DNA of 64,000 nucleotides from a virus. Taxonomy: Duplodnaviria; Heunggongvirae; Uroviricota; Caudoviricetes. The notes under the pieces were generated by a model, which searched no databases, had not been told where the DNA came from, and saw only the letters and a program-made list of their open reading frames with translations. The stretch lies in IMG/VR virus record IMGVR_UViG_3300013902_000267; one strand, written 5' to 3'. Position numbers and translations under genes: made by a program. Shown piece by piece: positions 1 through 64,000 of this stretch. The number at the start of each line of letters is the position of its first letter. Within the stretch, counting starts at the first letter, position 1.

Positions 1-32
1 TATATATAAGATAGTAAGCTTATAGATTTTAT

Positions 33-103
33 TGGGATATAATGTAATGGTAACATGGAATACTCTGAATGTTCTCTTACTGGTTCGAATCCGGTTATCC
101 CAA
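33..103 (+). tRNA. tRNA-Gln (anticodon CUG)
   Basis: Manual cloverleaf fold. Acceptor TGGGATA/TATCCCA. D arm ATGT-AATGGTA-ACAT. Anticodon stem GAATA/TGTTC with loop CTCTGAA (U33, anticodon CTG, A37). T arm ACTGG-TTCGAAT-CCGGT. Discriminator A. Confidence 0.8.
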
Positions 104-222
104 CATATTCGTAATTTTTATTTTTTATTTTTTTTATTTTTAAAGGATTTATACATAAAGAGAAAAGGTTAATAAGATTTATTTCTTATTAACCTTTATT
201 ATTTTATTTCTTAAAATAAATA

Positions 223-846
223 TTAATCTTCATCATCCCAATAATCATAATATTCATTTGGATCATAATTTAATTCTTTATCTTCCTTAAAATTATCAAT
301 CACCTTAGAATTTTCAACAAATTCTTTTACTTTTTCTATAATATCTGCATCGTTAATCATTATTTCTTGAGTGCCATCTGTTAACATTAAACCATCAATA
401 TTTATTTTATCGATTTTACATTCAGTTTCATCTGGATCATCAGGTTGATCATAATCATGTGAACGCATACCTGGCGTATAATCAACCCAACAATCAATGT
501 CTGCATTAAATGCTAAACTTACGCCATAATCTTCCATTGAACGTGTTAATATTGTTGCTGTTTCATTCTTTGGATCAACATCTGGTATAATATTACACAT
601 TAAACAATCGTCATCTTGATCATATTGCTCTATATATCCATTATCATTAAGAAGATCCATAATTAATGAATTAATTAATTCTTGTGGAAGTGATTCCATA
701 TCAGAAAGATCAATATCTCCATTTTCATCATAATACTTTGGATCAATATTAGATGATGTTATTATACCTTCATTAAGTGATTTCTTAAGTGCTGAAGCAA
801 TACCATTTACTAATGATTCATATAATGCTTTATTTTGTTTCTTCAT
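223..846 (-). CDS. hypothetical acidic protein (207 aa)
   Basis: Uninterrupted ORF ending with a D/E/Y-rich tail. No recognisable motif. Confidence 0.5.
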   Translation of the reverse strand: MKKQNKALYESLVNGIASALKKSLNEGIITSSNIDPKYYDENGDIDLSDMESLPQELINSLIMDLLNDNGYIEQYDQDDDCLMCNIIPDVDPKNETATILTRSMEDYGVSLAFNADIDCWVDYTPGMRSHDYDQPDDPDETECKIDKINIDGLMLTDGTQEIMINDADIIEKVKEFVENSKVIDNFKEDKELNYDPNEYYDYWDDED

Positions 847-942
847 AATTTCTATTAAATGCTAAATTATTTTTTATATTTATCATTTTTAAAACTATTT
901 AAAATAATTAATCTATAATAATTAAAATAAAAGGTTTGTTTT

Positions 943-1518
943 ATGAGTACACGTTGTAATTTACAAATACAAGATAATATAGAAGGAGAACATATATTAT
1001 ATCGACACTGTGATGGCATGCCAGATTCTGCAGGTAATGAAATAAAGAATTTCCTTAATGACTATGTAAAGAATACTAATACAACATATAATTATGAAGA
1101 AATTTCTAAAGGTATTATAGAACAGTTAGGATTTGAAGACGAAGGTAAAGTAGCAAAAGATATAAACTATTTTTATGAAATTGTTGTGCATCCAAATACA
1201 ATATTCTATACATGTTGGCATGTACCTGTATTTGGCAATTATGATATTGATAGTTTGGAGGATTATCCTGATTGTGAAGAACTAGAATGTGAGGAATTCA
1301 ATAAGTGTAATATACGAAAAGAAACTATTAATAAATCAACAGATGATATTGTTGATTCTAAAGAACTATTAAAATATGTAGATAGAAGAAATAAATTTCT
1401 TGATGAACTTTTAGATGAAGTTGAATTAAACGGTGGTATATCAAGAGATAAAATTATGAATATGTTAAAAGTAACATATGATCAGGGGTATAATTATAAT
1501 AGAGTAGATAATATTTAA
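943..1518 (+). CDS. hypothetical protein (191 aa)
   Basis: Uninterrupted ORF in a co-directional gene array. Cys/acidic-rich. Confidence 0.5.
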   Translation: MSTRCNLQIQDNIEGEHILYRHCDGMPDSAGNEIKNFLNDYVKNTNTTYNYEEISKGIIEQLGFEDEGKVAKDINYFYEIVVHPNTIFYTCWHVPVFGNYDIDSLEDYPDCEELECEEFNKCNIRKETINKSTDDIVDSKELLKYVDRRNKFLDELLDEVELNGGISRDKIMNMLKVTYDQGYNYNRVDNI

Positions 1519-1530
1519 TTTATAATTGTT

Positions 1531-1710
1531 ATGAAAAAATATTTAGAGATTCATTTGAAATATGAATTACCAGAAGATTATGATATTGATATTATAAATG
1601 ATGGTATTGATAATAAAGAAACATGGTCTTATATATTAGATTTAATGACAGATAATGAAAATAGAGAAAGTAAGGATACATGTAAATATACAACAGTTAA
1701 GATATACTAA
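1531..1710 (+). CDS. small hypothetical protein (59 aa), absent from the ORF track
   Basis: ATG at 1531 and TAA at 1708-1710. It fills the gap between flanking + strand genes. Confidence 0.35.
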   Translation: MKKYLEIHLKYELPEDYDIDIINDGIDNKETWSYILDLMTDNENRESKDTCKYTTVKIY

Positions 1711-1712
1711 AT

Positions 1713-2396
1713 ATGAAACATTACGATTCAATAGATAATATAAAATATAATACTGAATTAGTAGGAGAACAAGTATGGGCATTCAATAAATTAGATGGTC
1801 AGAATTTTTGTGCTAAATATTCTGTAAAGAAAAAGGAATTTACAAATTTTGGTTCAAGAAAATGTATGGTAGATGAGACATCAGAACAATTTGGTGATGC
1901 TGTACGTTATTTTAAATCACATAATTATTCATCTATATTAAGTAATATAGTTGAAAAACATAGAGTAAAGAAAGATATATTTTGTGGTGTTGATGAAATT
2001 ACATTTTTCTTCGAATGGTATGGAGAACATAGTTTTGCAGGATTTCATTCTGAAGAAGATAAAGATAATATGCATCTTGCATTAATTGATGTGTTCATCA
2101 AAAAGAAGGGATATATTGAACCAAAGATATATATGGATCTATTTAGAGATTGTGGAATAGAATTGCCGCAATTAGTTTATACGGGACCATTATCAAATGA
2201 TTTTATTAAAGATATTCAAGAAAATGACTGGACTGAACCAAATTGTAAATTTCCTTATGTAAAGGAAGGTGTTGTAATAAGGAGATCTACTATTTTAAAA
2301 GGACAACGAATGCCTAAAGTAAAAGTTAAAACAAAATGGTGGTTAACTGAATTACATAAAAGATATACAGAAGAAGAATGTAAATTATTAGAGTAA
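1713..2396 (+). CDS. minimal ATP-dependent polynucleotide (RNA) ligase-like nucleotidyltransferase
   Basis: Covalent nucleotidyltransferase motifs in the correct order: motif I NKLDGQN (KxDG), motif IV EGVVIRR, motif V KVKVKTK. Size 227 aa fits a stand-alone Rnl-type adenylyltransferase domain. Confidence 0.5.
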   Translation: MKHYDSIDNIKYNTELVGEQVWAFNKLDGQNFCAKYSVKKKEFTNFGSRKCMVDETSEQFGDAVRYFKSHNYSSILSNIVEKHRVKKDIFCGVDEITFFFEWYGEHSFAGFHSEEDKDNMHLALIDVFIKKKGYIEPKIYMDLFRDCGIELPQLVYTGPLSNDFIKDIQENDWTEPNCKFPYVKEGVVIRRSTILKGQRMPKVKVKTKWWLTELHKRYTEEECKLLE

Positions 2397-2398
2397 TT

Positions 2399-2851
2399 AT
2401 GACAACAGGTGAATTAGACGAAATTGTAAAAGATATTATTAATATTTTTGGTAAACATATAAAGCTTGCAAGTTTATCAGAAAAATCATATGCAACAGGA
2501 CATGAAAATTATTATGATATAGTGTTTGAGAATACTACATCATTTACTTCACGAATGTTCGGTTATCAATATAGAAAGTTCCTTAATAATCTTGCAAGTT
2601 TAACTAATGGTGAAACAAGAAAAACAAATTCATATAAAGGATTTGTATATTATTGGTTTCCTGGATTTATTTACAAGAAAAATAATTTAAGAATTGAATT
2701 TGGAAGGAAAGGTTGGAATAGACATAGTGGTGATGATTCAACTACATGTTTTTATATGACGACTAATAACAAATATATTATTGAAGAAATTGTTAATAAT
2801 ATATTAAGAGATAGAGATATACGTATTTTAAAGAAGAATGATTATGAATAA
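2399..2851 (+). CDS. hypothetical protein (150 aa)
   Basis: Uninterrupted ORF, translationally coupled to its neighbours. Confidence 0.45.
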   Translation: MTTGELDEIVKDIINIFGKHIKLASLSEKSYATGHENYYDIVFENTTSFTSRMFGYQYRKFLNNLASLTNGETRKTNSYKGFVYYWFPGFIYKKNNLRIEFGRKGWNRHSGDDSTTCFYMTTNNKYIIEEIVNNILRDRDIRILKKNDYE

Positions 2852-3491
2852 TAAACCAACATTAGTTGTTCCAAAAGGCAGACTATATAAAGGAATTAAA
2901 CATATGTTTAATTTATGTAATATTGATATGCCTGATGAGAATACTAGACAATATTATTTCCCTGATTGGAGTGATGATTGTGCATTATTTATAGCAAAAC
3001 CTAAAGCAATACCAGAATTAATTGCAAGTAAATTCTGTGAATTCAGTATGTGCGGATATGATATTATAAAGAATAGTGAATATGAAAATGATATAGAGCT
3101 CATTAAACACACAGGACTAAATAGAGTAAAAGTATGTTTAGCTTCACGATATAATATTGATGAATTGTGTCATATGAATAAACCAGTTATTTGTGCCACA
3201 GAATTTGATGTGTTAGCAAATCATTATTTTACAAAATTAGGAATTCCACATTATATATTAAATACAGCAGGTTCAACAGAAGGATATATTGATATTGGTG
3301 CAGATTGTATTATTGATGTTGTAGAAACAGGGAAAACACTTAAAGAAAATAATATTAATATATTAGATACACTGATTGATACTGATACATGTATATTTGA
3401 ACATGCATCATTAATGGATGCAATGTTACCATCAAATATACAAATAATTTATGATCAATGGATTAATAAGACATGGGAAACGAGAATGTAA
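2838..3491 (+). CDS. ATP phosphoribosyltransferase (HisG)-like protein
   Basis: N-terminal LVVPKGRL resembles the HisG IAxPKGRL block. The C-terminal block TAGSTEGYIDIGADCIIDVVETGKTLKENNI closely matches the HisG PRPP-binding signature (SVElAPxxGlADAIvDLVsTGxTLxaNgL). Confidence 0.55.
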   Translation: MIMNNKPTLVVPKGRLYKGIKHMFNLCNIDMPDENTRQYYFPDWSDDCALFIAKPKAIPELIASKFCEFSMCGYDIIKNSEYENDIELIKHTGLNRVKVCLASRYNIDELCHMNKPVICATEFDVLANHYFTKLGIPHYILNTAGSTEGYIDIGADCIIDVVETGKTLKENNINILDTLIDTDTCIFEHASLMDAMLPSNIQIIYDQWINKTWETRM

Positions 3492-3934
3492 AATATATAG
3501 TAGAATTTGATGGTAATGATGGCACAGGAAAAACTTATACGATAAAAGTATTATCAAAAGTTTTTTCTAACTGTATTTTTATAGATAGAGGATTATTCAG
3601 TAAAGCAACATTGCTATCAGACGAAAATGATGAAATGTATAAGTATATTGATGATAATATTGATATGAATAGAATTTATATTATATTGGATGATTATCCA
3701 GAACATTGTCAAATGCTTATAAAAAGAAGAGGAGATTCTATTGAAGAGAAATATCATACAATAGAAGATTTAGAGTATTATCGTAAACAATTTACAAACT
3801 TATATGGTTATTGTTGTAAAAAGAATTATGATAATGTTTATTTAGTTACACGATTATTACCAGATCATGTTCAGGTAATGATTGATATTATTAAGAAATT
3901 TACTAATTTTAATAAGGAAAATAATAATGAGTAA
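3473..3934 (+). CDS. P-loop (deoxy)nucleoside monophosphate kinase-like protein
   Basis: Walker A motif EFDGNDGTGKTY is of the thymidylate-kinase type (xDGxxGxGKT). 153 aa. Confidence 0.45.
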   Translation: MGNENVKYIVEFDGNDGTGKTYTIKVLSKVFSNCIFIDRGLFSKATLLSDENDEMYKYIDDNIDMNRIYIILDDYPEHCQMLIKRRGDSIEEKYHTIEDLEYYRKQFTNLYGYCCKKNYDNVYLVTRLLPDHVQVMIDIIKKFTNFNKENNNE

Positions 3935-4577
3935 AATAATTATTGGTACCAGTAATCCAGGTAAGATTAGAGAAATTGCATCTATTCTTTCACCATTAGG
4001 ATATGAGATTGAACCGCATGCATTGGATGTTGATGAAACAGGAAAGACTATTAAAGATAATGCTATTATAAAAGCAAAAGCATATAGTAATGTATTTCCA
4101 GATACTTATGTTATTGCAGAAGATAGTGGATTAGTCGTTCCTAAATTGAATAATCTTCCTGGTCCGTATTCAGCAAGATTTCATGAAATTACAATAGATG
4201 ATAATTTGAATGTTATAAATGTTCCACATGAAGAATTTACTACGGATAAATCTGAACATGATAAACTTAATAATGAGAAGTTGTTGAAGTATATTAAAGA
4301 TATTCCGTTTGATGAGCGTGCAGCATATTTTGAAGTATGTTTTGTCATTGCAAAGAATGGAATTATTCAAGAAACATTTAGTGGTTATTCATATGGTTAT
4401 ATAGCAGATGAATTACGTGGAACAAATGGATTTGGTTATGATCCATTGTTTATTGGTGAGAATACATTTGGTAAGACATATGCAGAACTAGATTCTGCAA
4501 GAAAGAATTTAAAGAGTCACAGAAAGCAAGCATTGAAACAATTGGGCCTTTGGGTTTCACAGAATATAGAGAATTAA
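3927..4577 (+). CDS. non-canonical purine NTP pyrophosphatase (ITPase, Ham1/RdgB family)
   Basis: Start is ATG 3927 (MSKIIIGTSNPGK), overlapping the upstream stop. Family motifs present: TSNPGK, AEDSGL, PGPYSARF, GFGYDPLF, KSHR. Confidence 0.75.
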   Translation: MSKIIIGTSNPGKIREIASILSPLGYEIEPHALDVDETGKTIKDNAIIKAKAYSNVFPDTYVIAEDSGLVVPKLNNLPGPYSARFHEITIDDNLNVINVPHEEFTTDKSEHDKLNNEKLLKYIKDIPFDERAAYFEVCFVIAKNGIIQETFSGYSYGYIADELRGTNGFGYDPLFIGENTFGKTYAELDSARKNLKSHRKQALKQLGLWVSQNIEN

Positions 4578-4583
4578 TAATAT

Positions 4584-5075
4584 ATGAAGAAATTTATTTT
4601 TCCAGGTTCATTTGATCCTTTTACAAATGGGCATAAAGCAATAGTAGATCAGACATATAAATTGTGTGATGAATTTATTATAGCATTAGCGACAAACTTA
4701 AAGAAAGGAGAAGGACTTATTAAACGTCCTGAGCGTATTAAGTTAATTAAAGAGATTTTTAAAGATTATCCGAATGTAAAGGTAATTGATATGACAGATA
4801 CCTTGATTTCTGATTATTGTAAAAAGAATGGAGTTTCTTATATTGTTAGAGGTATCAGAAATTCGGAAGACTTTACATATGAAAAATCATTGGCAGCTAC
4901 TAACCATTATTTGGCAGGTGTAGAAACAATGTTGGTAATGGGTTTTTGCGAACCATATAATATTGATATTTCATCTACATTCGTTAGAGAATTGGTACAT
5001 TATAAATTACCTATTGGTGAGTTTGTTCCACCAGTTGTTGAACAATATATTAAAGATAATAATTTAACATGGTAA
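4584..5075 (+). CDS. phosphopantetheine adenylyltransferase (CoaD)-like class I nucleotidyltransferase
   Basis: FPGSFDPFTNGH is the PPAT-type (T/H)xGH motif. VRGIRNSEDFTYEKSLAATN matches the CoaD RGLRxxxDFEYE block. An NMN/NaMN adenylyltransferase role cannot be excluded. Confidence 0.6.
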   Translation: MKKFIFPGSFDPFTNGHKAIVDQTYKLCDEFIIALATNLKKGEGLIKRPERIKLIKEIFKDYPNVKVIDMTDTLISDYCKKNGVSYIVRGIRNSEDFTYEKSLAATNHYLAGVETMLVMGFCEPYNIDISSTFVRELVHYKLPIGEFVPPVVEQYIKDNNLTW

Positions 5076-5938
5076 ATAAGATTCAAGAAGAAGATTTAAA
5101 AGCAGTTGAGTATTGTAAAACTGTATTATATCCTAAATGGAATATCAAAGATTTGTATTCTATAGATTTTGATACATTTAGAAAAATGCCGTTGGTTGTA
5201 GAAGGTGAAAGTAAAGAGATACGTGCATTGGATGATGATTATTGTATCATTTATTTTAAACCTACAATTTATTCATTTACATATAATAGAACTGGTATTG
5301 TAGAAGGAAGTAATATTCCACGTGTTCATGTAAGTAAAGTATTGTGTGAGTTACTTAAAGAAAATGGTATTAAACATGCATATCTAGATTATGGTGATGA
5401 ATTTGTATTAGCACGCATAATTAAAGATACACCTAATATTGAAGTTGTTGTAAAAGCAAATCATACAGGTACAAGTAAACATAGATATTTTGGTATGGGT
5501 AAATCACATGTAAGAATGTCACATCCATATTATTCGGGAATGAAAATTAAAGACATGGAACCATATCCAGCACCTATTGTAAGATTTGATTGGCGAAATC
5601 CATTTTGGGAACCAAATACACATAAGATGTTAGCTGATGAAGTTATGTGCGATGATCAAGCAGATTATTATATTGATGTTAAGAAAGCAAAGAAAACTGC
5701 AGCACTAACATTCAGTGTATTAAGTGATTTTCTTGCAAGTAAAGATATTGTTATTTATGATTTGTGTTTGTTTATATCAGAAGATGGTGAAACAGTATAT
5801 GGAGAAATTTCACCAGATTGTGGAAGATATAGACATTATGATTTAGGAAGTCTTGATAAGGATGTATGGCGTGCAGGAGGTTCATCAGATCAGGTATTGG
5901 AGAAGTGGAATTTACTGTATAAAATGATTACACAATAA
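5069..5938 (+). CDS. SAICAR synthetase (PurC)-like protein
   Basis: Colinear matches to PurC blocks: VVEGESKEIRALDDD (GKxKxVY...D), VVVKANHTGTSKHRYFG (VVRNRAAGSLVKRLG), and IYDLCLFISEDGETVYGEISPDCGRY (DFKLEFG...GDEFSPDxSR). Confidence 0.55.
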   Translation: MVNKIQEEDLKAVEYCKTVLYPKWNIKDLYSIDFDTFRKMPLVVEGESKEIRALDDDYCIIYFKPTIYSFTYNRTGIVEGSNIPRVHVSKVLCELLKENGIKHAYLDYGDEFVLARIIKDTPNIEVVVKANHTGTSKHRYFGMGKSHVRMSHPYYSGMKIKDMEPYPAPIVRFDWRNPFWEPNTHKMLADEVMCDDQADYYIDVKKAKKTAALTFSVLSDFLASKDIVIYDLCLFISEDGETVYGEISPDCGRYRHYDLGSLDKDVWRAGGSSDQVLEKWNLLYKMITQ

Positions 5939-5940
5939 TT

Positions 5941-6177
5941 ATGAGAAAATACGAATGTGAGATTGAAGATTATCATGGACATTTCTTTCACCATCGGTTT
6001 GAAGCAAACGATGATAATGAAGCGTTGGATAAAGCAAATGACCATGGTTATAGATATTATGCTAATGATGATACTTTATATTATGTAGAAGGAGATTATG
6101 TTGATTATAGTAATATAAGTACAGATCATTATAAAGAGAATATAAAGAAGTACCATCAAATATGGACTTCAATTTAA
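5941..6177 (+). CDS. hypothetical protein (78 aa)
   Basis: Uninterrupted ORF, start coupled to the upstream stop. Confidence 0.45.
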   Translation: MRKYECEIEDYHGHFFHHRFEANDDNEALDKANDHGYRYYANDDTLYYVEGDYVDYSNISTDHYKENIKKYHQIWTSI

Positions 6178-6183
6178 ATAGTA

Positions 6184-6216
6184 TATTTAAAAGTCACTAA
6201 AATAAAAACTTTAGTG
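6184..6216 (+). terminator. rho-independent terminator-like hairpin
   Basis: AAGTCACTAAA-ataaaaa-CTTTAGTGACTT followed by a T-run, directly after the 5941..6177 stop. Confidence 0.55.
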
Positions 6217-6263
6217 ACTTTTTCTATTATTATATATGAATTATAATTTAAACTATAAGATAA

Positions 6264-6647
6264 ATGAATTTAATTACAAATATAAAGAAATCATACAAAC
6301 ATATACCATATACATTTAAACATTGGAAGATGGTATTGAAATTAGAGAAGAAATATATAGGCTATTATAAATATCCTTTTCATGATTTAGATAAATTGTT
6401 CATGTATATATTCTTCCCTTATTTAGGAACAAAGATAATTCAGAAAATTCATACAAAGTTTGCTAATCATCATTTACGTAAATATAAGAAACATATGAAT
6501 TTTGATGAAGCTATTCTTGATTGGGAATCTGCAAGGTTTACAAAACCTGATAAACCATTGGATGCGTGGGATACATATCAAAAATATTTTACGGAATTTT
6601 CAAATGAACTTTTACCTATATTTGAAAAATTTAACTTGAAACATTAA
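6264..6647 (+). CDS. hypothetical protein (127 aa)
   Basis: Uninterrupted ORF. Confidence 0.45.
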   Translation: MNLITNIKKSYKHIPYTFKHWKMVLKLEKKYIGYYKYPFHDLDKLFMYIFFPYLGTKIIQKIHTKFANHHLRKYKKHMNFDEAILDWESARFTKPDKPLDAWDTYQKYFTEFSNELLPIFEKFNLKH

Positions 6648-6869
6648 AGACTTTATTTATATACGTTTATATAAAATACATAATGATTTTGTTTTAGAAG
6701 AACATTTATAAAAACTGTTTTAATAATTAGTGTAAAAGTGAGCACACAGAAAAAGAGAATTATGATAATTTCTGTAGAGCATGGATCAATACCAGCATTA
6801 TATAATGTACAGTTTATAGCAACGAATGTTCGAAATTTAAATTAACTATATGTCTAACATTCTTAATTT

Positions 6870-6939
6870 TTATTATTGGTAATAAGTGGCAAAACATGCT
6901 AGGAATAGTAAGTTATCGGTTCGAACCCGATATAATAAA
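6870..6939 (+). other. tRNA-like element (possible degenerate tRNA)
   Basis: Perfect 7-bp acceptor pairing TTATTAT/ATAATAA. Canonical T arm ATCGG-TTCGAAC-CCGAT. No convincing D arm or anticodon arm could be folded by eye. Confidence 0.3.
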
Positions 6940-7154
6940 GATAGAAAATGGATGATAGTTAATGATGCTAGATATAACGCTTATTATAGAAGTATTATAG
7001 GATTTGATTGAAGTGTGGATGTTTATTATACCTGTTCTATTTTTTAATAAAACAAATGTCCCTATAGATTGAAACATGGATTGAGATGAATATAATATGA
7101 TGTAATTTTAAGTTTGTTATATTTAGCATTAATTTTTTAATAAGAATTATTAAT

Positions 7155-7598
7155 ATGTATATGTTACGATTACAAGATTTACCAGATGGTGCAATAGTTC
7201 AATTATACTATAGGTCTTACGAAGAAGGATATGGACGTAGTAAACCAATGTTTAGAACATATATTATATCATTTAATGATAATACTATAATTTTTTCAAA
7301 TGTAGAATCTAAATACGAAGGTAATTTTAGTTTTTATTTAAATCAAACAGCACAATATATACATTTTGATCCAACAGACATAAATAATATTAATAATTTT
7401 GGATTTGATAAAAACTATATTATTGTATATGGAATTTATACATTTGATGATTCTAATAATAAAGTAAAAATGCCATATTCAATGAAAGGCAAGTATAAAA
7501 TGAACATATACAATACAAAATGTATATATCAAGAAGATATATCAAAAATTGCAGGGGATGAAATACAAGCTTACAATAGACGATACAAATATTATTAA
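7155..7598 (+). CDS. hypothetical protein (147 aa)
   Basis: Uninterrupted ORF. Confidence 0.45.
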   Translation: MYMLRLQDLPDGAIVQLYYRSYEEGYGRSKPMFRTYIISFNDNTIIFSNVESKYEGNFSFYLNQTAQYIHFDPTDINNINNFGFDKNYIIVYGIYTFDDSNNKVKMPYSMKGKYKMNIYNTKCIYQEDISKIAGDEIQAYNRRYKYY

Positions 7599-8109
7599 TA
7601 TAAACATATTACCCGGTGCAAAATTTGAATGTACAATATATAAAGGCAACGGACATTATGAAAGTTCATATGGAACTATTATGAAATGCAATGATAGATT
7701 AGTATTAATGTTGTGTGGACTTTTGTTTTTTGGATATGACTATCATTCTTGGAATAGTATTCATACTTATAATAAAAAACATTATCTGTATTATAATTAT
7801 TATAAGAATGATAACGATAGTATGAAAATAAAAGGTATTGTATGGTATTTAGATTTTGAAAAATATCCAGATAATTTTGGATTGTCTCCAAAATTATTTG
7901 TTGTTACTGATATATGGTTTAATAATATACATATATATAAAAGTAATTATATGTTGAAGAAATACAAACCAAGTTTAAAACCAAATTATATACATGAAGC
8001 AAATGAAAATTGTAAATGTTTTAAATATTGCGGTGGTAGTGTATATTCATCGGAAAAGTTAGAGGAATATGCAGAAGTAATACCTAATAAAAATTATAAT
8101 TATGAATAA
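7549..8109 (+). CDS. hypothetical protein (186 aa)
   Basis: Uninterrupted ORF overlapping its neighbours. Confidence 0.45.
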   Translation: MQGMKYKLTIDDTNIININILPGAKFECTIYKGNGHYESSYGTIMKCNDRLVLMLCGLLFFGYDYHSWNSIHTYNKKHYLYYNYYKNDNDSMKIKGIVWYLDFEKYPDNFGLSPKLFVVTDIWFNNIHIYKSNYMLKKYKPSLKPNYIHEANENCKCFKYCGGSVYSSEKLEEYAEVIPNKNYNYE

Positions 8110-9580
8110 TATTAAAGAAAATAATTTTTTCATTCCTAGAAAAATTGCTGTAGGATTTGTAAAAAGAGCAAATACATATTCAGGAAAGTTATCTTATATT
8201 ACTTATTATGATAATACTAATAAATTACGTAAGGACGTATCTTGGAATGGTTGGAGAGATAAAAATATAGAACCTGTATATACGGATAATATTCCAACAA
8301 CAGGTTTTATTATTAATAAACGTGCAGGAGGCGAAAAATGGGGATGGAACCAAAGAGCAACATATGCGCGTATATATGATCCAAGAGGGTTTGAATTTGA
8401 GATAACTATAGATAATCTTCTTTGGATTCTGGAATATACTAATTCAGAAAACAAGGAATTAAAAGGACAATTTGTATATAGTTGGTATGGAACTGAACTT
8501 GTACTTATGCCTATTGTTTCATCTGATTATGAAGAATCTAAACGTTTATCTGAACAACAATATAATAAAACATCGTTTAAAGAACGCGATTTAATTCCTG
8601 GAACACTTTATAAAATGAAAGGTAAGGAATTAAATGAATTGGTATATATTGGTAAAGTAAAAGTATCTACTGAATTCAATATGTCTTATGTTAATAAATT
8701 AGCATTTGTACCTATACAGGATTCTTGGAAGTTATATTCACATTATGATAAAAATATCAACAGATCTGATTTCTTTATATTTAAAAGTGTTTCGTCTGTT
8801 ATAGCAGAAATGCAACAAAATTATTTTAGTGACGATATTGTAAAAGAATATCTACATAGATTTGATATGTGCGCGTATTCATATAATTTCTGGAATAATT
8901 TTGGTAATTTCATTGATAAATTTGTTTCTGACCATCCATGTATAATGAATGATTATAAAAAACCATATAAGATAGAATATAATAGATATAGCACAGAGAA
9001 GAATAATTATAATAATATTATTGATAAATTCGAATATAATGGTATAAAGTTAGATTCATTAAGAATTATTCCTGAATGGTTAATCCAAACAGACAGAGAA
9101 CACATATTTTATGAAAATACAAGTGTATTAAAATCAGTTATATCCGATGATGGTAAATCCGTATTGATAAAAGATCAATATCCTACTATAGAAAAGATTA
9201 ATACATTTAATAGGATTGTATATAAACGAATGTATGATTTCATGAATATTGATTTAAATACAAATACATTTAATAAAATATGTGATCCCGGATTGTGGGA
9301 TGAATATAGAGGTCATCATTCTTGCGAAGTATCAAATATTATATATAAGCATCCATCAGAAACTACAGATGTTCAGAAAGCAAGAGAAATTAATACTCAG
9401 GTTTCATTAAATGATAACAGAACATTCTTATATTATATAACGAAGGATAATTATATATCTATATCATTACAGGAAATGATACGGAATCATCGTTATATGA
9501 AATTCGGTTTCTCGAATGGTATAGATGAGAATAAATGGGTAACATTAGATGTAATATTGTTACCAAAAAAGATTAAGTAA
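8102..9580 (+). CDS. hypothetical protein (492 aa)
   Basis: Long uninterrupted ORF with no in-frame TAG. Confidence 0.5.
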   Translation: MNNIKENNFFIPRKIAVGFVKRANTYSGKLSYITYYDNTNKLRKDVSWNGWRDKNIEPVYTDNIPTTGFIINKRAGGEKWGWNQRATYARIYDPRGFEFEITIDNLLWILEYTNSENKELKGQFVYSWYGTELVLMPIVSSDYEESKRLSEQQYNKTSFKERDLIPGTLYKMKGKELNELVYIGKVKVSTEFNMSYVNKLAFVPIQDSWKLYSHYDKNINRSDFFIFKSVSSVIAEMQQNYFSDDIVKEYLHRFDMCAYSYNFWNNFGNFIDKFVSDHPCIMNDYKKPYKIEYNRYSTEKNNYNNIIDKFEYNGIKLDSLRIIPEWLIQTDREHIFYENTSVLKSVISDDGKSVLIKDQYPTIEKINTFNRIVYKRMYDFMNIDLNTNTFNKICDPGLWDEYRGHHSCEVSNIIYKHPSETTDVQKAREINTQVSLNDNRTFLYYITKDNYISISLQEMIRNHRYMKFGFSNGIDENKWVTLDVILLPKKIK

Positions 9581-9601
9581 TTTTTTTATTTCAAAATAAT
9601 T

Positions 9602-9624
9602 ATGTATCTTTGTATTGTTAATAA
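9602..9624 (+). promoter_or_regulatory. conserved 23-nt promoter-like motif ATGTATCTTTGTATTGTTAATAA
   Basis: Near-identical copies lie upstream of at least four other genes in the window. It contains TATCTTTG, which matches the Bacteroidetes sigma-A -7 consensus TAnnTTTG. It sits 34 nt upstream of ATG 9658. Confidence 0.5.
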
Positions 9625-9657
9625 ACAAAAAGTATAAACAATTAAAAATATATAATT

Positions 9658-10149
9658 ATGGCAACAAATAAAAAGAATACAGTTAAGAAGTATATGCTTT
9701 CCCAAAATTTACCTTTTGGTAATTTAAAAGCAGGCATGATTTTCTCTTATGATACTATTACAAAAACTGCGGTATTTCCAAATGGACAAGAGATCTCACC
9801 ATTTGATGTAACAGATAAGAATTTCGTTAAGTCTGTCGCAGATGTAAAGTTTAATGTAGGTGATTGTGTCATTTATCATACACGATTGTATAAGATTACT
9901 GATATTAACTATGTAACAGGTCGTTGTAAGCTTTTAGAGTTTTACGCAAATAAAGAGGTTGATTTTGTAAGTCATTCTGTATTGACAGCAGCACAAGTTT
10001 ATTGGTTTGTTAATTCGTCTGGAACTGTTTCATCATCATATATTGGCAAACAACCAGATGCAGACTTATGGAGAGCAAAAACAAAGAACATGTTTAATAC
10101 CAAGGAGGAGTGTCAGAAGTATAAGAATATTGTTCTTAAAAGTAAATAA
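9658..10149 (+). CDS. hypothetical protein (163 aa)
   Basis: Uninterrupted ORF preceded by the conserved promoter motif and followed by a hairpin. Confidence 0.5.
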   Translation: MATNKKNTVKKYMLSQNLPFGNLKAGMIFSYDTITKTAVFPNGQEISPFDVTDKNFVKSVADVKFNVGDCVIYHTRLYKITDINYVTGRCKLLEFYANKEVDFVSHSVLTAAQVYWFVNSSGTVSSSYIGKQPDADLWRAKTKNMFNTKEECQKYKNIVLKSK

Positions 10150-10198
10150 AGAATATTTTTCAAATTTAAAATTTTAAATTAATATTTTATTTAACTCT

Positions 10199-10232
10199 TA
10201 AAGAGATTTGTAGTGATTACAAGTCTCTTTTT
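10199..10232 (+). terminator. terminator-like hairpin
   Basis: AGAGATTTGTA-gtgat-TACAAGTCTCT followed by TTTTTT. Confidence 0.5.
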
Positions 10233-10270
10233 TCTTTTTAATAAATATATAAAATATAAAAGAAGTATTA

Positions 10271-10863
10271 TGCCAACAATGATGCCATTAATGGATAAAG
10301 ATACCGTAAGATATATAACATAGAATATTACACCAGAAGAAACTAAATATGTAGCTGATATAAAATCTACTATTGATGATACAAAGTGTGAACCAGAGAA
10401 ATGTGATGATGTTATATATCTTACTAAGATTATCGCTTTTTATACTAAATTTACAAATCTTGCAAATACAACACCTAATAATCAATATAAGATGCATATT
10501 CAAGATTTTATGTGGAGATTACAGCAATATAAGGAAGATATATTTGAAGTTGTTCAATCTATCATAGGAGTTTTAAATGGTTCCGATATTACAAAGATTG
10601 AATTACCTATAAGTGATAATCCATTAGAGATTATAAATGAATTAAAACAATGTGTACAAAATTGGTTTACACTTCATACAGATGATATTGAATATGAAGG
10701 CGCTAGATCATTAACTAGTTCATTCCTTTCTGTAATTCATAAGTTTGTTTACCTTTTTAGATTAGATAAATGCTCGACTGCTGATTATGGTCAGGATTAG
10801 AAATTACCAAATCCTGATGCAGGATTATGTGGAGTAAACGGAGCATATGCAGTAAATTTTTAA
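10271..10863 (+). CDS. hypothetical protein with in-frame TAG codons; needs a -1 shift at a T-run (10438-10441) for continuity
   Basis: Frame from ATG 10271 reads MPTMMPLMDKDTVRYITQNIT... up to the T5 run. The -1 frame continues ...YTKFTNLANTTPNNQYKMHIQDF... through TAG 10798 to TAA 10861-10863. Confidence 0.35.
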
Positions 10864-10874
10864 TATGATATAAT

Positions 10875-11828
10875 ATGAATCCTATAAATCAACCATCATC
10901 TAGAAATTACAATATCAATGGTAGTACAAGAAATAATGGGTTCTTATATAAAATTATGCCTTTATCATTTAATTTACAATAGAGAGGAAATGATTTTAAA
11001 GTTAAAAAATACAATAAGTGTAAATTTAATATCGGCGATAATGTAAGAGGATTGTGTTTGGAAGATAAGAAAGAACATTCAGGACGAATTACTAATATCT
11101 TATACAGTACAAATACAGAAGTTCCTTATTTAGTTTATATCATTGATAATAAGACAAGATAGAAATTATCATTAAACTTTAGTTCGCTAGAATTTAATAA
11201 TTCTAAAATTGATGAGTCATATGGGTTTGATGTTGCCATTAAACTATATGAAACATTAAATAAAGATAAATATAATAAATTAAAACTTTAGAATAGAATG
11301 GTAAATTCAATAAAAGTTTTACTTGAAGAATATTTTAATAATACAGAACAAATGGATATGTTGTTAAATGATTATTAGAAACAACAGAAAAAAGCAAGTA
11401 AAGCATATGATTCACGTCAAGAGTTTTTAAAATCAATATTAGGTAAAGTAACATATAACAAATATCAAAATAAAGGTATGTTTGCTCCTATTCCTTTATC
11501 TGCATTGCATTTAACATTCGAAGATTTTTATTATTTGTTTCCAGAGAATAATATTAAGATGAGACCAATGGATAATGAAGCAGGTGTAGAGAAAGTAAAG
11601 AAACTTATTGCACGTATTAATAAGGAATATCCTAATAACGGTATTAGATTGTTAGATAATGGTGTTTCTTATACATTAAGTTCAAATCTTGTATTTAAGA
11701 GATTAGATAATATAATTGATTTTTTATAGATAATTCAGAAAAATGTTTTGAGGATTTCATCTGATAAAACAAATCCAACAGTTAATTGGAAGGCGATGAT
11801 AAAGAAATTCAGAAATTATCTACGATAA
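10875..11828 (+). CDS. hypothetical protein (317 aa), 5 in-frame TAG
   Basis: Single frame from ATG 10875 to TAA 11826-11828 with no TAA or TGA. It joins ORF-track fragment 11478..11729 to its upstream and downstream pieces. Confidence 0.55.
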
Positions 11829-11861
11829 TCAAATAAGTAAAATAAATTAATTAAAATAATA

Positions 11862-12365
11862 ATGATGATAACTACAAACATAAGTAACATTCCAGACGCA
11901 TGGGATGGTTATTTTGAACAATAGGTTAATAAGTTCACGCCTTCTGTTGAAGTTCCTAAGCCTTGGAGACATCCGGTTGGACCTGAACCTATGATGAAAC
12001 CTTGCAAGCATCATAAGACATAGTTTATTATAAAACATAAACCTGCTACATTACCAAATGGACCAGAACATGGATGTAACGTATGTGATCCATATCATCC
12101 AAATTTGTATGATCATATGAATATGCCTTGTTTTAATCAACATAAACCATATGGTATCGCTACTAATAGATTAATGAGTCCATTTGAAGATGATGATAGA
12201 CCTGATTGGCATGAATTCCATGCTAAGAATCGTAAACCTATGATGTTTGAAGAAGTTATAGATGAAAATGGTTGTTCACATGGTCCTCATGGAACAATTA
12301 ATGTTAGACCAGTTGAACCTGCTGATGATGAAGCAGATGAGATTGAAGATGAAGTAACAGTTTAA
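11862..12365 (+). CDS. Cys/His/Pro-rich small protein (167 aa), 2 in-frame TAG
   Basis: Continuous frame containing ORF 12105..12365. Acidic C-terminal tail. Motifs HGCNVCDPYHPN and CSHGPHG. Confidence 0.5.
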
Positions 12366-12461
12366 AATGAAAATTAATTAATGATAGAAATATAAATTAT
12401 GCAAACATCAAGTAAAGTTTCATACGATAATTGGAGTGATTGGAATTTAGGAAATTAGATA

Positions 12462-13166
12462 ATGAATATAAGACCTGTTGGTACATATTGCTTCTGTGAA
12501 CATCATCATTGTCACCATCATCATCCTTGTGATTGTGTAGATTGTGAATTCTCAGAATCATATATTAAACCAGAATCTTGTTGTCATCATCATCCGCATC
12601 CACCAGTACCATGTCCACCACATCATTGTGATTGTCATGATCCACATTTATTTCCAATTGATCAAGATAATGATGGATTTGTAGAAAGTGATATGATTCA
12701 TAAACATCCAGAACCATATATTCCAGAACCATTACCAGGAGAAATTGGAGATAAAGAAGATGATACAACAAATAGAATGGAAGTAGGTGACGAAGTTGAT
12801 GATATTGATGATTCAACAAATTATTATGGTTCAAATTTAGTTGTAAGTATTCCTAAAGAAATTCAACCAGTAGAAACATCAGATGAAATTGATTCTATTT
12901 TAGATGAAGATACACAAGATGATATGGTAACTACTGATGAAGATGGTTATCATACATTAAGTGATGAAGTTCCAGCAGAAGAAGATAATTGGGAAACATC
13001 AAAAATGATTGATACTAATACATCTAAAATTATTGAAGAAACACCAGTTCCTGAATAGGAATTAAAGGAAGTTGAAACTATTCCATCTGTAGAATCAGTA
13101 GAAGAGAAACCCACACGTGGACGTAGAAGAGTTAATCGTGGAGGAAGACGTAAAAAAGAAGAATAA
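12462..13166 (+). CDS. His/Cys-rich acidic protein (234 aa), reads through TAG 13056
   Basis: CHHHHPCDCVDC...CCHHHPHPPVPCPPHHCDCHDPH metal-binding-like clusters. The frame continues past TAG to TAA 13164-13166 and adds a basic RGRRRVNRGGRRKKEE tail. Confidence 0.55.
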
Positions 13167-13182
13167 TTTTTATTCTATATAT

Positions 13183-13225
13183 AATAGAAAAGAGACTTAG
13201 AACAAAAATACTAAGTCTCTTTTTA
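13183..13225. terminator. bidirectional terminator hairpin between convergent genes
   Basis: AGAGACTTAG-aacaaaaatac-TAAGTCTCT flanked by A/T runs on both sides. Confidence 0.5.
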
Positions 13226-13262
13226 TTTTTTATAAACATTCACATTTAATTTTACTATAAAA

Positions 13263-13889
13263 TTAAAGCATACATTCATCCCACCAGTCAGCGCGGAAAG
13301 TCATATCACAAGACATCAAATCTGTACTGTCATAATTAAGTGTAGGACCAGGTACACCTGTTGTAGGGAAAATGTAATAGAATACCCATTGCCAATATGG
13401 ATTACCAGCACGATCTTGCATAGTAATAGTCATTGATGGCGCCACGTAATCTTTCTTAAGGCCTTCACGACCTGTAAGAGGATCATAAATAAGGTCAACC
13501 CATTCACGAAGGAACTTATATGTGTAGTTCTCAGGTGAACCGTTATCATATGAAAGGTTAAGGTTAAAGTGTAATGTCAAGTCGACATTAGTTCTATCTG
13601 GTTTTGCACCAGCGAATGAACGTTGTGCAAATTTATACTTTTGCTCTGTTGCGTTAGCACCAAATGAAGTAGAAATCTGACCAACACTTTGTACACCTTC
13701 AAGAATAATATTCAAACGTTCATCATCTGTTGTATCAACCATACCTTGAGGACAACTTAATTGAACAGTAAACAAGTTCAAATATATAGGTTCCCATAAT
13801 GAGGTAGATACACGGCTATTTCTAAAATGTGATAATCCTAACAAACCTGGAGATTTCTTAGGTAAAGTAGGTCCATTTGTTACTGCCAT
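13263..13889 (-). CDS. hypothetical protein (208 aa), possible virion or tail-tube-like
   Basis: Uninterrupted ORF on the opposite strand inside the + late module. It is visibly GC-richer than its surroundings and has no TAG. Weak resemblance to phage tube proteins only. Confidence 0.4.
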   Translation of the reverse strand: MAVTNGPTLPKKSPGLLGLSHFRNSRVSTSLWEPIYLNLFTVQLSCPQGMVDTTDDERLNIILEGVQSVGQISTSFGANATEQKYKFAQRSFAGAKPDRTNVDLTLHFNLNLSYDNGSPENYTYKFLREWVDLIYDPLTGREGLKKDYVAPSMTITMQDRAGNPYWQWVFYYIFPTTGVPGPTLNYDSTDLMSCDMTFRADWWDECML

Positions 13890-14042
13890 ATTATTATTAA
13901 AGTATATTTTATTTTATTTATCTGTGAAAAATAGGTAGATTAAATGTAGACAAAAATATTTTTTTATAGTATAAATTAAGAATTTAAAAAAAATAGAGAT
14001 AAATAATTAAGTTCAAAAAATAAATTTTAAATAAAGAAGAAA

Positions 14043-14219
14043 ATGAAGAAGATTTTATTTGTACTTGCTGCTGTTGTAACAATGAGTTTCGCTTCTTGTG
14101 GTAACAAGACTACTACATGTGGAACAGCAAATGATTCAACTGCAACAGATACTACAGTTGTTGATTCTACAGCTACAGATTCAACTGCAGCTGATTCTAC
14201 AGTTTGTCCTATGTAATTC
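14043..14219 (+). CDS. small lipoprotein (58 aa)
   Basis: MKKILFVLAAVVTMSFASCGN has a signal peptide and lipobox Cys, then Thr/Asp/Ser repeats. The ORF-track call 14027..14221(-) is the antisense frame of this gene. Confidence 0.45.
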
Positions 14220-14389
14220 ATAAGACAAACTTTATTTTAGAGAAGATTATTGTGTAATTAAAATATAACCTAATATAAGGTTTATATTAAACTAATTTTA
14301 GAGATATACTAAATATATTCATTTATATTTGGTATATCTTTTTTTATTTAATAAATATTTAAAATTTATTTAACTGAATTATATAATAT

Positions 14390-15286
14390 ATGGCAACATG
14401 GAATCAAGCAGTTCAATAGATGGGTAAGTTTTATCAATAGAATATACATACATATCAAGGAGGTAAATCAGGACATGCGACAGGTGCTAGACGTTCTTAT
14501 TCATGTCCTTTAGTTGGACACAGTGTAGGAGATGATTGTTCAGGATTTACTTCTGCGTGTTTATAGTTATTTGGAGCATTTCCAGGCTCATATATTGTTT
14601 CATCTAGTGGTTTTGCATCAACATCTGGTGCAACAGCCGCATATTTAAGAAAAGCTGGATTTTCACCGTTAAGATATATTAGTTACTCATCTTTATAGCC
14701 ATATGATATTGTTGCAAGAAATGGACATGTTGAAGTATTTTGTGGTATGAAGGGAAGTTCACCAATGTCATACGCATGGGGAAATATTCATGATGGCATA
14801 AATGGACATGTTGGTATGCCATGTTGGTTTTCTAAACAGTCTTATTCTATTGTATGGAGAAATTCTGGTGTAAGTATAGATACACCATTAGATTTTTCTT
14901 CAGTGTCTGGCGGTTCATTACAACAATAGATGAATTCTGGATATGGTACAGGTGGAACATTAAATGGGTAGACAGGTTCATAGTTTAATTATACATCAAA
15001 TACATATCCTGTTCATGATGAATATGAAACTATTTCATCTGGTAATGGTTCAAAATCTGTATTTGAAATTGTAGGTGAAAATACATTACGTATGGCATAT
15101 ACAAATTCATCATATATACAACAATTAGATTCATCTAATTATTAGTTAAAAAATACTCGTATATATTCAACTAATGATGCATCTATAATATTAGATGAAT
15201 TATCAATACCATTAGATCCATTTGATACGAGTGTTAATACATTAGATTCAAGTGTTATTGATAATTCAGTTAAAACAAATAATTAA
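14390..15286 (+). CDS. NlpC/P60-family cell-wall peptidase (298 aa), about 9 in-frame TAG
   Basis: Continuous frame from ATG 14390 to TAA 15284-15286. It carries the catalytic Cys motif GDDCSGFTS (DCSGF) and the His motif NGHVEVF. Its C-terminal module is shared with the next gene. Confidence 0.6.
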
Positions 15287-15292
15287 TAATAT

Positions 15293-16333
15293 ATGGCTGG
15301 CAAGAAATTACTTAATGGTGTTTATATAACAAAGAAAATAATGGAAGCTTTTAATCTTAAAGATTATCAGGCTGCTGGATTTGCTGGTTGTTTTATGGAA
15401 GAATCTGGTTGTGATCCCGGTGCATATAATGCCGCTGAAAAATCTGGAAGATTTAAAGGTTCATCAGCGAACGGTGCAGGTTATGGTGCAGGTCTTGCAT
15501 AGTGGTCTAATGCATGGAAACGGTAGATATAGAGATAGTTTAATAATTCAAGGCCTATAGAAAATTGGACATTAGATTAGCAAATAGCTATTGTTACTAA
15601 AGGCTGTTCATAGTCTTTTGTAAATTTATTAAGAAAATGTACATCAGTAGGTTAGTCTACAGATATTGTTTTAAGAGGATATGAAAATGGTTCTGCAGGT
15701 AAAGGTACTAAATTACGTTCATAGCAATCAATGAAAGCATATACGTGGTGTAAGACATCATATATGGCAGATGGTAGTAGACGTACGTTTAGTGATGGAT
15801 ATATTGGTGCATTAACATGTAGAACATCATGGGCTAATGCAGTTTTAAGTAAAATGGGATCAGTTAATCTTGCAGATTTATCCGGATTAGGAACAGAAGT
15901 AGGTGGAGGATTAGGTGATGATGGCTCTTTTGGTTCTACTGGTGGAGGAGGAACTGGAGATTCAAACGCATATCCTGTTCATGATGAATATGAAACATTT
16001 ACTGGACAAGGTGGAAATATATTTGCAAATGCAAAAGATAATGCATTTCAATTAGCTGCTGATGCATCAAAATCTAAATTTTCATCTAAAGATTCTGAAG
16101 CATCTAAGCATACACGTATATATTCTACAAATGATTCTTGTATTGTTTTAGATGAATTAAGTATACCATATGATCCAAATGATCCAACTATTGAATATGC
16201 AAATCAAAATGTAAAAGCGGAAGATGTTAAGAAAGATACATCTACTAATGCAAAAGATAATACTAAAGACACATCTACAAATAAAAGTACAAATAAATCT
16301 AATACTACAAAAAAGACAACTAAATCTAAATAA
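15293..16333 (+). CDS. lysozyme-like (phage tail lysozyme-type) protein (346 aa), multiple in-frame TAG
   Basis: N-terminus AGFAGCFMEESGCDPGAYNAAEKSGRF...GYGAGLAQWS resembles the phage tail-lysozyme GNxxxESxxxP block. ORFs 15293..15502 and 15731..16333 are in the same frame and are joined only through TAG codons. Thr/Lys-rich tail. Confidence 0.5.
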
Positions 16334-16335
16334 TT

Positions 16336-19300
16336 ATGATTACAATAAATGGTATTAAATATTTAAAAAAAGGAGAGACATCAAATGATAAAACAATAAC
16401 GCATTATTATTATACAGATTCATTAAAGAAAACTTATAACATAATATATAATGGCAAAAATGCTAAATTATATACAGATACTAAAGTATACAAGGATTCT
16501 GATACAAATTAGATTATAAAGAAAGATTTCTTTAATTATACTATTGATTACGGAACAGGAAAATATGGAGGTGTTTGTTATTCAAAATCAGATGAAGATA
16601 AGATATTAGGTATGGTCGATTCTGATAGTAATATAGATGGAAGTTCTAATGGAGATTCTACAACTGATGGTGATAATAGTTCAAACTCTGGAAATAATTC
16701 TGATGATTCTGATAATAATGACGGTAATAGTTCAAATAATGGTAATGGAACAGGTGATGATACAAATGATTCTGATAGTAATGGATCTGGTAATAAAGAT
16801 ACTAATAATAAAGGTATATTTGAGGATTCAATGGGTAATAAAGATAAAGATAATCCTCGAAGTTCATTACCATTAGGAGCAGATATTAAAGATCCTGATG
16901 TTACAGGTTTTAGCATTGATGAAGTAACAGCGCCACATCCACGAGAAAACAATTGGTATAATAAAGGTTCTGTTTGTCCAATAATACGTATAAATGATCA
17001 TTATTTTTCTGATACTGAAATATAGCATTTTTCTATGGAAACTGGATATTATAAGAATTTTTATGATTATCAAGTATACCAAGCACCGTTAACAGGTGTT
17101 TTACCAACTATGAGGCTTATTGTTACAACAACAGATCCAGGTTTATTAAAGAAAGATTTTATAAAGCAAGGTGATAGATGTAATGTATTTTTCTAGAGTA
17201 ATCATTCTATGATTAAATCTATGAGATGTGATTTCAGAATTACTAATGTTGTAACAGATTAGTTAGATTAGACGTAGTATTAGAAATATCAAACATAGAT
17301 TATAACAGGTGAACTTTATGTCCCGGATTTAAGAAATGAAGAAACTCGTTATAATTTTAATGGTTCATCAAGAGATGCTATGATGGATTTGGCAAAGAGA
17401 TTAAGATTAAGTTTTTTCTTTTGTGATCCTGATGATACTAATGATAAAATGGTTTGGTGTAATTGTAAAACACCTGAAATGTTCATTCATGATTTAACAA
17501 CGCATGCATGGAAAAATTCTATATCATTCTTTGAATCTTGGATTGATCCACGTTATGGATTATCTTTTATGAATATTAATAGATTATTAGGTGAAGATGG
17601 ATTTGATGAATCAATAGATATGACATTCTGGACTAATACATTTATTAATAATAGATCAGTTGATGGAAAATCTGCAAATGAAACAGATACAGAATAGAAA
17701 AATAGTACACATATTCAAACAAAATGTTTTACTAATATTATTAATGATAATGAATCTGCTACAGTATATCATGTTAATAGTTGGAGATTGGTTAATAATG
17801 CATAGGAAATACAAGATTTTGTTGGATTGAATTGTAAAATGCAATATTCATCTGTTAATCCTGGATTATTATCAGATGAGAATAATAATCCAAATTATAG
17901 TGTAGAATTTTCATTATGTTTAAATAGAACTAAATTTGATCCAACTAAAAAGGATAATGATTTTTATGTATTATTAGGACCTGGTAGAAATATGACATAT
18001 GCGAGTGGCGATGCCGCCATGGGAACATCTGAAACACAATCTTCAAATAAAAATGAACCTGAACAAGTTACAAATCAAATGTCTGATGGTGATGCAGATG
18101 CAATGGATAGTACAGGAAATAATATGATGTCTTCTGGTAATACACATCAATTTTATGAAGTTGCTTATGAACATAATATGAGAAATTTACTATAGTTATA
18201 GAAATAGTATTTACTTGTAGAATTAAATGGTGCAAACTTAAGTATTGTTCGCGGTGAAAAAATGCCTATTGTATTAATGGATTTAAATAAAGCAGAACAA
18301 GCTATTAGAACTAGTCAAGCACGTACAAAAATAGAAGAATGTATGTATGAAGCTGAATCCGGTTGGTATATAATTGATGGTATTGAATGGGTTTTTGATC
18401 CTGATAATGATTAGGGACAAGGTACAAACTGGCGAACTAATGTGAAATTAGTTAGAAGAGAATGGCCAATACCATCAAAAATAAAAGATGCAAATGGTAA
18501 TACTGTTTCAAAAAATGTCGCAAATAGTATTGTTTTGGTAGATATTGGAAACGGACAATAGATAAGAATGGCTTATTATGATGCAGTAAAGAAATATAGT
18601 TAGGAAATAAAAAATGGTGATGTCAAAATATTAGGTGGAACAACATCTGAAGACGCAGTTGTAATTGGTCAGAAAAAACAAAACATATCTTCAACTAATG
18701 ATGAATAGAATTCAGATGATCTAGAAGAAAGTGGTAAATTATATACTGCAAATGGTGTAGAGACTGTAAGTGCAGTTAATTTTAATCTTGATTTAATGGA
18801 TCAATATGTAAAAGATTCTGATTATGTTGGTTAGTCTACAATACCTTTAACTGGTTTGAAAGATTTTATGAAAAATATTTATAAAACAATATTATCTGAA
18901 TCCGATAATAAATGTAAATTGGTATCTGGAAGACGGTGGGCAGTAGATGAATATGGTAATAAGGTAAATGGAAATGCGTTTGTAAAGAAATATGATTATT
19001 ATAAATGTATGAATGCTATAGGTGAAGTAATGTATTTTAAAAAAAATAATTCAAGTCATTTATATGGTGAAGCTATTGATATTATTAATAATGGTATAGA
19101 TTTTACTGAACTTATGACTAATGTAATAATGAAATCACCTGCGATATTAAAATTATTTTATGATAATGGTGTTTCTGCTTATATAGAGCAAGCAAAGGAT
19201 GATACAGGCGCAACTACTAAACATTACCATATTGGAACTGATACAATAAAACAACGAGAATTTTGGGAATCTGTTAAAGCTATATTAGGTTCTGATATGA

Positions 19301-19425
19301 TTCCAGGAACTATGATAACATTTATGAACTATATGACAAAAAATACATAGAGAACAACAGAATTCTCTGTAAGTAGTGAAATAGACGAAAACACATTACA
19401 AAAAAATAGTAATAATGATAAATGA
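16336..19425 (+). CDS. large tail-associated protein (about 1029 aa) with C-terminal M15 (VanY/L-Ala-D-Glu) peptidase; roughly 25 in-frame TAG
   Basis: ORF fragments 16612.., 17380.., 17827.. and 18856.. are all in the frame of ATG 16336. There is no TAA or TGA until TGA 19423-19425. The protein has a Ser/Asp/Asn/Gly low-complexity region. The C-terminus carries SSHLYGEAIDI (H-x6-D) and KHYHIG (H-x-H), the M15 zinc motifs. Confidence 0.6.
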
Positions 19426-19431
19426 AAATAA

Positions 19432-19461
19432 GGGAATAGATATTTGTAATCTATTCCCTTT
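19432..19461. terminator. bidirectional terminator hairpin
   Basis: GGGAATAGAT-atttgtaa-TCTATTCCC followed by TTTATT, between convergent genes. Confidence 0.55.
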
Positions 19462-19467
19462 ATTATA

Positions 19468-20433
19468 TTAAATATGTTTTCTTTTTAATATTTGAATAAA
19501 TTCATCTTCAGTTATTTGAGCACCTGCTGCACCTTCATGTCCTCCACCATGATAATATTCTTGAAGATATTTACCACAATGGAATTCATGTGTATCTGTA
19601 GGATTATACAATGAAATTGCCCACATACCATCAGGTAATCTCTTAAATACAATACCGTTTTTGATTTTATCTTTACATGTTTTAAATATCTGTGAATTTG
19701 TTGGTTTCTGAATAAACAAAGCACATGCAGATCGATTATCAAATCCTACAGTCCATGTAAAATCACCATATGAATTAATGAGGTTCTTATTGTTTCTATC
19801 AATAATCTCTGATTCTAACTTACCTAATTCTTTAAGTTTCCCTAGTTCACATGCTAATTCTTCTGGTTTTGCTTGATATATTATATAATATACATGATTA
19901 ATAATTTCACTTACATTTAAATCATATTTATTATTAACACCAATGTTTACATATCTACAAAAATCAAAATTAATATTCTCCGCATCATAACTCCAGCTAT
20001 CCCATGCAGACAATACTTTAAACAAATCCGGTATTCTTCCAATAAAATTATACAAATAGCTAAAAGCATTATATAATGCAGAATGATCGATTGTCCTTAA
20101 ACCCTGAATATCGTCAAAATGTAATTCTTTTGAACTATTAATCATAGGCGCATGATGGTCAAACCAATATAGTTTATCACCAAAATGTTTTTTCAGTTTA
20201 AGCATTGTTTCTGCTGTATCAAACGAAATATCTGATATATAAACATAATCATATACACCTATAATATCATTTTGAATATTTAAGTTCTCCATCCCATTAT
20301 AATCTTCACCTAATAGTGTGATCATATTTGGATGTATTCCTTTTTCAATTACAAGAAAATTATATATGATAGCCATCGAAAATAAACCATCATTATCTTC
20401 CTTGTGATATATAATTAAATATTTGTCATCCAT
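19468..20433 (-). CDS. DHH/DHHA1-family phosphoesterase (RecJ/NrnA-like)
   Basis: Motifs present: YHKEDNDG (DxD), WFDHHAP (DHH), GGGHEGAAGA (DHHA1 GGGH). Confidence 0.7.
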   Translation of the reverse strand: MDDKYLIIYHKEDNDGLFSMAIIYNFLVIEKGIHPNMITLLGEDYNGMENLNIQNDIIGVYDYVYISDISFDTAETMLKLKKHFGDKLYWFDHHAPMINSSKELHFDDIQGLRTIDHSALYNAFSYLYNFIGRIPDLFKVLSAWDSWSYDAENINFDFCRYVNIGVNNKYDLNVSEIINHVYYIIYQAKPEELACELGKLKELGKLESEIIDRNNKNLINSYGDFTWTVGFDNRSACALFIQKPTNSQIFKTCKDKIKNGIVFKRLPDGMWAISLYNPTDTHEFHCGKYLQEYYHGGGHEGAAGAQITEDEFIQILKRKHI

Positions 20434-20445
20434 TATATTATTAAT

Positions 20446-20631
20446 TTAATAATTAGTTTTCTGTTTCTCTAACATTTCTATTGCTTTTGCTTGTCTATCT
20501 ACTGTCTCTTGAAGTTGTTCACACTTATATTTGTAATAATGAGCTTCACCAGCTGCAATCAATATACAAACACATGTAAGTCCCAATATATAAATATCAA
20601 GCTTATTAAAAATCTTTTTTATTGTTTCCAT
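20446..20631 (-). CDS. small membrane protein (61 aa)
   Basis: One predicted TM segment. Confidence 0.4.
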   Translation of the reverse strand: METIKKIFNKLDIYILGLTCVCILIAAGEAHYYKYKCEQLQETVDRQAKAIEMLEKQKTNY

Positions 20632-20642
20632 TTAATATATAA

Positions 20643-21344
20643 TTATTTTGATAAAGTACAATTATTAAAGAAAGTACAATATGATATATTAACTATATCA
20701 TTATATATAATTGTATCAACAAGTTCATCATATCTCAAAAGAGATGCTATGAAATTTTTATTATTCTGAAATTTAACACCTGGTTGCAATATCTTCGTTT
20801 CATAATGCATCCATATATTAACATTATTAAACTTATTTTTTAATATATCTATATACTTATGATAATCATCAAATGTATTAAATACACCTTTAAATAATGT
20901 ATCTATTATGTTAATATCATTGAAATCAACACTATTTAATAAATTTAATTCATCTGTATTACATGTTTCATATATTACATTATTATCTTTATCATATGAT
21001 TTTGTATTATATAAAATAAGTTGTATATCCTTTTCAGTTGTATTAATTATTTTTATATTTCTAACTATCAACGGACATGATATAATATATGATATAGGAC
21101 ATAGTATGCAGTTCTTTTTAATATTACTATCAAATATTAATGTAACACCACCATCTGAATATTCTATATCATCTATATTATGAACAATATTAATGTTTAT
21201 ATTATAATCATTCTTTTGTTTCTTTAATTTCAGTATATCATCTTTCCATCTTTTGAATTCTAATTCTCTTTGTTCATTTAGAACCTTTGAACCAACAGAT
21301 TCATTATTTACTATGTTATCAAATTCTTCGTCAAATAAATTCAT
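20643..21344 (-). CDS. hypothetical protein (233 aa)
   Basis: Uninterrupted ORF. Confidence 0.5.
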   Translation of the reverse strand: MNLFDEEFDNIVNNESVGSKVLNEQRELEFKRWKDDILKLKKQKNDYNININIVHNIDDIEYSDGGVTLIFDSNIKKNCILCPISYIISCPLIVRNIKIINTTEKDIQLILYNTKSYDKDNNVIYETCNTDELNLLNSVDFNDINIIDTLFKGVFNTFDDYHKYIDILKNKFNNVNIWMHYETKILQPGVKFQNNKNFIASLLRYDELVDTIIYNDIVNISYCTFFNNCTLSK

Positions 21345-21435
21345 ACCTTTTTAAAATTAATCAATAATTATATAGAAAAATGATGAAAAAGTTATATATT
21401 TTCTTAAAAATATTGATATTTTAACAATAAAAAAT

Positions 21436-21467
21436 GATTCCAGTAGAAGTATACTGGAATCATTAAA
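21436..21467. terminator. terminator hairpin downstream of nrdD
   Basis: AATGATTCCAGTA-gaagta-TACTGGAATCATT immediately 3' of the nrdD stop (minus strand). Confidence 0.5.
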
Positions 21468-21489
21468 ATATTAAAATAAAATAGTTAAA

Positions 21490-21579
21490 TTAAATATTTT
21501 CTTTTGGTAAATAAACACGTGTCTTTTGTTCTTTCTGACGTCCATCAGACCAATTCGAAATTTTAGTTAAATCACAATA
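21490..21579 (-). CDS. nrdD: nrdD exon 6 (approximate)
   Basis: YCDLTKISNWSDGRQKEQKTRVYLPKENI*. Joined to exon 5 it gives RIIG-YCDL...NWSDGRQ, matching the class III RNR RVCGYLG...NFNPGK...RV C-terminus. Confidence 0.5.
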   Translation of the reverse strand, partial: YCDLTKISNWSDGRQKEQKTRVYLPKENI

Positions 21580-21818
21580 TACCCGAACTTTCATTCTATT
21601 TTAAAGGGGTTAGACTATACCACTAACTTCTTGAGTTACATCTTGGTAGTCGTTGAGGGCTTTTATTTGTTTCGTATCAAATAACTATCCCTGCTGATTA
21701 TCCATTGTTATATCATTAGAATTTTTACACTTTGGTATCTAATGCTTTAGGAACTTCCAGCATATTCGATGTTTGCTATATATGTCACCATATATAGGGG
21801 CATTTAATTAAAAATTTA
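21580..21818 (-). mobile_element. group I intron 5 in nrdD (ORF-less, about 240 nt)
   Basis: Minus-strand CTCAACGACTACCAAGATG (R) and GGTATAGTCTAACCCC (S). It splits the glycyl-radical motif between RIIG and YCDL. Confidence 0.55.
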
Positions 21819-22152
21819 CCCGATTATTCTGTCATATAAACTTACATGAACTGATCCACACTTTGGACATACACTAAATGGTGTCTTTGAAATATATCCA
21901 CAATCTTCACATTTACAATTAGGAACATTAAATGTCCAATATTGACAACCATTCTCTGCCGCAAATTTCATAATGTGAACAATCTGTTTCTTAGACAAGT
22001 GCTCTGACAAATTGAGATGCGCTGCTGAACCACCATCCAAAAAATCTCCAATATAGTTCTTACCATGTAAGGTAATCTTATCAAAGATTGACAATGTTTT
22101 ATCATTTGGTTTGAATATGTAAGACGCATACAGGTTAGTGTCTGTTGGTACC
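21819..22152 (-). CDS. nrdD: nrdD exon 5 (approximate)
   Basis: ...NCKCEDCGYISKTPFSVCPKCGSVHVSLYDRIIG is the zinc ribbon plus the start of the glycyl-radical motif. The ORF-track start is TTG. Confidence 0.5.
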
Positions 22153-22191
22153 CAATCAACTCTGTTACATGATTACATAATAATTTTAATA

Positions 22192-22479
22192 TTATTGTTG
22201 AATGTAATCTGATTTATTAATATATTCATTTAGATTTATTAAACCTGCATGAATTTTCCTATGACAATTTGAACATACACATACACATTTTTTTATTTCT
22301 TCATATAGTTTTTCTTTACCTCTCCCTCGATGTTTACCTATTGTAAAATCTTTTTCATTTGGATCTATATGATGAAAATCTATACAACATGGTTCATATT
22401 CACTACATATTATACATGGATTCTTTAATGAATATAACCATTCTGTTTTTCTTTTTTGTGAACGCTTATTTTTGTTCAT
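22192..22479 (-). CDS. small HNH endonuclease (95 aa)
   Basis: CIICS...FHHIDP...CSNCHRKIH HNH / zinc-finger motif. Confidence 0.6.
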   Translation of the reverse strand: MNKNKRSQKRKTEWLYSLKNPCIICSEYEPCCIDFHHIDPNEKDFTIGKHRGRGKEKLYEEIKKCVCVCSNCHRKIHAGLINLNEYINKSDYIQQ

Positions 22480-22612
22480 TATGTATTTCAGGATGTGCTT
22501 TTCTCATCTATTTCCTATATAATTTTCTACATTCTTTACATACTGCACGTCCTTTTTCAAACATTTCTATAGACAATTCTTTACCACATTTATTACATAT
22601 TTTTGTTGTCAT
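22466..22612 (-). CDS. small zinc-ribbon ORF (48 aa, 1 in-frame TAG), possibly an N-terminal extension of the HNH protein
   Basis: MTTKICNKCGKELSIEMFEKGRAVCKECRKLYRK(Q)MRKAHPEIHNEQK. It overlaps the HNH start in another frame. Confidence 0.3.
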
Positions 22613-22912
22613 ATATATTAAATTATGTTTTATTATTTATCACCGGAACATGACAAAAATAACATAACCCAATTATATTAATAAACGCTTAATTATTTCT
22701 AATCAAGTCTCTATGTTACCATAGAGTTCGGACTATTGCATAGTTTTGTTTCACAACAAAACTCCTTTTTATTTAGTCTCTCAGGCTGCCCATAACATTG
22801 TTGTTATTGCTTGCCCCTCGTTATCCTTACTACCGGTACCTAAGGTAATAAAATGTAAGGAACTTCGAGTCAATTAAAAAAGGTTTTACATGGACATTGT
22901 TATTGTTGTCTA

Positions 22913-23395
22913 TCCATCTTCAGAATCCCAATTATAATTCTTTATTGCCAAACTTTCAGCTGGTATACATTCAGTATTGAACGTTAACTTATGACCGTTA
23001 AATGTACCTGCAGCTTCTTGATTCTTTTGCTTTATATATCCAAATATTGTTTGACAAAGTTTTTCATAATGAGGATTTACATTACAAGTAATTCCTAAGA
23101 ATTCTGCCATTTGATTAAGACCATTCAAACCAATTGTTAAATATTGCTTATTCAAATTAATAAACCCTGCTTTATATACAGGTAATAATCCTGCGTCATA
23201 CATATCCCAAAGAAGTTCATTATATGCTGTATGATATTTATATACTCTATCAAGAATATTACCAAAATATTCGCACATATCATCATAATGCTCTTCTACA
23301 TTTTCTTTTGTTACTCCAGATTTCTTAACACTGTTAAACCAGTCTTGAGTTATGCGACTAAGATTCAGGGTTATCACACTTTTACTTCCTGTTTG
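22913..23395 (-). CDS. nrdD: nrdD exon 4 (approximate)
   Basis: ...RKRQTGSKSVITLNLSRITQDW...LNKQYLTIGLNGLNQMAEFLGI...FNTECIPAESLAIKNYNWDSEDG. The exon ORF stops at a TAG beside the intron. The ORF-track start is GTG, not a true initiator. Confidence 0.5.
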
Positions 23396-24600
23396 ACGTT
23401 TTCTCCATATATTTCTATATGGTCCGGGTCATATCTTATGTTTATTTAAATAATAAACATTGCACTATTTCGGCATTTAAAACGATTCGTTTCCTAAAAC
23501 GTTACTACGTATCAATAGTAGTCCTACTCCACCTGCTCATCACTTAGGGGATGACCTCCACACACATTAATAATTTTTATATGTTCTACCTATTAACATA
23601 TTCCTAAAATTATTCATTAAATAATTTTTATATTTACCGATTTTTAATTCTTCAATAGATTTGCCATTATTATATTGTTCTCTTAAATAAACAACTTCAT
23701 CTTTAGATAACAATGGTAACTTCTATTTACATTTATCAGTTCTAATAGGCATTTTTACATGCATATATGATTTTCCAAATAATATTTTATTAAATCCACT
23801 CCATGAATATAAATTACTATATTCTTTAAAAATATCATCTTCTTTTTCACCATTTACAAAATATCTTATTCTTATGTTTAATACTTCTTCATCAGATAAA
23901 TTCTTAGAATTTGCATGCATATTTCCTCTACGTGTTCTTCGATCTGATTTATAAAAATCATTTACTTTATCTGTATTATATTCTATACCAATTTCAGGTC
24001 TTGTATAATAATGCCAATATTTTGAAAATCCACTTTTTGACATTCTATCTTTATACATTTCATATACTTCTCCAAAAGTATATTTCATAGAATAACGTAT
24101 TTTTCTTAATTCTAATAATTCATTATCATTTAATATTGCTTTGGGATGCTCCTCCCCAACTTTTATTATAGTTGCAGAATGTCCACCCAATGTAGAATTA
24201 TATCCATTATTATAACTATCATATAATTTAATGTAATATATTTCTTTATTATCAGCTTCATCCTAATTAGGAACATTATCTTCTAATATTGAAAAATTTG
24301 ATTCATTAATATTATATTTTCTCATTGCTCTATATAATTTATAATCACTATGTTTCATATCATTTAAATGTTCTCTTACTCTTATATGATAATGATGTGT
24401 CTACCCAATATATACTTTTCCATTAGGAAATGATATTTTATAAATTGTAAATATTTTATTCATATATTATAAATGTAAAATTATAACATATTTATATTAA
24501 CTTGGCTCGGTATTACCATGCATATAGTTTCACAACTTATGTTTAGGCTTCACCGATGCATTAATATCGCTATATTAATACATTGCTTGATTAGCAATTA
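23396..24600 (-). mobile_element. group I intron 3 in nrdD, carrying a GIY-YIG endonuclease ORF
   Basis: R-like GGAGTAGGACTAC and S-like AAGATATGACCCGG on the minus strand near 23425-23530, 3' of the ORF. Confidence 0.5.
23723..24463 (-). CDS. GIY-YIG homing endonuclease (246 aa), 2 in-frame TAG
   Basis: N-terminal IYKISFPNGKVYIG(Q)T...RVREH GIY-YIG motif, with a TAG inside the YIGxT block. C-terminal GEEHPKAILNDNELLELRKIRY DNA-binding module. ORF 23723..24190 is only its C-terminal part. Confidence 0.65.
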
Positions 24601-25440
24601 AGCACATAAAGGACCCAAGTTGATCCCTAAATTTCCATTTGTGAAGTTGAATTCCTTTGTTTGTATCTTATTCTTAAGTCTGCAGTTATGTGTTATATTT
24701 CCATTAGGCATTAAGAAATATGGTTCAAGATTCTTATCGCAGAGTTCTACACAATAATAATCTTTTGGTTCATCAAGATTTACAACTTCAACCTTTGTAA
24801 TTTTTCTTATAACAATGTCTTGATCTACATCTTTAAAATCATTTCTAAACATACCCATATATTGTCCATACTCAAAGATAAGTTGATCTCCTGTTTGAAG
24901 CAAATATGCTTGCTTATCTTTAATCATCTTATCATCATCAATAATAGGGAATATATGATCCGGTGTAACTCTCATTACATTTCGTGATTCATCCGGATTA
25001 AAATCGTCTGGAGCGAAATAAATTCTTACTTCTTGAACTGCTTCTGCTTTTACAAACTTAGCATTTACCCATTCACCTGTACATTTACCTGTTGTACCAT
25101 TAAAATTCATATGATATACATTAATAATTTCATCCTTATGCTTTTCATATGCATTTTTAAATGACTCAACCATATATGCGTTTGAACCTGCGTTTTCTTC
25201 CATATTACAAGGTTCTACATACATGAATGGAGTATCACCATCGAAACAACAACTTGATAATGAATCAACTGTATCTGACATATATGTAAAGAATGAATGA
25301 CCTCTTGCATATTCATCCGCCACAAAATCTGCAGATTCCTTATCAAGGAATTCTCCATCCTTATATACTAATGCGAAACTTTCCCATTTATATTCTATAT
25401 AGTTCGTTACACTATATACGTTCATAATAATGAACTGCTT
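24601..25440 (-). CDS. nrdD: nrdD exon 3 including a mini-intein (approximate boundaries)
   Basis: ...GHSFFTYMSDTVDSLSSC, then the intein, then CRLKNKIQTKEFNFTNG... Removing the intein reconstitutes SCCRL. Confidence 0.5.
24685..25248 (-). mobile_element. mini-intein (188 aa) inserted at the nrdD SCCRL active-site motif
   Basis: Begins with Cys1 in CFDGDT (intein block A). Ends ...DYYCVEL...PYFLMPNGNITHN (blocks F and G, terminal HN), immediately followed by extein Cys (CRL). No endonuclease domain is visible. Confidence 0.6.
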
Positions 25441-26214
25441 TATGTTACCATAAAGATTAGACTATATCACAATCCTATAAATATAGGATTCTCCCCATTT
25501 CCACTCACTTGAGTGTACTTCCTTTCGGAATAGTCGTTGAACCTTATTATATAAATGAATATTTATGACCATAATATAATCTATTTGCATTTATCGATTT
25601 TACTAATCCTGATATACATGCAGTTCCTCCAATATTTTTAATAACTTCGGACATTGATGAATATATTATATTATTATCTAAACATTTTATTTTCTTTGGA
25701 AACGTTTTTCCCTTCATCGTATTACCAAATGTTTTAATAGAATATAATTCATTCTCTGATTGTGTGCACCATTCTAAATTATCTACTCTATTATCTGATC
25801 TATTACCATTTAAATGATTTACAAATGGTTTATTTTCAGGATTTGGTATAAATTCTTGAGCAACAAGTCTATGACATAAATATCTAGTTTTAATAGAATT
25901 TTGCATTAATGATATTCTTAAATAACCATCTAATGTATATTCTACTTTTAATGGTTTACCTTTATACGGACGTAATCCACCCCATCTACAAGGCACCATT
26001 CTATCTTTACTTCTGAAATTACCTAAATTACTAACTTCAAATGCGCCATCATATCCTGTTATACTTTTCCAAATTTCTTCCATAATATTCTCTTATATAA
26101 TCTTGGTTGCTGATTATCTAATAACTTCGCATATTTATTAGAGTTCCCAGCAGTTAAAGGAGTTTTTCAATAATAAATTACTTTATTATGCCGCAGATTG
26201 ATTTACGGGGAAGG
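25441..26214 (-). mobile_element. group I intron 2 in nrdD, carrying an HNH endonuclease ORF
   Basis: R-like GTTCAACGACTATTCC and S-like GTGATATAGTCTAATC on the minus strand at 25450-25535. Confidence 0.55.
25547..26083 (-). CDS. HNH homing endonuclease with NUMOD4-like N-terminus (178 aa)
   Basis: WKSITGYDGAFEVSNLGNFRS (NUMOD4-like). NHLNGNRSDNRVDNLEW is an HNH_3-type motif. Confidence 0.65.
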   Translation of the reverse strand: MEEIWKSITGYDGAFEVSNLGNFRSKDRMVPCRWGGLRPYKGKPLKVEYTLDGYLRISLMQNSIKTRYLCHRLVAQEFIPNPENKPFVNHLNGNRSDNRVDNLEWCTQSENELYSIKTFGNTMKGKTFPKKIKCLDNNIIYSSMSEVIKNIGGTACISGLVKSINANRLYYGHKYSFI

Positions 26215-26452
26215 TGATTATCGTACGAAGACGTTCCTTATTAAACCATATCATGAAGTCTTTCTGTAACCATGAAACACTTTCCCAACATGGTCTTGTT
26301 CCTTCTTCATCAGGAAATACAAATTCACCAAACATACCTTCAAAGAACGGTTTATCAAAATAAGAGAAATTTACAACATTTTTTCTTCTACATAAATCGT
26401 TACTTTATGTACGTTACTATTTGTAACTGCTCTATGATTTCCATAGACGATT
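26215..26452 (-). CDS. nrdD: nrdD exon 2 (approximate)
   Basis: Open frame ...NVVNFSYFDKPFFEGMFGEFVFPDEEGTRPCWESVSWLQKDFMIWFNKERLRTIITFPV between two intron cores. Confidence 0.4.
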
Positions 26453-27839
26453 AACGAATTTCACGTTAAAAGGGTTTGTTTAAACCGTTTAGACTATATC
26501 ACCAAATTTAATTTTCTTAAATTTGCACCTACACTTCCATAACACTTGTTATGTACTCTACTAACTCATTTAAAGTTTTCGATAGTCGTTGAACTTTTAT
26601 CCTTGTAGGATAATTAGCTGCGTATGATTACCCAATCTTTATCGTTTTTACAATCTGATAGCCGTTATACTATCTGCTACTATCTATGTTACCATGATAT
26701 GCTGTAGATAAAGCTCTAAGGGACTTCCCGCAATTCAAGGTGTTTATTAACGTCAGCACATGTAATTTCTCTTATAATTTAATTATTACCAAAATTATGT
26801 ATTTTATACATGTGACAATTTTTACAATATGTTATAAGATTATCTATGTTATTAAGTTCTTTATTTTTTATCGCTAAATTAAATAATTCATCAAAATTAT
26901 CAGTAGGATTTAATTCTGGATGTTCTGATAATAAATTATGAAATAATATTTTAAATGGAACTATATGATGAACTTGAAGATTTTCATGACAACCGCATAG
27001 CTAACAAGTATTATGATCTCTCTCTATAACTTCTGGAACTAATCGATTAAAATATGTTCTTATTTTATTACCTAATCTTGTAGTATCTGTTGTATATGGA
27101 ATATTAGTAATATTTAAACTATTTAATACTCTATTAATTACAGCTATTGTACAATTATATCTCCGTGCCAATTCTGTTTTTGATATTGACTATTCAATAT
27201 ATAAATTATATAATTTTTTATAATCATTAAAATCTTCTGGTATTTCTTTTTTATGATAATTCCACATAGATTCTGCAAAAGTACGTCTTTTAATCCCATT
27301 ATGTTTTAAATGACTTCTTATAGTAGTTGCTGAACAGTTAAATATTTTACCTATTTCTACTGTAGATTTACCATCATTATATAATTTTATTATTTCCTAA
27401 TCATTTGTATCATCATATTGTTCATAAACTTCATAATTAGTATTTTTTATATTATATTTTTTAAAATATCTATTAATAGTACCTTTATGACATTTATATA
27501 TTTCTGAAATTTCTTTCATTGTTAAACCATTATTAACATAATTTATTAAATCTTCTTTTTTAATTATTAATTTAGATTTTTCAATATTCCATTTTCTTAA
27601 ATATTCTTTAATATTTGCTAATGTTGTATTTCCTTCTTTAGCACACTATTTTCGTGTTAAACCTTTAATAACATAATTTTCATATAACCAATCTCTATCT
27701 TTTGTAAAATATCTATAATTAGACATAATTTCAGATATGTAAAATTACATACAGGATTATGTAATTTTTAATTTATTTTAGTTTATGCTGACTATAATCC
27801 TCTGGAGGCCGCAGGTTGGTTAATTGAATACACGACCTA
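26453..27839 (-). mobile_element. group I intron 1 in nrdD, carrying an HNH homing endonuclease ORF
   Basis: Minus-strand AATTGCGGGAAG (P element), GTTCAACGACTATCG (R) and GGTGATATAGTCTAAAC (S) lie 3' of the ORF. Confidence 0.6.
26779..27726 (-). CDS. HNH homing endonuclease (315 aa) with repeated HTH modules; 4 in-frame TAG
   Basis: C-terminal C(Q)LCGCHENLQVHHIVPF...NLITYCKNCH HNH motif, where the first CxxC includes a TAG codon. Three GxxxxEIxxxxxxxxxTI HTH-like repeats. ATG at 27726, TAA at 26779. Confidence 0.65.
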
Positions 27840-28901
27840 TTGAAAGAATTGTTGAATACATGAACCAATAGTTCTTGTACCATCACCTATCTTAATAGGA
27901 TTCGTAAAATCTTTTATTGAACCTTCAACATCATATTGTGATAATTCTTTCTCATATGCTTCAAGTTCTTCATCTGTTAACTCTCTTTCTGAATTATAAA
28001 CAAGTTCATCACGAAGTTTGTTTAATTCGTCTGAACCAAAATCATGTTTTCTCAATGTATCTACATCTTTACACCAATAATTAGATTCATTAAGAAGTTT
28101 CCTATATTTAGGCCCAATCTTATAAAATTCTTTACTATGCAAATGATAATCTTCACCAAACTCTTTTCTTGCAAAATAATCAAAATAAACAAGAAATTCC
28201 GATGTTGCAACTGCACCTGCAAATTGAGCAGCAACTGCAAATACAAGATTTACATACATACCACAATAAGAATCAAGATTTTGTGGATGACATGAAAGAC
28301 CTCCTATTTTTTCTAAACCATTATGAAGGAATGGATACATAGTTATACTTGTGCAATACGGACTTATGGCACCAGCGAAGCTAGACTCATCGTTCTTATA
28401 TATAATATGGTTTTTTAAATCTTTTTGATATTGTTTTGCTTTAAAATTTGGATATAGTTCTTTAAGTTTCCTTGTAATCATACCTCTGCTTACAAGAATA
28501 TTATCAGCTTTATGAATTTCAGCATTTAATACACCGATATTCTTAGAAGAAACATTAGAATTATCATCTACAGTACTATTTGCAGTATTAGATGCATTCT
28601 TATATCTTTCAATAAATGCTTCCTTATTAGCAACCCATTCTCTAATTTCCTTTTTCTTGTTACGATAAAGAATAAATTCTTTCGCAACTTTAGGATAATC
28701 ATGAGAATACAAACTTGTTTCAATTTGATCCTGTATTTCCTCTACAGGAATACCATCATATGGTGTTATTGAGTTTGCAATATTAGCTATAGTATCTTTA
28801 GTATACTTAGTTTTCGTAGACTTAAACGCCTCACGAATCGCTCGTTTAACTGTCTAAACACTATAGTTCTCAAAACTACCATCACGTTTCGTTACCTTCA
28901 T
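27840..28901 (-). CDS. nrdD: nrdD exon 1 (approximate 3' boundary)
   Basis: ATG at 28901. ATP-cone, then the YCTSITMYPFLHNGLEKIGGLSCHPQNLDSYCGMY region. Contains in-frame TAG. The exon ORF closes at a TAG next to the intron. Confidence 0.55.
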
Positions 28902-29038
28902 ACTTAGTTTTCTTTCTATTTTATTTTTGGTAAAATATTTATTCTCGACTATGAGAATTTTTCAAAATATTATTTTATATATTATATAAAAAAATGCAAA
29001 TGAAGTCTTATAACAAACATCATTTGCATTAAAATATT

Positions 29039-29758
29039 TTAATTATTTTTAAAAATTTTTTCTTTCCAATAATTAAAGTCAATATCTTTGATTTGATATT
29101 GAATTAAATTTCCAGTTAATACATCAGAAAGTTTTACAGGTTTATAATCATTTCCATCAACACCAACATCATATGTCATTGCTTTTTCTTTTAATTTCTT
29201 AGCAATATTTGCATCTGTACCTGTATATGTTTCAACATTCTTTGGTGTATGCAGATGTCCATGTATATTGAACTTTCCTAAAAATTGACCATCACAATGT
29301 GGATAATGTGAAACTGTAAATTGAAGAATTATTTTATCTTTATAATCGTCATATATTTGTACAATAAGTTCTGTACTCCAATATACTTTACTATTCTCAT
29401 TATATGGCATCATATTCCTTCTTTGCAATACATTCTTTACATCATGATTTCCAATAATATTATAAATCTTTTCAGCATTAATATTATTAACCATTTCATC
29501 ATATGTACTTACATTACTAAATATAAAATCACCACAATTTATAAGTATTGGATTAACGCATTCAGATAAAGTTTCATTAAGATTATCAAATAAAACTTTA
29601 TTCATTTCTTGTACATCTTTAAATGGTCGATTACAATATTTTATTATATTTGCATGATTTGCATGTATATCACTAGTAAAAAATATTCTATTTATATCAG
29701 ATACTTTAAACTTTAATATATGCGGCCCCATTACTACTGTTTTCTTTTCTTGCTTCAT
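29039..29758 (-). CDS. calcineurin-like metallophosphoesterase
   Basis: Motifs DIHANH, GDF, GNHD, HGHLH. Confidence 0.65.
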   Translation of the reverse strand: MKQEKKTVVMGPHILKFKVSDINRIFFTSDIHANHANIIKYCNRPFKDVQEMNKVLFDNLNETLSECVNPILINCGDFIFSNVSTYDEMVNNINAEKIYNIIGNHDVKNVLQRRNMMPYNENSKVYWSTELIVQIYDDYKDKIILQFTVSHYPHCDGQFLGKFNIHGHLHTPKNVETYTGTDANIAKKLKEKAMTYDVGVDGNDYKPVKLSDVLTGNLIQYQIKDIDFNYWKEKIFKNN

Positions 29759-29761
29759 TAT

Positions 29762-30016
29762 TTACCAAAATCCCCTTTTATAATCTTCATATTCTACATA
29801 ACATCTTTCTACATTCCTAAATAGAATTTTAAAATAACGTGGAAGTTCATCATACATTAATGCTAAACATTGATCTACACTTAATGGATCAACTATATAT
29901 TCATGTCCAGATAATTCCCAACATTTAGTTATAAGTTTTGCTTCACTTTCAACATAATCACACATAAATGGAGCAATCCATATATTACCAGAGTTCTTAA
30001 TTGTTACAATTCTCAT
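29762..30016 (-). CDS. hypothetical protein (84 aa)
   Basis: Uninterrupted ORF. Confidence 0.45.
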   Translation of the reverse strand: MRIVTIKNSGNIWIAPFMCDYVESEAKLITKCWELSGHEYIVDPLSVDQCLALMYDELPRYFKILFRNVERCYVEYEDYKRGFW

Positions 30017-30018
30017 TA

Positions 30019-30822
30019 TTACATATTTCTAAATGAAGTTTTTGGATCAAAACCTGCATTTATAATTTTTGTTTTATTATCAGGTAAGCATTCAGGTTCT
30101 TTCTTTGTTTCCCAAAGAAAATTCTCTATATCTATATAAACATTCTGTTCATTCGTTATTCTACTTCTATTTGAACCTAATACATCAAACTTTTGTTTTA
30201 CAAATATAGGATTAATTGTTAATCCTGCATTACCATCAAGATAGTGAGAAATATCATCTGATTCATTAGCATACATAAAAGTAGGTGATTCAAGCTTTCT
30301 GAATATATCTGGATTCTCTATTTTCCAACTTTGTTTTTCAAATTCAAATTTAGGAATATACCACCTACTATTTCTATCATACAATTTATCAATATGAAGC
30401 TTTTCTCTTAATCCATTTTTCTTACAATATTCATCAAATTTACATTGGACCTTATTATAAATTTTATCCCACAAATTCTTATCATGTACATATTCTTCAG
30501 CAACTGGTATAGGATTTAATTCAATAGGGACATATGTATTTCTTGTAATTTTATGCATAATTACATAAAATGGACATATATAGATATAAGGATAAAATCC
30601 ACATACAATAGATTCCATCCATGCTACATAATCTTCTTTAAATCCATATGTATGAAAATAAAGATGTCCATAATCATGAATTTCCTTTATAATAGATTTA
30701 TATTTTTTATCATCTTTATCTATTTGTATAGGATTACGTACATAGGTAATACTTTCATCTGGTTTACCAAGAATAAATCCAAATGAATCATAAAAATCCT
30801 TATATTTTGATACTATTTTCAT
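30019..30822 (-). CDS. hypothetical protein (267 aa)
   Basis: Uninterrupted ORF. Confidence 0.5.
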   Translation of the reverse strand: MKIVSKYKDFYDSFGFILGKPDESITYVRNPIQIDKDDKKYKSIIKEIHDYGHLYFHTYGFKEDYVAWMESIVCGFYPYIYICPFYVIMHKITRNTYVPIELNPIPVAEEYVHDKNLWDKIYNKVQCKFDEYCKKNGLREKLHIDKLYDRNSRWYIPKFEFEKQSWKIENPDIFRKLESPTFMYANESDDISHYLDGNAGLTINPIFVKQKFDVLGSNRSRITNEQNVYIDIENFLWETKKEPECLPDNKTKIINAGFDPKTSFRNM

Positions 30823-30827
30823 AATGA

Positions 30828-31280
30828 TTAAACTTTCATTTCTTTGTTAGATTCTGCAATATAAAGTTTCATATGTGTAAATATCATATATCCCCTATAT
30901 ACAGTATCTAAATTTTCATTTTCGTAAAAATGCTTTACTGCATTCTTCCTTTGTTCTTCACGTATTTCATCTATTCCTCTCCATTGAGATTCAGACCTAT
31001 ATGTATATTCATTAAATTTAAATCCATATGAATATTGTTCATATAAATCATTATTTAGTTTTCGAACGTGATTATATATATTTTCCCAAAGTTTCTTATC
31101 TATCCGTTTATTTGCATTCATAAAAAGATAAATCATGTCATAATTATCTTCTATATATGTAGCAAATGTTTCTTTAATATATGGCTGAAATTCTTCATAT
31201 GGATGATGTTTCTTTGGACGACCTCGTTTTCTTTTAACCGGTTGTTCAATAATTTCTTCAGTATCTTTAATTTCTTCCAT
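30828..31280 (-). CDS. hypothetical protein (150 aa)
   Basis: Uninterrupted ORF with a basic KRKRGRPKK segment. Confidence 0.45.
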   Translation of the reverse strand: MEEIKDTEEIIEQPVKRKRGRPKKHHPYEEFQPYIKETFATYIEDNYDMIYLFMNANKRIDKKLWENIYNHVRKLNNDLYEQYSYGFKFNEYTYRSESQWRGIDEIREEQRKNAVKHFYENENLDTVYRGYMIFTHMKLYIAESNKEMKV

Positions 31281-31282
31281 TT

Positions 31283-31477
31283 TTACTTTGCAAACTTTAA
31301 TTTCATAATAAGTTCATCCACTAATTCACCTGGAACATCATTCACTTTAATATATTGATTATCAAACTCAGACCATACACATGTGCATTCAGTCCACTTC
31401 AATACATCAATTAACTTTTGAACCATATCCTTTGAAAGTGATACTTGATTATTATTTCCTTTAAGTGTAAAATCCAT
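31283..31477 (-). CDS. hypothetical protein (64 aa)
   Basis: Uninterrupted ORF. Confidence 0.4.
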   Translation of the reverse strand: MDFTLKGNNNQVSLSKDMVQKLIDVLKWTECTCVWSEFDNQYIKVNDVPGELVDELIMKLKFAK

Positions 31478-31598
31478 TATCGTTTTAATTTAAGTTATTA
31501 ATATACATATATTACTTTAAAAATATTGATTTGTTTACTCATATAAAATAAAAAATCTCTAATAATCTTTCAAAATTATTAGAGATAAAAATATAAAA

Positions 31599-32393
31599 TT
31601 ACTTTCCAAGAATTAAATTAGGAATTCCGTGACTACCAACATATGTTTTTGGTAGTTCTCCTGTCCATTTTTCAATTGCCATTTTTTGAATAAGCAAAGG
31701 TGTAAGAGACTGTTCTTTCAACTTATTTGCTTTAGCTTCTGCTTCTGCAAGAACAATCTTTTTCTTTGCTTCTGCTTCTGCCACGCGTATCTCATTGCTG
31801 ACTCGCATTTCATCTTGTATAGCTTTGTTTTTAGCATTAATAGCTTCTTCATAAGATTTCGGATAACCAATACCTGGTGTTAGTTGCTGAAGAATAAAAT
31901 GTTCTTTTGCAAATGATTTTCTAACTCTATCCTCAAATGATTTATCAACTGATTCTCGATTTGATACAATCTGATCTGCTGTATACTTGTTGAATTCAAT
32001 ACGAGCAGCGTCTCTAATATATACATATAATGTATTCTTTACAATATCATCAAGTTGCTTACGATATTTCTTAAATATAATAGGCGATTTCCCATCTTCT
32101 ATTTTTACAAGAACTGCTGGATCAACTGTAAATTTTGTTCCATCTTTACTGTTTACTTCAAATGATGGATAATCTACTGTCTGAATATATGTAGGATATT
32201 CAAATACGTCATTCGTAAATGGACAATACCATTTAACGCCTGTACATAGACTTACTTCACCCACACCCTTATCATCACCATAAAGATTTACATAAATACC
32301 TTCACACCCTGCGTCTATCCTCTCATACCAGCAAGATGTCAAACTCATACATGCTATAATAGCAACAATAAAATTCAATAGAATTTTCTTCAT
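31599..32393 (-). CDS. SPFH/band-7 (prohibitin/HflKC-like) lipoprotein
   Basis: Signal peptide with lipobox (MSLTSCW). C-terminal coiled coil with an AEAEAKKKIVLAEAEAKANKL repeat typical of stomatin/HflC. Confidence 0.5.
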   Translation of the reverse strand: MKKILLNFIVAIIACMSLTSCWYERIDAGCEGIYVNLYGDDKGVGEVSLCTGVKWYCPFTNDVFEYPTYIQTVDYPSFEVNSKDGTKFTVDPAVLVKIEDGKSPIIFKKYRKQLDDIVKNTLYVYIRDAARIEFNKYTADQIVSNRESVDKSFEDRVRKSFAKEHFILQQLTPGIGYPKSYEEAINAKNKAIQDEMRVSNEIRVAEAEAKKKIVLAEAEAKANKLKEQSLTPLLIQKMAIEKWTGELPKTYVGSHGIPNLILGK

Positions 32394-32418
32394 ATAAAAT
32401 TATATTTTAAATAGTTAA

Positions 32419-32670
32419 TTAATGTTGTATATTCTTATTCATTTCTTTTTGTCTCTTCATATATCTAATATAAAAATCATTATAATATCGCAATACAATA
32501 ATACAGCAATATATAGTAAATAATATAACAAATAACGCTACAATATTTAAAATCGTAGATGTTACAGAAAGTAATGTAGGTATTGCATATCCAAACATTA
32601 CAACCAGCAGAATAATAAATCCTGATGTTACTGTATAAATTCCTAATTTTCTAAGTGGATTATGATACAT
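32419..32670 (-). CDS. small 2-TM membrane protein
   Basis: Two hydrophobic helices. Adjacent to the SPFH gene and a possible NfeD-like partner. Confidence 0.4.
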   Translation of the reverse strand: MYHNPLRKLGIYTVTSGFIILLVVMFGYAIPTLLSVTSTILNIVALFVILFTIYCCIIVLRYYNDFYIRYMKRQKEMNKNIQH

Positions 32671-32779
32671 AGTTTTAATTTTTATAATTATAATTTTATA
32701 TAATTATTTATTACATTTGTCTACTTTTAATATAAAGAAAAGAGAATAACAAGTTAATGTTATTCTCTTCAATATAAAA

Positions 32780-34816
32780 TTACTTTTCAATCATCTTAAT
32801 AGATCTCTTAACGAATTTCGCTAAATCTTCACCTTGAAGCAAACCATACTGCAACAATGCAATATCAATCAACTCGTGAATATGATTATCTGTATGTGCA
32901 TGATTATTGATGATTTCTTTCTTCTTCTCTAGGACTTTATCAAGTTCTTCCTTAATAGGTTTCTTTGCATCATCATTTTCTGCGTTTTCAAGGCGTGAAT
33001 TAATGTCTTTAACTTGTTCATTAATTTCATTAATTGCAGGTCCAATTTCTTTTTCTGCAATCTTAATAATTTTCTTAACAACCTTTGAATCTGCATTAAT
33101 TACAAATTTAATATTTGCATTATCCTCAAGATACATACCAGCATTATTAAGCATAGACATTTCTTTCATACGACGGAAGAACTCATCTGCGATAATAGTA
33201 ATAGGCAAAGCATCCTTGCCATCTTGCTTAACCTGGAATTGATGTGTAATCTTAGGAAGATTCAAATCAATACAATCAAACAAAGAAATAAGCATACTAA
33301 TAATATTATCAGAAATTGGTTTAACTTTCTTTGTATCATCTTCTTTCTGAATAAGTTCCTCTGGTACTGCAGAGTCAATTCTCTTAAATGTTACATTCTT
33401 ATCCTGAAGTTTCATCTCGAATGTATGAACTTCAAATGCACCATATTGACTATTAAACAACAAGATGTTATATCCATATTCCTTCAATGCTTCAATATAT
33501 GTATATTGTGTAGCAGTATCATATGTATAAAGATATACAATCTTTCCATTCTTATCTTTCTGTGTCTCTAATACCTTATCATAATATTCATCAAAAGTAT
33601 ACATCTTATTATCTGTATCAACAAGAAGAATAATATCCTTTGCCTTGTCAAAAATATTAGGCTCCGTTACAACACCAAGGTTAATAAATGTTTTAATCGT
33701 CTCCCATTTCTTTTCATATGTTTCACGATCTTTCTTCATAAGAGTTCTCAATGAACTCATTACCTTATTTGTAATATGTGAACTAATCTTCTTAACATTC
33801 GCATCATTCTGAAGAACTGATCTTGAAACATTCAAAGGAATATCAGGGGAATCAATCACACCATGAAGAAGACTCAAATAATCTGGCAATACACCATCAA
33901 CATCATCTGTAACGAATACGCGGTTACAATACAAATTCAAATGTCTACGTTCAAAAATAGGATGTTTTTGATCGAATGCTGGGAAATAAAGAATACCCTT
34001 AAATGTAAATGGTGTATCAATATTAATATGAATCCAGAAAAGAGGGTCAGGTCTACCAGGAAATGTATCCTTATAAAACTTAATATAATCTTCATCTTTA
34101 AGTTCTGATGCAGACTTCAACCACAATGGTTCATCTCTTGTAATCAAATTTTCTGTAGGCTCTGGATATGTAACTTCACCTGTAGACGCATCTGTTGTAG
34201 GTGCAGGAATATCTTTAAGATAAATCTTTACAGGAAGATATTCAGCATATTTCTTAAGAAGTTCAGAAAGTTTTGAATTATTTACATATTCCTTATACTC
34301 ATCAGAAATATGCATAATTACATCTGTACCAACAGTTTCTTTATCATCATCTACAAGAGTAAATTCTGTTGTTCCTTCACAAGTCCAACGACATGCTGTT
34401 GAACCTTCCTTATAACTCTTTGTGACAATCTCAACCTTTGAACTCACCATGAAACTTGAATAGAATCCAAGTCCAAAATGTCCAATAATCTGAGTATCTT
34501 TATATTTCTCAAGAAAATCATTAGCACCCGAAAATGCAATCTGATTAATATACTTCTCTACTTCATCAGCAGTCATACCGATACCCATATCAGATACAGT
34601 AATAGTATTATCTTCATGATTAATAGATACTGTAACTTTCAAATCATCGGGATTTGCATTATACTCATTTGCGCTAATAACCTTAACAAGTTTCTCTGTT
34701 GCATCAACTGCATTACTAACAATCTCACGGATAAAAATATCCTGATCGTTGTACATGAACTTTTTTATCAATGGAAAAATATCCTAACTAGTAACTCCAA
34801 TATTACCTTTTTGCAT
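32780..34816 (-). CDS. htpG: Hsp90-family chaperone (HtpG), 678 aa, N-terminus extended through a TAG codon
   Basis: DIFIREIVSNAVDA, GHFGLGFYSSFMV and ~660 aa of colinear Hsp90 layout. The true start is ATG 34816 (MQKGNIGVTS(Q)DIFPLIKKFMYNDQ...). The ORF track starts at an internal Met after a TAG. Confidence 0.8.
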
Positions 34817-34900
34817 ATTTAATTATCAATAAAATTTTTATTTAATTATTATACTCTAATATAAGTTAATTGTTTGAATTATTTTAAAATAAAAAAGGGT

Positions 34901-34929
34901 ATAACCTTTAGAGTTATACCCTTTAAAAA
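34901..34929. terminator. hairpin GGGTATAAC-ctttaga-GTTATACCC
   Basis: 9-bp stem flanked by A- and T-runs in the htpG upstream region. Confidence 0.35.
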
Positions 34930-35495
34930 TTAATAGTATGTTTTTAATAATTATTCAAAATCTAAAAGTCCAATAAAATCTCCGCTTTAAATTAACCTCC
35001 AATAACACAGGGACATTCATTACTCATTAATCATCCAATTAATCTATAATACTATTTTCATCTCATTTTCAACTCCTAAACTTATATCAAACTTTTATTT
35101 TAAAATAAAAATCTTTATAAAAATTATCATCTCATTTTCAATTCCAATATATTACTTCATAATCTTCAAATTAACTTTCTTGGGTATAATACTACTGTAC
35201 TATTAAAATAAAGTTTCAATAATACCTTCCTAATAAACTGAAATAACTAATAAATAGTATCTAATTTATGTTTTTACTTGATTTATGGGATTATCAGAAA
35301 TATGTATATTGTTTATTCTTAAATATATTTAATCGTTCATATTCTATTATATATTACTACAACTATACATATATTCATATCATATTTCTAATTATAAATA
35401 TCTATTGATACTTATCTGATAAAGGAAATGGTCATAAAATCATAATGGTTTAGCCTATAGATTCAGTTATACTATTATTTTTTATATTATATCTT

Positions 35496-35921
35496 TTACT
35501 TATTAGTACTATCCTCTTTATTATTTTGAGCAATATCTTCATTCATCATTCGATAAATACGCTCAGGTGATTCATTGAATGTTGCAGACTCAATTGTCTC
35601 ATTATTAAAGTAAATAGTTGATACATACTTTCCAGATTCCTCTGTTTGAGAAATAACAGAAATAATATCTGTATTTACAATCATTACAGAATTATCGTCA
35701 TTCGAATGAAGCTTCAAAAAATCTGTATTACCAAAATCAATAATATTTTGATAAATTTTCTCGGGTGTTTCATTCACTGTAATACTATCAATATTATCAT
35801 CATCAAAATATACAGTTGTTACTTTATCTTCTGTACATACAATACTAATCTTATTAATACGTATAATAATAACACTGTTATCTTCCTTTGAATGAAGTTT
35901 CAAAAACTTATTTGTTGACAT
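35496..35921 (-). CDS. protein with two tandem ~60-aa repeats (FlbD-like pattern)
   Basis: FLKLHSKEDNSVIIIRINKISIV...VNETPEKIYQNI is duplicated as FLKLHSNDDNSVMIVNTDIISVI...FNESPERIYRMM. Confidence 0.4.
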   Translation of the reverse strand: MSTNKFLKLHSKEDNSVIIIRINKISIVCTEDKVTTVYFDDDNIDSITVNETPEKIYQNIIDFGNTDFLKLHSNDDNSVMIVNTDIISVISQTEESGKYVSTIYFNNETIESATFNESPERIYRMMNEDIAQNNKEDSTNK

Positions 35922-36016
35922 ATTTGTTATTTAGTTTATATTACTTTATTAAATTCAAATTACAATAATCATATAATGTAAATTAGATAAAGTCTATAAT
36001 TTATTTAAAATATTTT

Positions 36017-36421
36017 TTACTTACAAGGAATCCAATTAAACTCCATAGAAAATACTTGCAATCCTGGTTCATACTTAATATGATACATTTTGCAATCATT
36101 TCTATTTAATGTAAATATAGTTCCTTGTGGTCCTTCTACTTGCTTAAGAATTAATACATTAAGAAGTTGACTTTTTGATGTATAAATAAACTTCTTACAT
36201 ATATATTTCTTAACTATTTCTCTTGATCCACAAACTGACTTTTGCCTAAGCATATACTTTTGTCCAATAACAAACTTTTTGTTAACAAGAGCTTTTGCAT
36301 TATTCTTTGCCTCTTGTTTTGATAATTCAACAATAGGTTCAATTAATGCGTCTTGCTCTTGTTCTTGCTTAGTCTTTAGTTCAGATTTTTTTGGACTCGC
36401 TTCCATCAAAAAAAATCCCAT
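36017..36421 (-). CDS. hypothetical protein (134 aa)
   Basis: Uninterrupted ORF. Confidence 0.45.
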   Translation of the reverse strand: MGFFLMEASPKKSELKTKQEQEQDALIEPIVELSKQEAKNNAKALVNKKFVIGQKYMLRQKSVCGSREIVKKYICKKFIYTSKSQLLNVLILKQVEGPQGTIFTLNRNDCKMYHIKYEPGLQVFSMEFNWIPCK

Positions 36422-36438
36422 AACTATATATACTAAAA

Positions 36439-37560
36439 TTACTTTTTATCTGTATCTGTCAATGATACTTCAAGTTGACGTGCAAATTCACGCAAATGAT
36501 GCTCATATTCTTTTCGCTCCTCTGCACCACGTTCATGAATATTCTTAACTTCCTGAATAGTCTGAATAAGTTCCTGAGTTGTGTCCTTAAGTGTATCAAG
36601 TTTAATAACCGATTCCTCACTTGCCTTTGCAACATTAACAGAATTCATATGCAATGCCTTTGCATTTTCACGAAGGATCTTATTCGTTGTATCAGTAATT
36701 CTTTGTTGTGCCTCAATAGAATTTTTCTGATTATTCATAATGATACTAATAGAAATCTGATTCTTCCACAACGGTAAAACATTATTTACAATATTATCAG
36801 ACTTATCTGCAATTGCAATATTATTTTGCTGAGTTGCTCTAATCTGAAGAAGATTCTGCGTCAATACATATTCAGTTGTCTCCATATCAACAACCTTCTT
36901 CTGGATCTGATTCAAGAAATTCTGAGTATCATTAATCTCATACATTTCATAATCATTTGCATGTGCCTTCATATTTTCAAGTTCATCCTTTACTGCTTGC
37001 TCACGAATTTTAGCAGCCAAAATCAACTCTCGTATTTGCTCAATATATGATACATTAGCATCAAAAATAACATTAAGTGTTGAGTTATCTCTCAATGCAA
37101 CAGTACGTGCTTGGTCAATCTTTTCACCAATCTTAGATACACTATCCTTAATAGTATCATATTTTGTCATAATAGACTCAACAGAAGTCATCATCTTTCC
37201 AATAATAGGGAAATTACGCCAAAACTTCTTCCATCGTGTATTAGTATTAATCTCATCAATATCAATAAGATTAAGTTGTCCAAGAAGTTCATTTGTCAAC
37301 TGAACAACAACAGATGAATTATCGCCACGAACAGAATTCAAAAGGTTATCACCATTTCGAGAAATAACAGAGCTAAGTTCCTTACCATATGATGTAACAG
37401 TTGTCATATCATGTCGATCAAGTTTCTCTGTCTTTTGTAGATACTTTTGCTTTTCATCAGCAGACATAACAGCAATACGCTGATCATAGTTATACTGATT
37501 TTGAGTAAGGGTTTCTACTTGTCCCTTCTCATTAAACATTGCTACTTTTGTATTATCCAT
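36439..37560 (-). CDS. TelA-like (toxic anion resistance family) coiled-coil protein
   Basis: 373 aa, highly helical, Q/N/E-rich. Overall resemblance to TelA/KlaA only. Confidence 0.35.
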   Translation of the reverse strand: MDNTKVAMFNEKGQVETLTQNQYNYDQRIAVMSADEKQKYLQKTEKLDRHDMTTVTSYGKELSSVISRNGDNLLNSVRGDNSSVVVQLTNELLGQLNLIDIDEINTNTRWKKFWRNFPIIGKMMTSVESIMTKYDTIKDSVSKIGEKIDQARTVALRDNSTLNVIFDANVSYIEQIRELILAAKIREQAVKDELENMKAHANDYEMYEINDTQNFLNQIQKKVVDMETTEYVLTQNLLQIRATQQNNIAIADKSDNIVNNVLPLWKNQISISIIMNNQKNSIEAQQRITDTTNKILRENAKALHMNSVNVAKASEESVIKLDTLKDTTQELIQTIQEVKNIHERGAEERKEYEHHLREFARQLEVSLTDTDKK

Positions 37561-37633
37561 TAACTTTAGTAATTTAAAATTATTAATTAAAATTTACATT
37601 AATATATATAATAACTTATTAAAAATGTTTAAT

Positions 37634-38197
37634 TTACCAACCACATTTTTCAGTTATTAACTTTAATTTGTCTTTCTCCTCTTTTTTCAATGCATCAACT
37701 TCTTCTTTTACCATATGTGGATCATCATATATTTGAATTTTAGGTAAAACTTTTTTATTCTTATTACGACCCCACATTTCATTTAGATATTTGCTATATT
37801 TAGACATCGCTTCAAATCTATAATCAGGTGCATATCTATTATTATTTGTTGCAATATAATATAATTCTTCCTTTTTCTTATCAACGAAATCTTCTAATGT
37901 TTTGTTATTACCTATATATCTTTCCAATAATCTATAATTAAAAGATGTATTTTGAATATTATCCGGAGTAATAGTATTTGCAAGAATTTTTTTACGTTCT
38001 CTATCAATAACAATATATCTAAGTTCACATACGTTAAGTTCTTCGATAAAATTATCACAAACAGACTTATCATCAAATTCTTCTGCTTGTTCATTATCTG
38101 AATTTTGTGGAATACCGTAATTATTGATAGATCTAATCTTATCTATATAAATAACTACATATCTCTTATGCCATAAATATCTTCTATAATTATTCAT
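37634..38197 (-). CDS. hypothetical protein (187 aa)
   Basis: Uninterrupted ORF. Confidence 0.45.
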   Translation of the reverse strand: MNNYRRYLWHKRYVVIYIDKIRSINNYGIPQNSDNEQAEEFDDKSVCDNFIEELNVCELRYIVIDRERKKILANTITPDNIQNTSFNYRLLERYIGNNKTLEDFVDKKKEELYYIATNNNRYAPDYRFEAMSKYSKYLNEMWGRNKNKKVLPKIQIYDDPHMVKEEVDALKKEEKDKLKLITEKCGW

Positions 38198-38202
38198 AAT
38201 AA

Positions 38203-38982
38203 TTAAACTTTATCTTGACTAAATATATTATATGAAATATTAAATTCTTTCTCGTTATTTGTTATATTTTTAATAGTACCGAATTCATCTATCATAAATC
38301 CAGCTCTACAATCCAAACATGCATATGTTTCTCTAAATATAGGTGTTTCTTGTTGTTGTGTATGTCCAAATATCTGATAATAAATATCATCTAATTTATT
38401 ATCTTCATATTGTAATTCGCATTCATCAGCCCAAAGTATTGAACCGTATTTAGAATACCCTCCACGTGCATATCCTACATAATCAAAAACTTTTGCTAAC
38501 TTTTGATTATCATGTTTCCGTATAAGTTCATTTAAATATGTAATAGAATCATAAATATTCTTATGTTTTATTTCACCTACATATTCGTTTTTCCATTGAT
38601 TACCAATACATGAATGACTAAATGTTACCATACAATCATTTATCATTCTGTATGTAACTACTTTAAAATATTTTATATTATCAATAAACAATTTACGATA
38701 TTCATCAGCATGCTCATAATCATATCGCGATCTAGATAAAAATTTCTTGCTGATATATTGTATATCATGATTTCCTAATAATAGTGTTACTTTATCAATA
38801 TTTTTAGATTTAAAATCAAGAATTTCTTTGAAATTACTTATAGCATCATCTATAGTTATTCCTTCATATCTATATGGATCCAAATAATCACCTAAGAATA
38901 TAATTTCATCACATTCTTGATTCACACATTCTTTCCAAAATGTACGTCCATGAATATCCGGTATAATTATAATTTTACTCAT
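38203..38982 (-). CDS. Ser/Thr phosphatase-like metallophosphatase (lambda PPase/ApaH-like)
   Basis: IPDIHG, GDYLD and GNHD motifs. Confidence 0.65.
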   Translation of the reverse strand: MSKIIIIPDIHGRTFWKECVNQECDEIIFLGDYLDPYRYEGITIDDAISNFKEILDFKSKNIDKVTLLLGNHDIQYISKKFLSRSRYDYEHADEYRKLFIDNIKYFKVVTYRMINDCMVTFSHSCIGNQWKNEYVGEIKHKNIYDSITYLNELIRKHDNQKLAKVFDYVGYARGGYSKYGSILWADECELQYEDNKLDDIYYQIFGHTQQQETPIFRETYACLDCRAGFMIDEFGTIKNITNNEKEFNISYNIFSQDKV

Positions 38983-39035
38983 TAAATAAAATACTTTTAT
39001 AAATTATATTCATTAGATGATTATTTGTTTGATAA

Positions 39036-40082
39036 TTATTCAGATACATTATCTTTCATAACTTCATGATATTGTTCCTTTGCATATTCTTGCATATCAG
39101 GAACGTCATCTGTTTCATCAATAATTTCAATATTGAGTATTGTTTCGATAACATCCTCCAATGTTACAATACCTCTAAACGTTCCATATTCATCAGTAAT
39201 TGCAGAAATATGTTCATGATTCTTTACCATATCATTAAATATATCTGATACATCTGTAGTATCAATATAGTTATGAATATCATGGACATAATCAGAAATC
39301 TTAATATCCTCCTTTGTTAAATCCAATTCATTCTTAAGAATATAACCACTACAATAGTTATTCATATTCATACAAGGAATACGAGAGAATGTATCACCAT
39401 TAGAAAGATATTTATATAAATCTGTATCTTTATGAACTGTTATATAATCCGCAATAGTTTCAACAACAGTTGCAGGCGTCATAATATCTTCAGCTTTATA
39501 TTGATTAAGTTTCAATATACGTTGAATAATCATATTCTCTTTCTTATCAATTACTCCCTCTTTTGCACCTTCATCTGTCATTGCAATAATCTCTTCACGT
39601 GAAATAGCAACAGCATTATCATTACTAATAAGACGTGTTACAAAATTAAGAATCTTAACCAGTGGATATGTAATATAAATCATTATATTAATTACACGAG
39701 TAACATACAATGTAATATTTTTCCAATAATTTGCACCTATAGTTTTTGGTAAAATCTCAGCAAACATAAGAATCAATACTGTAAATATTGCTGATATGAT
39801 ACCTATAAATGAAGCGCCATCAATACCTTGTTCAACTGCATATGCTGATGCAGCTGAACCAACAATAGATGCACCTACTGTATTTGCAATAGTATTAATA
39901 ATAAGGATAGCAGACAATGGTTTATCCATATTTTCCTTAAAATTTCTTAATATATCTGCCCCAGATTTTCCTTTAAGTGTAGATACAAAAGACATAGGTG
40001 TAGAAGACAAACATGCTTCACATAACGAGCAAATTGCTGATACCACAATGGCAATCAACATATAAATTATAATTGTTTCCAT
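39036..40082 (-). CDS. CNNM/CorC-family membrane protein (DUF21 + CBS pair)
   Basis: Four N-terminal TM helices followed by tandem CBS domains (ILKLNQYKAEDIMTPATVV..., ...EHISAITDEYGTFRGIVTLEDVIE). Confidence 0.6.
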   Translation of the reverse strand: METIIIYMLIAIVVSAICSLCEACLSSTPMSFVSTLKGKSGADILRNFKENMDKPLSAILIINTIANTVGASIVGSAASAYAVEQGIDGASFIGIISAIFTVLILMFAEILPKTIGANYWKNITLYVTRVINIMIYITYPLVKILNFVTRLISNDNAVAISREEIIAMTDEGAKEGVIDKKENMIIQRILKLNQYKAEDIMTPATVVETIADYITVHKDTDLYKYLSNGDTFSRIPCMNMNNYCSGYILKNELDLTKEDIKISDYVHDIHNYIDTTDVSDIFNDMVKNHEHISAITDEYGTFRGIVTLEDVIETILNIEIIDETDDVPDMQEYAKEQYHEVMKDNVSE

Positions 40083-40087
40083 TTAGC

Positions 40088-40396
40088 TTAATCTTTTTTA
40101 TAATAATCATTCAGCCAATCACATTTTTTAAGATAATGGATATATTCACCATTACGGAATGATCCCTCTAAATATTGTGTATCATCCCATGTTTCTTCAT
40201 GTGTATAACCTGTCTGAAGACTATGACATAATACTCTTACATCATTACATTCATCTTCATTGAAATCAGTTAATAATGTAAATACCATATCACCTTCACC
40301 ACCACCATTACGGAATGTATAACCAGTTTTCAGATATTGAGGACGAGACCAGAAATCTGAATGATTCATAGGATAGAATTGTACTTTATTACTCAT
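40088..40396 (-). CDS. hypothetical protein (102 aa)
   Basis: Uninterrupted ORF. Confidence 0.45.
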   Translation of the reverse strand: MSNKVQFYPMNHSDFWSRPQYLKTGYTFRNGGGEGDMVFTLLTDFNEDECNDVRVLCHSLQTGYTHEETWDDTQYLEGSFRNGEYIHYLKKCDWLNDYYKKD

Positions 40397-40434
40397 AATT
40401 ATTTTATTTTTAATTGTTTAATATACCATATTAA

Positions 40435-40698
40435 TTAGAATGGCAGTTCAGATTCAATAACACCTGGCTCTCCTAATGGGAGAAAATCCATACATGTATT
40501 AGTATTAAATACACGATCAAATGCATACATTACAGAAAACTTTACAAACTCATCCTTATCAACAATAAGATCTGATGTTTCCTGCTGAATATATGATGCT
40601 TCTGCAACTAATGTATTTAATGTATCATTATCAGTTAATTCTTTATTAAAACGATTCTTATATTCGTTTTTAATCATTTCTATTAATGTTGTATTCAT
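40435..40698 (-). CDS. hypothetical protein (87 aa)
   Basis: Uninterrupted ORF preceded by a degenerate copy of the promoter motif. Confidence 0.45.
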   Translation of the reverse strand: MNTTLIEMIKNEYKNRFNKELTDNDTLNTLVAEASYIQQETSDLIVDKDEFVKFSVMYAFDRVFNTNTCMDFLPLGEPGVIESELPF

Positions 40699-40724
40699 AT
40701 TTCTTATTTTTTATAATTGAATTA

Positions 40725-40745
40725 TTACATCACAAAGATACACAT
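40725..40745 (-). promoter_or_regulatory. degenerate copy of the conserved promoter motif
   Basis: ATGTGTATCTTTGTGATGTAA on the minus strand, about 27 nt upstream of start 40698. Confidence 0.3.
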
Positions 40746-40810
40746 ATTTTTTAAAACAAAAAAATGATGATACTATATTTTTCAATATAATACCATCATT
40801 TAATATTTAA

Positions 40811-41974
40811 TTATTGTTCGTCAATATAACTATTTGAATCATCATTATCAATATTTTCAGATTGTTCATCTTCAATATTAGTTATACTCTTTAATATATT
40901 ATCTTTATATTTTTTATTTATACATTTATTTAATATATATGGTTCCATAGTTTCCGATCTACTAAACATAAATCCATTTGATTCATATAAATTTGAATTC
41001 TTTTTACATAAAGCAGATATTCTAGAAAATGCAACACCTGTTATCTTTTCCGCATCTTTTAATTTATTACATTTATATAACAATTTTCCGTTTAAATTAA
41101 ATACATTTACTCCTTTTTGTGTTAATAATATATCTTTATTTTTATAATTTACACAATAATTATATATTTCATTAGTCCATTTTCTAGTTAATGTAGGTAA
41201 CTAATATTTTATTATATAATTTTCATAATAATATTTAAAAATAGTTCTTGCTTTCTTAGATGATATAATATAATAACCAAAATTTTTTGTTTTATCTTCT
41301 ATAAAAATATTTGATGTTTTATCCTATAATATTTCTTCAAATCTTTGTTTTATATATAATAGTGTTTCATATGTTCCTACACAACTTATATATAAACGTT
41401 TACTTTTATGTCTATTTTCATTATATACTCCTATAGAACCATCTCCATCTATTACACCTATAATAAAGCAATCCTTATATATAGTTTCTAATATTGGTGG
41501 TATATATACATTCGTTTTCTATTTAGTAATATTAAAATTTTTATATAAATCATTCACTATCTACTCAGATAAAATATGAAAACTTACATTTTTAAATTTT
41601 TTATTATTTAAAATATTATAACCATAATATAATTTATATGTTGATGATATATTATATTTCAACTATTTTAAAAAATTCTCATCTTTTATTGATAATTTTA
41701 TATTCAAATTTTTATTTGTTTTATCTATAGAACCATCGGCAGCTATAAACCCTGCATAGTAAGAATTTATCGGATTTATTAATGAAAAATAATTATCATT
41801 AACATTATAAATACGTTCTCCTTTAATATTTTTCTTTAGTTGTAAATTATATACCTTTTTCCAATATGTTAAATTCTTACAAATTTTACCGGTAATTTCT
41901 TTTGATGCAACCTATTCTGAAATATTTTTATTATTTGCATAATCTATAATTTCCTATAATATATTTTTATCCAT
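40811..41974 (-). CDS. double-motif LAGLIDADG homing endonuclease (387 aa), 7 in-frame TAG
   Basis: YYAGFIAADGSI and CFIIGVIDGDGSI motifs. Continuous frame from ATG 41974 through ORF-track fragment 40811..41083. The C-terminus duplicates the C-terminus of the upstream ligase gene. Confidence 0.7.
40860..40886. repeat. 27-nt direct repeat GATTGTTCATCTTCAATATTAGTTATA (copy 1; copy 2 at 42066-42092)
   Basis: Identical 27-mers encode ITNIEDEQS at the C-termini of both the LAGLIDADG gene and the RNA-ligase-like gene. Confidence 0.6.
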
Positions 41975-42043
41975 TTATTAAAAAATATTTTATATATTTA
42001 TATAAAATATGGAAGCATTTAAACTTAAATGCTTCCATAAATA

Positions 42044-43555
42044 TTAATTAGTTTCATTTTCTGATGATTGTTCATCTTCAATATTAGTTATACCTGCATC
42101 TAATTCTTTTTCTTCCTTATTAACAAAACGATAGCACTTCAATTTGAATGCACGAGGTATCATATCATCTATTTTAATTACAACACCTTCATGTGGAACT
42201 TTATTATTACATTCAGGTGATAACATTTCCATATAAAAATTCTTATCACTTGACATCTTATTCCAAAAATTTTCGTGCCAATGATTAGTTATATCAAGCT
42301 CAGGATACAAATCTTTAGCTTTACCATAATAATATTCAATTACAGGTGTTAATTCATGTTGAATACACCATACTTGTACTTCTCGTGGTGAAAATTCATG
42401 TACATCTCCATCAACATTTGTTAAAGTAATACGATATATCATTATCTTAAAATGCTTTCCATATGTATACTCTTCACCAGACTTTAAAGGTACACATCCA
42501 TAATCATATCCCTTTTGTATATAATTATTATTTGGAAGATAACCTACAATTTCTGCATAAATCATCATTCCCTTTATCATGTGTGGCTTTAATACATTAA
42601 ATGCTTCACCCCATATATCAAAATTATAGAATCCCTTATGATATACATTACCATTTTTTTCAGATTCCTTCATTATATACTGGTTTTTTATAACAGTTCT
42701 TGATGAATATAAATAATCATAATCATTAAATTCATAACCTGTTAAAAATTTCGCAATTTTCTGCTTTATAGTTAATTGTTTCTTACATAAAACATAACCA
42801 ACACAAAGAGAAGTACCGTGCCATTTAGAACTTATATGTATATAATCATTAGGTTGAACAACAAATGGAACCTTCTTAACAAGTGCAGTGTCGTAATGGA
42901 ACCTAAATTGTTCTGGTATAACTCTGTTAAATCTCTTTAACTTTCGTTGTCTTCTCTTATATCTAGATTGATCACCTCCAGTTTTATTTCTCTTTATAAA
43001 TATCTTTGGTATAAATTTCTTTGATAACCAAAATGATTTACCATTATGTTCAATAGTATCAAACCATGTTCCATCCTTTATATCATTCTCATTAACTTCT
43101 ATATTAAAATTATCTAATATAAAATTAAGAACTACTTGTAATTCTATCAAGAAACCATCTGATACACCATTAGGTAAAAATACTTTTTCAACTTCTCCAG
43201 TAGATGGATCAATTTTATCCATTGTTGCTCGTAGTCTAATGGACTTCACTCTACCATTATCATCAAATAACCCAGTTTTATTAGGATTACTATTCATTTC
43301 ATTTTTACGATATAAATTAGCATATCTTAAAAATTCAGGATTTATTTGTGTACTTGATGGAAAGAATACATATTTTCCTGGTTGTGAATCCTTACTTACT
43401 ATAACATTATAAATTGTATCTCCACCTATTCTACAACACTTTAACTTGTTAACTTCAGGATTAGGATGTGGAGAGAAATCCTCTTCCTTGATATAAATTA
43501 CACGTGAAACATAATTAGGGTGTAATTCACTTTCCTTCGACTTAATAAACTTCAT
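42044..43555 (-). CDS. RNA ligase-like nucleotidyltransferase with long N-terminal extension (503 aa)
   Basis: ISSKWHGTS (KxHGT, Rnl2-type motif I), HEGVVIKID (motif IV EGxVxK), FKLKC (motif V). Confidence 0.45.
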   Translation of the reverse strand: MKFIKSKESELHPNYVSRVIYIKEEDFSPHPNPEVNKLKCCRIGGDTIYNVIVSKDSQPGKYVFFPSSTQINPEFLRYANLYRKNEMNSNPNKTGLFDDNGRVKSIRLRATMDKIDPSTGEVEKVFLPNGVSDGFLIELQVVLNFILDNFNIEVNENDIKDGTWFDTIEHNGKSFWLSKKFIPKIFIKRNKTGGDQSRYKRRQRKLKRFNRVIPEQFRFHYDTALVKKVPFVVQPNDYIHISSKWHGTSLCVGYVLCKKQLTIKQKIAKFLTGYEFNDYDYLYSSRTVIKNQYIMKESEKNGNVYHKGFYNFDIWGEAFNVLKPHMIKGMMIYAEIVGYLPNNNYIQKGYDYGCVPLKSGEEYTYGKHFKIMIYRITLTNVDGDVHEFSPREVQVWCIQHELTPVIEYYYGKAKDLYPELDITNHWHENFWNKMSSDKNFYMEMLSPECNNKVPHEGVVIKIDDMIPRAFKLKCYRFVNKEEKELDAGITNIEDEQSSENETN

Positions 43556-43657
43556 ACTAGATTTAATTTTATTTTCCTATGTCATTCTTTAGTTCGAGTC
43601 TCCACTACTCACGTATCACCAGATTATTTTTTAATAGGAAAATAATCAAACCTATTA

Positions 43658-43930
43658 TTAATATTTAGAAAACTGTTCATTCAGAACAGATAATTCTTTT
43701 TCTTTCTTAAAAATTAGCTTATCTAGGAAATCATCCATCATTCTCATTTCATCTTGATTTAGAATAATGTCAATATATGGTTTTCCATAATGATATGTTT
43801 GATAATCACTTTTCATTATCCATTCAATATCATGCAACTTTTTTAATTCTTTACATGCGGATATAATACCTTTAGTCTTTAATATTCTTTCATGTAAAGA
43901 ATTAATTTTTTTTAAAGTATCTTCATTCAT
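43658..43930 (-). CDS. hypothetical protein (90 aa)
   Basis: Uninterrupted ORF. Confidence 0.45.
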   Translation of the reverse strand: MNEDTLKKINSLHERILKTKGIISACKELKKLHDIEWIMKSDYQTYHYGKPYIDIILNQDEMRMMDDFLDKLIFKKEKELSVLNEQFSKY

Positions 43931-43933
43931 AAT

Positions 43934-44425
43934 TTAAAATAGTTTAACGGACGCATTAGTATCCATTCTTTCCTTCATACCATTATTATAATAATCAGCC
44001 AAAATTTCAGCTTTAATTTTAGGTGACAATACTTTCCGTACTACATAATCATAATTAAAATTAAAGAATTCATTTATAGCTATTACCATTTCATATGCAG
44101 ATAATGTCTTCACCTCTGCTAATTTATTTTTCATGTAATAGAAGATTTTCCCTGTTTCTTCCTTAGGTATTTTTGGAACGACGAATGTAGATGTATCAAC
44201 TTTATATTGTTCTGCAAATGGAGATTCTATCCATATGCTATATAATTTTTCTGCTGTATCTTTCCTTTCATGCAACAAGACTATATCATCTGTCATCGCA
44301 TAATCATACTAATCTGCGACTAAAGGAGATACAGTCATTGTTTGACTTGAAAGATCTGCATTATAGTCTGAACTCGCAAAATACCCATCATTACTAAGCA
44401 TCTTCTATGTATTAATTCTTGCCAT
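43934..44425 (-). CDS. hypothetical protein (163 aa), 2 in-frame TAG in N-terminal extension
   Basis: ATG 44425: MARINT(Q)KMLSNDGYFASSDYNADLSSQTMTVSPLVAD(Q)YDYAMTDDIV..., continuous with ORF 43934..44296. Confidence 0.45.
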
Positions 44426-44491
44426 ATAATGTTTGATATTTTTTCTTTTACTATAATTATATGATAAAAATAGCAAATTGTTTATAATATT

Positions 44492-46000
44492 TTACATAGA
44501 AAATAAATCTTGTGCTTGTATTTGTGTTTCAGTTAATCCTAATTGCGGAGTACTCATAGAATCAGATGCACCGGGACGAATACCAACAGATGAAGAATAA
44601 TTATTTGAATTATTATGTTGGTAATTATTATCTCCTTTATGCTTATCTTTTACTAATCCATCCAATGAAACATTCTCAGGAATAATATTTTCCTCAAGAT
44701 TCTCTTCAATTCTTAAATATGTAGGATTAAAATCAAATTTCTTCTTATCTCCCATGTGTCCAGAATTACGTATTGCTACTGCTTTCAAATAATATGTATT
44801 ATCTACACGCATTAAAGATGACTGAATAATACCGAACAAACTATCAACAGTTGCGATAAGACCTCCAGATTCTGAAACGTTACTCATACCAATATCAGTA
44901 GAATCATATGCAGTTCTATTTGTCTGTGTTAATGATACAACACACCAATTATTTCTCTGAGCCATCGCACGAACATCCTCGCAGATAGATTTAATCTTTA
45001 AATATGTACTTTCAGAATTTGGATTCTTTGCGTCTTTCATAATATTAACATAATCAATGAAAATGTTCTTAAACTTAAATGGTTTATCTTCTGTAGATAA
45101 CTCTTCTTCTTGCTTAAGTAAGAATGACTCAATATCATAAACAGTTGCAGATGATGTAGGGAACTCTTCTATAATAAACTTACCTGGATTAATAAGTGAA
45201 TTCATATAAAATTCCTTCATTTTCTGCATCATAAGATTTGTGTCTGATGCATACTTATCATATTCTTCAATTGGAATATTAAAAAGATTTGAACCTATAC
45301 GTTGTGCTACAAGCTGATAAGCCATCTCCAATGTAATATATGCAGAATTCTCACCATTTCTTACAGAATTCGCACATAGGTTACAAAGCCACATAGATTT
45401 ACCAACTTTAGGTGACCCCATAAATACATTAAGAGTCTTATTTGCCCATCCGCCTTTCAAACATTGATCAACAAAATTATAACCTGTTTTCCTTGTTTCA
45501 AGTTCAGTTTGTTTATGATTAATTGGGTCAAAGAAATCATGTCCTTTAGAATTATTTAATGTAAAATTAGTTTCACTCTGAAATAATGATTTTATATGTT
45601 GTACAATTTCTGCACAATTTTCAAATGTAACTTCAGATTCTGTTGTCTTTACATATTCAATAACTCTTCGGAGACCTGTCATTAAATTCTACCATTCGCC
45701 AAATGCTACTGTATTCTGTTCCAACCATTCATCTGTATATTGACTAACCATATCACGAGTTTGCCATAATGTATGAATTTGATCTTCTGTTACTTTATCA
45801 TCTTTAGCTGCTAATCTAATAAGATCTATTGTTTGTTGCTCAGTTGGTTCTGCTCTAAAATCTAATATATGCGGTTTAACCACATCAAATATAATTTTTA
45901 ATGCAGGATTAGTAAAATATCTTCCTTTAAAAGACTATACAAGATTTAAATTCTTAATTATATAAAAGAATATGACGTTTTCAAGATACGTATTATTCAT
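44492..46000 (-). CDS. DnaB/gp4-like replicative DNA helicase (502 aa), 2 in-frame TAG
   Basis: ORF 45689..45883 ends in TAG and reads through into ORF 44492..45682. Walker A GSPKVGKS, then ITLEM (DnaB SLEM-like) RecA-fold. The N-terminal extension continues to ATG 46000 through another TAG. Confidence 0.6.
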
Positions 46001-46125
46001 AAATAAATTATTCTACCTTTGTTTTAATTTATAGTGAGTAAAAGTATTAAAGTTTATTAGCAATTCAAAAATTAAGAAAATTATATATAGTTTTGTAAAA
46101 CTATAAAAATTTCTCAATTTTTATA

Positions 46126-46938
46126 TCATTTTATTGGAATTTTTGATGTTTTTTCAAAGATTTTTCTATTGTTTTCATCATTAAGTATATACCCACTGTG
46201 AATAACAAATTTATCTCTATCAAACTCCCCATATTCATCTGATTTCATATGAACAGTTTCCTTATATACAAATCTTCCATATTTCTTTCCATCATCAAAT
46301 GTATTCCAATCAATATCAGTTGATTCTTTCAAAATATCTATAAGTTCATCTGCTTTCTTTGATGTACATTCCTTATGTGACAAATAAGTTCTTACTGTTT
46401 GTTGCTTGCTGTTTCTTATACAATCAAGTTGTCTATATAAGAACCATGTATAAACATCATTATATGATGGAACATTCCATGCTTTACAATCGAACTCATG
46501 TAATTTTATATTATTAATAATATCAATAAGTTCAGATTTACTGAATTGCTCTTTACATGTTCTATTAATTGCTTCAATAATCATTAATTGATTAAACTTA
46601 GATGTTGCCATTGATGCACATAGTGGTAATATTTTCTCCAATCTATAACCAAAAAATGAATCTGTTTCTGGTGTATCAAAATCCGTAATAACAAGAGATA
46701 TTTCATCTGACTGGACATATGCGAATTTACATCCTTGTATACATTCACATAAATATCTTGCGGTTTCATTCATAATATTAATGAATGTATCATCAAATGG
46801 TTTCTTGAAATATTTTTTAATGGTTGATGAAAATGATCTACCGTCTAACATAACCATTACATAACTATTTGGCATTAACTTATAATCTGTTAAACCACGA
46901 AGATATAGCATTCTATCTTCAATATTCTTAAATTTCAT
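46126..46938 (-). CDS. Thg1-like protein (tRNA-His guanylyltransferase family; 3'-5' polymerase)
   Basis: MKFKNIEDRMLYLRGLTDYKLMPNSYVMVMLDGRSFSSTIKKYFKKPFDDTFINIMNETARYL matches the Thg1 N-terminal signature (KFEYV..., vvRxDGxxFxxF, kPxD...LMn.aA). The start is probably the internal ATG 46938. Confidence 0.55.
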   Translation of the reverse strand: MKFKNIEDRMLYLRGLTDYKLMPNSYVMVMLDGRSFSSTIKKYFKKPFDDTFINIMNETARYLCECIQGCKFAYVQSDEISLVITDFDTPETDSFFGYRLEKILPLCASMATSKFNQLMIIEAINRTCKEQFSKSELIDIINNIKLHEFDCKAWNVPSYNDVYTWFLYRQLDCIRNSKQQTVRTYLSHKECTSKKADELIDILKESTDIDWNTFDDGKKYGRFVYKETVHMKSDEYGEFDRDKFVIHSGYILNDENNRKIFEKTSKIPIK

Positions 46939-47025
46939 AATTATACAAATATAATAAAAGGATATTATCAAATAAATCAAATATTTGGTAATATCCTCAT
47001 GTTATTAAAAATTAAATATTCATTA

Positions 47026-47262
47026 TTAATATACAAATTGAATCTTTGATTCAGCCATATTTGTGATACGCCATGAGAACATAGTACCACTCATTTGCTC
47101 AGTTACCTTGTGTTCACAATTTGTAACATTTGTAGCCTCAACAAGATGCACTTCCTTAATTTTCTTAGGCTTACCATTATCTGGATTTTCTCCATCAATA
47201 ACAACAGTACACATATAGAACTTATTGCCTTCTGATGGTTGCATTACTTTCATGTCTTCCAT
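47026..47262 (-). CDS. hypothetical protein (78 aa)
   Basis: Uninterrupted ORF. Confidence 0.45.
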   Translation of the reverse strand: MEDMKVMQPSEGNKFYMCTVVIDGENPDNGKPKKIKEVHLVEATNVTNCEHKVTEQMSGTMFSWRITNMAESKIQFVY

Positions 47263-47457
47263 AAATTAAACAATTAAATTTGATTTTTTACTTCTTGCTT
47301 ATCCTTCTTAGTTTTAGTTTTTAAATTAATTATTTTTAAAAACCTATGTTTCTTGTTTCATAGACACACTACTTTTTAGTATAGTTATTATTTATAACTT
47401 CTGTCATCCATAGTTAGTATCTCCACAAGCGTAAATTCGGTAAAACTCAACCCTATT

Positions 47458-47772
47458 TTAAACTATTAAATTTAATTTTTTCTCTTCTTGCTTATCATTT
47501 TTATTCTTCATATTCTTTCTACTTTCAAAAAGTTTCTTATCATATGGACTTAATTCCCTACAATTAGCACATATAAAAACTTTCAATGGAACTTGTGTAG
47601 TTTCTGAACCTTGACCAATAAGCATGCCAGGAACTTTCTTAAAAATAATACCAGGTATAAAAACCTCACATCCACAATTTGGACATACTTCTGAAGGATA
47701 ATCTAACGGATTTACCGCTGGCATATTTGCATTAGTACCAGCGGCATTTCCAAATAGTTTGCTATTTTCCAT
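47458..47772 (-). CDS. zinc-ribbon protein (104 aa)
   Basis: CPNCGC...CANC pair of CxxC motifs. Confidence 0.45.
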   Translation of the reverse strand: MENSKLFGNAAGTNANMPAVNPLDYPSEVCPNCGCEVFIPGIIFKKVPGMLIGQGSETTQVPLKVFICANCRELSPYDKKLFESRKNMKNKNDKQEEKKLNLIV

Positions 47773-48881
47773 TAGTCAACTTTATTTTCTTCTTTTTCTG
47801 CATCAGCTGCAGCTTCTTCAGCCTCACGACGTGCAATAACAGCATCACGTTCATCAGATGGTACATCTGACAAAATTACACGATTCTTCTCAATCTTATG
47901 TACATATACCTGTACATTTGCACCTGCAGGAATTTCATTATTTCTCATTGCCTCGCGAGTCTCATCCTTTACAAGTGTCTTATGCAACATACCTGTAATA
48001 AACTCGTCAAGCTCGACGAACACACCAAATGAGGTTGTACCTGTTACTTTACCCTCAAATACATGGTCCTTATCATTCTCCAACAAATCCTCAAGTTCAC
48101 GAAGCTTGACTGGAAGCATTGTTCTCAAGAACTTCTTACGTGATACAACAAAACCATAATTTGGATCATAAGATTCAATCATAACCTCAAACTTAGTACC
48201 AACCATGCTCTCAAAATCAGTTACACGGTTAGCTGCTGCCATTGAACCAGGCATAAATGCCTTAACCGTATTCATAATATCAACAACAAATCCACCCTTA
48301 TTAGTAGACAAAATTGTTGCGTAATATGCCTTAGACTTCTTGGTAATCTGTTCCTTCATCTCTCTCTCAAGAGTTTCAACATAACCATTCCAGATAGACG
48401 CTTTCTCAACATCACCCTCTGTAATCTTAGCATTCAAATCCATACCAAGAAGTTGTTCCTTAAACTTAGGGTCCTTCAATGCGGTTACAAACATATCCTT
48501 ATCCATTGTCTTATCATCACCGACATTGAACTGATTAAAGAACTGATGTTCCTTATTAAGATCAACGATAACATTGTTAGAACCACCATTAATTGTCAAC
48601 ATCAATGTATCATCATCAATAGGATCAATATCAGAAATATGCACAAGTGCATTCTTAATAAGTTCCTTACTACCAATTACATGAACATTTGCATATGCAT
48701 CATACAAATCCTGTGCATAAGATTCATGACTATAAACTTTCTCGTTATTCTTTGTCTTAATATTCTTATTTACCTTAAGTGAAGTACCATTCCATCCATC
48801 ATCATATGGACTCCAATCAAATGAACCCGGTGTTGGTTCGCCCCATTCATAACGTTGGGTCAACTCATTAAATTTCGCCAT
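47772..48881 (-). CDS. RNA-binding protein with two S1 domains
   Basis: GFVVDIMNTVKAFMPGS and GKVTGTTSFGVFVELDEFITGMLH S1-fold signatures. Acidic C-terminal tail. Confidence 0.5.
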   Translation of the reverse strand: MAKFNELTQRYEWGEPTPGSFDWSPYDDGWNGTSLKVNKNIKTKNNEKVYSHESYAQDLYDAYANVHVIGSKELIKNALVHISDIDPIDDDTLMLTINGGSNNVIVDLNKEHQFFNQFNVGDDKTMDKDMFVTALKDPKFKEQLLGMDLNAKITEGDVEKASIWNGYVETLEREMKEQITKKSKAYYATILSTNKGGFVVDIMNTVKAFMPGSMAAANRVTDFESMVGTKFEVMIESYDPNYGFVVSRKKFLRTMLPVKLRELEDLLENDKDHVFEGKVTGTTSFGVFVELDEFITGMLHKTLVKDETREAMRNNEIPAGANVQVYVHKIEKNRVILSDVPSDERDAVIARREAEEAAADAEKEENKVD

Positions 48882-48950
48882 TAAATATTCGTTTTTAAAA
48901 AATTAAACTTAAAATTATCAAAAATTAAAAATTATTAAATATTAAATTAA

Positions 48951-49829
48951 TTACTGTTGTACTGTTGAAAGAACAGTAAATGATGTTTGATCAGTTGATT
49001 CAATTCTTACCTTTTGCTTTGAATCATTAGGTAATGTAATAATAATACTCTCTGCATCACCTTTAAGATTTACTGCTGTAAAGAAATTACTTCTGTAAAT
49101 AGGTATTGCATTTTCTGCACCTGTACCATCTTTCAAGAAACCAAGCAAATAATCATAAGATTCATTTGTATCATCATACGCATAAAGTGCCCATTTGCCT
49201 GTACCTTCATCAATCTTTGTATAGAACTTAATAATATCTTTCTTTGCATCTGTAACAAAAATAGAAGAAATATTAGTAAGATTCTTCAATACATTCATTG
49301 AAATCTCAAATGACATAGGATTTGCAATAACATTAATTCTATCAAAGAAAAGTTCATCTGATACTTGTTCAAACTCAGATATATTGCAATCCTTTACCTT
49401 CATTGTATTTGTACGAGATTTAAGTCTAATAGACTGTGCATGGAACTCATCTCCTACATGTCCCTTATAAACATCAAAATCTACATTCAATTGAAAATCT
49501 GTATCCTTGAAAATATCGATAACGGAAATAAATCGTGGAAGAATCATAAAGATACCAATCTTAATTCTTACATTATATTTCTCATTCCATTCATCAAGAG
49601 AATATGCAACATTATCATTATCTCTGATATTCAAAATTTCCAATCCAGCATTTTCAAAAGAAATCTTTGCATATTTAACTACAGTATGATCTGCAGTAAA
49701 ACCCTTTGAAACAAAGCATTGTTCTTTCAAATCACATTCTATGAGAAGTGAACTTTGGATTTCCTTAAAGGCTTTCAACCATGTAGAAAATCCTGCAGTT
49801 GTTCCTTTATTCTTAAATACTAAATTCAT
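48951..49829 (-). CDS. hypothetical protein (292 aa)
   Basis: Uninterrupted ORF preceded by a 300-nt AT-rich leader. Confidence 0.45.
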   Translation of the reverse strand: MNLVFKNKGTTAGFSTWLKAFKEIQSSLLIECDLKEQCFVSKGFTADHTVVKYAKISFENAGLEILNIRDNDNVAYSLDEWNEKYNVRIKIGIFMILPRFISVIDIFKDTDFQLNVDFDVYKGHVGDEFHAQSIRLKSRTNTMKVKDCNISEFEQVSDELFFDRINVIANPMSFEISMNVLKNLTNISSIFVTDAKKDIIKFYTKIDEGTGKWALYAYDDTNESYDYLLGFLKDGTGAENAIPIYRSNFFTAVNLKGDAESIIITLPNDSKQKVRIESTDQTSFTVLSTVQQ

Positions 49830-50134
49830 TATTAAATTATGTTAAAATTAAACGTTTATAATTATTAGATATTTAACTTAATAACAACATATACAAACTT
49901 TATAATATATGTGAAGTTAACCTAAGAAACTATATTATAATATAGAAGATAATTATCTAAATCTTATCTTATCTTTTTTTTAAAAATATAAATTAATTTA
50001 AATTCTATATGCATAATTTATAAACTAAATTCTTCCAATGACTTAAATTTATAAATACATAATGTATATAAAATAAATATATTCATATTTTAATATTTTA
50101 TTTATTATATTGATTAACTTATAAAAAGTTTATA

Positions 50135-51073
50135 TTAAATTCTTGAAAAATTTTTAATAATTGAATTTATACGTTTTGTATGTTTTAATTGTTGTTGTGT
50201 AGTTGGCCATTTAGTATATCCTCTGCTAAACCATGTATGAACAGCAATTAAATTTGTATCATAAAATTCATTTTTAATATCATTGCTATATATCGCTGAT
50301 GTTAATCCCGATAAATCAAATGTACAATTATTTTTTACAAAATCTGAATCATATAAATCTGTACCAAACAAATAATATATAGGTGTATCAGATAAAATTA
50401 CTAATGCTTGCTACAATATATAATATGGTTCAAAATTAGGTTCTTCTTCATCTTTATAACTATATGGAATTTGATGGGGTTCAATTTTATTATCAGGATC
50501 ATCTCTTACTGTTTTACAATAAGGTGTCTCATGATTTGGTAAATCAACTCTTGTTTCTCGAAATATCTTTGCATTAGAAATCATTTTCATTGATTCTCCA
50601 TTCATATACTTATATAAATCTTTATCTTTATTGTTTATTAATTTATTGATAAATTCTTTATATAAAGTATTAGGATTTTTCTCAAATTCGTTTGATATAT
50701 ATGTAATTATATTATTAAAAGAAATATTTTTATCTCTTAATAATTTAATATTCCAAAAACTTAAAAAAGTATTAATCATAAAACGACTATGATTCCTATG
50801 ACAAAATACCCCACCATCTTGAGGACCTGCTATACAACAACCACTTTGTACAAAATTCTTAAATTCTTTTATTAAAGATTCAAAATCATTAATAAAACAA
50901 TCCTCATCTATATAAATTACATAATCAAAATTTTTATTAGATAACATATAACTAAACATTAATAAAAATGCATCTAACCCATAAAATGGCTTGTTATCTT
51001 TTATACCTGGAATAACCCAAAAATTTTGAATAGGTATATATTCTATATATGTCTTTAATGACGGTATTAACAA
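50135..51073 (-). CDS. hypothetical protein, possible glycosyltransferase-like (312 aa), TAG read-through
   Basis: ORF 50411..51073 ends in TAG (50411-50413) and continues in frame into ORF 50135..50371. YIDEDCF DxD-like motif only. Confidence 0.4.
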
Positions 51074-51209
51074 TGAACTAGGTAAACATATTGAATTTGT
51101 TACAAAGCATACTTTATTCTATGATAACCATGTTTTAATCTCTACTATATTATCCATTTAAATAAAATTAAATTATTGTATATATTTTACTTTAAATTAA
51201 TAATAAAGT

Positions 51210-51518
51210 TTACAATGTTGATATATTAAAGCCACAATAACTCAATAAAATTACTATACGGATAAAATCTTGCATTTTAACATTTTCAAAATCTTTAACT
51301 TGCTCAAGATGTATCTTTAATAATTTTATATCTAATGGTTTATTTTCCTTATATAGTTTATATACATAATCATAACATATTTCAAAAAGTTCTTTTTCAC
51401 TTTTAGGCATATCACCATTAAGAATAGTATTCTTCATTTCTAAAGAATAATGGTCAAAGTCCATTTTCTCAAGGGACTTTGACCATTCATTAAAATCTTG
51501 TTTATTTGTTGTGTTCAT
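51210..51518 (-). CDS. hypothetical protein (102 aa)
   Basis: Uninterrupted ORF. Confidence 0.45.
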   Translation of the reverse strand: MNTTNKQDFNEWSKSLEKMDFDHYSLEMKNTILNGDMPKSEKELFEICYDYVYKLYKENKPLDIKLLKIHLEQVKDFENVKMQDFIRIVILLSYCGFNISTL

Positions 51519-52227
51519 AATACTTTCTATACTCTTTGTATAATTTATCTATAATCAATTGGTTATCTAAATTTTCAATATGAATTTCATTTACCATTGC
51601 ACATAATTTCCATAATTCATATTGATTAATACCAGATTTTTCATAATCATGATACCATGTAGTTTCAGGAAACATCCATCCATCATCCTCGCCAATACCA
51701 AATATATGAATATCATTATGTAATTTATCTATAATTAATGATACACCACCATATGATTGACAATGACTATTATATGTAAAATGGTAAAGTCTTATAGAAG
51801 CTTCATCATAAAACCCTTTATCATAACAACCAAATGAATCCATCATATTACCTAAATAACACGGATCATAATCATATTCATATTTAACTTCTGCTAAATC
51901 ATTATACCAACGTGGTTGTCGATTTTTAATAACACCTATTTGAATAAGTTTATCTTCAATATCCTTATTATAAGGCCAATATTGCCATAAACAATTGCAT
52001 CCATAATGAGTTAATTCAGCAAATTTATATATATCATTCTGAATACATTCAAAGAATGGTGCATATTGCGTTTTATCTATATTATTTTCTTCAAAATATT
52101 TAAGATCATAACCACAACAACTACCATCTGCATCGGCAAGTAAATCTTCTTTCTGTTTATCAGATAATTCAGTTTTATTAAATATATATGGTAACCATTC
52201 AGAGCCTTTATTATAATCTAGAATCAT
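51502..52227 (-). CDS. hypothetical protein (241 aa)
   Basis: Uninterrupted ORF, Cys/Tyr/Trp-rich. Confidence 0.45.
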   Translation of the reverse strand: MILDYNKGSEWLPYIFNKTELSDKQKEDLLADADGSCCGYDLKYFEENNIDKTQYAPFFECIQNDIYKFAELTHYGCNCLWQYWPYNKDIEDKLIQIGVIKNRQPRWYNDLAEVKYEYDYDPCYLGNMMDSFGCYDKGFYDEASIRLYHFTYNSHCQSYGGVSLIIDKLHNDIHIFGIGEDDGWMFPETTWYHDYEKSGINQYELWKLCAMVNEIHIENLDNQLIIDKLYKEYRKYYEHNK

Positions 52228-52478
52228 ATGGTACCTCCTTTCTTTATTAATATAGGTTTATAATAATCCTGAAAAAATTCAGGACATGCTAAAGGATTAA
52301 ATTCATTAGCTTTACGTAAATCTATATTTTCCCTTACATTTTTACAAAAAGGTTTAAGTACAGAAATTATATCATCTTCAAATATCTTTTCGCCTGTATT
52401 AATATCAACTAAACCAGTCCATGCAACATCTGATCTTTCAGATACCCATTGATTATTTTTATTTAGCCATGTTCTCAT
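52224..52478 (-). CDS. hypothetical protein (84 aa)
   Basis: Uninterrupted ORF. Confidence 0.45.
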   Translation of the reverse strand: MRTWLNKNNQWVSERSDVAWTGLVDINTGEKIFEDDIISVLKPFCKNVRENIDLRKANEFNPLACPEFFQDYYKPILIKKGGTI

Positions 52479-52600
52479 TGTATAATTATCTTTTAGTTTT
52501 ACATTTAATTATACAAGATATTGAATAGAACAATAAATATATATATTCTATCCAATATCAGGCAGCCAGTTTCATTTATAGTTTGAAACAAACTTTTTAT

Positions 52601-52738
52601 TTATCGTACATCACCAGTAAAAATTGCCCATATAAACTGAAGTACCATTCCGATAACTCCAAATACTACAGGAATAATTACACATGCAAGTGCAAATACA
52701 GCAATCGCTATGATGATACCAAGTAAAAACATTATCAT
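52601..52738 (-). CDS. small hydrophobic membrane peptide (45 aa), absent from the ORF track
   Basis: MIMFLLGIIIAIAVFALACVIIPVVFGVIGMVLQFIWAIFTGDVR*, preceded by a degenerate promoter motif. Confidence 0.35.
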   Translation of the reverse strand: MIMFLLGIIIAIAVFALACVIIPVVFGVIGMVLQFIWAIFTGDVR

Positions 52739-52777
52739 AATCTTTATATTTAAATTGTTAATATTTATGTTTATTAT

Positions 52778-52800
52778 TTACATTACAAAGATACATAATA
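52778..52800 (-). promoter_or_regulatory. degenerate copy of the conserved promoter motif
   Basis: ATTATGTATCTTTGTAATGTAAA on the minus strand, about 40 nt upstream of start 52738. Confidence 0.3.
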
Positions 52801-52834
52801 TTTTCCTAAATAAAAAATATATTACCTAAAATTA

Positions 52835-53368
52835 TTAAGAATTTAAATAATTATGAAATGAACCATCATCAGAATCTCCAATAAGATTGTTCAATACATG
52901 CCAATACTCAAGATAACGCTTTGCTTTCTCCATATCCTGTGTTTCTTTCTCCTTATGGTCAGATCTCCAAATATACTTAAATGAATTCAACTTACAGAAA
53001 TCCATTGTTGCTTGTTTTCCAAATGTCTGAAGCATAGCTTCTATACATTGTAAGCCATTACCACCAGCGCCATAATGATTTGGATGTTCAACAACATTCA
53101 AATTCTGTGTACTAAAAATAGGATTTAATTTTGTCTTATGTAATTGTAAATGTGCAGGTTCATCCTTAAATACAATCTTCTCATAATTCAACGGTTCTCT
53201 ATTCTATTCAGCTACATTATCACTAATAGGTTCACCACATTTCTCGTCATTATCTGTTGCAACTTCATCGGTTCTATTAGAAACAAATACAATATCTTTA
53301 TCATCCTTTGTACGTGTAGGTTCACCATATACAGGTTCCTATGTACGAGTTTCCTTATTATAACTCAT
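52835..53368 (-). CDS. DUF3310-family phage protein (177 aa), 2 in-frame TAG in N-terminal extension
   Basis: HPNHYGAGGNGLQCIEAM...KYIWRSDHKEKETQDMEKAKRYLEYW fits the DUF3310 pattern. The true start is ATG 53368 (MSYNKETRT(Q)EPVYGEP...VAE(Q)NREPLNYEK...). Confidence 0.5.
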
Positions 53369-53413
53369 ATTATATCAATTAGTTTTCATTTATAATTATA
53401 CAGTAAAAATAAA

Positions 53414-53884
53414 TCATTGTTTAATAGATTTTAACGAAATTAATGTAGTTCCAGATAAATCTATTAAATCTTTTTCTTTTGATGAAAAATCTAATATATG
53501 TTGTGTATGAGTTTCTTTAATTATACCATCGTTTTCCTATATAGGTTCAGGTTCAATTAAATAAGATAACTATTCATTATTATCTTTTTTATGTATCATA
53601 TATAATGTATTCTGTTCTAACGCATCTTCTATTGAAAGTTCTTTAGTTGAACCATCAGCAAAATATGTTACGCTTGGTATTGGTGCATCTAAATCATAAT
53701 ACGTCTAAATAATATCATATTTAGACGTATCTATATCATTTATACTTTTAATATTAGTTAAATCATCTTCATCATTATTTTCATCTACAATATCTGACGT
53801 AATATCATTAACTCCTGTAAATTTTACTAATAGACAAAGAATAACAAAAAAACCTATACTTATTGATATTACTGGATCTATCAT
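53414..53884 (-). CDS. N-terminally membrane-anchored acidic protein (156 aa), 3 in-frame TAG, absent from the ORF track
   Basis: MIDPVISISIGFFVILCLLVKF..., then an acidic region. Continuous frame from ATG 53884 to TGA 53414-53416. Confidence 0.45.
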
Positions 53885-53913
53885 AATCTCTTATTTTATT
53901 AAATTAATAATTA

Positions 53914-54147
53914 TTATTTACTCTCAAAATTAATAGTTGATACATCTTCCACTTTTTCTTTTAAACTATCAACTGTTATTGTATGTGTATTCTGTTGCTC
54001 TTGTAATGAGTCTACAATGAATTCCTGTGTTTGCTTAATATGCTTTAGCTTCTCTTCATAATCAATACGGAGACGATTTGCAATTACAAGCATCATTATA
54101 AATCCTAATACAAATAAAACAATAAATACTGTTACTATTATATTCAT
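53914..54147 (-). CDS. small membrane protein (77 aa)
   Basis: N-terminal TM helix. Confidence 0.45.
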   Translation of the reverse strand: MNIIVTVFIVLFVLGFIMMLVIANRLRIDYEEKLKHIKQTQEFIVDSLQEQQNTHTITVDSLKEKVEDVSTINFESK

Positions 54148-54264
54148 ATTATTTTCTAATTAAAATTTTACTTTTTATTTATAGTATATTAAATCAATAA
54201 AGTTTATATATTAAAATAAAAAATGGATAGATAGTTAAACGAAAAAACTATCTATCCATCATAA

Positions 54265-55302
54265 TTATGCTTGATACGAATACTTGTCAAACAATGATTC
54301 AATATTAGAGGGATGCACAGCATTTATGCCGATTTCATTGCATTTTTTCAATGTATCATGGAAATCATCTATAAGACATACATCCTTAACATTCCACTTC
54401 ATTTTATGAGCAAACTGCTCAATAAAAACGTGCTTATAATTTTTATTTCCGACAAACATTCGGTTCTCAACAGGAATCTCTGGGAAATATTTATCAAGCC
54501 ATTCATTCTTCTCATTCCACGCTATTGAATTAGCACATGCAGTCACAATATAAACATTCTTCATGTCATAATGTTTCTTAACAAAATCAATGATATGTTT
54601 AACAGGCTTCAAATTTTTAAATAGTTCGCTACTTACAAAATCTGAATTTCCGTTAATATCAAGTTTTGCCTTGCCATAACAAGCTAATGTACCATCCATG
54701 TCAAGAAGTAAATACTTATTGGTAAAATAATCAACGCGAATGAATTCATCTACCAATGGGATGTACTTATTCTTACATGCTTCAATACGTAAATTTTTCT
54801 TATAAATATCTTCAATTGGAACTTTACGAGTTCTTCCTTGAAGTCTATTTATACAAACTTCTACAGGAGTATCAAAGAATATACAAGTAATCTTATCTAC
54901 ATTTTTATTTCTTAAATAATCTATAATACTAAGATTATAATGATTATTAATTCCACCGCCGTCAAGAATAACATTACAATTAATCTTTGAACTATCTGCA
55001 ATAGCAAAAATTATTTTTCGTGTTATTTGAACCGACTCTTCATGAACAACTTCCGGATGTTCATCAGTATAACCTTTTAACAATGGTTTAATTTCATCAG
55101 CAGAAATTACTATTGTTTCATTTATACAAAGATTATCTTCAATTGTCTGAATAATTTTATCTAAATTACATTCATCAAATGGTTTATCTAAAATAGATGT
55201 TAACCATTCAATGAGATGCAAAATATTTGGATAATTCTCTTGAAGATATGTACTTTTACCAGATGCAGGCAAACCGAGGAAGTACGAGAACTTACTGATC
55301 AT
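54265..55302 (-). CDS. P-loop kinase fused to HAD phosphatase (polynucleotide kinase-phosphatase-like)
   Basis: N-terminal Walker A GLPASGKST, as in T4 Pnk GCPGSGKST or NadR-type kinases. C-terminal LLLDMDGTLA is the HAD motif I DxDGT. Domain order matches T4 PseT. Confidence 0.55.
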   Translation of the reverse strand: MISKFSYFLGLPASGKSTYLQENYPNILHLIEWLTSILDKPFDECNLDKIIQTIEDNLCINETIVISADEIKPLLKGYTDEHPEVVHEESVQITRKIIFAIADSSKINCNVILDGGGINNHYNLSIIDYLRNKNVDKITCIFFDTPVEVCINRLQGRTRKVPIEDIYKKNLRIEACKNKYIPLVDEFIRVDYFTNKYLLLDMDGTLACYGKAKLDINGNSDFVSSELFKNLKPVKHIIDFVKKHYDMKNVYIVTACANSIAWNEKNEWLDKYFPEIPVENRMFVGNKNYKHVFIEQFAHKMKWNVKDVCLIDDFHDTLKKCNEIGINAVHPSNIESLFDKYSYQA

Positions 55303-55327
55303 AACTAAAATATAATTTAATTTTTAA

Positions 55328-56911
55328 TTAGTCAACAGTTCCATCAAGAAGTTTATGAACTGCATCTTGACGAGTCTTTCGGATTTCAGCAAGTGTAAAC
55401 TCTCTTACTAACTTACCATCTTCAAAAACAGTCTTCAATTCATTCTTATCTGATGCTTCCTCTTCAGGCGTTACACGATCAACTGGTACATACTTACCAT
55501 TACCATCTTTTACAACCATAAGAAGTCCACGATGTGATTTCTTTGGCATACCGCATACTGTTTTAGGATCCTTATAAATTTCTATAGGTTTGCCATTAAC
55601 TTTACACCATGTAGACTTACAGGCTATGCCTAAAGAATCTCTGGATCGTACATTATAAGTAAAGCTTCCTATACCTTCAATAAGGTTAGTTGCTGCGAAA
55701 CCCTTATCTTCAAGTTGAGAATATGTATCCTTTTGGCGTTTCATATTAATTGAGTCTCCATAAAGAAGTCCAATATGTGGATCAAGAATTTTATATCCTT
55801 TTTCATTAAATGTTCCACCGAACGTATTCCAAAGAAATTCATAAGAACCCATCTTTACAAATGGATCTTCTGCTTCCGGATCACCACAAATAATTTTAAC
55901 AGGATCACCACTATCAGGACGAATTACTACACGCCCATTACGAGACATAATTTGTTCTTTATACTTAGGAACAATCTTTGTCAAGAAATACCAATAATCA
56001 TAACCATCTGCAACAATTGAAATAATACCATCTGGAAATTCATCAAGCATATTCTTAAAATAAACTTCATCATTTGGCTTACCTGTTTCATCTGTTGCAT
56101 TAGAGCACTCAATAGAATGTTCAGTAGCTGGAACAGTTGCAGCTATCAATTCTTTTTTAGGATCTGCATTATAATAATACTCAATCATCTTAATTGCTGG
56201 AACTGTTTCAGAACCACAAAAAGAAGTAAGATGTGCCATACCAGAAACAATAGATGCTTCAAATGAACTCATTCCTCTCATAGAGAAATCATGACATAGA
56301 AATGCAAGATTAGACATATCGTTAGGATTATAAAAACCAGTTTTCATAGCATGTCTAACAAGTTCACGTTTAAATACATCAGCTGTTGTTGCAGAAGTAA
56401 TTGGAAGCCAAAGGACATTTGAAGTCAAAGACTCCAAATAATTTGTGAGCCAAGCAAAATCAGGATGTGTATTTGTGATTGTTAAAATAGGGCATCCGAT
56501 TGGACAATATGAACCTTCAGGAAGTGCCTTAATACGAATAGGAAGATAACCAAGTTTATGCAATGCAATAATATGATCAACCCCTACTTTCTTTGCAACT
56601 GCTTCTCCTAGAAATGTAGTTGTCAAATCTGTATAAGTTTTTCGTACAGTATCTTCATCAAGATTAAAGAAATAATTATTAAATGTATTAATAAGATACT
56701 TCTTAATAAAATACTGAATACCAAACACAACTGCTCCCTCTGTAGCTTCCGGAAAATATTTATTACTACGAGGAGTAAAGTTACTGAAAAGTTGCGTCAT
56801 TCCCTTAGGGTACATACAGTGATGACCAAGCTTGTAGCCATCTGTCATAAGCATTGCATTAAGAAGTATGTCTTCTACCAATACATGCTGTGAATCTTTT
56901 ACGTTTGTCAT
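55328..56911 (-). CDS. nadV: nicotinamide phosphoribosyltransferase (NAMPT/NadV family)
   Basis: 527 aa with TDGYKLGHH, HDFSMRG, RPDSGD and GYDYWY-type blocks colinear with NAMPT. Confidence 0.75.
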   Translation of the reverse strand: MTNVKDSQHVLVEDILLNAMLMTDGYKLGHHCMYPKGMTQLFSNFTPRSNKYFPEATEGAVVFGIQYFIKKYLINTFNNYFFNLDEDTVRKTYTDLTTTFLGEAVAKKVGVDHIIALHKLGYLPIRIKALPEGSYCPIGCPILTITNTHPDFAWLTNYLESLTSNVLWLPITSATTADVFKRELVRHAMKTGFYNPNDMSNLAFLCHDFSMRGMSSFEASIVSGMAHLTSFCGSETVPAIKMIEYYYNADPKKELIAATVPATEHSIECSNATDETGKPNDEVYFKNMLDEFPDGIISIVADGYDYWYFLTKIVPKYKEQIMSRNGRVVIRPDSGDPVKIICGDPEAEDPFVKMGSYEFLWNTFGGTFNEKGYKILDPHIGLLYGDSINMKRQKDTYSQLEDKGFAATNLIEGIGSFTYNVRSRDSLGIACKSTWCKVNGKPIEIYKDPKTVCGMPKKSHRGLLMVVKDGNGKYVPVDRVTPEEEASDKNELKTVFEDGKLVREFTLAEIRKTRQDAVHKLLDGTVD

Positions 56912-57106
56912 AAAATAATTTGTTTAAATTTTAATTTGATTACAATAATAATTTGTTTGTTTAATTATCTTGTAATCATTATTTATATATATTATTAATT
57001 AAATTGTTTATAAAATTCATATTAAAAAAATAACATCCTATTTTCACAAACAAGATGTTAATAATTCAAAGACATATTTATTTGAAAATTAAGTTGCGAA
57101 ATTAAT

Positions 57107-57652
57107 TTATGCAGCCTGTCGAACTTCCCAATCAATAATATCAACAACATACTTTTCTTTGTTGATAGAAATTGACTTAATATTTTTAAGTGAAAGTGTT
57201 CTATACTCAATAACAGAAGTACTTGCCTTTTTCTTTGGCATGAATCTCTTCATATACACTTCATCTTCTGCAGAAATCTTCTCACCATTAAGAATAATAT
57301 TATTCTTTGAATAATTATTAGGAATGTAAATCAAACATACATTACCTGTACTAATATATTGCATAACAACATTCTTTACAAGATGACGGCGATTTGTATC
57401 TGTTGCCTTATAATCCTCACCAAGAATCTTACTCATTGTCTTTTCATAATCCTGTCCAAAATGGAAAGTAACTGAGAAATCTGTGCGTGGTTGAAATCCA
57501 TCCTTAATATGTTCCTTAGGAAGACCATCTGTATTAAACTTATTCAACTTAATATCAGACTCACCATATACAGTGACATACTTACCGTTGCACTTTGCGT
57601 TAGACATAAGCTCGATAAACTCATCTACTGTTGTAATAATATTGTTGTTCAT
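57107..57652 (-). CDS. hypothetical protein (181 aa)
   Basis: Uninterrupted ORF with the conserved promoter motif 36 nt upstream. Confidence 0.5.
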   Translation of the reverse strand: MNNNIITTVDEFIELMSNAKCNGKYVTVYGESDIKLNKFNTDGLPKEHIKDGFQPRTDFSVTFHFGQDYEKTMSKILGEDYKATDTNRRHLVKNVVMQYISTGNVCLIYIPNNYSKNNIILNGEKISAEDEVYMKRFMPKKKASTSVIEYRTLSLKNIKSISINKEKYVVDIIDWEVRQAA

Positions 57653-57687
57653 ATTCTTTATATTTTTAATTGTTCAACTTAATTGTT

Positions 57688-57710
57688 TTATTAACAATAC
57701 AAAGATACAT
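57688..57710 (-). promoter_or_regulatory. conserved promoter motif (minus-strand ATGTATCTTTGTATTGTTAATAA)
   Basis: Identical to the copy at 9602-9624. TTTG lies 17 nt upstream of TAtcTTTG. Confidence 0.5.
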
Positions 57711-57888
57711 GTTTTATTTCAAATAAAAAAATATTAGAAGAAAAAATTAAATATTTTCTCTTAAAAATTTATCGATAAGTTTTTTAACACTATTACATTT
57801 ATATTGTGTTTCTACATAACTACCTGTCCAATCAGTATGAACATGAAAATTCTCAAGAAACCAGTTTGCAATCTTTTCTTTATCCATA

Positions 57889-58188
57889 TCAATAATCTTC
57901 TGCATCTCGTGAAACTCTCATATTCTTTAAATCATTAATGAGTTTTTCACACTCTTTTAACAATACATATATAGTAGAAATAATTATCACTATAATAAAT
58001 AATAATATTCCTAATGCTATATAAAACCCTGAATCTTCATAATTAGAAATAAACTTAAAACATGTAATTATATATGTAAAAGTAAATGGTATTACTAAAC
58101 ATAAAATCCAATTTATTATATGTCTCCATACATGTTTCTCTATATATTCGTTTCTCTCTTTATGTGATTTAAACCATTTATTTTCCAT
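57889..58188 (-). CDS. membrane protein (99 aa)
   Basis: Two TM helices. Confidence 0.45.
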   Translation of the reverse strand: MENKWFKSHKERNEYIEKHVWRHIINWILCLVIPFTFTYIITCFKFISNYEDSGFYIALGILLFIIVIIISTIYVLLKECEKLINDLKNMRVSRDAEDY

Positions 58189-58229
58189 ATTTCCTATTTC
58201 TTTTTTACATCATCAATAGTTAGAATACG

Positions 58230-58415
58230 TCACTTTTTAATATAAAATTTCTTTATAGATGGAGATTCCTGTATTTCTTCAAATAATGAACATGGACTAA
58301 ACCAATTATGTACAGTCTTAGCATATTCCATTGCTGTCTCTTCTGAATCGCAAACTGCAGATAATTCACGATTATATTCGTCACATGTACGATAAACTTC
58401 TACAACTTCTTTCAT
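58230..58415 (-). CDS. hypothetical protein (61 aa)
   Basis: Short ORF. Confidence 0.35.
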   Translation of the reverse strand: MKEVVEVYRTCDEYNRELSAVCDSEETAMEYAKTVHNWFSPCSLFEEIQESPSIKKFYIKK

Positions 58416-58434
58416 AATTATATGTAATTTAAAA

Positions 58435-58623
58435 TTAATTATTCAAATGTATATCATTAATACATAAAGGGATAAAAATATAAAATATATTTTCTATATA
58501 TAATGATAAAATCAAATTCCATAAATTATCTATAGTTAACATATTATAATACCAAAATCCCAATATAGTTAGTACGCTACCTATGATAGAACATAAAATA
58601 GTAAATTTATATATTTGTTTCAT
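58435..58623 (-). CDS. small membrane protein (62 aa)
   Basis: Hydrophobic. Confidence 0.35.
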   Translation of the reverse strand: MKQIYKFTILCSIIGSVLTILGFWYYNMLTIDNLWNLILSLYIENIFYIFIPLCINDIHLNN

Positions 58624-59009
58624 TCTTTAATTTTTCTACCTAAAATATTTTTTAACATCCATACCAACATATTAAATGCAACCAATAATTTATTTTCTGT
58701 ATCATCAGTCTCTTCTGAATGAACTATATTATCACCTTTCATATTTTCAAGTTTCACCGAATAACTATCAATAACCATATAATATTCTGTACTCATAGTC
58801 AAATCTTCAATACGACGGTATAAATCTTGAAGAGTATATGTATAATAACCTAATTTATACTTAACTAATTGTTCACAATAATCTTTGTGCATATTTACAT
58901 TATATTGATTTTTACCAATATAAATTAATGAAGCATCTGAAATATCAAGTCCAAGCTTCACCAATATATCCATATTATCTTTTGATAATGTAATTGTATT
59001 CTCTTTCAT
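58620..59009 (-). CDS. hypothetical protein (129 aa)
   Basis: The ORF-track start at 59030 is TTG. The first ATG is 59009 (MKENTITL...). Confidence 0.45.
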   Translation of the reverse strand: MKENTITLSKDNMDILVKLGLDISDASLIYIGKNQYNVNMHKDYCEQLVKYKLGYYTYTLQDLYRRIEDLTMSTEYYMVIDSYSVKLENMKGDNIVHSEETDDTENKLLVAFNMLVWMLKNILGRKIKE

Positions 59010-59020
59010 ATATATAATTT

Positions 59021-59043
59021 TTATTAACAATACAAAGATACAT
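59021..59043 (-). promoter_or_regulatory. conserved promoter motif
   Basis: Minus-strand ATGTATCTTTGTATTGTTAATAA, 11 nt upstream of ATG 59009. Confidence 0.45.
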
Positions 59044-59147
59044 ATTTTATTTTAAATAAAAAAGAGATATAACAAAATAATCTGTTATACCTCTTATAAA
59101 ATATATCTTAAAATAATAAAAAATTACATAATATATTGTAAAAGCAT

Positions 59148-60137
59148 CTATGTTTCCTCATCAGCTTTTAATTTTGGATATGCAGCTCTAAGTATCTGTA
59201 ATACACGTGTTTCTGTCATTCCATGTTCTTCTGCAACTTGCCATGTATTCTTTTCACCACGTCCATTAATACCATAGCAATCACATACAATTTCACCATC
59301 TCTTTCACCAAGAACTCTCTTTACATTATCTTCAAGTTCTCTTTCAAGATCAGCGTTATTAAGATTACTATCAGGGTCTTTAAATGTCCTATTAGCTGTT
59401 ACATCACCTAATGTTGTTTTAGAATCATCATCATCCCCGTATGATTTATCCAAACTATTTGCACGTGTATTTGCTTCCATTGTTTGTGCAAATGTTTCAT
59501 ATTTCAAATCTGGATGTTTCTTTACGAGAACATTATAAATATCATCAATATCAGGTTCATAACCATTCTTATTATATAATTGATCCTTGATACGAGCGGC
59601 TTCACGAGCAATACTACCCATATTACGGGGAACTGCCATATGTCCACCTACCTCATCAACAGCAGTCATAATTTCTCTACGAATATACCAAATAGCATAA
59701 GAAACAAAACGTACATCTTTACCTGGCAAACTTGGATCATATGTATCTGCTGCTTGCATAAGTCCTATATTTCCATATTGAATCATATCTTCCTTTGGTA
59801 TATTAATATTTTTATACTTATTGACAACAGAAATAACAAATGGAAGATTTGCGGACACCAACTTATTCTTTGCCTTTTCAATTTCTCTCTTATTATCAGA
59901 ATGTTGAATAATATCAGCAAGTTTCACTTCATCTGCATGTGATAATTGTTTTTTCTTATTAATAGCATGTAAATATGCAATAGTAGACTTTGCTGTATTT
60001 TCATCCTGTGTAATAGCAAAATCATCATGCAAATCCATATGCATTCCATTATTAGCTTCATTGAGTTTCTTTCTAATAGTCTTAGAAACATTTCTCATGA
60101 TACTTTCATACAATGTCTTCTTTTCATTTAACTTCAT
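59148..60137 (-). CDS. sigma-70 family RNA polymerase sigma factor
   Basis: Region 2: LPFVISVVNKYKNI...QYGNIGLMQAADTYDP...RFVSYAIWYIRREI. Region 4 HTH: TWQVAEEHGMTETRVLQILRAA. Confidence 0.7.
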   Translation of the reverse strand: MKLNEKKTLYESIMRNVSKTIRKKLNEANNGMHMDLHDDFAITQDENTAKSTIAYLHAINKKKQLSHADEVKLADIIQHSDNKREIEKAKNKLVSANLPFVISVVNKYKNINIPKEDMIQYGNIGLMQAADTYDPSLPGKDVRFVSYAIWYIRREIMTAVDEVGGHMAVPRNMGSIAREAARIKDQLYNKNGYEPDIDDIYNVLVKKHPDLKYETFAQTMEANTRANSLDKSYGDDDDSKTTLGDVTANRTFKDPDSNLNNADLERELEDNVKRVLGERDGEIVCDCYGINGRGEKNTWQVAEEHGMTETRVLQILRAAYPKLKADEET

Positions 60138-60189
60138 ATCTTGATAAAAATTATTTCAATATTTTAAATATTTATCTTAAAATAAAAAT

Positions 60190-60220
60190 AGAGAATAGTT
60201 ATCGCAACTACTCTCTATTT
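60190..60220. terminator. hairpin downstream of the HAD gene
   Basis: AGAGAATAGT-tatcgcaact-ACTCTCT (near-perfect) flanked by A/T runs. Confidence 0.35.
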
Positions 60221-60231
60221 ATAATTATCTA

Positions 60232-60789
60232 TTATTCTATATTTAATATTTGTTTAATCTTTACTATGTCATCCTGTGTTATACCTGAATAACTATCTAT
60301 TTTTATAAAGTTATCCTGTTGATATGTCATCATATCATCATCGTCATCTACTATACAATAATCTATTCTTAATTCATCATCTTTAAATTTAAAATAATCT
60401 TCATCATAAAATTGTTTATAGTTTCGCACATTTGTATTTCCGCTATACATAAGGAAATAATGAATTTCATTTCCTCTTATTGAGTGTTCATCATGATATT
60501 TTGGTGTTATACCTACTATATATTTAATTAAACATTTCAAATCTTTATACTTATCAAACGCATATTTTGTTGCTTCTAATGAAATCTCTCTCCATGACGA
60601 TGATATAACTAATCTTACATTATAATTCTCACATAATTGTTCTATAAGTTTTACTGCATTTTTGTCTACAAAATGATCACCATTTTCTTCATTTATATAT
60701 TTCTTTCCTTCCTTTGTAAAACACCAATTCGCATATTGTTCAGAATTCAAAACACCGTCTATGTCTAAAAATAATATTTTTATATTCAT
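60232..60789 (-). CDS. HAD-superfamily phosphatase (5'-nucleotidase / polynucleotide 3'-phosphatase-like)
   Basis: N-terminal LFLDIDGVLN (DxDGxL motif I), about 185 aa. Confidence 0.6.
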   Translation of the reverse strand: MNIKILFLDIDGVLNSEQYANWCFTKEGKKYINEENGDHFVDKNAVKLIEQLCENYNVRLVISSSWREISLEATKYAFDKYKDLKCLIKYIVGITPKYHDEHSIRGNEIHYFLMYSGNTNVRNYKQFYDEDYFKFKDDELRIDYCIVDDDDDMMTYQQDNFIKIDSYSGITQDDIVKIKQILNIE

Positions 60790-60792
60790 TTA

Positions 60793-61116
60793 TTAATCTT
60801 CATCAAAATTATCATATATTGAAATCTTATTCTTCCTACGTTCTTTCTTAGGTTCTATACAAGGAAAACAATACTCTCCTACATGCTTTATATATCTTTC
60901 ATTCGTATATGTTGGTTCACCTTTAAAATTAAAATTCCGTTGTTCACCATATGCAATATGTTTCTTTTTCTTCCATTTAACAACTTTATCTTTCTGTACT
61001 TCTATATCTTGTAAATCCTTATGTTTATTCTTTACTTTAAATTTTTTATCACATTCTACTACAAAACTAGATGAACCCTTATTTACTTTATGTGTTTGAT
61101 GATAACTTCTTGACAT
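60793..61116 (-). CDS. basic hypothetical protein (107 aa)
   Basis: Lys-rich ORF. Confidence 0.45.
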   Translation of the reverse strand: MSRSYHQTHKVNKGSSSFVVECDKKFKVKNKHKDLQDIEVQKDKVVKWKKKKHIAYGEQRNFNFKGEPTYTNERYIKHVGEYCFPCIEPKKERRKNKISIYDNFDED

Positions 61117-61132
61117 AATATAAATTTTTTAT

Positions 61133-61444
61133 TTATAATCTTTCTATATTTATAACTTTATCTGCTAATAATGGTTTTAATGTTTTATTAAACGTGTTTT
61201 CACTTATAGAAATTTTTTTATATCTTAATTTATATTCTCGTGTATTACTTTCAAAAGGATTATTTACTTCATATTTTAATTCAGAAGCAAAATATATTGT
61301 ATAATATATATTTGGTCTAACAGAATCATATGTTCTACTTATATTCTTTTCTATATATACAATGGATTTAATAGGTAAAATTATATTACTACATTTTATA
61401 TATTCTATATTATTTCCTTTACTATGATTTTTAAATTTTATCAT
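61133..61444 (-). CDS. hypothetical protein (103 aa)
   Basis: Uninterrupted ORF. Confidence 0.45.
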   Translation of the reverse strand: MIKFKNHSKGNNIEYIKCSNIILPIKSIVYIEKNISRTYDSVRPNIYYTIYFASELKYEVNNPFESNTREYKLRYKKISISENTFNKTLKPLLADKVINIERL

Positions 61445-61448
61445 TTTA

Positions 61449-61853
61449 CTAAATATATCTTAAATCATCTGCATAATCGCACATATCTAAAAATTCATTT
61501 TGAAGTTCACTATCTATAATAGTAAATGCTCTGACTTCATCATATGATTTCTTGTCTGGAATAACATCACACCAATCTGCATCCACATCATATACTTTAT
61601 GCGTCGCTGTAGACATAACACGAATCATTGTTTTTTCTTTATATTCTTGTGTATATCCTAACGGTCCATATTCGTTAACTAATACTGTTTTCTTAAATGG
61701 CTTCATAATACATACAAGTCTTGTATTCATTTCATCTTTCTCACATGAATACATTCCTGGTATAAGCAATACTCTTTTACCTGTTGTTACATTTATATTA
61801 TATTCACAGTTACTTCTGAGAAATATCAAATCACCAATATTAAAGCACATCAT
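61449..61853 (-). CDS. hypothetical protein (134 aa)
   Basis: Uninterrupted ORF with the promoter motif 36 nt upstream. Confidence 0.5.
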   Translation of the reverse strand: MMCFNIGDLIFLRSNCEYNINVTTGKRVLLIPGMYSCEKDEMNTRLVCIMKPFKKTVLVNEYGPLGYTQEYKEKTMIRVMSTATHKVYDVDADWCDVIPDKKSYDEVRAFTIIDSELQNEFLDMCDYADDLRYI

Positions 61854-61888
61854 AATTCTTTATATTTTTAATTGTTTATATTCTTATT

Positions 61889-61911
61889 TTATTAACAATA
61901 CAAAGATACAC
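61889..61911 (-). promoter_or_regulatory. conserved promoter motif
   Basis: Minus-strand GTGTATCTTTGTATTGTTAATAA. Confidence 0.45.
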
Positions 61912-62091
61912 ATTATTTTTGATATAAAAAAGAAAACATAAAGAAATATCAATTTTTATAGTAAAAACAATTAAAATTCTATAGAAATCTTATTAAATTT
62001 TATAATATTTTTTAAACAAGTATAGATAAGAAAAGTCTACCATGACTTACATCATAATAGACTTATAGTACATCTTTAAAAATAATATCTG

Positions 62092-62187
62092 TGGATATAG
62101 ATGGACTCGAACCACCATGTATCTGCCCTAGAATTATGATACAAACTAACATCATATTAGTCGCGTTTACCATTTCGCCATATATCC
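62092..62187 (-). tRNA. class II (long variable arm) tRNA, 95 nt, tentatively Ser(UGA)-like
   Basis: Acceptor GGATATA/TATATCC. D arm GCG(A)-AATGGTAA-(A)CGC. Anticodon stem ACTAA/TTAGT with loop TATGATG (anticodon TGA but A at position 33). Variable arm TGTATC-14 nt-GATACA. T arm GGTGG-TTCGAGT-CCATC. Alternative folds are possible. Confidence 0.5.
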
Positions 62188-62193
62188 ATATAG

Positions 62194-62266
62194 CAGGCCT
62201 GATGAGATTCGAACTCACAACAACATGATTAAAATTCGTGTGCTCTACCAATTGAGCTACAGGCCC
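62194..62266 (-). tRNA. tRNA-Lys (anticodon UUU)
   Basis: Acceptor GGGCCTG/CAGGCCT. D arm GCTC-AATTGGTA-GAGC. Anticodon stem CACGA/TCATG (one mismatch) with loop ATTTTAA. T arm GTGAG-TTCGAAT-CTCAT. Discriminator G. Confidence 0.7.
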
Positions 62267-62378
62267 AAAGTTCTATTTTAAATTTCCACGCAATAGAACT
62301 CCGAAGATTTGTAGATCTGTGTTCATGGTACTTAATCTAATGCTTGTTTTTAATACTGACGTGTTAACCTCTTCACCA

Positions 62379-62437
62379 AATCCCCGATTAAATAATATGT
62401 AATAGAGGGGATTCATGGGTTCGAACCATGGATAATC
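62379..62437 (+). other. tRNA-derived or tRNA-like structured element (T arm plus flanking 7-bp inverted repeat)
   Basis: AATCCCC-21 nt-GGGGATT immediately followed by a canonical T arm CATGG-GTTCGAA-CCATG and then GATAATC. No full cloverleaf on either strand. Confidence 0.3.
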
Positions 62438-62931
62438 AGTAAAATCATGATATATCACGAATGACACCATGACAATCTACGTTAACTGTAATACTAAAGC
62501 TCTTGACTCAATGCTAACGCTAAAATCTAGGATTCTGTTTATGCTAAATGTAATCAAGCTAATGCTTTAGTCAATTTACATATGTTATATATGATATTAT
62601 ATTCAAAGTCTATTATTCATATCAAAAATATTTTTAAGAAATAAATATCATAAATGAATCGATAACATTTATTATATAATATATGAATAAGAATTATAAC
62701 AAACTATATGAAGAAATGATGTCAGATATTTCAGTTATCGTTAAAAAGAAAATAAATGAAGCATATGACAATCAGCTTCTCGAAGAATATGGTGCAAAGG
62801 ATATGTTTAATGATATTATGAAAGAAGCATCAAAAGAAGGTAAAATCTTTTATAAGCATCTTAAATAGTTTATAATTTATATCATCAAAAAATTACAAGA
62901 GACAGATCAATATAAAAAAGCTGAAAAACTT

Positions 62932-63897
62932 ATGAATGCGTATGTTCAGAAAGTACAGAAATATATTGATGAACATAAGAAGATTACTCCGAGACGTATG
63001 TTGAAAATTACTGTTGCTGTATTGACAATGTATGGAGGTGTTTCAATGATACAAGATTGTAAATAGATGATTAAATCTTTATAGGGTAATGTTGAAACTT
63101 ATGAATAGAAAGTAGAAAATGTACCGGATGAAAAGCAACAAGAAGTAATAGTAGAAGAACCTGAAGATTTTGTTGTTGAAGTTAAAGATGAAGCAAAAGA
63201 AAAATTAAGTGTCAAGAAAGTATCTACTGAAGATATTAATAATACACCTGAAAAGAAATTTAAGGAAGACAAGAATTTCAATTTTAAGTCAAGCAACGAG
63301 GCTCGCGAATTTATTAAACATCATGAGTTATGCTTACTTTACCCTTATTACGCAAAACCCGAAGAGGAAGCAAAAGGAATGGTAACTATTGGTTATGGTC
63401 ATGTTGTATTGGAATCAGATGGTGAATTATACAAGAAAGTATAGCAATTAAAAAAGAAAGGCTTAATTAAACAATCATTTGTTACAAAAAATGGTAAAAC
63501 TATTTTAAACCCTAATCATTGTAAAACCATTATAACAAAGACTGACGCAGATAAATTATTTTAGAAAGATATTAAGATTGCTGAATAGCGTGCATATAGA
63601 ACTATACAAAATATGCCTACTGATGATGATAATGTTAAATATTATATGTTATATAATCAAAAAATAAGAGATGGTTTAACATCATTATGTTATAATGCTG
63701 GATAGCTTAAACATGAAAAATATACATTCATAACAAAAGGTCTTGCAAAATCTAGATATGATTATCAAGCATAGAAAATAAATGCAGGTGATTATAATGT
63801 ATCCTTTAAATATTTCAAGAATATTAAAGATAATCCTAACAGAAGAAATGAGGAATATAAGTTATTCTTTATGAACGCAAATAAGTCTATGTCATAA
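62932..63897 (+). CDS. GH24 (T4 e-type) lysozyme with N-terminal signal-anchor (SAR-endolysin-like), 321 aa, about 8 in-frame TAG
   Basis: EAREFIKHHELCLLYPYYAKPEEEAKGMVTIGYGH matches the T4L EGxxLxxYxDxxGxxTIGxGH block. ITKTDADKLF(Q)KDIKIAE matches T4L ITKDEAEKLFNQDV. N-terminal TM segment ITVAVLTMYGGVSMI. The frame is also open, through a TAG, back to ATG 62683, giving a possible 404-aa form. Confidence 0.65.
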
Positions 63898-63921
63898 TAA
63901 AAAATAAATTTTAATTAAATA

Positions 63922-64000
63922 TATGAAAAAATTATTTGAAGCAAAATAGAAGCCATTAGTTGTTTATAATCCTGCTGATATTTTCATGAAATATAATATG
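63922..64000 (+). CDS. 5' end of a gene truncated by the window edge
   Basis: ATG 63922 MKKLFEAK(Q)KPLVVYNPADIFMKYNM..., which already contains a TAG. Confidence 0.3.

What the first reader, a model, noticed from the sequence alone, without database searches (positions are those of the whole stretch)
40811..43555. Recoded LAGLIDADG endonuclease next to an RNA-ligase-like gene, bracketed by a 27-bp direct repeat that duplicates the ligase C-terminal coding sequence
The identical 27-mer GATTGTTCATCTTCAATATTAGTTATA (40860-40886 and 42066-42092) encodes ITNIEDEQS at the C-terminus of both the 503-aa ligase-like protein and the downstream LAGLIDADG protein. This looks like the footprint of a mobile endonuclease gene inserting into, or recombining with, the 3' end of its neighbour. 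It may be a free-standing homing-endonuclease gene with co-converted flanks, or a degenerate intron or intein arrangement. The region 41100-42000 has no ORF in the track because the gene uses 7 TAGs.
Basis: partly seen in the sequence, partly recalled or inferred. Interest (0 to 1): 0.6.

Follow-up and report, generated by a model that had tools for sequence, protein, structure and literature searches.

The report
Mobile endonuclease cassette in ligase tail
A selfish, mobile endonuclease gene written in the phage's altered genetic code sits inside the last codons of an RNA-ligase-like gene of a Lak megaphage and brings a spare ligase tail with it; this is a clear but fairly ordinary homing element, of a design so far described in fungal mitochondria.

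Summary
The window is Prevotella megaphage Lak-B. The repeat is exact (28 nt, spacing 1206). The 387-codon ORF between the copies is an intact LAGLIDADG endonuclease with 7 in-frame TAG (Gln in Lak phages).

Lak-A1, A2 and C1 and seven related contigs have the same locus with one repeat copy and no endonuclease. The cassette carries a replacement ligase tail with its own stop and terminator. It also carries an endonuclease ORF with no stop of its own. That ORF runs in frame into the displaced original ligase tail and uses its stop and terminator.

A Lak-A/C-like contig (L095) also carries the cassette. It shares about 1.67 kb at roughly 97% identity with Lak-B, while the flanks are about 80% identical. 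This indicates recent transfer between lineages with co-converted flanks.

Full-length relatives of the endonuclease always lie directly downstream of ligase homologues in very different gut phages. About a third end in a ligase tail (…NIEDxx). A second clean presence/absence pair exists (L024/L025).

No intron or intein was found. The design matches the 'mobile ORF' elements of fungal mitochondria. Cleavage activity, the target site and self-immunity are inferred, not shown.

The parts
42044..43555 (-). RNA-ligase-like gene (503 aa). Motif I is SKWHGTS (42829-42809), motif IV is EGVVIK (42190-42173) and motif V is AFKLK (42151-42137). It has no in-frame TAG.
   Evidence: PF09414 at 27.1 bits (cut-off 27) and phrog_968 at 1.6e-23. 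More than 80 homologues were found in gut phage contigs.
42047..42124 (-). Replacement ('inserted') ligase tail carried by the cassette: VNKEEKELDAGITNIEDEQSSENETN, followed by TAA at 42046-42044. The stretch shared with the L095 cassette starts slightly upstream, at about 42155.
   Evidence: L095 is Lak-C1-like upstream. It switches to the Lak-B type between 42158 and 42152. In L024 the homologous insertion point is at the equivalent of 42125|42124.
42066..42093 (-). Upstream copy of the exact 28-nt direct repeat (GT ATA ACT AAT ATT GAA GAT GAA CAA TC). It encodes the conserved C-terminal ligase motif ITNIEDEQS.
42008..42039 (-). Terminator-like hairpin (14-bp stem plus a U run). It lies inside the insert, 5 nt after the new ligase stop.
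   Evidence: Terminator scan. Fold energy is -18.1 kcal/mol, z = -5.7.
41975..42007 (-). AT-rich spacer between the hairpin and the endonuclease ATG. A promoter is presumed but not identified. The spacer is unique in the window.
   Evidence: The stretch is 96-98% identical between Lak-B and L096, against 86-91% for the endonuclease body.
40811..41974 (-). LAGLIDADG homing endonuclease ORF of 387 codons plus TAA. The 7 TAG (Gln) codons are at 41956, 41914, 41665, 41563, 41521, 41326 and 41203 (first bases). LAGLIDADG motif 1 is YYAGFIAADGSI (41761-41726). Motif 2 is FIIGVIDGDGSI (41467-41432). The NUMOD1-like helix-turn-helix region is at 41116-41000.
40860..40887 (-). Downstream copy of the 28-nt repeat. 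It marks the start of the displaced native ligase tail and of the right-hand homology with endonuclease-free genomes.
40811..40885 (-). Displaced native ligase tail (ITNIEDEQSENIDNDDSNSYIDEQ plus TAA). It is now read as the last 24 codons of the endonuclease.
   Evidence: It is the same tail that ends the ligase in endonuclease-free Lak-A/C-like genomes. It is modelled as disordered, with pLDDT below 50 for residues 369-387.
40763..40801 (-). Native ligase terminator hairpin followed by a U run. It now follows the endonuclease ORF.
   Evidence: Fold energy is -19.2 kcal/mol, z = -6.4. It is conserved in endonuclease-free genomes.
40490..40859 (-). Right-hand co-conversion tract. This Lak-A/C-like sequence (97-98.6% identity) is embedded in a Lak-B genome that is otherwise about 82% identical to Lak-A/C. 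It ends inside the 87-aa ORF (40698..40435).
   Evidence: (Fisher p = 4.6e-10)
40490..42155 (-). The whole segment shared at about 95-100% identity between Lak-B and the Lak-A/C-like, endonuclease-carrying contig L095. This is the unit that moved, with its co-converted flanks.

Best explanation
The region is a free-standing homing-endonuclease cassette inserted in frame into the last codons of the RNA-ligase-like gene of megaphage Lak-B. It is neither an intron nor an intein.

Shown:
- The cassette adds 1206 bp compared with endonuclease-free alleles.
- It supplies a replacement ligase C-terminus with its own stop (...ITNIEDEQSSENETN*) and a terminator hairpin.
- It also supplies a LAGLIDADG endonuclease gene written in the phage's TAG = Gln code. 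NUMOD1-like helix-turn-helix regions are inferred from homologues.
- This gene has no stop of its own. It runs in frame into the displaced original ligase tail and uses that tail's stop codon and terminator.
- The 27/28-bp direct repeat is the overlap between the replacement tail and the displaced tail. It covers the most conserved C-terminal ligase motif (NIED).
- The cassette has moved between Lak lineages that are about 20% diverged, taking flanking sequence with it.
- Its full-length relatives occupy the same position behind ligase genes in many unrelated gut phages.

Inferred:
- During mixed infection the enzyme cuts endonuclease-free ligase alleles near the motif V / NIED coding region.
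- Recombinational repair then copies the cassette from the carrier genome. The ligase body serves as the left homology arm. The displaced tail and the sequence downstream of it serve as the right arm.
- The replacement tail keeps the ligase functional, so carrying the cassette costs the phage little.
- The dense TAG codons probably hold back translation of the enzyme until the phage's suppressor tRNA is active.
- The direct repeat allows precise loss of the cassette, which would regenerate a cleavable allele.
For: Identity and empty sites:
- The window is 100% identical to Lak-B2, B4 and B7.
- Lak-A1, A2 and C1 match in two pieces that overlap by 28 nt exactly at the repeat, so they are empty sites. 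Seven further A/C-like contigs are also empty.

The endonuclease is an intact gene:
- Pfam and PHROG hits.
- 7 TAG and no other in-frame stop.
- dN/dS is 0.20 against two orthologues. TAG alternates with CAA at codons 138 and 286.
- The structure model has pLDDT 89. Its best PDB matches are all monomeric LAGLIDADG enzymes.

Horizontal movement:
- L095 has flanks 96.5-96.8% identical to Lak-C1, yet it carries the cassette.
- Lak-B versus L095 identity rises from about 80% to 92-100% between about 42155 and about 40490.
- The right flank of Lak-B is 97-98.6% identical to A/C-like genomes, against 82-83% on either side (p = 4.6e-10).

Second, independent pair:
- L024 equals L025 (96-98% identical) plus a clean 1252-bp insert.
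- That insert consists of a foreign ligase tail with a stop, a spacer, and an endonuclease ORF without a stop. The ORF reads into the native tail, which matches L025's at all but one base and encodes the same residues.

Family-wide pattern:
- 415 relatives were found. About a third of the best 120 end in ...NIEDxx.
- A ligase homologue lies directly upstream in all 10 contexts inspected.
- The same holds for 12 of the 13 best IMG/VR loci, against 1 of 67 distant core-only LAGLIDADG loci.

Other:
- Ancestral ligases end at NIEDxx*.
- Terminator hairpins follow both stops.
- Lak phages read TAG as Gln and encode a CTA suppressor tRNA and RF2 (PMC6784885).
- Delay of endonuclease production by recoding was proposed for an intron-encoded enzyme in Agate phages (bioRxiv 10.1101/2021.08.26.457843).
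Against: - No cleavage, target site or homing has been shown experimentally.
- In Lak-B the two repeat copies are identical over 28 bp. Both junction types of any target up to 27 bp therefore survive in the carrier genome. Self-immunity cannot be explained by simple target disruption. It would have to rest on a few synonymous differences or on a longer, bipartite site.
- The direction of the Lak transfer (A/C-like to B) is inferred by parsimony only.
- NUMOD1 is not detected in the Lak-B protein itself, only in homologues.
- No promoter was identified for the endonuclease.
- The L024 copy has two in-frame TGA codons that are not at Trp positions, so some copies are decaying.
- The ligase assignment sits exactly at Pfam's threshold. 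It has no NCBIfam or PDB sequence match.
Confidence: 0.8

Rival explanations
1. The cassette is ancestral in Lak phages. On this reading the 'empty' Lak-A/C alleles are secondary losses by recombination or slippage between the two repeat copies, not sites that were never invaded. The repeat would then matter mainly as an excision substrate.
For: Recombination between the two 28-bp copies would give exactly the Lak-A/C-type allele, a ligase ending in the long ENIDNDDSNSYIDEQ tail. That long tail is found only in Lak phages, whereas most relatives end at NIEDxx*. Three Lak lineages carry the cassette.
Against: Loss alone does not explain why Lak-B and L095 share the cassette at about 97% while their flanks are about 80% identical. 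It also does not explain why the Lak-B right flank is A/C-like. Horizontal movement is required in any case. Ten A/C-like contigs are empty and one is filled. This reading is compatible with the best explanation, as one phase of a gain and loss cycle.
Confidence: 0.2
2. The endonuclease gene is no longer a mobile element. It is retained (domesticated) or inactive, and is kept for a role other than homing.
For: It is fixed in all nine Lak-B genomes. The identical repeat leaves potential target halves intact in the carrier genome. Purifying selection (dN/dS 0.20) would fit a host-beneficial role equally well.
Against: A 1.67-kb segment centred on the gene was exchanged between diverged lineages recently, at about 97% identity. 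The family has a patchy distribution at one conserved site. Both LAGLIDADG motifs keep their acidic residues.
Confidence: 0.12
3. The arrangement is a degenerate group I intron or an intein in the ligase gene.
For: The endonuclease ORF is in the same reading frame as the ligase, and it is bracketed by ligase coding sequence.
Against: No Rfam intron family matches at E <= 1. The only hit is a sub-threshold miRNA model on the terminator hairpin. Four TAA stops and a strong hairpin lie between the ORFs. There is no Hint domain and no splice-junction residues were seen on reading the sequence. The ligase is complete without splicing, and it ends beyond the NIEDxx position where most homologues stop.
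Confidence: 0.02
4. The repeat is an assembly artefact.
For: Short exact repeats can mislead assemblers.
Against: The structure is identical in independently assembled and curated genomes and contigs from several projects. Sequence-diverged versions occur in L095 and L096. A second lineage, L024, has the same architecture.
Confidence: 0.01

Closest known systems
Mobile endonuclease ORFs ('mORFs') of fungal mitochondria: Allomyces macrogynus atp6 (Paquin et al. 1994, as cited in PMC3630166) and Glomus sp. atp6, atp9, cox2 and nad3 (PMC3630166)
   Same: The anatomy is the same: host gene body, then an inserted foreign C-terminus, then an endonuclease ORF (mostly LAGLIDADG), then the displaced native C-terminus. 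[quoted passage not shown] The inserted tail is diverged from the native one (L024 here). Presence/absence alleles exist in close relatives.
   Different: The host here is a bacteriophage genome, not a mitochondrion, and the target is an RNA-ligase-like gene. The ligase and the endonuclease are separate ORFs, divided by stops and a terminator, rather than one fused reading frame. The endonuclease is written with TAG as Gln. In Lak-B the two tails are identical over 28 bp rather than clearly diverged.
Free-standing homing endonucleases of T-even phages (SegF, SegG, MobE); 'intronless homing' with co-conversion (PMC2988022, PMC2790892)
   Same: Both are phage-encoded endonuclease genes that lie between or next to conserved genes. 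Both spread by double-strand-break repair in mixed infection, with co-conversion of flanking markers. Both create boundaries of sequence identity (compare PMC10448857).
   Different: Seg and Mob enzymes are GIY-YIG or HNH, not LAGLIDADG. They sit in intergenic regions and do not carry a replacement end for the neighbouring gene or read into it. Their activity has been shown experimentally; here it is inferred.
Recoded group I intron endonuclease of Agate phages (bioRxiv 10.1101/2021.08.26.457843)
   Same: A homing endonuclease gene rich in reassigned stop codons lies in or next to a gene that does not use them. The proposed effect is that the enzyme cannot be made until the code change takes effect late in infection.
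   Different: That gene lies within a self-splicing intron and uses TGA as Trp. This one is free-standing and uses TAG as Gln. Relatives in this family use TAG (L097) or TGA (L099).
Monomeric double-motif LAGLIDADG enzymes with solved structures (I-Tsp061I, I-AniI, bI3 maturase, I-SceI, I-OnuI family)
   Same: The predicted core fold matches, with Foldseek E-values from 9e-9 to 1e-5 and probability 1.0. There are two LAGLIDADG motifs in one chain.
   Different: Sequence identity is only 8-20%, and there is no match by sequence search of the PDB. This protein has extra N- and C-terminal helix-turn-helix modules and a disordered tail borrowed from the ligase. The solved enzymes are mostly intron- or intein-encoded.

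Membership tests
LAGLIDADG homing endonucleases | Sequence match to a LAGLIDADG family model above the curated threshold | tested here: met
   PF14528 LAGLIDADG_3 scores 30.2 bits against a cut-off of 22.5. Homologues also hit PF00961.
LAGLIDADG homing endonucleases | Two LAGLIDADG motifs, each ending in a conserved acidic residue (monomeric type), and the alpha-beta-beta-alpha-beta-beta-alpha fold | tested here: met
   The motifs are YYAGFIAADGSI (aa 72-83) and FIIGVIDGDGSI (aa 170-181). In 52 homologues D80/G81 are at least 90% conserved and D176-G179 are invariant. The model has pLDDT 89.4, and its top PDB matches are all LAGLIDADG enzymes.
LAGLIDADG homing endonucleases | Site-specific double-strand cleavage of a long (about 18-22 bp) target | not testable with these tools
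   This needs the expressed enzyme and endonuclease-free ligase alleles as substrate.
Homing (mobile) endonuclease genes in general | Presence/absence polymorphism at one precise site in otherwise near-identical genomes | tested here: met
   L024 versus L025 are 96-98% identical, with a 1252-bp insert. L095 versus Lak-C1 are 96.5-96.8% identical. Lak-B versus Lak-A/C also differ in this way.
Homing (mobile) endonuclease genes in general | Co-conversion of flanking sequence, or horizontal transfer out of step with the genome | tested here: met
   A 1.67-kb segment is 92-100% identical between Lak-B and L095, while the flanks are about 80% identical. The right-hand tract is 97-98.6% against 82-83%.
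mORF-type elements (inserted C-terminus + endonuclease ORF + native C-terminus) | Duplicated host-gene C-terminal coding segment on both sides of the endonuclease ORF. The upstream copy completes the host gene. | tested here: met
   This holds in Lak-B, L095 and L096, and L024. Family members P0003-P0043 end in ...NIEDxx.
mORF-type elements (inserted C-terminus + endonuclease ORF + native C-terminus) | The upstream (inserted) tail is foreign, and the downstream tail matches the close endonuclease-free relative | tested here: met
   In L024 the native tail differs from L025's at one synonymous base, and the inserted tail is diverged. In L095 the native tail is of the Lak-C1 type. Its last roughly 36 ligase codons are of the Lak-B type.
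Group I intron with an endonuclease ORF | Ribozyme core recognisable by a covariance model, and exons joined by splicing | tested here: not met
   No intron family matches at E <= 1 in 40300-43700. The ligase ORF is complete without splicing.
Intein | In-frame insertion without stops, a Hint domain, and conserved splice-junction residues | tested here: not met
   TAA stops at 42046-42044, and three more before the ATG at 41974, interrupt the frame. There is no Hint domain.
Genetic code 15 (TAG = Gln) genes of Lak phages | In-frame TAG at positions that are Gln (CAA or CAG) in orthologues, with the ORF otherwise intact | tested here: met
   Endonuclease codons 138 and 286 alternate between TAG and CAA among lineages. 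The Lak-A1 ligase has one in-frame TAG (codon 203), aligned with Gln in Lak-B and Lak-C1. Three of the 7 TAG align with Q in distant homologues (read). The code assignment itself comes from PMC6784885.
Genetic code 15 (TAG = Gln) genes of Lak phages | Suppressor tRNA (anticodon CTA) available | tested here: inconclusive
   The window holds only tRNA-Gln(CTG) and tRNA-Lys(TTT). A CTA suppressor tRNA and RF2 are reported elsewhere in Lak genomes (PMC6784885).
RNA ligase / nucleotidyltransferase family PF09414 (the neighbouring gene) | Family model match, plus motif I lysine (KxxG), motif IV (EGxxxK) and motif V (KxK) | tested here: inconclusive
   The score of 27.1 bits is right at the cut-off of 27, and phrog_968 gives 1.6e-23. 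SKWHGTS, EGVVIK and AFKLK are present and invariant in A1. There is no NCBIfam or PDB sequence match. The substrate (RNA or DNA) is unknown.

The most novel reading that the evidence does not exclude
In this family, recoding and tail capture may both be adaptive parts of the element rather than accidents.

(a) The endonuclease ORF is kept rich in reassigned stop codons while the adjacent ligase has none. It uses TAG in Lak phages and L097, and TGA in L099. The enzyme could therefore be made only after the phage switches the code. That would time homing to late infection and make the gene silent in any standard-code context.

(b) The in-frame capture of the ligase's conserved, disordered acidic C-terminal peptide (NIEDxx) may be selected. 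It could act as a short linear motif that brings the endonuclease to the same partner or site as the ligase.
Probability: 0.2. Interest if true: 0.6.

Novelty: new member of a known kind. Interest (0 to 1): 0.45.

Why it matters
- **Annotation.** The locus explains an annotation gap in published but unannotated Lak megaphage genomes.
- **Design beyond mitochondria.** The 'mobile ORF carrying a spare gene end' design, so far described in fungal mitochondria, also operates in bacteriophages. It occurs across phages from about 170 kb to 550 kb, always at the 3' end of one RNA-ligase-like gene.
- **Material for experiments.** There are natural endonuclease-carrying and endonuclease-free allele pairs with base-level junctions in two lineages. 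These give defined candidate substrates for a new clade of LAGLIDADG + NUMOD1 enzymes, which could serve as meganuclease scaffolds. They also document recombination between Lak lineages from baboons and humans.
- **Recoding hypothesis.** It is a second, independent case bearing on the idea that stop-codon recoding delays production of selfish nucleases.

None of this overturns current understanding.

Tried and rejected
- **Group I intron.** An Rfam scan of 40300-43700 at E <= 1 found only a sub-threshold miRNA model on the terminator hairpin. Rejected.
- **Intein.** Stops lie between the ORFs and there is no Hint domain. Rejected.
- **Pseudogene with seven nonsense codons.** All seven are TAG, dN/dS is 0.20, and TAG and CAA interchange among orthologues. 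Rejected.
- **Paralogues of the endonuclease elsewhere in Lak genomes as a source.** tblastn found one copy per Lak-B genome and none in Lak-A/C.
- **Conserved right-hand tract explained by purifying selection.** The tract spans a tail, an intergenic region and 74 codons. It has few synonymous changes and ends inside an ORF. Recombination fits better.
- **Sequence search of the PDB.** This found nothing useful for the endonuclease or for the ligase profile. NCBIfam found nothing for the ligase and its small neighbours.
- **NUMOD1 in the Lak-B protein itself.** Not detected. It is supported only through homologues.
- **Long tail of the L085 ligase as a fossil of an endonuclease C-terminus.** No Pfam support. 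Left open.
- **Sigma-70-type promoter scan.** No more sites than in shuffles (32 against 36.4). The spacer has no second copy in the window. No promoter can be named.
- **Literature.** No paper in the held library describes an endonuclease in Lak phages or a mORF-type element in a phage. This is absence in that library only.
Full report
**1.

The 3.6 kb around the finding is 100% identical to Prevotella megaphages Lak-B2, B4 and B7, and 99.8-100% identical to all nine Lak-B genomes. Lak-B2 comes from baboon faeces in Kenya.

The 27-mer occurs exactly twice, at 40860-40886 and 42066-42092. None is expected by chance. The exact repeat is 28 nt, at 40860-40887 and 42066-42093. Weaker similarity runs to 47 nt, and the spacing is 1206 bp.

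On the minus strand, both copies are read as ITNIEDEQS:
- One lies near the end of the 503-aa ORF at 43555..42044.
- The other lies near the end of an ORF at 41974..40811. This ORF has 387 codons, seven in-frame TAG and no in-frame TAA or TGA.

With TAG read as Gln, the second ORF matches LAGLIDADG_3 above Pfam's cut-off (30.2 vs 22.5 bits) and a PHROG endonuclease family (1.6e-22). The first ORF matches PF09414 RNA_ligase exactly at the cut-off (27.1 vs 27) and a PHROG RNA ligase family (1.6e-23).

**2. Endonuclease-free alleles**

Lak-A1, A2 and C1 (human faeces, Bangladesh) match the region in two pieces. The pieces overlap by 28 nt exactly at the repeat. They therefore hold one copy of the repeat and lack 1206 bp.

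In them the ligase ends ...DAGITNIEDAQSENIDNDDSNSYIDEQ*. Apart from one residue (A for E), this is the peptide that ends the endonuclease ORF in Lak-B. Seven more Lak-A/C-like contigs from IMG/VR and metagenomes are the same. The last 24 codons of the Lak-B endonuclease ORF are therefore the displaced original end of the ligase gene.

About 70 more distant ligase homologues (about 50% identity, mostly on 170-190 kb gut phage contigs) nearly all end at ...NIEDxx*. The repeat thus covers the most conserved C-terminal motif of the protein.

**3. Anatomy of the insert**

Reading the minus strand after the upstream repeat copy:
- Six or seven codons and a TAA, giving the ligase the new end ...ITNIEDEQSSENETN*.
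- A 14-bp hairpin followed by a U run, at 42039-42008 (z = -5.7).
- A 33-nt AT-rich spacer.
- The endonuclease ATG at 41974.

The endonuclease ORF has no stop of its own. It continues through the downstream repeat copy into the old ligase tail. It ends at the old ligase stop (40813-40811), which is followed by the old ligase terminator hairpin (40801-40763; z = -6.4).

No Rfam intron model matches. Four TAA codons separate the ORFs. The arrangement is neither an intron nor an intein.

**4. Is the endonuclease gene alive?**

Two other Lak lineages carry orthologues:
- L095 is 96% identical in protein.
- L096 is 87% identical, on a 531-kb contig.

dN/dS is 0.20 in both comparisons. TAG alternates with CAA at codons 138 and 286, and with TAT at codon 21. 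Lak-A1 and Lak-A2 each carry one in-frame TAG in the ligase (codons 203 and 265). The Lak-A1 one aligns with Gln in Lak-B and Lak-C1. This fits the published assignment of TAG as Gln in Lak phages, which encode a CTA suppressor tRNA and RF2 (PMC6784885).

A structure prediction was run on a close orthologue with 51 homologues. It is confident (pLDDT 89.4), except for the borrowed tail, residues 369-387, where pLDDT is below 50. Its best PDB matches are all monomeric LAGLIDADG enzymes: I-Tsp061I, the bI3 maturase, I-AniI, I-SceI and the I-OnuI family.

Both LAGLIDADG motifs keep their acidic residues, which are invariant or nearly so in the family. Homologues carry a NUMOD1 helix-turn-helix above threshold in the region aligned to residues 287-325. 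The Lak-B protein itself does not reach significance there.

**5. Evidence that the cassette moves**

(a) L095 is a Lak-A/C-type genome. Its flanks are 96.5-96.8% identical to Lak-C1 and about 80% identical to Lak-B, yet it carries the cassette.
- A sliding comparison of Lak-B with L095 rises from about 80% to 92-100% between about 42155 and about 40490, then falls back to about 80%.
- At informative sites, L095 switches from the C1 type to the B type between 42158 and 42152, at the codons of motif V.

(b) The 350 nt downstream of the repeat in Lak-B are 96.8-98.6% identical to ten A/C-like genomes. The 400 nt on either side are 82-83% identical (p = 4.6e-10).
- The tract covers the old tail, the intergenic region and the first 74 codons of the next ORF, with few synonymous changes.
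- Within it, Lak-B is about as close to A/C-like genomes as those are to each other.

The most economical history is that a cassette-bearing A/C-like phage donated the cassette to the Lak-B lineage, together with about 380 bp of its right flank. The direction is an inference.

(c) There is a second, independent pair. L024 and L025 are 96-98% identical, except for a clean 1252-bp insert in L024, placed 20 codons before the ligase stop. That insert consists of:
- A diverged ligase tail with a stop (INKIEQYELDAGIENIEDLN*).
- A spacer.
- A 36%-identical endonuclease ORF without a stop. It reads in frame into the native tail (LNKEQKALDAGEIDIEDNA*), which encodes the same residues as L025's and differs at one base.

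**6. A family with one address**

The protein search found 415 relatives. About a third of the best 120 end in a ligase-type tail (...LDKGExNIEDxx), with junctions at several positions.

In every context inspected, a ligase homologue (34-99% identical to the Lak-B ligase) lies directly upstream on the same strand, 65-120 nt away where measured, while the other neighbours differ completely. The contexts are Lak-B, L095, L096, L023, L024, L058, L097/98, L099, L100/101 and L102/103.

In IMG/VR, 12 of the 13 best loci have the ligase upstream. Only 1 of 67 loci with distant, core-only LAGLIDADG similarity does. A second, unrelated LAGLIDADG lineage also sits behind the ligase in L011, L021 and L022. 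A patchy distribution at one conserved site in diverged genomes is the classic signature of homing.

**7. How it most likely works**

Shown:
- The architecture.
- The presence/absence alleles.
- The transferred segment.
- The site fidelity.

Inferred:
- The enzyme cuts endonuclease-free ligase alleles near the codons for AFKLK...NIED.
- The downstream repeat copy marks where homology with recipient genomes resumes, so it is the start of the right arm.
- The upstream copy is held constant because the ligase needs the motif. That is why the two stay alike while the codons just before the downstream copy (KYKDNILKS) look like a decayed remnant of ...KEEKELDAG.
- The replacement tail keeps the ligase intact.
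- The repeat also permits precise loss.

Unresolved: with a 28-bp identical repeat, both junction types of a 22-bp target survive in Lak-B. Immunity must therefore rest on a few synonymous differences (GCT/GCA, ACA/ACT, GCA/GAA) or on a longer bipartite site. Such a site could be read by the extra helix-turn-helix modules.

**8. Recoding**

The endonuclease has 18 TAG per 1000 codons, and 7 of its 12 Gln codons are TAG. This is like the TAG-rich clusters at 10270-19425 and 62683-63897. The ligase and the genes immediately around it have none.

Relatives repeat the pattern. The L097 endonuclease has 3 TAG. The L099 endonuclease has 2 TGA, one of them at the Trp of the conserved RKW motif. Both neighbouring ligases have none.

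Borges et al. proposed that such codons delay production of an intron-encoded endonuclease until late infection. The same reading fits here but is untested.

**9. Comparison with what is known, and novelty**

The design matches the mobile endonuclease ORFs of fungal mitochondria: an inserted C-terminus, the ORF, then the native C-terminus. [quoted passage not shown]

The mode of spread matches intronless homing in T-even phages. Nuclease genes at boundaries of exchange between phages have also been described (PMC10448857).

I found no paper in the held library that describes an endonuclease in Lak phages or this design in a phage.

I rate it a new member of a known kind. It is a well-documented, tidy case with a clear experimental path, not a surprise in principle.

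Noticed in passing
window 10270-19425 (+), 62683-63897 (+), versus 29039-43930 (-): In-frame TAG use is strongly patchy. Gene clusters with 8-27 TAG per 1000 codons alternate with long runs of genes that have none. This fits the published picture of alternatively coded modules in Lak phages.
   Followed up: partly
window 44492-46000 (-) and 43934-44425 (-): Under TAG = Gln, the DnaB_C-like helicase is about 502 aa with 2 TAG near its start, against a 396-aa standard-code ORF. The next gene is 163 aa with 2 TAG, against 120 aa. Their lengths match the genes called on L096. Standard-code annotation truncates both.
   Followed up: partly
window 46126-46938 (-), plus L097, L099, L100 and L102: The ligase homologue keeps company with RNA-repair-type genes. 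These are a Thg1-like gene in Lak, PNKP-like (AAA_33 + HAD_PNKP) genes in L097 and L099, a PolyA_pol/HD (CCA-adding-like) gene in L100, and HD + AAA_33 and Metallophos genes in L102. This suggests a tRNA or RNA repair role for the ligase.
   Followed up: no
L003 (Lak-A1) codon 203 and L002 (Lak-A2) codon 265 of the ligase: Each of these Lak-A ligase genes carries one in-frame TAG. The Lak-A1 one aligns with Gln in Lak-B and Lak-C1.
   Followed up: yes
L024 4833-6084: This endonuclease copy has two in-frame TGA codons. They lie at positions that are Tyr and Glu/Asp in relatives, not Trp, so the copy is probably decaying after insertion. By contrast, the L099 copy has a TGA at the Trp of the conserved RKW motif, which points to a TGA = Trp phage.
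   Followed up: partly
L011/L021 about 5450-6450; L022 about 4950-5950: A second, unrelated LAGLIDADG endonuclease lineage (PF14528, 35.5 bits) also sits directly behind the ligase gene. It has its own stop and no duplicated tail.
   Followed up: partly
L085 4853-5000; L094 about 4952: Two distant ligases have unusual C-terminal extensions beyond NIED. L085 has 43 extra residues that look vaguely like a helix-turn-helix. L094 has ...NIEDEQSSDEQEE..., which resembles the Lak-B replacement tail. No Pfam support was found for L085, so it remains open whether these are relics of earlier insertions.
   Followed up: partly
L018 (ERZ840057 contig), region homologous to window 40810-40790: This endonuclease-free A/C-like genome shares a 4-bp ATAT indel and nearby bases with Lak-B and L095 in the terminator region. 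It suggests repeated small exchanges at this site.
   Followed up: no
L102 about 4093-4130: Just after the endonuclease stop (TAG), the same frame reads FLNKETEPIDNP. This looks like a decayed native ligase tail, so family members with their own stop may have the same origin.
   Followed up: no
window 33-104 (+) and 62193-62266 (-): The window holds tRNA-Gln(CTG) and tRNA-Lys(TTT) genes. There is no CTA suppressor tRNA in this window.
   Followed up: no

Follow-up and report, generated by a model that had tools for sequence, protein, structure and literature searches.

The 64,000-nt stretch of DNA analyzed here (the window) was identified, at 100% identity, as belonging to Prevotella megaphage Lak-B7 (MK250026.1), a giant gut phage that encodes several RNA-mending enzymes. 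The reading that we prefer, and hold with about even confidence, is that one long leftward block of this genome serves two counter-defence functions, a dispersed RNA-end repair kit and NAD+ reconstitution of the NARP1 type, rather than the integrated trio of tRNA repair enzymes put forward in the original prediction. It draws on observed enzyme families and folds, catalytic-residue conservation, gene positions and neighbourhood statistics. Whereas RNA-repair enzymes in such giant phages were already reported, the link between the kinase-phosphatase and NARP1 genes is the new part: we found no published description of it, and this neighbourhood is the point that the original prediction missed.

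Features of the Lak-B7 window, with the evidence or family on which each call is based
Feature	Coordinates	Strand	Basis	Remark
tRNA-Gln (CTG)	33-104	+	ARAGORN; Rfam 57.9 bits	Possible substrate class
Putative minimal ligase, 227 aa	1713-2396	+	K26-L-D-G; PF09414	Nucleotidyltransferase domain only
Predicted Rnl5-type (NgrRnl/DraRnl-like) RNA ligase, 503 aa	42044-43555	-	PF09414, phrog_968, Foldseek	
Thg1-like protein (TLP), bacterial type, 270 aa	46126-46938	-	3'-5' nucleotidyltransferase by family	
P-loop kinase and HAD (DxDxT) phosphatase fusion, 345 aa	54265-55302	-	T4 Pnkp architecture	
NAMPT-family enzyme, 527 aa	55328-56911	-	PF04095, PF18127, NF006629, phrog_448	Namat-like signature
Stand-alone HAD phosphatase, 185 aa	60232-60789	-	PF18143 (HAD_SAK_2)	"Swiss Army Knife" RNA-repair family
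Third tRNA-like gene, 96 nt	62092-62187	-	Rfam RF00005 45.3 bits	
tRNA-Lys (TTT)	62193-62266	-	ARAGORN; Rfam 63.3 bits	Possible substrate class

All the open reading frames on which the original prediction relied were confirmed, with the same coordinates and strands. The Lak-B7 genome uses code 15, in which TAG is read as Gln, so that many genes around the enzyme set are broken up in table-11 ORF lists; no in-frame TAG is present in 42044-43555, 46126-46938 or 54265-55302. These three genes had been assigned to the same leftward block, and they do lie in a co-directional leftward stretch of about 42 kb (19.5-62 kb of the window), but the block is not compact: ORF maps place 2.6 kb between the large ligase and Thg1-like genes and 7.3 kb between the latter and the kinase-phosphatase gene, which puts that gene 10.7 kb from the ligase gene; the ORFs in between, all unrelated, are DnaB, an S1-like gene and about 12 more. 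Genes for a sigma factor, DnaB, the S1-like protein and unknown products are interspersed with those of the repair enzymes, and the claim of a module gave way to a dispersed set interleaved with replication and translation genes.

Profile and structure searches upheld the call of a PNK-like kinase/HAD fusion for 54265-55302, whose product has the architecture of T4 Pnkp, kinase first and HAD second, with the catalytic residues conserved. Mapped onto T4 Pnkp, its P-loop is G15-K16-S17, residues D69, K72 and R157 correspond to D35, R38 and R126, and D201/D203 and D312-D313 correspond to D165/D167 and D277-D278. The best matches of the kinase half were true polynucleotide or tRNA kinases (CthPnk, T4 Pnk, PSTK and Pnkp1), and it has retained the D-x-x-K/R pair with which T4 Pnk contacts the 5'-OH and the next phosphate, both of which favour a polynucleotide substrate. 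By sequence, the HAD half matched NT5C (1.7e-7) and gave no match to HAD_PNKP (PF25109), whereas the PNK of a ligase operon in another locus (L060), grouped there with an Rnl5-like ligase and RlaP, matches HAD_PNKP at 6e-49.

The kinase-phosphatase gene lies immediately downstream, after a 25-nt gap, of the NAMPT-family gene 55328-56911, whose product matched PF04095 (3.6e-31), PF18127 (4.2e-10), NF006629 (490 bits) and phrog_448 (3e-176). Its motif GSFTYNVRSRD is similar to the Namat consensus GS-X-Phi-X-Phi-X-Phi-TRD published in PMC12774641 and departs from it at three positions. Namat and Adps make up the NARP1 NAD+ reconstitution pair; the Adps-like Prs gene of Lak-B7 was located at record positions 419730-420539, about 223 kb from the Namat-like gene of the window. 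This non-adjacency and the deviating motif were both counted against an NAD+ function.

A Namat-like NAMPT gene was found within 3 kb of the kinase-phosphatase homologue in 13 of 14 loci (L001, L003, L005, L006, L007, L011, L064-L067, cyanophage Lbo-JY46, L014 and the Lak clade), and at 10 of these 13 an Adps-like Prs gene lay no more than about 6 kb from the Namat-like gene. The Namat motif is present in the NAMPT-like proteins. Full-length kinase-phosphatase homologues at these loci show 30-58% identity, and the form in L014 is kinase-only (31% identity) and is followed by a HAD_SAK_2 gene. Gene order is shuffled and flanking genes differ from locus to locus, ORFs frequently overlap (by 23 nt in L003 and 4 nt in L065), and the sources range over gut, marine TARA samples and a cyanobacterial host. 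Within 10 kb of the more distantly related PNK genes (about 45; L015-L063) there was no NAMPT-like gene. As the conserved neighbours are Namat-like and Adps-like genes and not ligases, the substrate of the kinase-phosphatase may not be tRNA, and the enzyme may act on NAD+-derived nucleotides instead of, or besides, broken tRNA; accessory enzymes within NARP1 operons have precedent in Adpp and RyDEP. On the other hand, L005, L065, L066 and L067 have a gene for an Rnl5-like ligase or RlaP at most about 6 kb from the gene trio, which places RNA-repair and NARP1 genes themselves together, and the adjacency of kinase-phosphatase and NAMPT could stem from a common counter-defence island and not from a common chemistry.

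A single tRNA repair pathway against anticodon nucleases, in which Pnkp-like healing would yield 5'-PO4 and 3'-OH ends, the Thg1-like protein would mend 5' ends and one or more Rnl-type ligases would seal, with NAMPT just a nearby counter-defence gene, is to us a possible but rather unlikely account of the same enzymes. The T4 Pnkp architecture and residues, the kinase matches, the ligase or RlaP genes at four of the 13 homologue loci and the L060 operon all speak for it, as do the published linkage of Thg1, PNK and ligase (PMC2904730) and the published PNK-HAD class in jumbo-phage RNA repair (PMC7824862). However, the distances and unrelated genes that separate the kinase-phosphatase from its supposed partners, the missing HAD_PNKP match and an orthologous group that follows Namat and Adps far more tightly than any ligase argue against it.

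The Thg1-like call for 46126-46938 was borne out by PF04446 (3.2e-25, 89 bits; cut-off 29.2), phrog_4717 (2.1e-54) and its best sequence match, PDB 4kgk "Thg1-like" (1.3e-25 over 224 residues, 5-228), and its carboxylates D32 (MLDGRSF) and D78-E79 (QSDEIS) align to those of the TLP structure. The ATG at 46938 is the true start, since the homologue in L037, another phage, also opens with MKF(K/N)N. In that phage, one compact cluster of less than 10 kb holds the small ligase (61% identity), Tpt1/KptA, the Thg1-like protein (52% identity) and a PNK-type kinase, which speaks for the Thg1-like protein and the small ligase acting in RNA repair. In the window, DnaB starts 8 nt past the stop codon of the Thg1-like gene; together with an SSB gene 1.3 kb from the homologue in L071 and an RNase H gene directly preceding that in L073, this would fit a partnership with the replication machinery, for example at RNA-primer 5' ends, in place of a role at tRNA. 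We regard such a partnership as very improbable, as these are just three contexts, every one in gene-dense phage genomes, the L037 surroundings are clearly those of RNA repair, and characterised members of the Thg1 family all work on 5' ends of tRNA-like RNA (PMC2904730; established knowledge).

The large ligase, 42044-43555, has an OB-like domain at its N terminus and a nucleotidyltransferase domain at its C terminus. It matched PF09414 at the borderline (27.1 bits; cut-off 27) and phrog_968 at 1.6e-23, and thirty homologues keep K244-x-H-G, E335, H455-E-G-x-V-x-K461 and K471-x-K473; the only PDB matches of its profile were to the NgrRnl N-domain, with E about 0.09. A Foldseek search with its AlphaFold model (pLDDT 79.8) returned Naegleria NgrRnl first, over its whole length (1.8e-11; TM 0.55-0.60 on the target), followed by T4 Rnl2 and TbREL1 (both about 1e-6). 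Matches to DNA ligases were far poorer, at E >0.01, so that a DNA ligase reading was rejected, and by its predicted fold the protein is an Rnl5-type RNA ligase. The small KxDG ligase, 1713-2396, also predicted originally, was recovered with PF09414 (2.1e-8) and phrog_548 (2.9e-12); its homologues keep K26-L-D-G, E101, E185-G-V-V and K204-x-K206, and the one in Lak_Megaphage_Sonny is labelled "RNA ligase" in one database. Its gene lies 40 kb from the other enzyme genes, on the opposite strand, and a sequence search of the PDB gave no match; family membership makes it a putative minimal PF09414 ligase, a placement that does not imply a preference for RNA or DNA.

The second HAD phosphatase foreseen at 60232-60789 matched HAD_SAK_2 (4.7e-18, 66.3 bits; cut-off 27.5) and phrog_1818 (1.7e-24), and its translation has an N-terminal FLDIDGVLN motif. 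The window holds three tRNA genes where at least two had been counted, the additional one, whose variable arm is long and whose anticodon loop is atypical, being found by Rfam and not called by ARAGORN; Lak-B7 has roughly 31 tRNAs of its own. The enzymes might mature these tRNAs instead of repairing any, the Thg1-like protein keeping G-1 on tRNA-His while the kinase-phosphatase, with the ligases, splices together the exons of phage tRNAs that contain introns. The Lak paper annotated THG1 as the G-adder for tRNA-His and reports tRNA introns, including that of Tyr-GTA in B genomes, and tRNA splicing by heal-and-seal enzymes is established in fungi and plants (PMC10946426). The tRNA-His of Lak-B7 has C73 and an irregular acceptor stem with a bulged U, Rfam aligns only its positions 8-63, and it might be mis-cleaved by RNase P; however, its gene encodes G-1 (opposite C73), as in bacteria, so that 5' addition is not strictly required. 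The Thg1-like protein has CIRNSKQQ at the site of CHINNLYN in the yeast-type enzyme 3wbz, and thus lacks the HINNLYN-type motif that marks tRNA-His-specific Thg1. As no splicing endonuclease was identified, Tpt1 was undetectable across all Lak genomes and the Lak tRNA introns have no Rfam match, we consider this housekeeping role improbable.

For the two counter-defence functions, we infer every substrate and the order of steps as follows. The RNA-end repair kit would comprise the Thg1-like 3'-5' polymerase, the Rnl5-type nick-sealing ligase, the PF09414 ligase and the SAK-type HAD phosphatase. Host ribonucleases would cut or trim tRNAs, either the host's or the phage's own; phosphatase and kinase activities would remake 3'-OH and 5'-PO4 ends, the Thg1-like protein would restore lost acceptor-stem 5' nucleotides with the 3' strand as template, and the ligases would seal nicks still bridged by tRNA structure. 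The NARP1-type function would rely on the Namat-like NAMPT of the window and the distant Adps-like Prs, with the T4-Pnkp-like kinase-phosphatase as their companion. This enzyme would most likely turn phosphorylated or non-canonical NAD+ breakdown products (for example ADP-ribose-1''-phosphate, ADPR cyclic phosphate or 2'-phospho-ADPR) into substrates of Adps and Namat, a role analogous to that of Adpp, the Macro-domain phosphatase of NARP1-AP, and it may heal RNA ends too.

Overall, the original interpretation was partly supported: the RNA-repair enzyme set, said to be broader than the classic T4 pair, is real, but it is not novel. Linkage of Thg1, PNK and ligase was published in 2010 (Anantharaman, Iyer and Aravind; PMC2904730) and RNA-repair kits of jumbo phages followed in 2021 (Iyer et al.; PMC7824862), and the supplement of the Lak paper lists THG1, rnlB (RNA ligase), cca (CCA-adding enzyme) and PTH2 and suggests tRNA repair. 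Like those Thg1-like/PNK/RNA-ligase/Macro neighbourhoods and kits, Lak-B7 has Thg1, PNK-HAD, a SAK-type HAD and Rnl2-like ligases, and the proposed logic, in which PNK supplies the 5'-phosphate for Thg1 and ligase, is shared; unlike them, its genes are dispersed, the compact version being that of L037. Neither publication mentions a NARP1/NAMPT association of this PNK-HAD subgroup.

T4 Pnkp with Rnl1 or Rnl2 repairs tRNA against the anticodon nuclease PrrC. The Lak-B7 fusion shares the bifunctional kinase-N/HAD-C architecture and the equivalents of K15/S16, D35, R38, R126, D165/D167 and D278, and the phage encodes an ATP-type ligase of the Rnl2/Rnl5 superfamily. However, both window ligases are of the PF09414 (Rnl2/Rnl5) type and neither is Rnl1-type, the HAD half fits NT5C and T5-dNMPase-like profiles, and the fusion is set beside Namat-like and Adps-like genes rather than ligases, with none of the repair genes mutually adjacent. 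As in Rnl5 enzymes (DraRnl, NgrRnl), the large ligase would combine an N-terminal OB-like module, similar in sequence to that of NgrRnl, with a C-terminal adenylyltransferase and no C-terminal domain, and its model superposes on NgrRnl over the whole length; it differs in being about 160 residues longer, with inserts and a low-confidence linker (residues 185-210), in its identity of only 12-14%, and in belonging to its own large phage family with more than 2000 database relatives. The Thg1-like protein resembles bacterial TLPs (4kgk) in keeping the palm carboxylates without the yeast-type anticodon-recognition motif, but is phage-encoded, its gene directly preceding one for a DnaB helicase, and has an insert of about 20 residues relative to 4kgk. 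Finally, Lak-B7 departs from NARP1 in its remote Adps-like gene, and the third gene of the clusters encodes a kinase-HAD fusion rather than the Macro domain of NARP1-AP. Read from the genes, the likeness lies in the clustering of a Prs-like gene, a Namat-motif NAMPT-like gene and a phosphatase-containing third gene, and in L005 and L065 the order Prs, third gene, NAMPT is the same as that of the Adps-Adpp-Namat operon.

The stretch from 42000 to 56000 of the window was 100% identical to positions 181511-195511 of the genome of Prevotella megaphage Lak-B7 (MK250026.1), and sequence comparison gave 99.3-99.8% identity with other Lak-B genomes and about 80% identity with Lak-A and Lak-C over 42.1-53.5 kb. 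The G+C content is 22-32%, and GC skew delimits a single extended leftward block between about 20 and 62 kb. TAG is a sense codon in the window: a 1029-aa ORF contains 19 in-frame TAG codons, and the DnaB gene contains three, where read-through is required for the N-terminal domain, in agreement with the published use of code 15 by Lak phages (PMC6784885). Standard-code ORF lists split many of the genes, and all gene models were checked with TAG read as Gln. No in-frame TAG was present in the genes for the two ligases, the Thg1-like protein, the kinase-phosphatase and the second HAD phosphatase, nor in the NAMPT-like (Namat-like) and S1-like genes. This is compatible with their translation before, or independently of, recoding, and because genes with and without TAG are intermingled along the same strand it allows no conclusion on timing.

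The original prediction gathered a Thg1-like protein, a PNK-like kinase/HAD phosphatase fusion, RNA-ligase-like proteins (including a small KxDG ligase) and a second HAD phosphatase into a counter-defence or tRNA-maintenance module broader than the classic T4 pair. Profile and structure searches found each of these ORFs in the family named for it. The module itself did not hold, as the genes are dispersed among unrelated genes: two small ORFs and DnaB lie between the large ligase and Thg1-like genes, 7.3 kb with an S1-like gene and about ten unknown ORFs separate the latter from the kinase-phosphatase gene, and the small ligase gene lies 40 kb from the others on the opposite strand. When the unknown ORFs lying between the three core genes were scanned against Pfam and PHROG, none matched an RNA-repair family, and RlaP, Macro, 2H, RtcB and CCA-adding enzymes were not among the hits. 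The S1-like product (S1 domain, 1.2e-14; rpsA models, up to 2e-21) has its counterpart named RP-S1 in the Lak-A1 annotation table.

Coordinates of the features discussed, in the window unless a Lak-B7 record or another viral locus is named
Feature	Position	Strand	Remarks
Small ligase	1713-2396	+	
Nucleotide-metabolism-like genes	2838-5938	+	Beside small ligase; HisG-like ATP phosphoribosyltransferase, Ham1/RdgB ITPase, CoaD-like HIGH nucleotidyltransferase, PurC-like
HIGH-family nucleotidyltransferase	4584-5075		
TAG-rich ORF	16336-19425	+	
Host-physiology-type genes	19468-40082	-	DHH-like phosphoesterase, Band7/SPFH, TelA, CNNM/CBS transporter-like
Apparent ribonucleotide-reductase fragments	22.9-28.9 kb		Endonuclease-like ORFs interposed; by eye, from translations only
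Two calcineurin-like phosphoesterases	29039-29758; 38203-38982	-	
HSP90-like ATPase	32780-34816		By eye, from translation only
LAGLIDADG-type homing-endonuclease ORF	40811-41974	-	Seven in-frame TAGs; directly downstream of large ligase gene
Large ligase	42044-43555	-	
DnaB	44492-46117	-	
Thg1-like protein	46126-46938	-	
ORFs covered by the Pfam and PHROG scans	43658-43930; 43934-44476; 47026-47262; 47458-47772; 48951-49829; 50135-51157; 51502-52227		
Ribosomal protein S1-like	47772-48881	-	Between Thg1-like and kinase-phosphatase genes
Kinase-phosphatase	54265-55302	-	
Namat-like (NAMPT family)	55328-56911	-	
Sigma-70 family factor	59124-60137	-	Region 2, 1.3e-11; between Namat-like and HAD_SAK_2 genes
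Second HAD (HAD_SAK_2)	60232-60789	-	
Code-15 'ORF'	62063-62557		Overlaps the tRNA-Lys gene and the 96-nt gene; probably spurious
tRNA-like gene, 96 nt	62092-62187	-	Directly downstream of tRNA-Lys
Adps-like (Prs-like)	Lak-B7 record 419730-420539		
tRNA-His	Lak-B7 record 422521-422594 (L075 5522-5595)		
RNA-repair cluster	L037 940-10459		IMGVR_UViG_3300029305_006109, unrelated 32-kb viral contig
Operon	L060 7142-10049		IMGVR_UViG_3300020050_014246; Rnl5-like ligase (444 aa), RlaP, canonical PNK with HAD_PNKP
NARP1-like neighbourhood	L014 421-11212		Kinase-only gene, then separate HAD_SAK_2 gene
NADAR (ADP-ribose processing)	L066 10155-10691		1.3 kb downstream of kinase-phosphatase gene
NAMPT-like gene called as two ORFs	L005 10431-11866		

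The large ligase belongs to a family with more than 2000 database relatives. Its match to PF09414 is borderline (27.1 bits against a cut-off of 27) and that to phrog_968 is clear; motifs I, III, IV and V (K244-x-H-G, E335, E456-G-x-V-x-K461 and K471-x-K473) are invariant in 30 homologues. In Foldseek searches its model matched the Naegleria RNA ligase NgrRnl over the whole length (E-value 1.8e-11), followed by T4 Rnl2 and TbREL1, whereas DNA ligases appeared only with E-values above 0.01, a ranking that fits the RNA-ligase-like reading. Profile positions 32-119 align to NgrRnl residues 23-105, and, as in the Rnl5 enzymes DraRnl and NgrRnl, an N-terminal OB-like module precedes the NTase domain and there is no C-terminal domain. 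On the basis of the whole-length NgrRnl match and the weak DNA-ligase scores, the modeled protein is assigned to the Rnl5 type, with RNA-nick sealing predicted from the fold ranking. The small ligase is a minimal PF09414 protein with a K26-L-D-G motif, for which no PDB sequence relative was found by single-sequence or profile search. Neither ligase is of the T4 Rnl1 type: both match PF09414, and PF09511 (RNA_lig_T4_1) was not returned for either at E-values up to 0.01.

The Thg1-like protein matches PF04446 (89 bits against a cut-off of 29.2; E-value 3.2e-25) and phrog_4717 ('tRNA-His guanylyltransferase', 2.1e-54), and among PDB entries it aligns with the bacterial TLP 4kgk at 1.3e-25 and with the yeast and human enzymes at 1e-5 to 1e-7. 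The palm carboxylates are kept, with D32 (MLDGRSF) and D78-E79 (QSDEIS) opposite IDGAHF and QSDEIS of 4kgk. The HINNLYN-type motif serves anticodon recognition in tRNA-His-specific Thg1 enzymes; the alignment shows CIRNSKQQ opposite CHINNLYN of 3wbz, and the yeast-type motif is thus missing. Sequence places the protein with the bacterial TLPs rather than with the eukaryotic tRNA-His-specific type, 3'-5' addition being a predicted activity. The sample of its genomic neighbourhoods is small, as the viral-contig scan, which used a two-sequence alignment with uninformative N-terminal patterns, gave just six loci. At two other Thg1-like loci (L071 and L073) the neighbours were SSB and RNase H genes, much as the window copy adjoins DnaB, and no RNA-repair genes were found beside it.

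A tRNA-His gene of Lak-B7 heads a cluster of eight tRNA genes about 2 kb downstream of the Adps-like gene. Its G-1 is encoded opposite C73, so that the idea of a strict requirement for the Thg1-like enzyme to supply G-1 was discarded. It is possible that the enzyme repairs this tRNA after mis-processing, and the odd acceptor stem, with a bulged U in the 3' strand, leaves room for such a role; Rfam aligns positions 8-63 only. Within the window itself, where at least two tRNA genes had been claimed, three were counted, one of them missed by ARAGORN. This 96-nt gene scores 45.3 bits with Rfam; its variable arm is 25 nt long, and its anticodon loop (UAUGAUG) is atypical in having A at position 33. 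Introns exist in Lak tRNAs (PMC6784885), and neither Tpt1 nor a splicing endonuclease was found for Lak tRNA splicing. The second HAD protein matches HAD_SAK_2 (PF18143; 66.3 bits against a cut-off of 27.5) and carries an N-terminal FLDIDGVLN (DxDG) motif, which assigns it to the 'Swiss Army Knife' family of RNA-repair HAD proteins, with an activity that is predicted from sequence.

Two other contigs support an RNA role for some parts of the set. Within 10 kb, the L037 cluster encodes a small PF09414 ligase (61% identity), a Tpt1/KptA protein (9.7e-38), a Thg1-like protein (52% identity) and a 163-aa PNK-type kinase, with a terminase gene between the last two. The L060 operon has the 'textbook' arrangement, whereas the Lak window has no such operon. 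Tpt1/KptA was also considered as a link between RNA repair and NAD+/ADPR in Lak phages and was rejected, as 98 phage records matched and none was a Lak genome.

The RNA-repair inventory is correct but largely known, because its idea is already covered by three sources. Thg1 was linked in 2010 to PNK, RNA ligase and Macro proteins, with a proposed role in tRNA repair that included large DNA viruses (PMC2904730), and the RNA-repair kits described in jumbo phages in 2021 comprise Rnl1/Rnl2, PNK-HAD, SAK-type HAD, RlaP, a CCA-adding enzyme and sporadic Thg1 (PMC7824862). The Lak supplement lists THG1, rpsA, rnlB, cca, PTH2, NAMPT and prsA, attributes a possible repair of broken tRNAs to an RNA ligase, and mentions an enzyme for the addition of G to tRNA-His (PMC6784885); the Rnl5-type ligase, the Pnkp-fold kinase-phosphatase and the SAK-type HAD are absent from the annotations examined in it. 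As originally stated, the finding adds little beyond a checked inventory of the RNA-repair enzymes of a Lak megaphage. What is new is the Rnl5-type assignment, the Pnkp-fold assignment and, as the part that could matter, the linkage of the latter enzyme to NARP1, the phage pair of Prs-like Adps and NAMPT-like Namat that makes NAD+ from ADP-ribose and nicotinamide (bioRxiv 10.1101/2024.02.11.579819). The pathway runs from ADPR through ADPR-PP to NAD+.

The kinase-phosphatase has the domain order of T4 Pnkp, with an N-terminal P-loop kinase of the PNK clade (Walker A, catalytic Asp, basic residue at +3 and lid Arg) followed by a DxDxT HAD phosphatase. Its gene lies 25 nt downstream of the Namat-like gene. 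We compared 14 homologue loci from gut, marine (TARA) and other metagenomes and from the cultured cyanophage Lbo-JY46, the homologues being divergent and full-length (30-58% identity) except in L014, which has a kinase-only form (31%). A NAMPT-like gene was found within 3 kb in 13 of these loci, often overlapping, the sole exception (L013) having just 979 nt of upstream sequence; in 10 of the 13, a Prs-like gene was also located no more than about 6 kb from the NAMPT-like one. The loci differ in gene order and in their flanking genes, and about 45 more distant PNK relatives had no NAMPT gene nearby. A Pnkp-fold enzyme is thus a near-constant neighbour of Adps-like and Namat-like genes across large phages of gut, marine and cyanobacterial-host origin. 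Lak phages and Lbo-JY46 are the only deposited phage genomes with this protein, in contrast to the 1478 records that carry Prs-like genes. We found no paper tying NARP1 or phage NAMPT to a polynucleotide-kinase-like enzyme.

In Lak-B7 itself the pair is split: tblastn found no Adps-like Prs gene in the 64-kb window, and the Adps-like gene lies about 223 kb from the Namat-like one. The NAMPT-like proteins of these loci bear the published Namat motif of the selectivity-clamp helix. The window's version, GSFTYNVRSRD, shows three deviations from the consensus GS-X-Phi-X-Phi-X-Phi-TRD, keeping the consensus aromatics at X1 and X2 together with T and N, and having V at the third X, R at Phi3 and S for T; two relatives (L007 and L014) match the consensus exactly. 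In Lak, 3.3 kb separate the Namat-like gene from a HAD_SAK_2 gene upstream of it. Some relatives have the NAMPT-like gene annotated as two ORFs, and in Table S7 these are genes 192 and 194 of Lak-A1, with a gene between them (PMC6784885), which suggests interruption by an endonuclease, an intein or a frameshift. A NARP2-type pairing through an NMN adenylyltransferase was discarded, as the HIGH-family protein scores as CoaD (TIGR01510, 132 bits against 103) and not as NMNAT.

The original prediction had the kinase-phosphatase acting on RNA ends. In favour of this, the kinase half of the protein resembles genuine polynucleotide and tRNA kinases most closely and retains the pair formed in T4 Pnk by an Asp and a basic residue. 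The HAD half, on the other hand, gave no match to PF25109 (HAD_PNKP), only to the nucleotidase profile NT5C (1.7e-7) at E-values up to 0.01, unlike the PNK of the L060 ligase operon, which matches PF25109 at 6e-49. Genomic context points in both directions. In L005, L065, L066 and L067 a gene for an Rnl5-like ligase or RlaP is found no more than about 6 kb from the trio, but the linkage to Namat and Adps is much tighter than that to any ligase, the nearest ligase being 10.7 kb away in the window and an Rnl5-like one within about 6 kb in four of 13 homologue loci. AvrRxo1, a PNK-fold kinase that phosphorylates NAD, is among the structural neighbours. Together, an NAD-linked function appears slightly ahead of action on RNA ends, although unproven.

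We therefore propose tentatively, as a serious possibility that falls somewhat short of being probable, that the kinase-phosphatase is an undescribed NARP1 accessory defining a 'NARP1-KP' variant. The phosphatase half, and perhaps the kinase half, would act on products of NAD+ breakdown that are non-canonical and turn them into ADPR or some other compound that can feed Adps and Namat. The candidates are ADPR-1''-phosphate, which RES-type NADases produce, ADPR cyclic phosphate, and 2'-phospho-ADPR derived from NADP. If true, large phages would escape NAD+-depleting defences that beat plain NARP1, a polynucleotide-kinase fold would have been recruited to nucleotide-metabolite repair, and the presence of RNA-repair and NAD+ genes side by side in these phages could be explained. 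There are precedents for such accessories: in NARP1-AP the Macro phosphatase Adpp, which converts ADPR-1''P to ADPR, is inserted in the NARP1 operon, a position mirrored by the kinase-phosphatase gene between the Adps-like and Namat-like genes of L005 and L065, and the RyDEP glycosidase is a NARP1-operon accessory acting on cyclic ADPR signals. The kinase-phosphatase would then complete a three-gene system that extends NARP1, as Adpp and RyDEP did.

Follow-up and report, generated by a model that had tools for sequence, protein, structure and literature searches.

The locus described here probably represents one half of a dispersed NARP1 (NAD+ reconstitution pathway 1) system of a Lak megaphage, with the kinase/HAD protein encoded beside its transferase (hereafter kinHAD) serving as a dedicated accessory, and we put the probability of this reading at roughly 0.7. 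NARP1 itself is already known, and the new element of the locus is the kinase/HAD protein. The analysed stretch of DNA (the window; 64,000 nucleotides of IMG/VR virus record IMGVR_UViG_3300013902_000267) was 99.6% identical at the DNA level to Prevotella phage Lak-B7 (MK250026.1), a Prevotella Lak megaphage from the gut, and the 527-aa and 345-aa proteins of the locus were each 100% identical to their Lak-B7 counterparts. Family and clade membership, intact catalytic residues in all four proteins considered, the presence of an Adps gene in the Lak-B7 genome and the conserved gene linkage were computed directly.

Layout of the locus and clade of the transferase

The two proteins are encoded by adjoining open reading frames on the minus strand, separated by a gap of 25 bp (Table 1), and the family matches of both bear out the first-pass annotation, in which a NAMPT homolog was placed next to a kinase/HAD fusion. 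In Lak phages, TAG is reportedly recoded. This leaves the boundaries of the two frames unaffected, since neither contains an internal TAG, and each ends with TAA and is also bounded upstream by an in-frame TAA. A scan of positions 53400-58000 with a sigma-70 model resulted in fewer promoter-like sites than in shuffled sequence, and an intrinsic-terminator scan of the same region resulted in zero terminators; in this Bacteroidota phage, these scans are uninformative on operon boundaries.

Table 1 Features of the Namat/kinHAD locus (window coordinates)
Feature	Position	Strand	Basis
Namat-type nicotinamide (ADP-)ribosyl transferase, NAMPT-family, 527 aa	55328..56911	-	Family matches, best solved relative, clustering
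Selectivity-clamp helix motif GIGSFTYNVRSRD, residues 413-425	55637..55675	-	Alignments; motif definition PMC12774641
Selectivity-clamp loop region TPRSNKYFPEA, residues 46-56	56744..56776	-	Alignment to SPbetaL1 Namat
Transferase catalytic core: HDFSMRG 207-213, GSETVP 233-238, PATEHS 261-266, RPDSGD 331-336	55904..56293	-	Alignment; residue roles PMC12774641
kinHAD, Pnkp-like bifunctional protein, 345 aa	54265..55302	-	Probable NARP1-operon accessory, conserved
kinHAD N-terminal P-loop kinase domain, ~residues 1-190	54733..55302	-	Invariant columns, profile alignment to 1LTQ/4GP7
kinHAD C-terminal HAD phosphatase domain, ~residues 195-345, NT5C / T5-dNMPase-like	54265..54720	-	Pfam NT5C, PDB 3BWV, invariant residues

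The 527-aa protein matched the Pfam families NAPRTase (3.6e-31) and NAMPT_N (4.2e-10), PHROG 448 "nicotinamide phosphoribosyl transferase" (3e-176) and the NCBIfam equivalog PRK09198, which it passed with 489.9 bits (cut-off 405). The sequence matches of this protein, of kinHAD and of the PPAT-like ORF considered below are all far beyond chance. Among solved structures, the best relative was the SPbetaL1 Namat (9W5X/9W5W; 459 bits), followed by human NAMPT (206 bits) and Xanthomonas Nampt (191 bits). In neighbour-joining trees, one of which comprised 87 sequences, the Lak enzyme was placed within the clade linked to Adps genes and not with T4-like NadV or human NAMPT, and it was also separated from the latter two by four sequence markers. 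Where Nampt has DFGxRG, QGDG and GxGGGLL, the Lak enzyme has the Namat-type DFSMRG, YGDS and GIGSFTY; the Nampt forms (DFG-x-RG, QGD-G and G-x-GGGLLQ-x-x-TRD) are present in T4-like NadV and human NAMPT and absent from the Lak enzyme. An Adps gene adjoins the homolog in 72 of the 80 IMG/VR loci with the highest similarity. The human NAMPT sequence served as outgroup and reference only, and the T4 Pnkp sequence served as a search probe only; conclusions dependent on either were re-derived from databases.

Judged by sequence, the 527-aa enzyme is a member of the Namat clade of NARP1 and not a NadV-type Nampt. Namat converts nicotinamide and ADPR-pyrophosphate (ADPR-PP) directly to NAD+ (Osterman et al. 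2024, bioRxiv 10.1101/2024.02.11.579819; PMC12774641), and no NMNAT is required in NARP1; NAD+ is obtained in one step. The Lak enzyme keeps the Nampt-like catalytic core (DGYK, HDFSMRG, PATEHS with the catalytic His, and RPDSGD), as compared with the SPbetaL1 reference residues D13'/Y15', F189, R192, D215, the His of ATEHS, R306 and D308. The sole core change, of Asp215 to Glu (GSETVP), is conservative and common to the whole crAss/Lak subclade.

The adenine clamp is more divergent. The clamp helix motif of Namat has been defined as GSXΦXΦXΦTRD, with X "most often" aromatic (PMC12774641). The Lak motif, GSFTYNVRSRD, has the Namat-type GS-F-T-Y start, with a fitting Phe at position 3, and a non-aromatic Val at position 7 in place of the second adenine-stacking aromatic (SPbetaL1 Tyr396); Thr398 is replaced by Ser, and the Arg and Asp of TRD are retained. 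In the clamp loop, which is two residues longer, Lys occupies the position of SPbetaL1 Arg40, a residue that stacks on adenine and is salt-bridged to Asp400 (PMC12774641). The Lak enzyme would still be expected to prefer ADPR-PP; at the same time, the four changes from the published signature (Tyr396Val, Arg40Lys, Thr398Ser and Asp215Glu) mean that its donor preference could differ.

Partner genes in Lak-B7 and the salvage alternative

A candidate Adps gene was found in the Lak-B7 genome outside the window (L011:27730-28599), about 225 kb from the Namat gene and adjoined by a gene for a small HAD protein. Its product shares 47% identity with the crAss cr111_1 Adps, scores well under the cut-offs of genuine PRPP synthetases and keeps the ICP1 Adps residues F18, R87, H121, D161, K185, D212, D213, C215, D216 and F221 (reference residues, PMC13586617). 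The Lak set is similar to the described NARP1 in its Namat-clade transferase and its Adps with conserved catalytic residues, and formation of NAD+ from ADPR and nicotinamide is to be expected. It differs in the clamp substitutions, in the Pnkp-like kinase/HAD gene, which is absent from the described systems, and in the distance between the core genes, which form one operon there; at about 225 kb, co-regulation of Namat and Adps in Lak is not to be assumed.

Lak-B7 also encodes a NadR-like protein, in which an NMNAT is joined to an AAA_28 kinase (1.9e-15 for AAA_28), with PnuC directly after it. This pair resembles NARP3 (PnuC plus a NadR-like protein; Sci Adv 2026, PMC13464706), but it is located beyond the window, at about 160 kb from the Namat/kinHAD locus, of which it is not part. 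The window itself, in which no obvious NMNAT had been noted at first pass, contains no NMNAT or NMNAT/Nudix gene, and none was found beside the Lak Namat gene. The PPAT-like nucleotidyltransferase at 4584-5075, which had been proposed to fill this gap, is a real ORF (CTP_transf_like, 6.5e-17), but the NMNAT role did not hold: by curated sequence models it scores as a genuine CoaD (TIGR01510 equivalog; 132.5 bits, cut-off 103.3) and falls far under every NMNAT cut-off (best score 44.5 bits against 112.45). It sits in a separate nucleotide-metabolism cluster with Ham1-, HisG- and SAICAR-synthetase-like neighbours, and on these cut-offs and neighbours it was rejected as the missing NMNAT.

These data bear on the alternative that the locus provides canonical Nampt/NadV salvage of the NARP2 kind, in which NMN would be formed from nicotinamide and PRPP and then converted by an NMNAT, either the PPAT-like protein or the Lak NadR-like protein. 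Such a function would be consistent with the passing of the PRK09198 equivalog, the presence of all of the shared Nampt catalytic residues, the loss of one clamp aromatic and the NMNAT encoded by Lak-B7 in its NadR-like protein, and SPbetaL1 Namat keeps about half of the NMN-forming activity of human Nampt in vitro (PMC12774641). Nevertheless, we consider it unlikely, given that the enzyme clusters with Namat on both the tree and the four markers, that the same genome encodes an Adps whose catalytic constellation is intact, that the PPAT-like gene passes as a CoaD equivalog and that the NadR-like gene stands beside PnuC in the NARP3 arrangement. The NARP2 of Vibrio phage KVP40 (NadV Nampt plus NMNAT/Nudix) relies on an enzyme of the same superfamily and likewise starts from nicotinamide, but T4-like NadV is only 27-30% identical to the Lak enzyme and forms a separate clade. 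The first-pass assignment of a NadV-type Nampt in need of an NMNAT is therefore replaced by a Namat-clade enzyme with an Adps in the same genome; NMN formation is compatible with the NARP1 reading and may persist as a side activity.

Relatives and gene linkage of kinHAD

The kinHAD protein combines a Walker A motif at residues 10-18 (GLPASGKST) with a HAD motif I at residues 201-205 (DMDGT). It matched Pfam NT5C above the cut-off (1.7e-7) and AAA_33 just below it (2e-5), its HAD domain matched PDB 3BWV (6.7e-5), and for its homologs PF26880 was listed and matches to the T5 dNMPase family were obtained. The best Foldseek match was T4 Pnkp, and profile alignment gave 6e-9 for T4 Pnkp (1LTQ) and 6.6e-10 for CthPnk (4GP7). 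Among 39 sequences, the catalytic residues of both domains were invariant. The kinase domain carries the Walker A K16, D69 (putative general base), K72, DGGGINN and the lid R153/R157/R159 followed by VP; the HAD domain carries D201-x-D203 of motif I, K290 and D312-D313. K16, D69, K72 and R153/R157/R159, which were invariant or nearly so in the same set, align to K15, D35, R38 and R126 of T4 Pnkp, with D69 and K72 as the D35 and R38 equivalents in the profile alignment.

The kinHAD protein shares with T4 Pnkp (1LTQ, 2IA5) the order of a P-loop kinase and a HAD phosphatase, the four kinase residues and the DxDxT motif, but the two are only 16-17% identical, its HAD domain is NT5C-like, and no match to PF25109 was found in the domain search. 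The D-x-T-N motif of PNK is replaced by DGGGINN at the acceptor site, which we take to be nearer to the EGTG of zeta toxins. The small-molecule kinases of the zeta-toxin and AvrRxo1 type have UDP-GlcNAc or the 3'-OH of NAD+ as their phosphate acceptor; unlike them, kinHAD has no toxin-antitoxin context, and it joins its kinase to a phosphatase.

A separate canonical Pnkp is encoded in Lak-B7 (L012:41917-42858), with 89.4 bits on PF25109 and 199 bits on phrog_505, a family on which kinHAD reached only 47 bits. This rules out kinHAD as the phage's only Pnkp. On contig L156, a separate HAD_PNKP-domain gene, clipped at the locus end, also lies near its kinHAD.

In all 13 informative contexts, homologs of kinHAD (30-66% identity) lay at most about 1.6 kb from a Namat gene, and an Adps gene was detected nearby in 12 of them, the exception being L021, where the contig stops just downstream. 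The gene order was variable and 4-bp overlaps were frequent, and the contexts span gut, marine (Tara) and other metagenomes as well as the cultured cyanophage Lbo-JY46 (Leptolyngbya phage). In L019, Namat, kinHAD, the small HAD and Adps form a four-gene array. The small HAD and the Macro-domain phosphatase Adpp share the same slot between Namat and Adps and were never found together; a search of the Lak-B7 ORFs and of 12 kinHAD loci gave no Adpp homolog. The kinHAD HAD domain showed no significant BLASTP similarity to the small HAD beside Adps, so the idea that one is a copy of the other was dropped. The adenine-clamp residue is non-aromatic in 9 of 12 kinHAD-linked Namats against 2 of 76 unlinked ones, a correlation that is phylogenetically weak, since it reflects about two independent losses.

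Most likely, kinHAD accompanies NARP1 in unrelated phages as a dedicated accessory, being neither a bystander nor an RNA-repair Pnkp. The earlier view of an NAD+-restoring counter-defence locus to which the kinase/HAD neighbour belongs is supported. In the papers searched, neither a link of Namat or Adps to an accessory of the polynucleotide kinase or HAD type nor a description of kinHAD as an accessory of NARP1 was found; Table S1 of the aRES preprint gives Macro-domain neighbours only.

The opposing explanation is that kinHAD is a second Pnkp that heals RNA or DNA ends, for example of tRNA cut by anticodon nucleases, and lies beside Namat through clustering of counter-defence genes. Its top matches in sequence and structure (T4 Pnkp, Clostridium thermocellum Pnk and Pnkp1), the invariant T4 equivalents and the T4-like domain order all fit this explanation, and an RNA ligase gene is present in the window at 42044-43555; RNA ligase genes lie 4-11 kb from kinHAD in several contexts, with RNA ligase or RlaP at 4-5 kb in L065, L066 and L159. 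For these reasons, kinHAD may instead act on nucleic acids. The Lak-B7 genome already has its canonical Pnkp, however, which argues against RNA repair by kinHAD, as do the separate gene on L156, the NT5C / T5-dNMPase-like HAD domain and the DGGGINN motif, and the genomic partner in overlapping, variably ordered frames is specifically Namat/Adps and not RNA ligase. We regard end healing as improbable on balance; of the plain polynucleotide kinase considered at first pass, the structural kinship to T4 Pnkp stands, and the function is weakened by the separate Pnkp gene.

A general nucleotide-pool enzyme unrelated to ADPR chemistry, whether (d)NMP kinase plus 5'(3')-nucleotidase or NR kinase plus NMN nucleotidase, is very unlikely: the NT5C and T5 dNMPase matches and weak matches to UMP-CMP and adenylate kinases would agree with it, but the kinase fold and invariant Asp base are those of hydroxyl kinases (PNK, zeta toxin, PSTK) and not of NMP kinases, and the strict linkage to NARP1 would be left without explanation. 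The nicotinamide-riboside-type kinase suggested at first pass was rejected for the lack of an AAA_28 match and of any NRK among the top structural matches, and for the ribosylnicotinamide-kinase domain of the NadR-like protein elsewhere in the genome.

Possible role of kinHAD in NARP1 and its implications

In the reading of the locus as half of a dispersed NARP1, host immune NADases with SIR2, TIR or SEFIR domains would cleave NAD+ to ADP-ribose and nicotinamide, the phage Adps would pyrophosphorylate ADP-ribose to ADPR-PP, and the 527-aa enzyme would join ADPR-PP and nicotinamide to NAD+. By analogy with Adpp, a Macro-domain phosphatase, and RyDEP, a glycosidase, both of which extend NARP1, kinHAD is probably a substrate-conditioning accessory, which would most likely act on non-canonical phosphorylated products of NAD(P)+ breakdown or on ADPR-derived molecules. 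Its HAD domain could remove a phosphate, so that the product enters the Adps/Namat route, and its kinase could place a phosphate on a sugar hydroxyl, for example restoring NADP+ or neutralising an ADPR-based signal; for both domains, these substrates are what we infer.

Two described extensions are instructive for comparison. In NARP1-AP, NARP1 is combined with Adpp, a Macro-domain ADPR-1''-phosphate phosphatase (bioRxiv 10.64898/2026.01.28.702374), and the Lak genes are similar in adding phosphatases, which presumably make a usable substrate of a non-canonical product of NAD+ breakdown. They differ in that the Lak additions, the small HAD by Adps and the kinase/HAD by Namat, have the HAD fold and no Macro domain, and the predicted kinase activity of kinHAD has no counterpart there. 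In the RyDEP-extended NARP1 of mycobacteriophage DyoEdafos (bioRxiv 10.64898/2026.05.28.727677), an accessory enzyme within the operon likewise feeds NARP1, but it is an RyR-domain glycosidase acting on cyclic ADPR signals and is unrelated to kinHAD in fold and chemistry.

More tentatively, and with the odds somewhat against it, kinHAD could be an undescribed extension of NARP1 in which the phosphatase unblocks a breakdown product, a phosphorylated species is restored or inactivated by the kinase, and loss of the clamp Tyr marks an altered donor. If so, it would predict a mode of NAD(P)+ depletion or ADPR signalling that is irreversible by plain NARP1, much as Adpp pointed to aRES, and 2'- or 3'-phosphorylated ADPR or NAD species would be the candidate products.

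NAD+ depletion is among the commonest bacterial antiviral strategies, and with each accessory found so far in NARP1 operons, Adpp and RyDEP, a new layer of host chemistry has come to light. What makes kinHAD worth pursuing is the combination of two intact predicted active sites, the tight linkage to Namat, and almost always to Adps, in phages of gut, marine and cyanobacterial-host origin, and the correlation with the clamp change; with one carrier, Leptolyngbya phage Lbo-JY46, in culture, it is also directly testable. For annotation, the labels "NAMPT" or "PRPP synthetase" on phage genes should not be taken to mean canonical salvage enzymes. For the Lak megaphages themselves, at least two NAD+ strategies, the split NARP1 and the NARP3-like pair, appear to be stacked in one genome, which bears on their persistence in Prevotella.

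The Namat-type gene and its predicted Adps partner in Lak

The two adjacent ORFs noted in the first-pass annotation, a NAMPT homolog and a P-loop kinase/HAD phosphatase fusion (kinHAD below), were confirmed by their positions and family matches; they are co-directional and separated by 25 bp. Each ends in TAA, has an in-frame TAA just 5′ and contains no internal TAG, which is relevant because the window belongs to a Lak megaphage and TAG is reportedly recoded in Lak phages. The window and Prevotella phage Lak-B7 (MK250026.1) share 99.6% DNA identity, the two proteins have 100% identical counterparts in that phage, and the pair is kept in Lak clades A and C at ~80% protein identity. Coding strand and GC skew flip sign at window ~20000 and ~62000, the skew being positive over 1–20 kb, negative over 20–62 kb and positive past 62 kb. 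Scanning 53400-58000 for sigma-70 promoters and intrinsic terminators gave no terminators, and promoter-like sites were fewer there than in shuffled sequence.

Positions of the features discussed, in the window, in Lak-B7 (L004, L011 and L012 are pieces of this genome, the closest complete one; features there lie outside the window) and in other loci
Feature	Location	Strand	Remarks
Namat ORF	window 55328-56911	-	527 aa; NAMPT family
kinHAD ORF	window 54265-55302	-	345 aa; Walker A and HAD motifs
Two small ORFs	window 53705-54147	-	59 and 77 aa, just downstream of kinHAD; hydrophobic N-termini, possibly membrane-spanning
181-aa ORF	window 57107-57652	-	just upstream of Namat; conserved in Lak A, B and C; sole match weak (SwaI-like endonuclease, E 0.004)
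Sigma-70-family factor, phage-encoded	window 59148-60137	-	regions 2, 3 and 4 detected
RNA ligase	window 42044-43555	-	503 aa; PF09414, phrog_968
HisG-like ATP phosphoribosyltransferase	window 2838-3491	+	nucleotide-metabolism cluster 2838-5938
Ham1-family ITP/XTP pyrophosphatase	window 3882-4577	+	same cluster
CoaD-type PPAT	window 4584-5075	+	same cluster
SAICAR-synthetase-like protein	window 5069-5938	+	same cluster
Adps homolog	L011:27730-28599 (~B7 419.7 kb)		~225 kb from window locus
Small HAD and Adps	L011:27239-28599 (~B7 419.2-420.6 kb)		small HAD directly upstream of Adps
NadR-like and PnuC pair	L004:31849-33655 (~B7 31.8-33.7 kb)		
Canonical T4-type Pnkp	L012:41917-42858	-	HAD_PNKP PF25109 89.4 bits; phrog_505 198.7 bits
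HAD_SAK_2 and Tad2-like genes	L158:3609-4359 (ENA contig k141_28896)		immediately 5′ of the Namat/kinHAD/small HAD/Adps array
T5orf172/DUF723 homing-endonuclease-like gene	L064:8368-9351	-	between kinHAD and Namat
Apparent HNH-type homing-endonuclease-like gene (by eye)	Lbo-JY46 L162:7792-8271		between kinHAD and Namat
Namat-Adps slot	~9550-10040 in L097, L103, L117, L134, compared with sister L110		Macro-domain Adpp or small HAD, never both

The 527-aa protein is unambiguously assigned to the NAMPT family by its matches to Pfam NAPRTase and NAMPT_N, NCBIfam PRK09198 (489.9 bits, cut-off 405) and PHROG 448 (3e-176). Among all PDB sequences, the top matches are 9W5X and 9W5W (459 bits), both SPbetaL1 Namat, the nicotinamide ADP-ribose transferase of NAD+ reconstitution pathway 1 (NARP1) (PMC12774641), against 206 bits for human NAMPT and 191 bits for Xanthomonas Nampt. 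Alignment with context-labelled sequences revealed the Namat form of four markers, with DFSMRG, YGDS and GIGSFTY where T4-like NadV and human NAMPT carry DFGxRG, QGDG and GxGGGLL, and in neighbour-joining trees, one built from 15 sequences and one from 87, the protein falls within the clade linked to Adps, the PRPS-like ADPR pyrophosphokinase of NARP1. Identities across 2,045 phage records fell into two groups, 33–47% for known NARP1 carriers (Staphylococcus Kayvirus, ICP1, Felixounavirus and mycobacteriophages) and 27–30% for T4-like phages; of the 80 closest IMG/VR loci, 72 have an Adps homolog adjoining the Namat gene. The motifs of the catalytic core (DGYK, PATEHS, RPDSGD) are preserved, with Glu in place of Asp215. 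By sequence, the protein is thus of the Namat type, and its earlier designation as a NadV-type NAMPT was contradicted by the PDB scores, markers and trees.

The Lak-B7 Adps shares 47% identity with the Adps adjoining the Namat of crAss cr111_1 and 29.5% with that of SPbetaL1, and falls far under the curated thresholds for true PRPP synthetases. It retains F18, R87, H121, D161, K185, D212, D213, C215, D216 and F221, residues shown to be functional with the ICP1 Adps structure (PMC13586617). Lak Adps and Namat align to positions 7–221 and 376–537, respectively, of the 547-position profile phrog_12872, so natural Adps–Namat fusion proteins exist in phages.

NARP1 yields NAD+ directly and therefore requires no NMNAT. 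The PPAT-like ORF previously put forward for this function did not support the proposal, since it passed the CoaD equivalog (132.5 bits, cut-off 103.3) and failed all NMNAT models; its neighbours are Ham1-, HisG- and SAICAR-synthetase-like genes. It is conceivable, as a speculation, that the Ham1-family ITPase breaks down dITP, which serves as the signal in the NAD+-depleting Kongming system (PMC12774641).

The kinase/HAD fusion and its linkage to NARP1

kinHAD has Walker A and HAD (DxDxT) motifs, matches NT5C and AAA_33, and gave a confident AlphaFold2 model (pLDDT 92.7, pTM 0.88). Nearly all of the 133 homologs found have the two-domain architecture. The fused family is rare: 1.84 billion representatives yielded ~35 full-length clusters at 50% identity, and 52 matches at E ≤ 1e-30. 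Its only carriers among 50,697 phage records are the 15 Lak genomes and the cultured Leptolyngbya phage Lbo-JY46. In a 39-sequence alignment, (near-)invariant residues comprise K16 (Walker A), D69, K72, D114-G-G-G-I-N-N and R153/R157/R159 followed by VP on the kinase side, and D201-x-D203, K290 and D312-D313 on the HAD side, an invariance that makes both active sites look functional. With the family profile, the kinase domain of Clostridium thermocellum Pnk is matched at 6.6e-10 and T4 Pnkp at 6e-9, with D69 and K72 aligned to D35 and R38 of the latter and the arginines to R122 and R126.

Around divergent kinHAD homologs, a Namat gene lies within ~1.6 kb in 13 of 13 informative contexts, the only uninformative one (L023) being truncated 1 kb upstream of the kinHAD gene, and Adps was detected nearby in every informative context except L021. 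Since ~4% of phages carry NARP1, and gene order is variable with frequent 4-bp overlaps, this linkage cannot be coincidental. At the same time, kinHAD is a rare accessory: among the 80 nearest Namat loci, just 2 carry it.

Gene arrangements around kinHAD homologs (identity to the Lak protein)
Context	kinHAD identity	Arrangement
L019	66%	single array: Namat, kinHAD, small HAD, Adps
L021	38%	Namat overlaps kinHAD; Adps not detected, contig end ~1.2 kb downstream
L022/L065 (P0089)	37%	Adps, 82-aa ORF, kinHAD ... Namat
L066 (P0091)	37%	Adps overlaps kinHAD, then 91-aa ORF, Namat
L068 (P0095)	35%	Adps, Namat, kinHAD
L070 (P0083)	45%	Namat overlaps kinHAD, then Adps
L156 (P0078)	46%	kinHAD, Namat, Adps; separate HAD_PNKP-domain gene close by
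L157 (P0013)	58%	Namat, kinHAD ... Adps
L158 (P0022)	55%	HAD_SAK_2, Tad2-like, Namat, kinHAD, small HAD, Adps
L159 (P0099, Tara)	35%	Adps, Namat, two small ORFs, kinHAD
Lbo-JY46	30%	Namat-like and Adps-like genes, with kinHAD 1.4 kb upstream
Lak A, B and C clades		Namat, kinHAD; Adps far off in Lak-B7

The larger kinHAD–Namat spacing in L064 and Lbo-JY46 is due to homing-endonuclease-like insertions. Small hydrophobic ORFs, as downstream of the Lak kinHAD, are likewise contained in the L065 and L066 clusters. Tad2-like proteins belong to the Thoeris anti-defence sponge family, and in L159 a NADAR-domain gene lies 1.3 kb downstream of kinHAD; the surroundings in L158 and L159 look like NAD/ADPR-centred counter-defence islands.

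Selectivity clamp and small HAD

The adenine "selectivity clamp" of Lak Namat departs from the published form: in its helix motif GSFTYNVRSRD, SPbetaL1 Tyr396 and Thr398 are replaced by Val and Ser, the loop is two residues longer, and Arg40 is replaced by Lys. Among Namats linked to kinHAD, 9 of 12 have a non-aromatic residue (V, L, M or C) or an insertion at the Tyr396 position, compared with 2 of 76 unlinked ones. Fisher's exact test, phylogenetically uncorrected and without Lbo-JY46, gave 6e-9 (9/11 versus 2/76), and in a tree likewise without this phage the linked Namats form four lineages with at least two independent aromatic losses. As the statistic ignores kinship, this covariation is only suggestive.

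The Lak-B7 small HAD (151 aa, FDFDNT motif) matches phrog_1238, mis-named "phosphoheptose isomerase". Small HAD genes occur in ~31 of the 80 IMG/VR Namat loci, mostly in the Namat–Adps slot, and homologs of Adpp, the Macro-domain ADPR-1''-phosphate phosphatase of NARP1-AP, in 9, four of which fill this slot in sister phages; none of the 80 loci has both, and no Adpp was found in Lak. The comparison suggests that the small HAD is a non-homologous analogue of Adpp. Adpp counters aRES, a system that 4.7% of Bacteroidota genomes carry. Since L019, L158 and Lak each contain both the small HAD and kinHAD, the two probably have different jobs.

Proposed roles and NAD+ systems of Lak

We count as established the family and clade assignments, the intactness of the catalytic residues, the presence of Adps and the conserved linkage. 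The pathway-level reading of the locus as NARP1 with a kinHAD accessory is given a probability of about 0.7; the kinHAD chemistry we infer, and any specific version of it is doubtful. The phosphatase domain might strip a blocking phosphate, e.g., from NADP+-derived 2′-phospho-ADPR, 3′-phosphorylated species or ADPR-1''P, and the kinase domain might phosphorylate a sugar hydroxyl, restoring NADP+ or inactivating an ADPR-based signal, which would parallel the "heal both ends" logic of Pnkp. Phosphorylation of NAD by AvrRxo1 is a precedent for such a kinase.

One rival is a NadV-type salvage route completed by the NadR-like enzyme, possible as a side activity because Namat keeps NMN synthesis in vitro (PMC12774641). 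A rival reading makes kinHAD a second nucleic-acid Pnkp merely clustering with counter-defence genes; RNA ligases located 4–11 kb off in several contexts favour it. The window RNA ligase is 34% identical to that of L065, itself 4.5 kb from the NARP1/kinHAD cluster. The kinHAD HAD domain is NT5C/T5-dNMPase-like, not PNKP-type, and the protein scores only 47 bits on phrog_505, the canonical Pnkp of Lak-B7 being a distinct gene. A general nucleotide-pool enzyme is a further rival.

NARP1, NARP1-AP, RyDEP, NARP2 and NARP3 are already published, so the core of the locus is known. A limited literature search found no description of kinHAD as an accessory, of covariation at the clamp, of the apparent small HAD/Macro-domain exchange or of the split and stacked Lak layout, which appear to be new here. 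No kinase or HAD accessory is mentioned in the NARP papers searched or in the table of NARP1 neighbours from the aRES supplement. In a study of NAD+ genes from gut jumbo phages, NAMPT genes of this kind are taken for regular salvage enzymes, and neither NARP nor the kinHAD neighbour comes up.

The NadR-like protein of Lak-B7 (385 aa) is the predicted true NMNAT of this phage; it combines NMNAT and AAA_28 ribosylnicotinamide kinase domains without an HTH domain. PnuC (TIGR01528, 129.5 bits, cut-off 42.45) comes immediately after it, the same arrangement as in NARP3 (PMC13464706). With this NARP3-like pair added to a split NARP1, Lak has at least two stacked NAD+-restoring systems.
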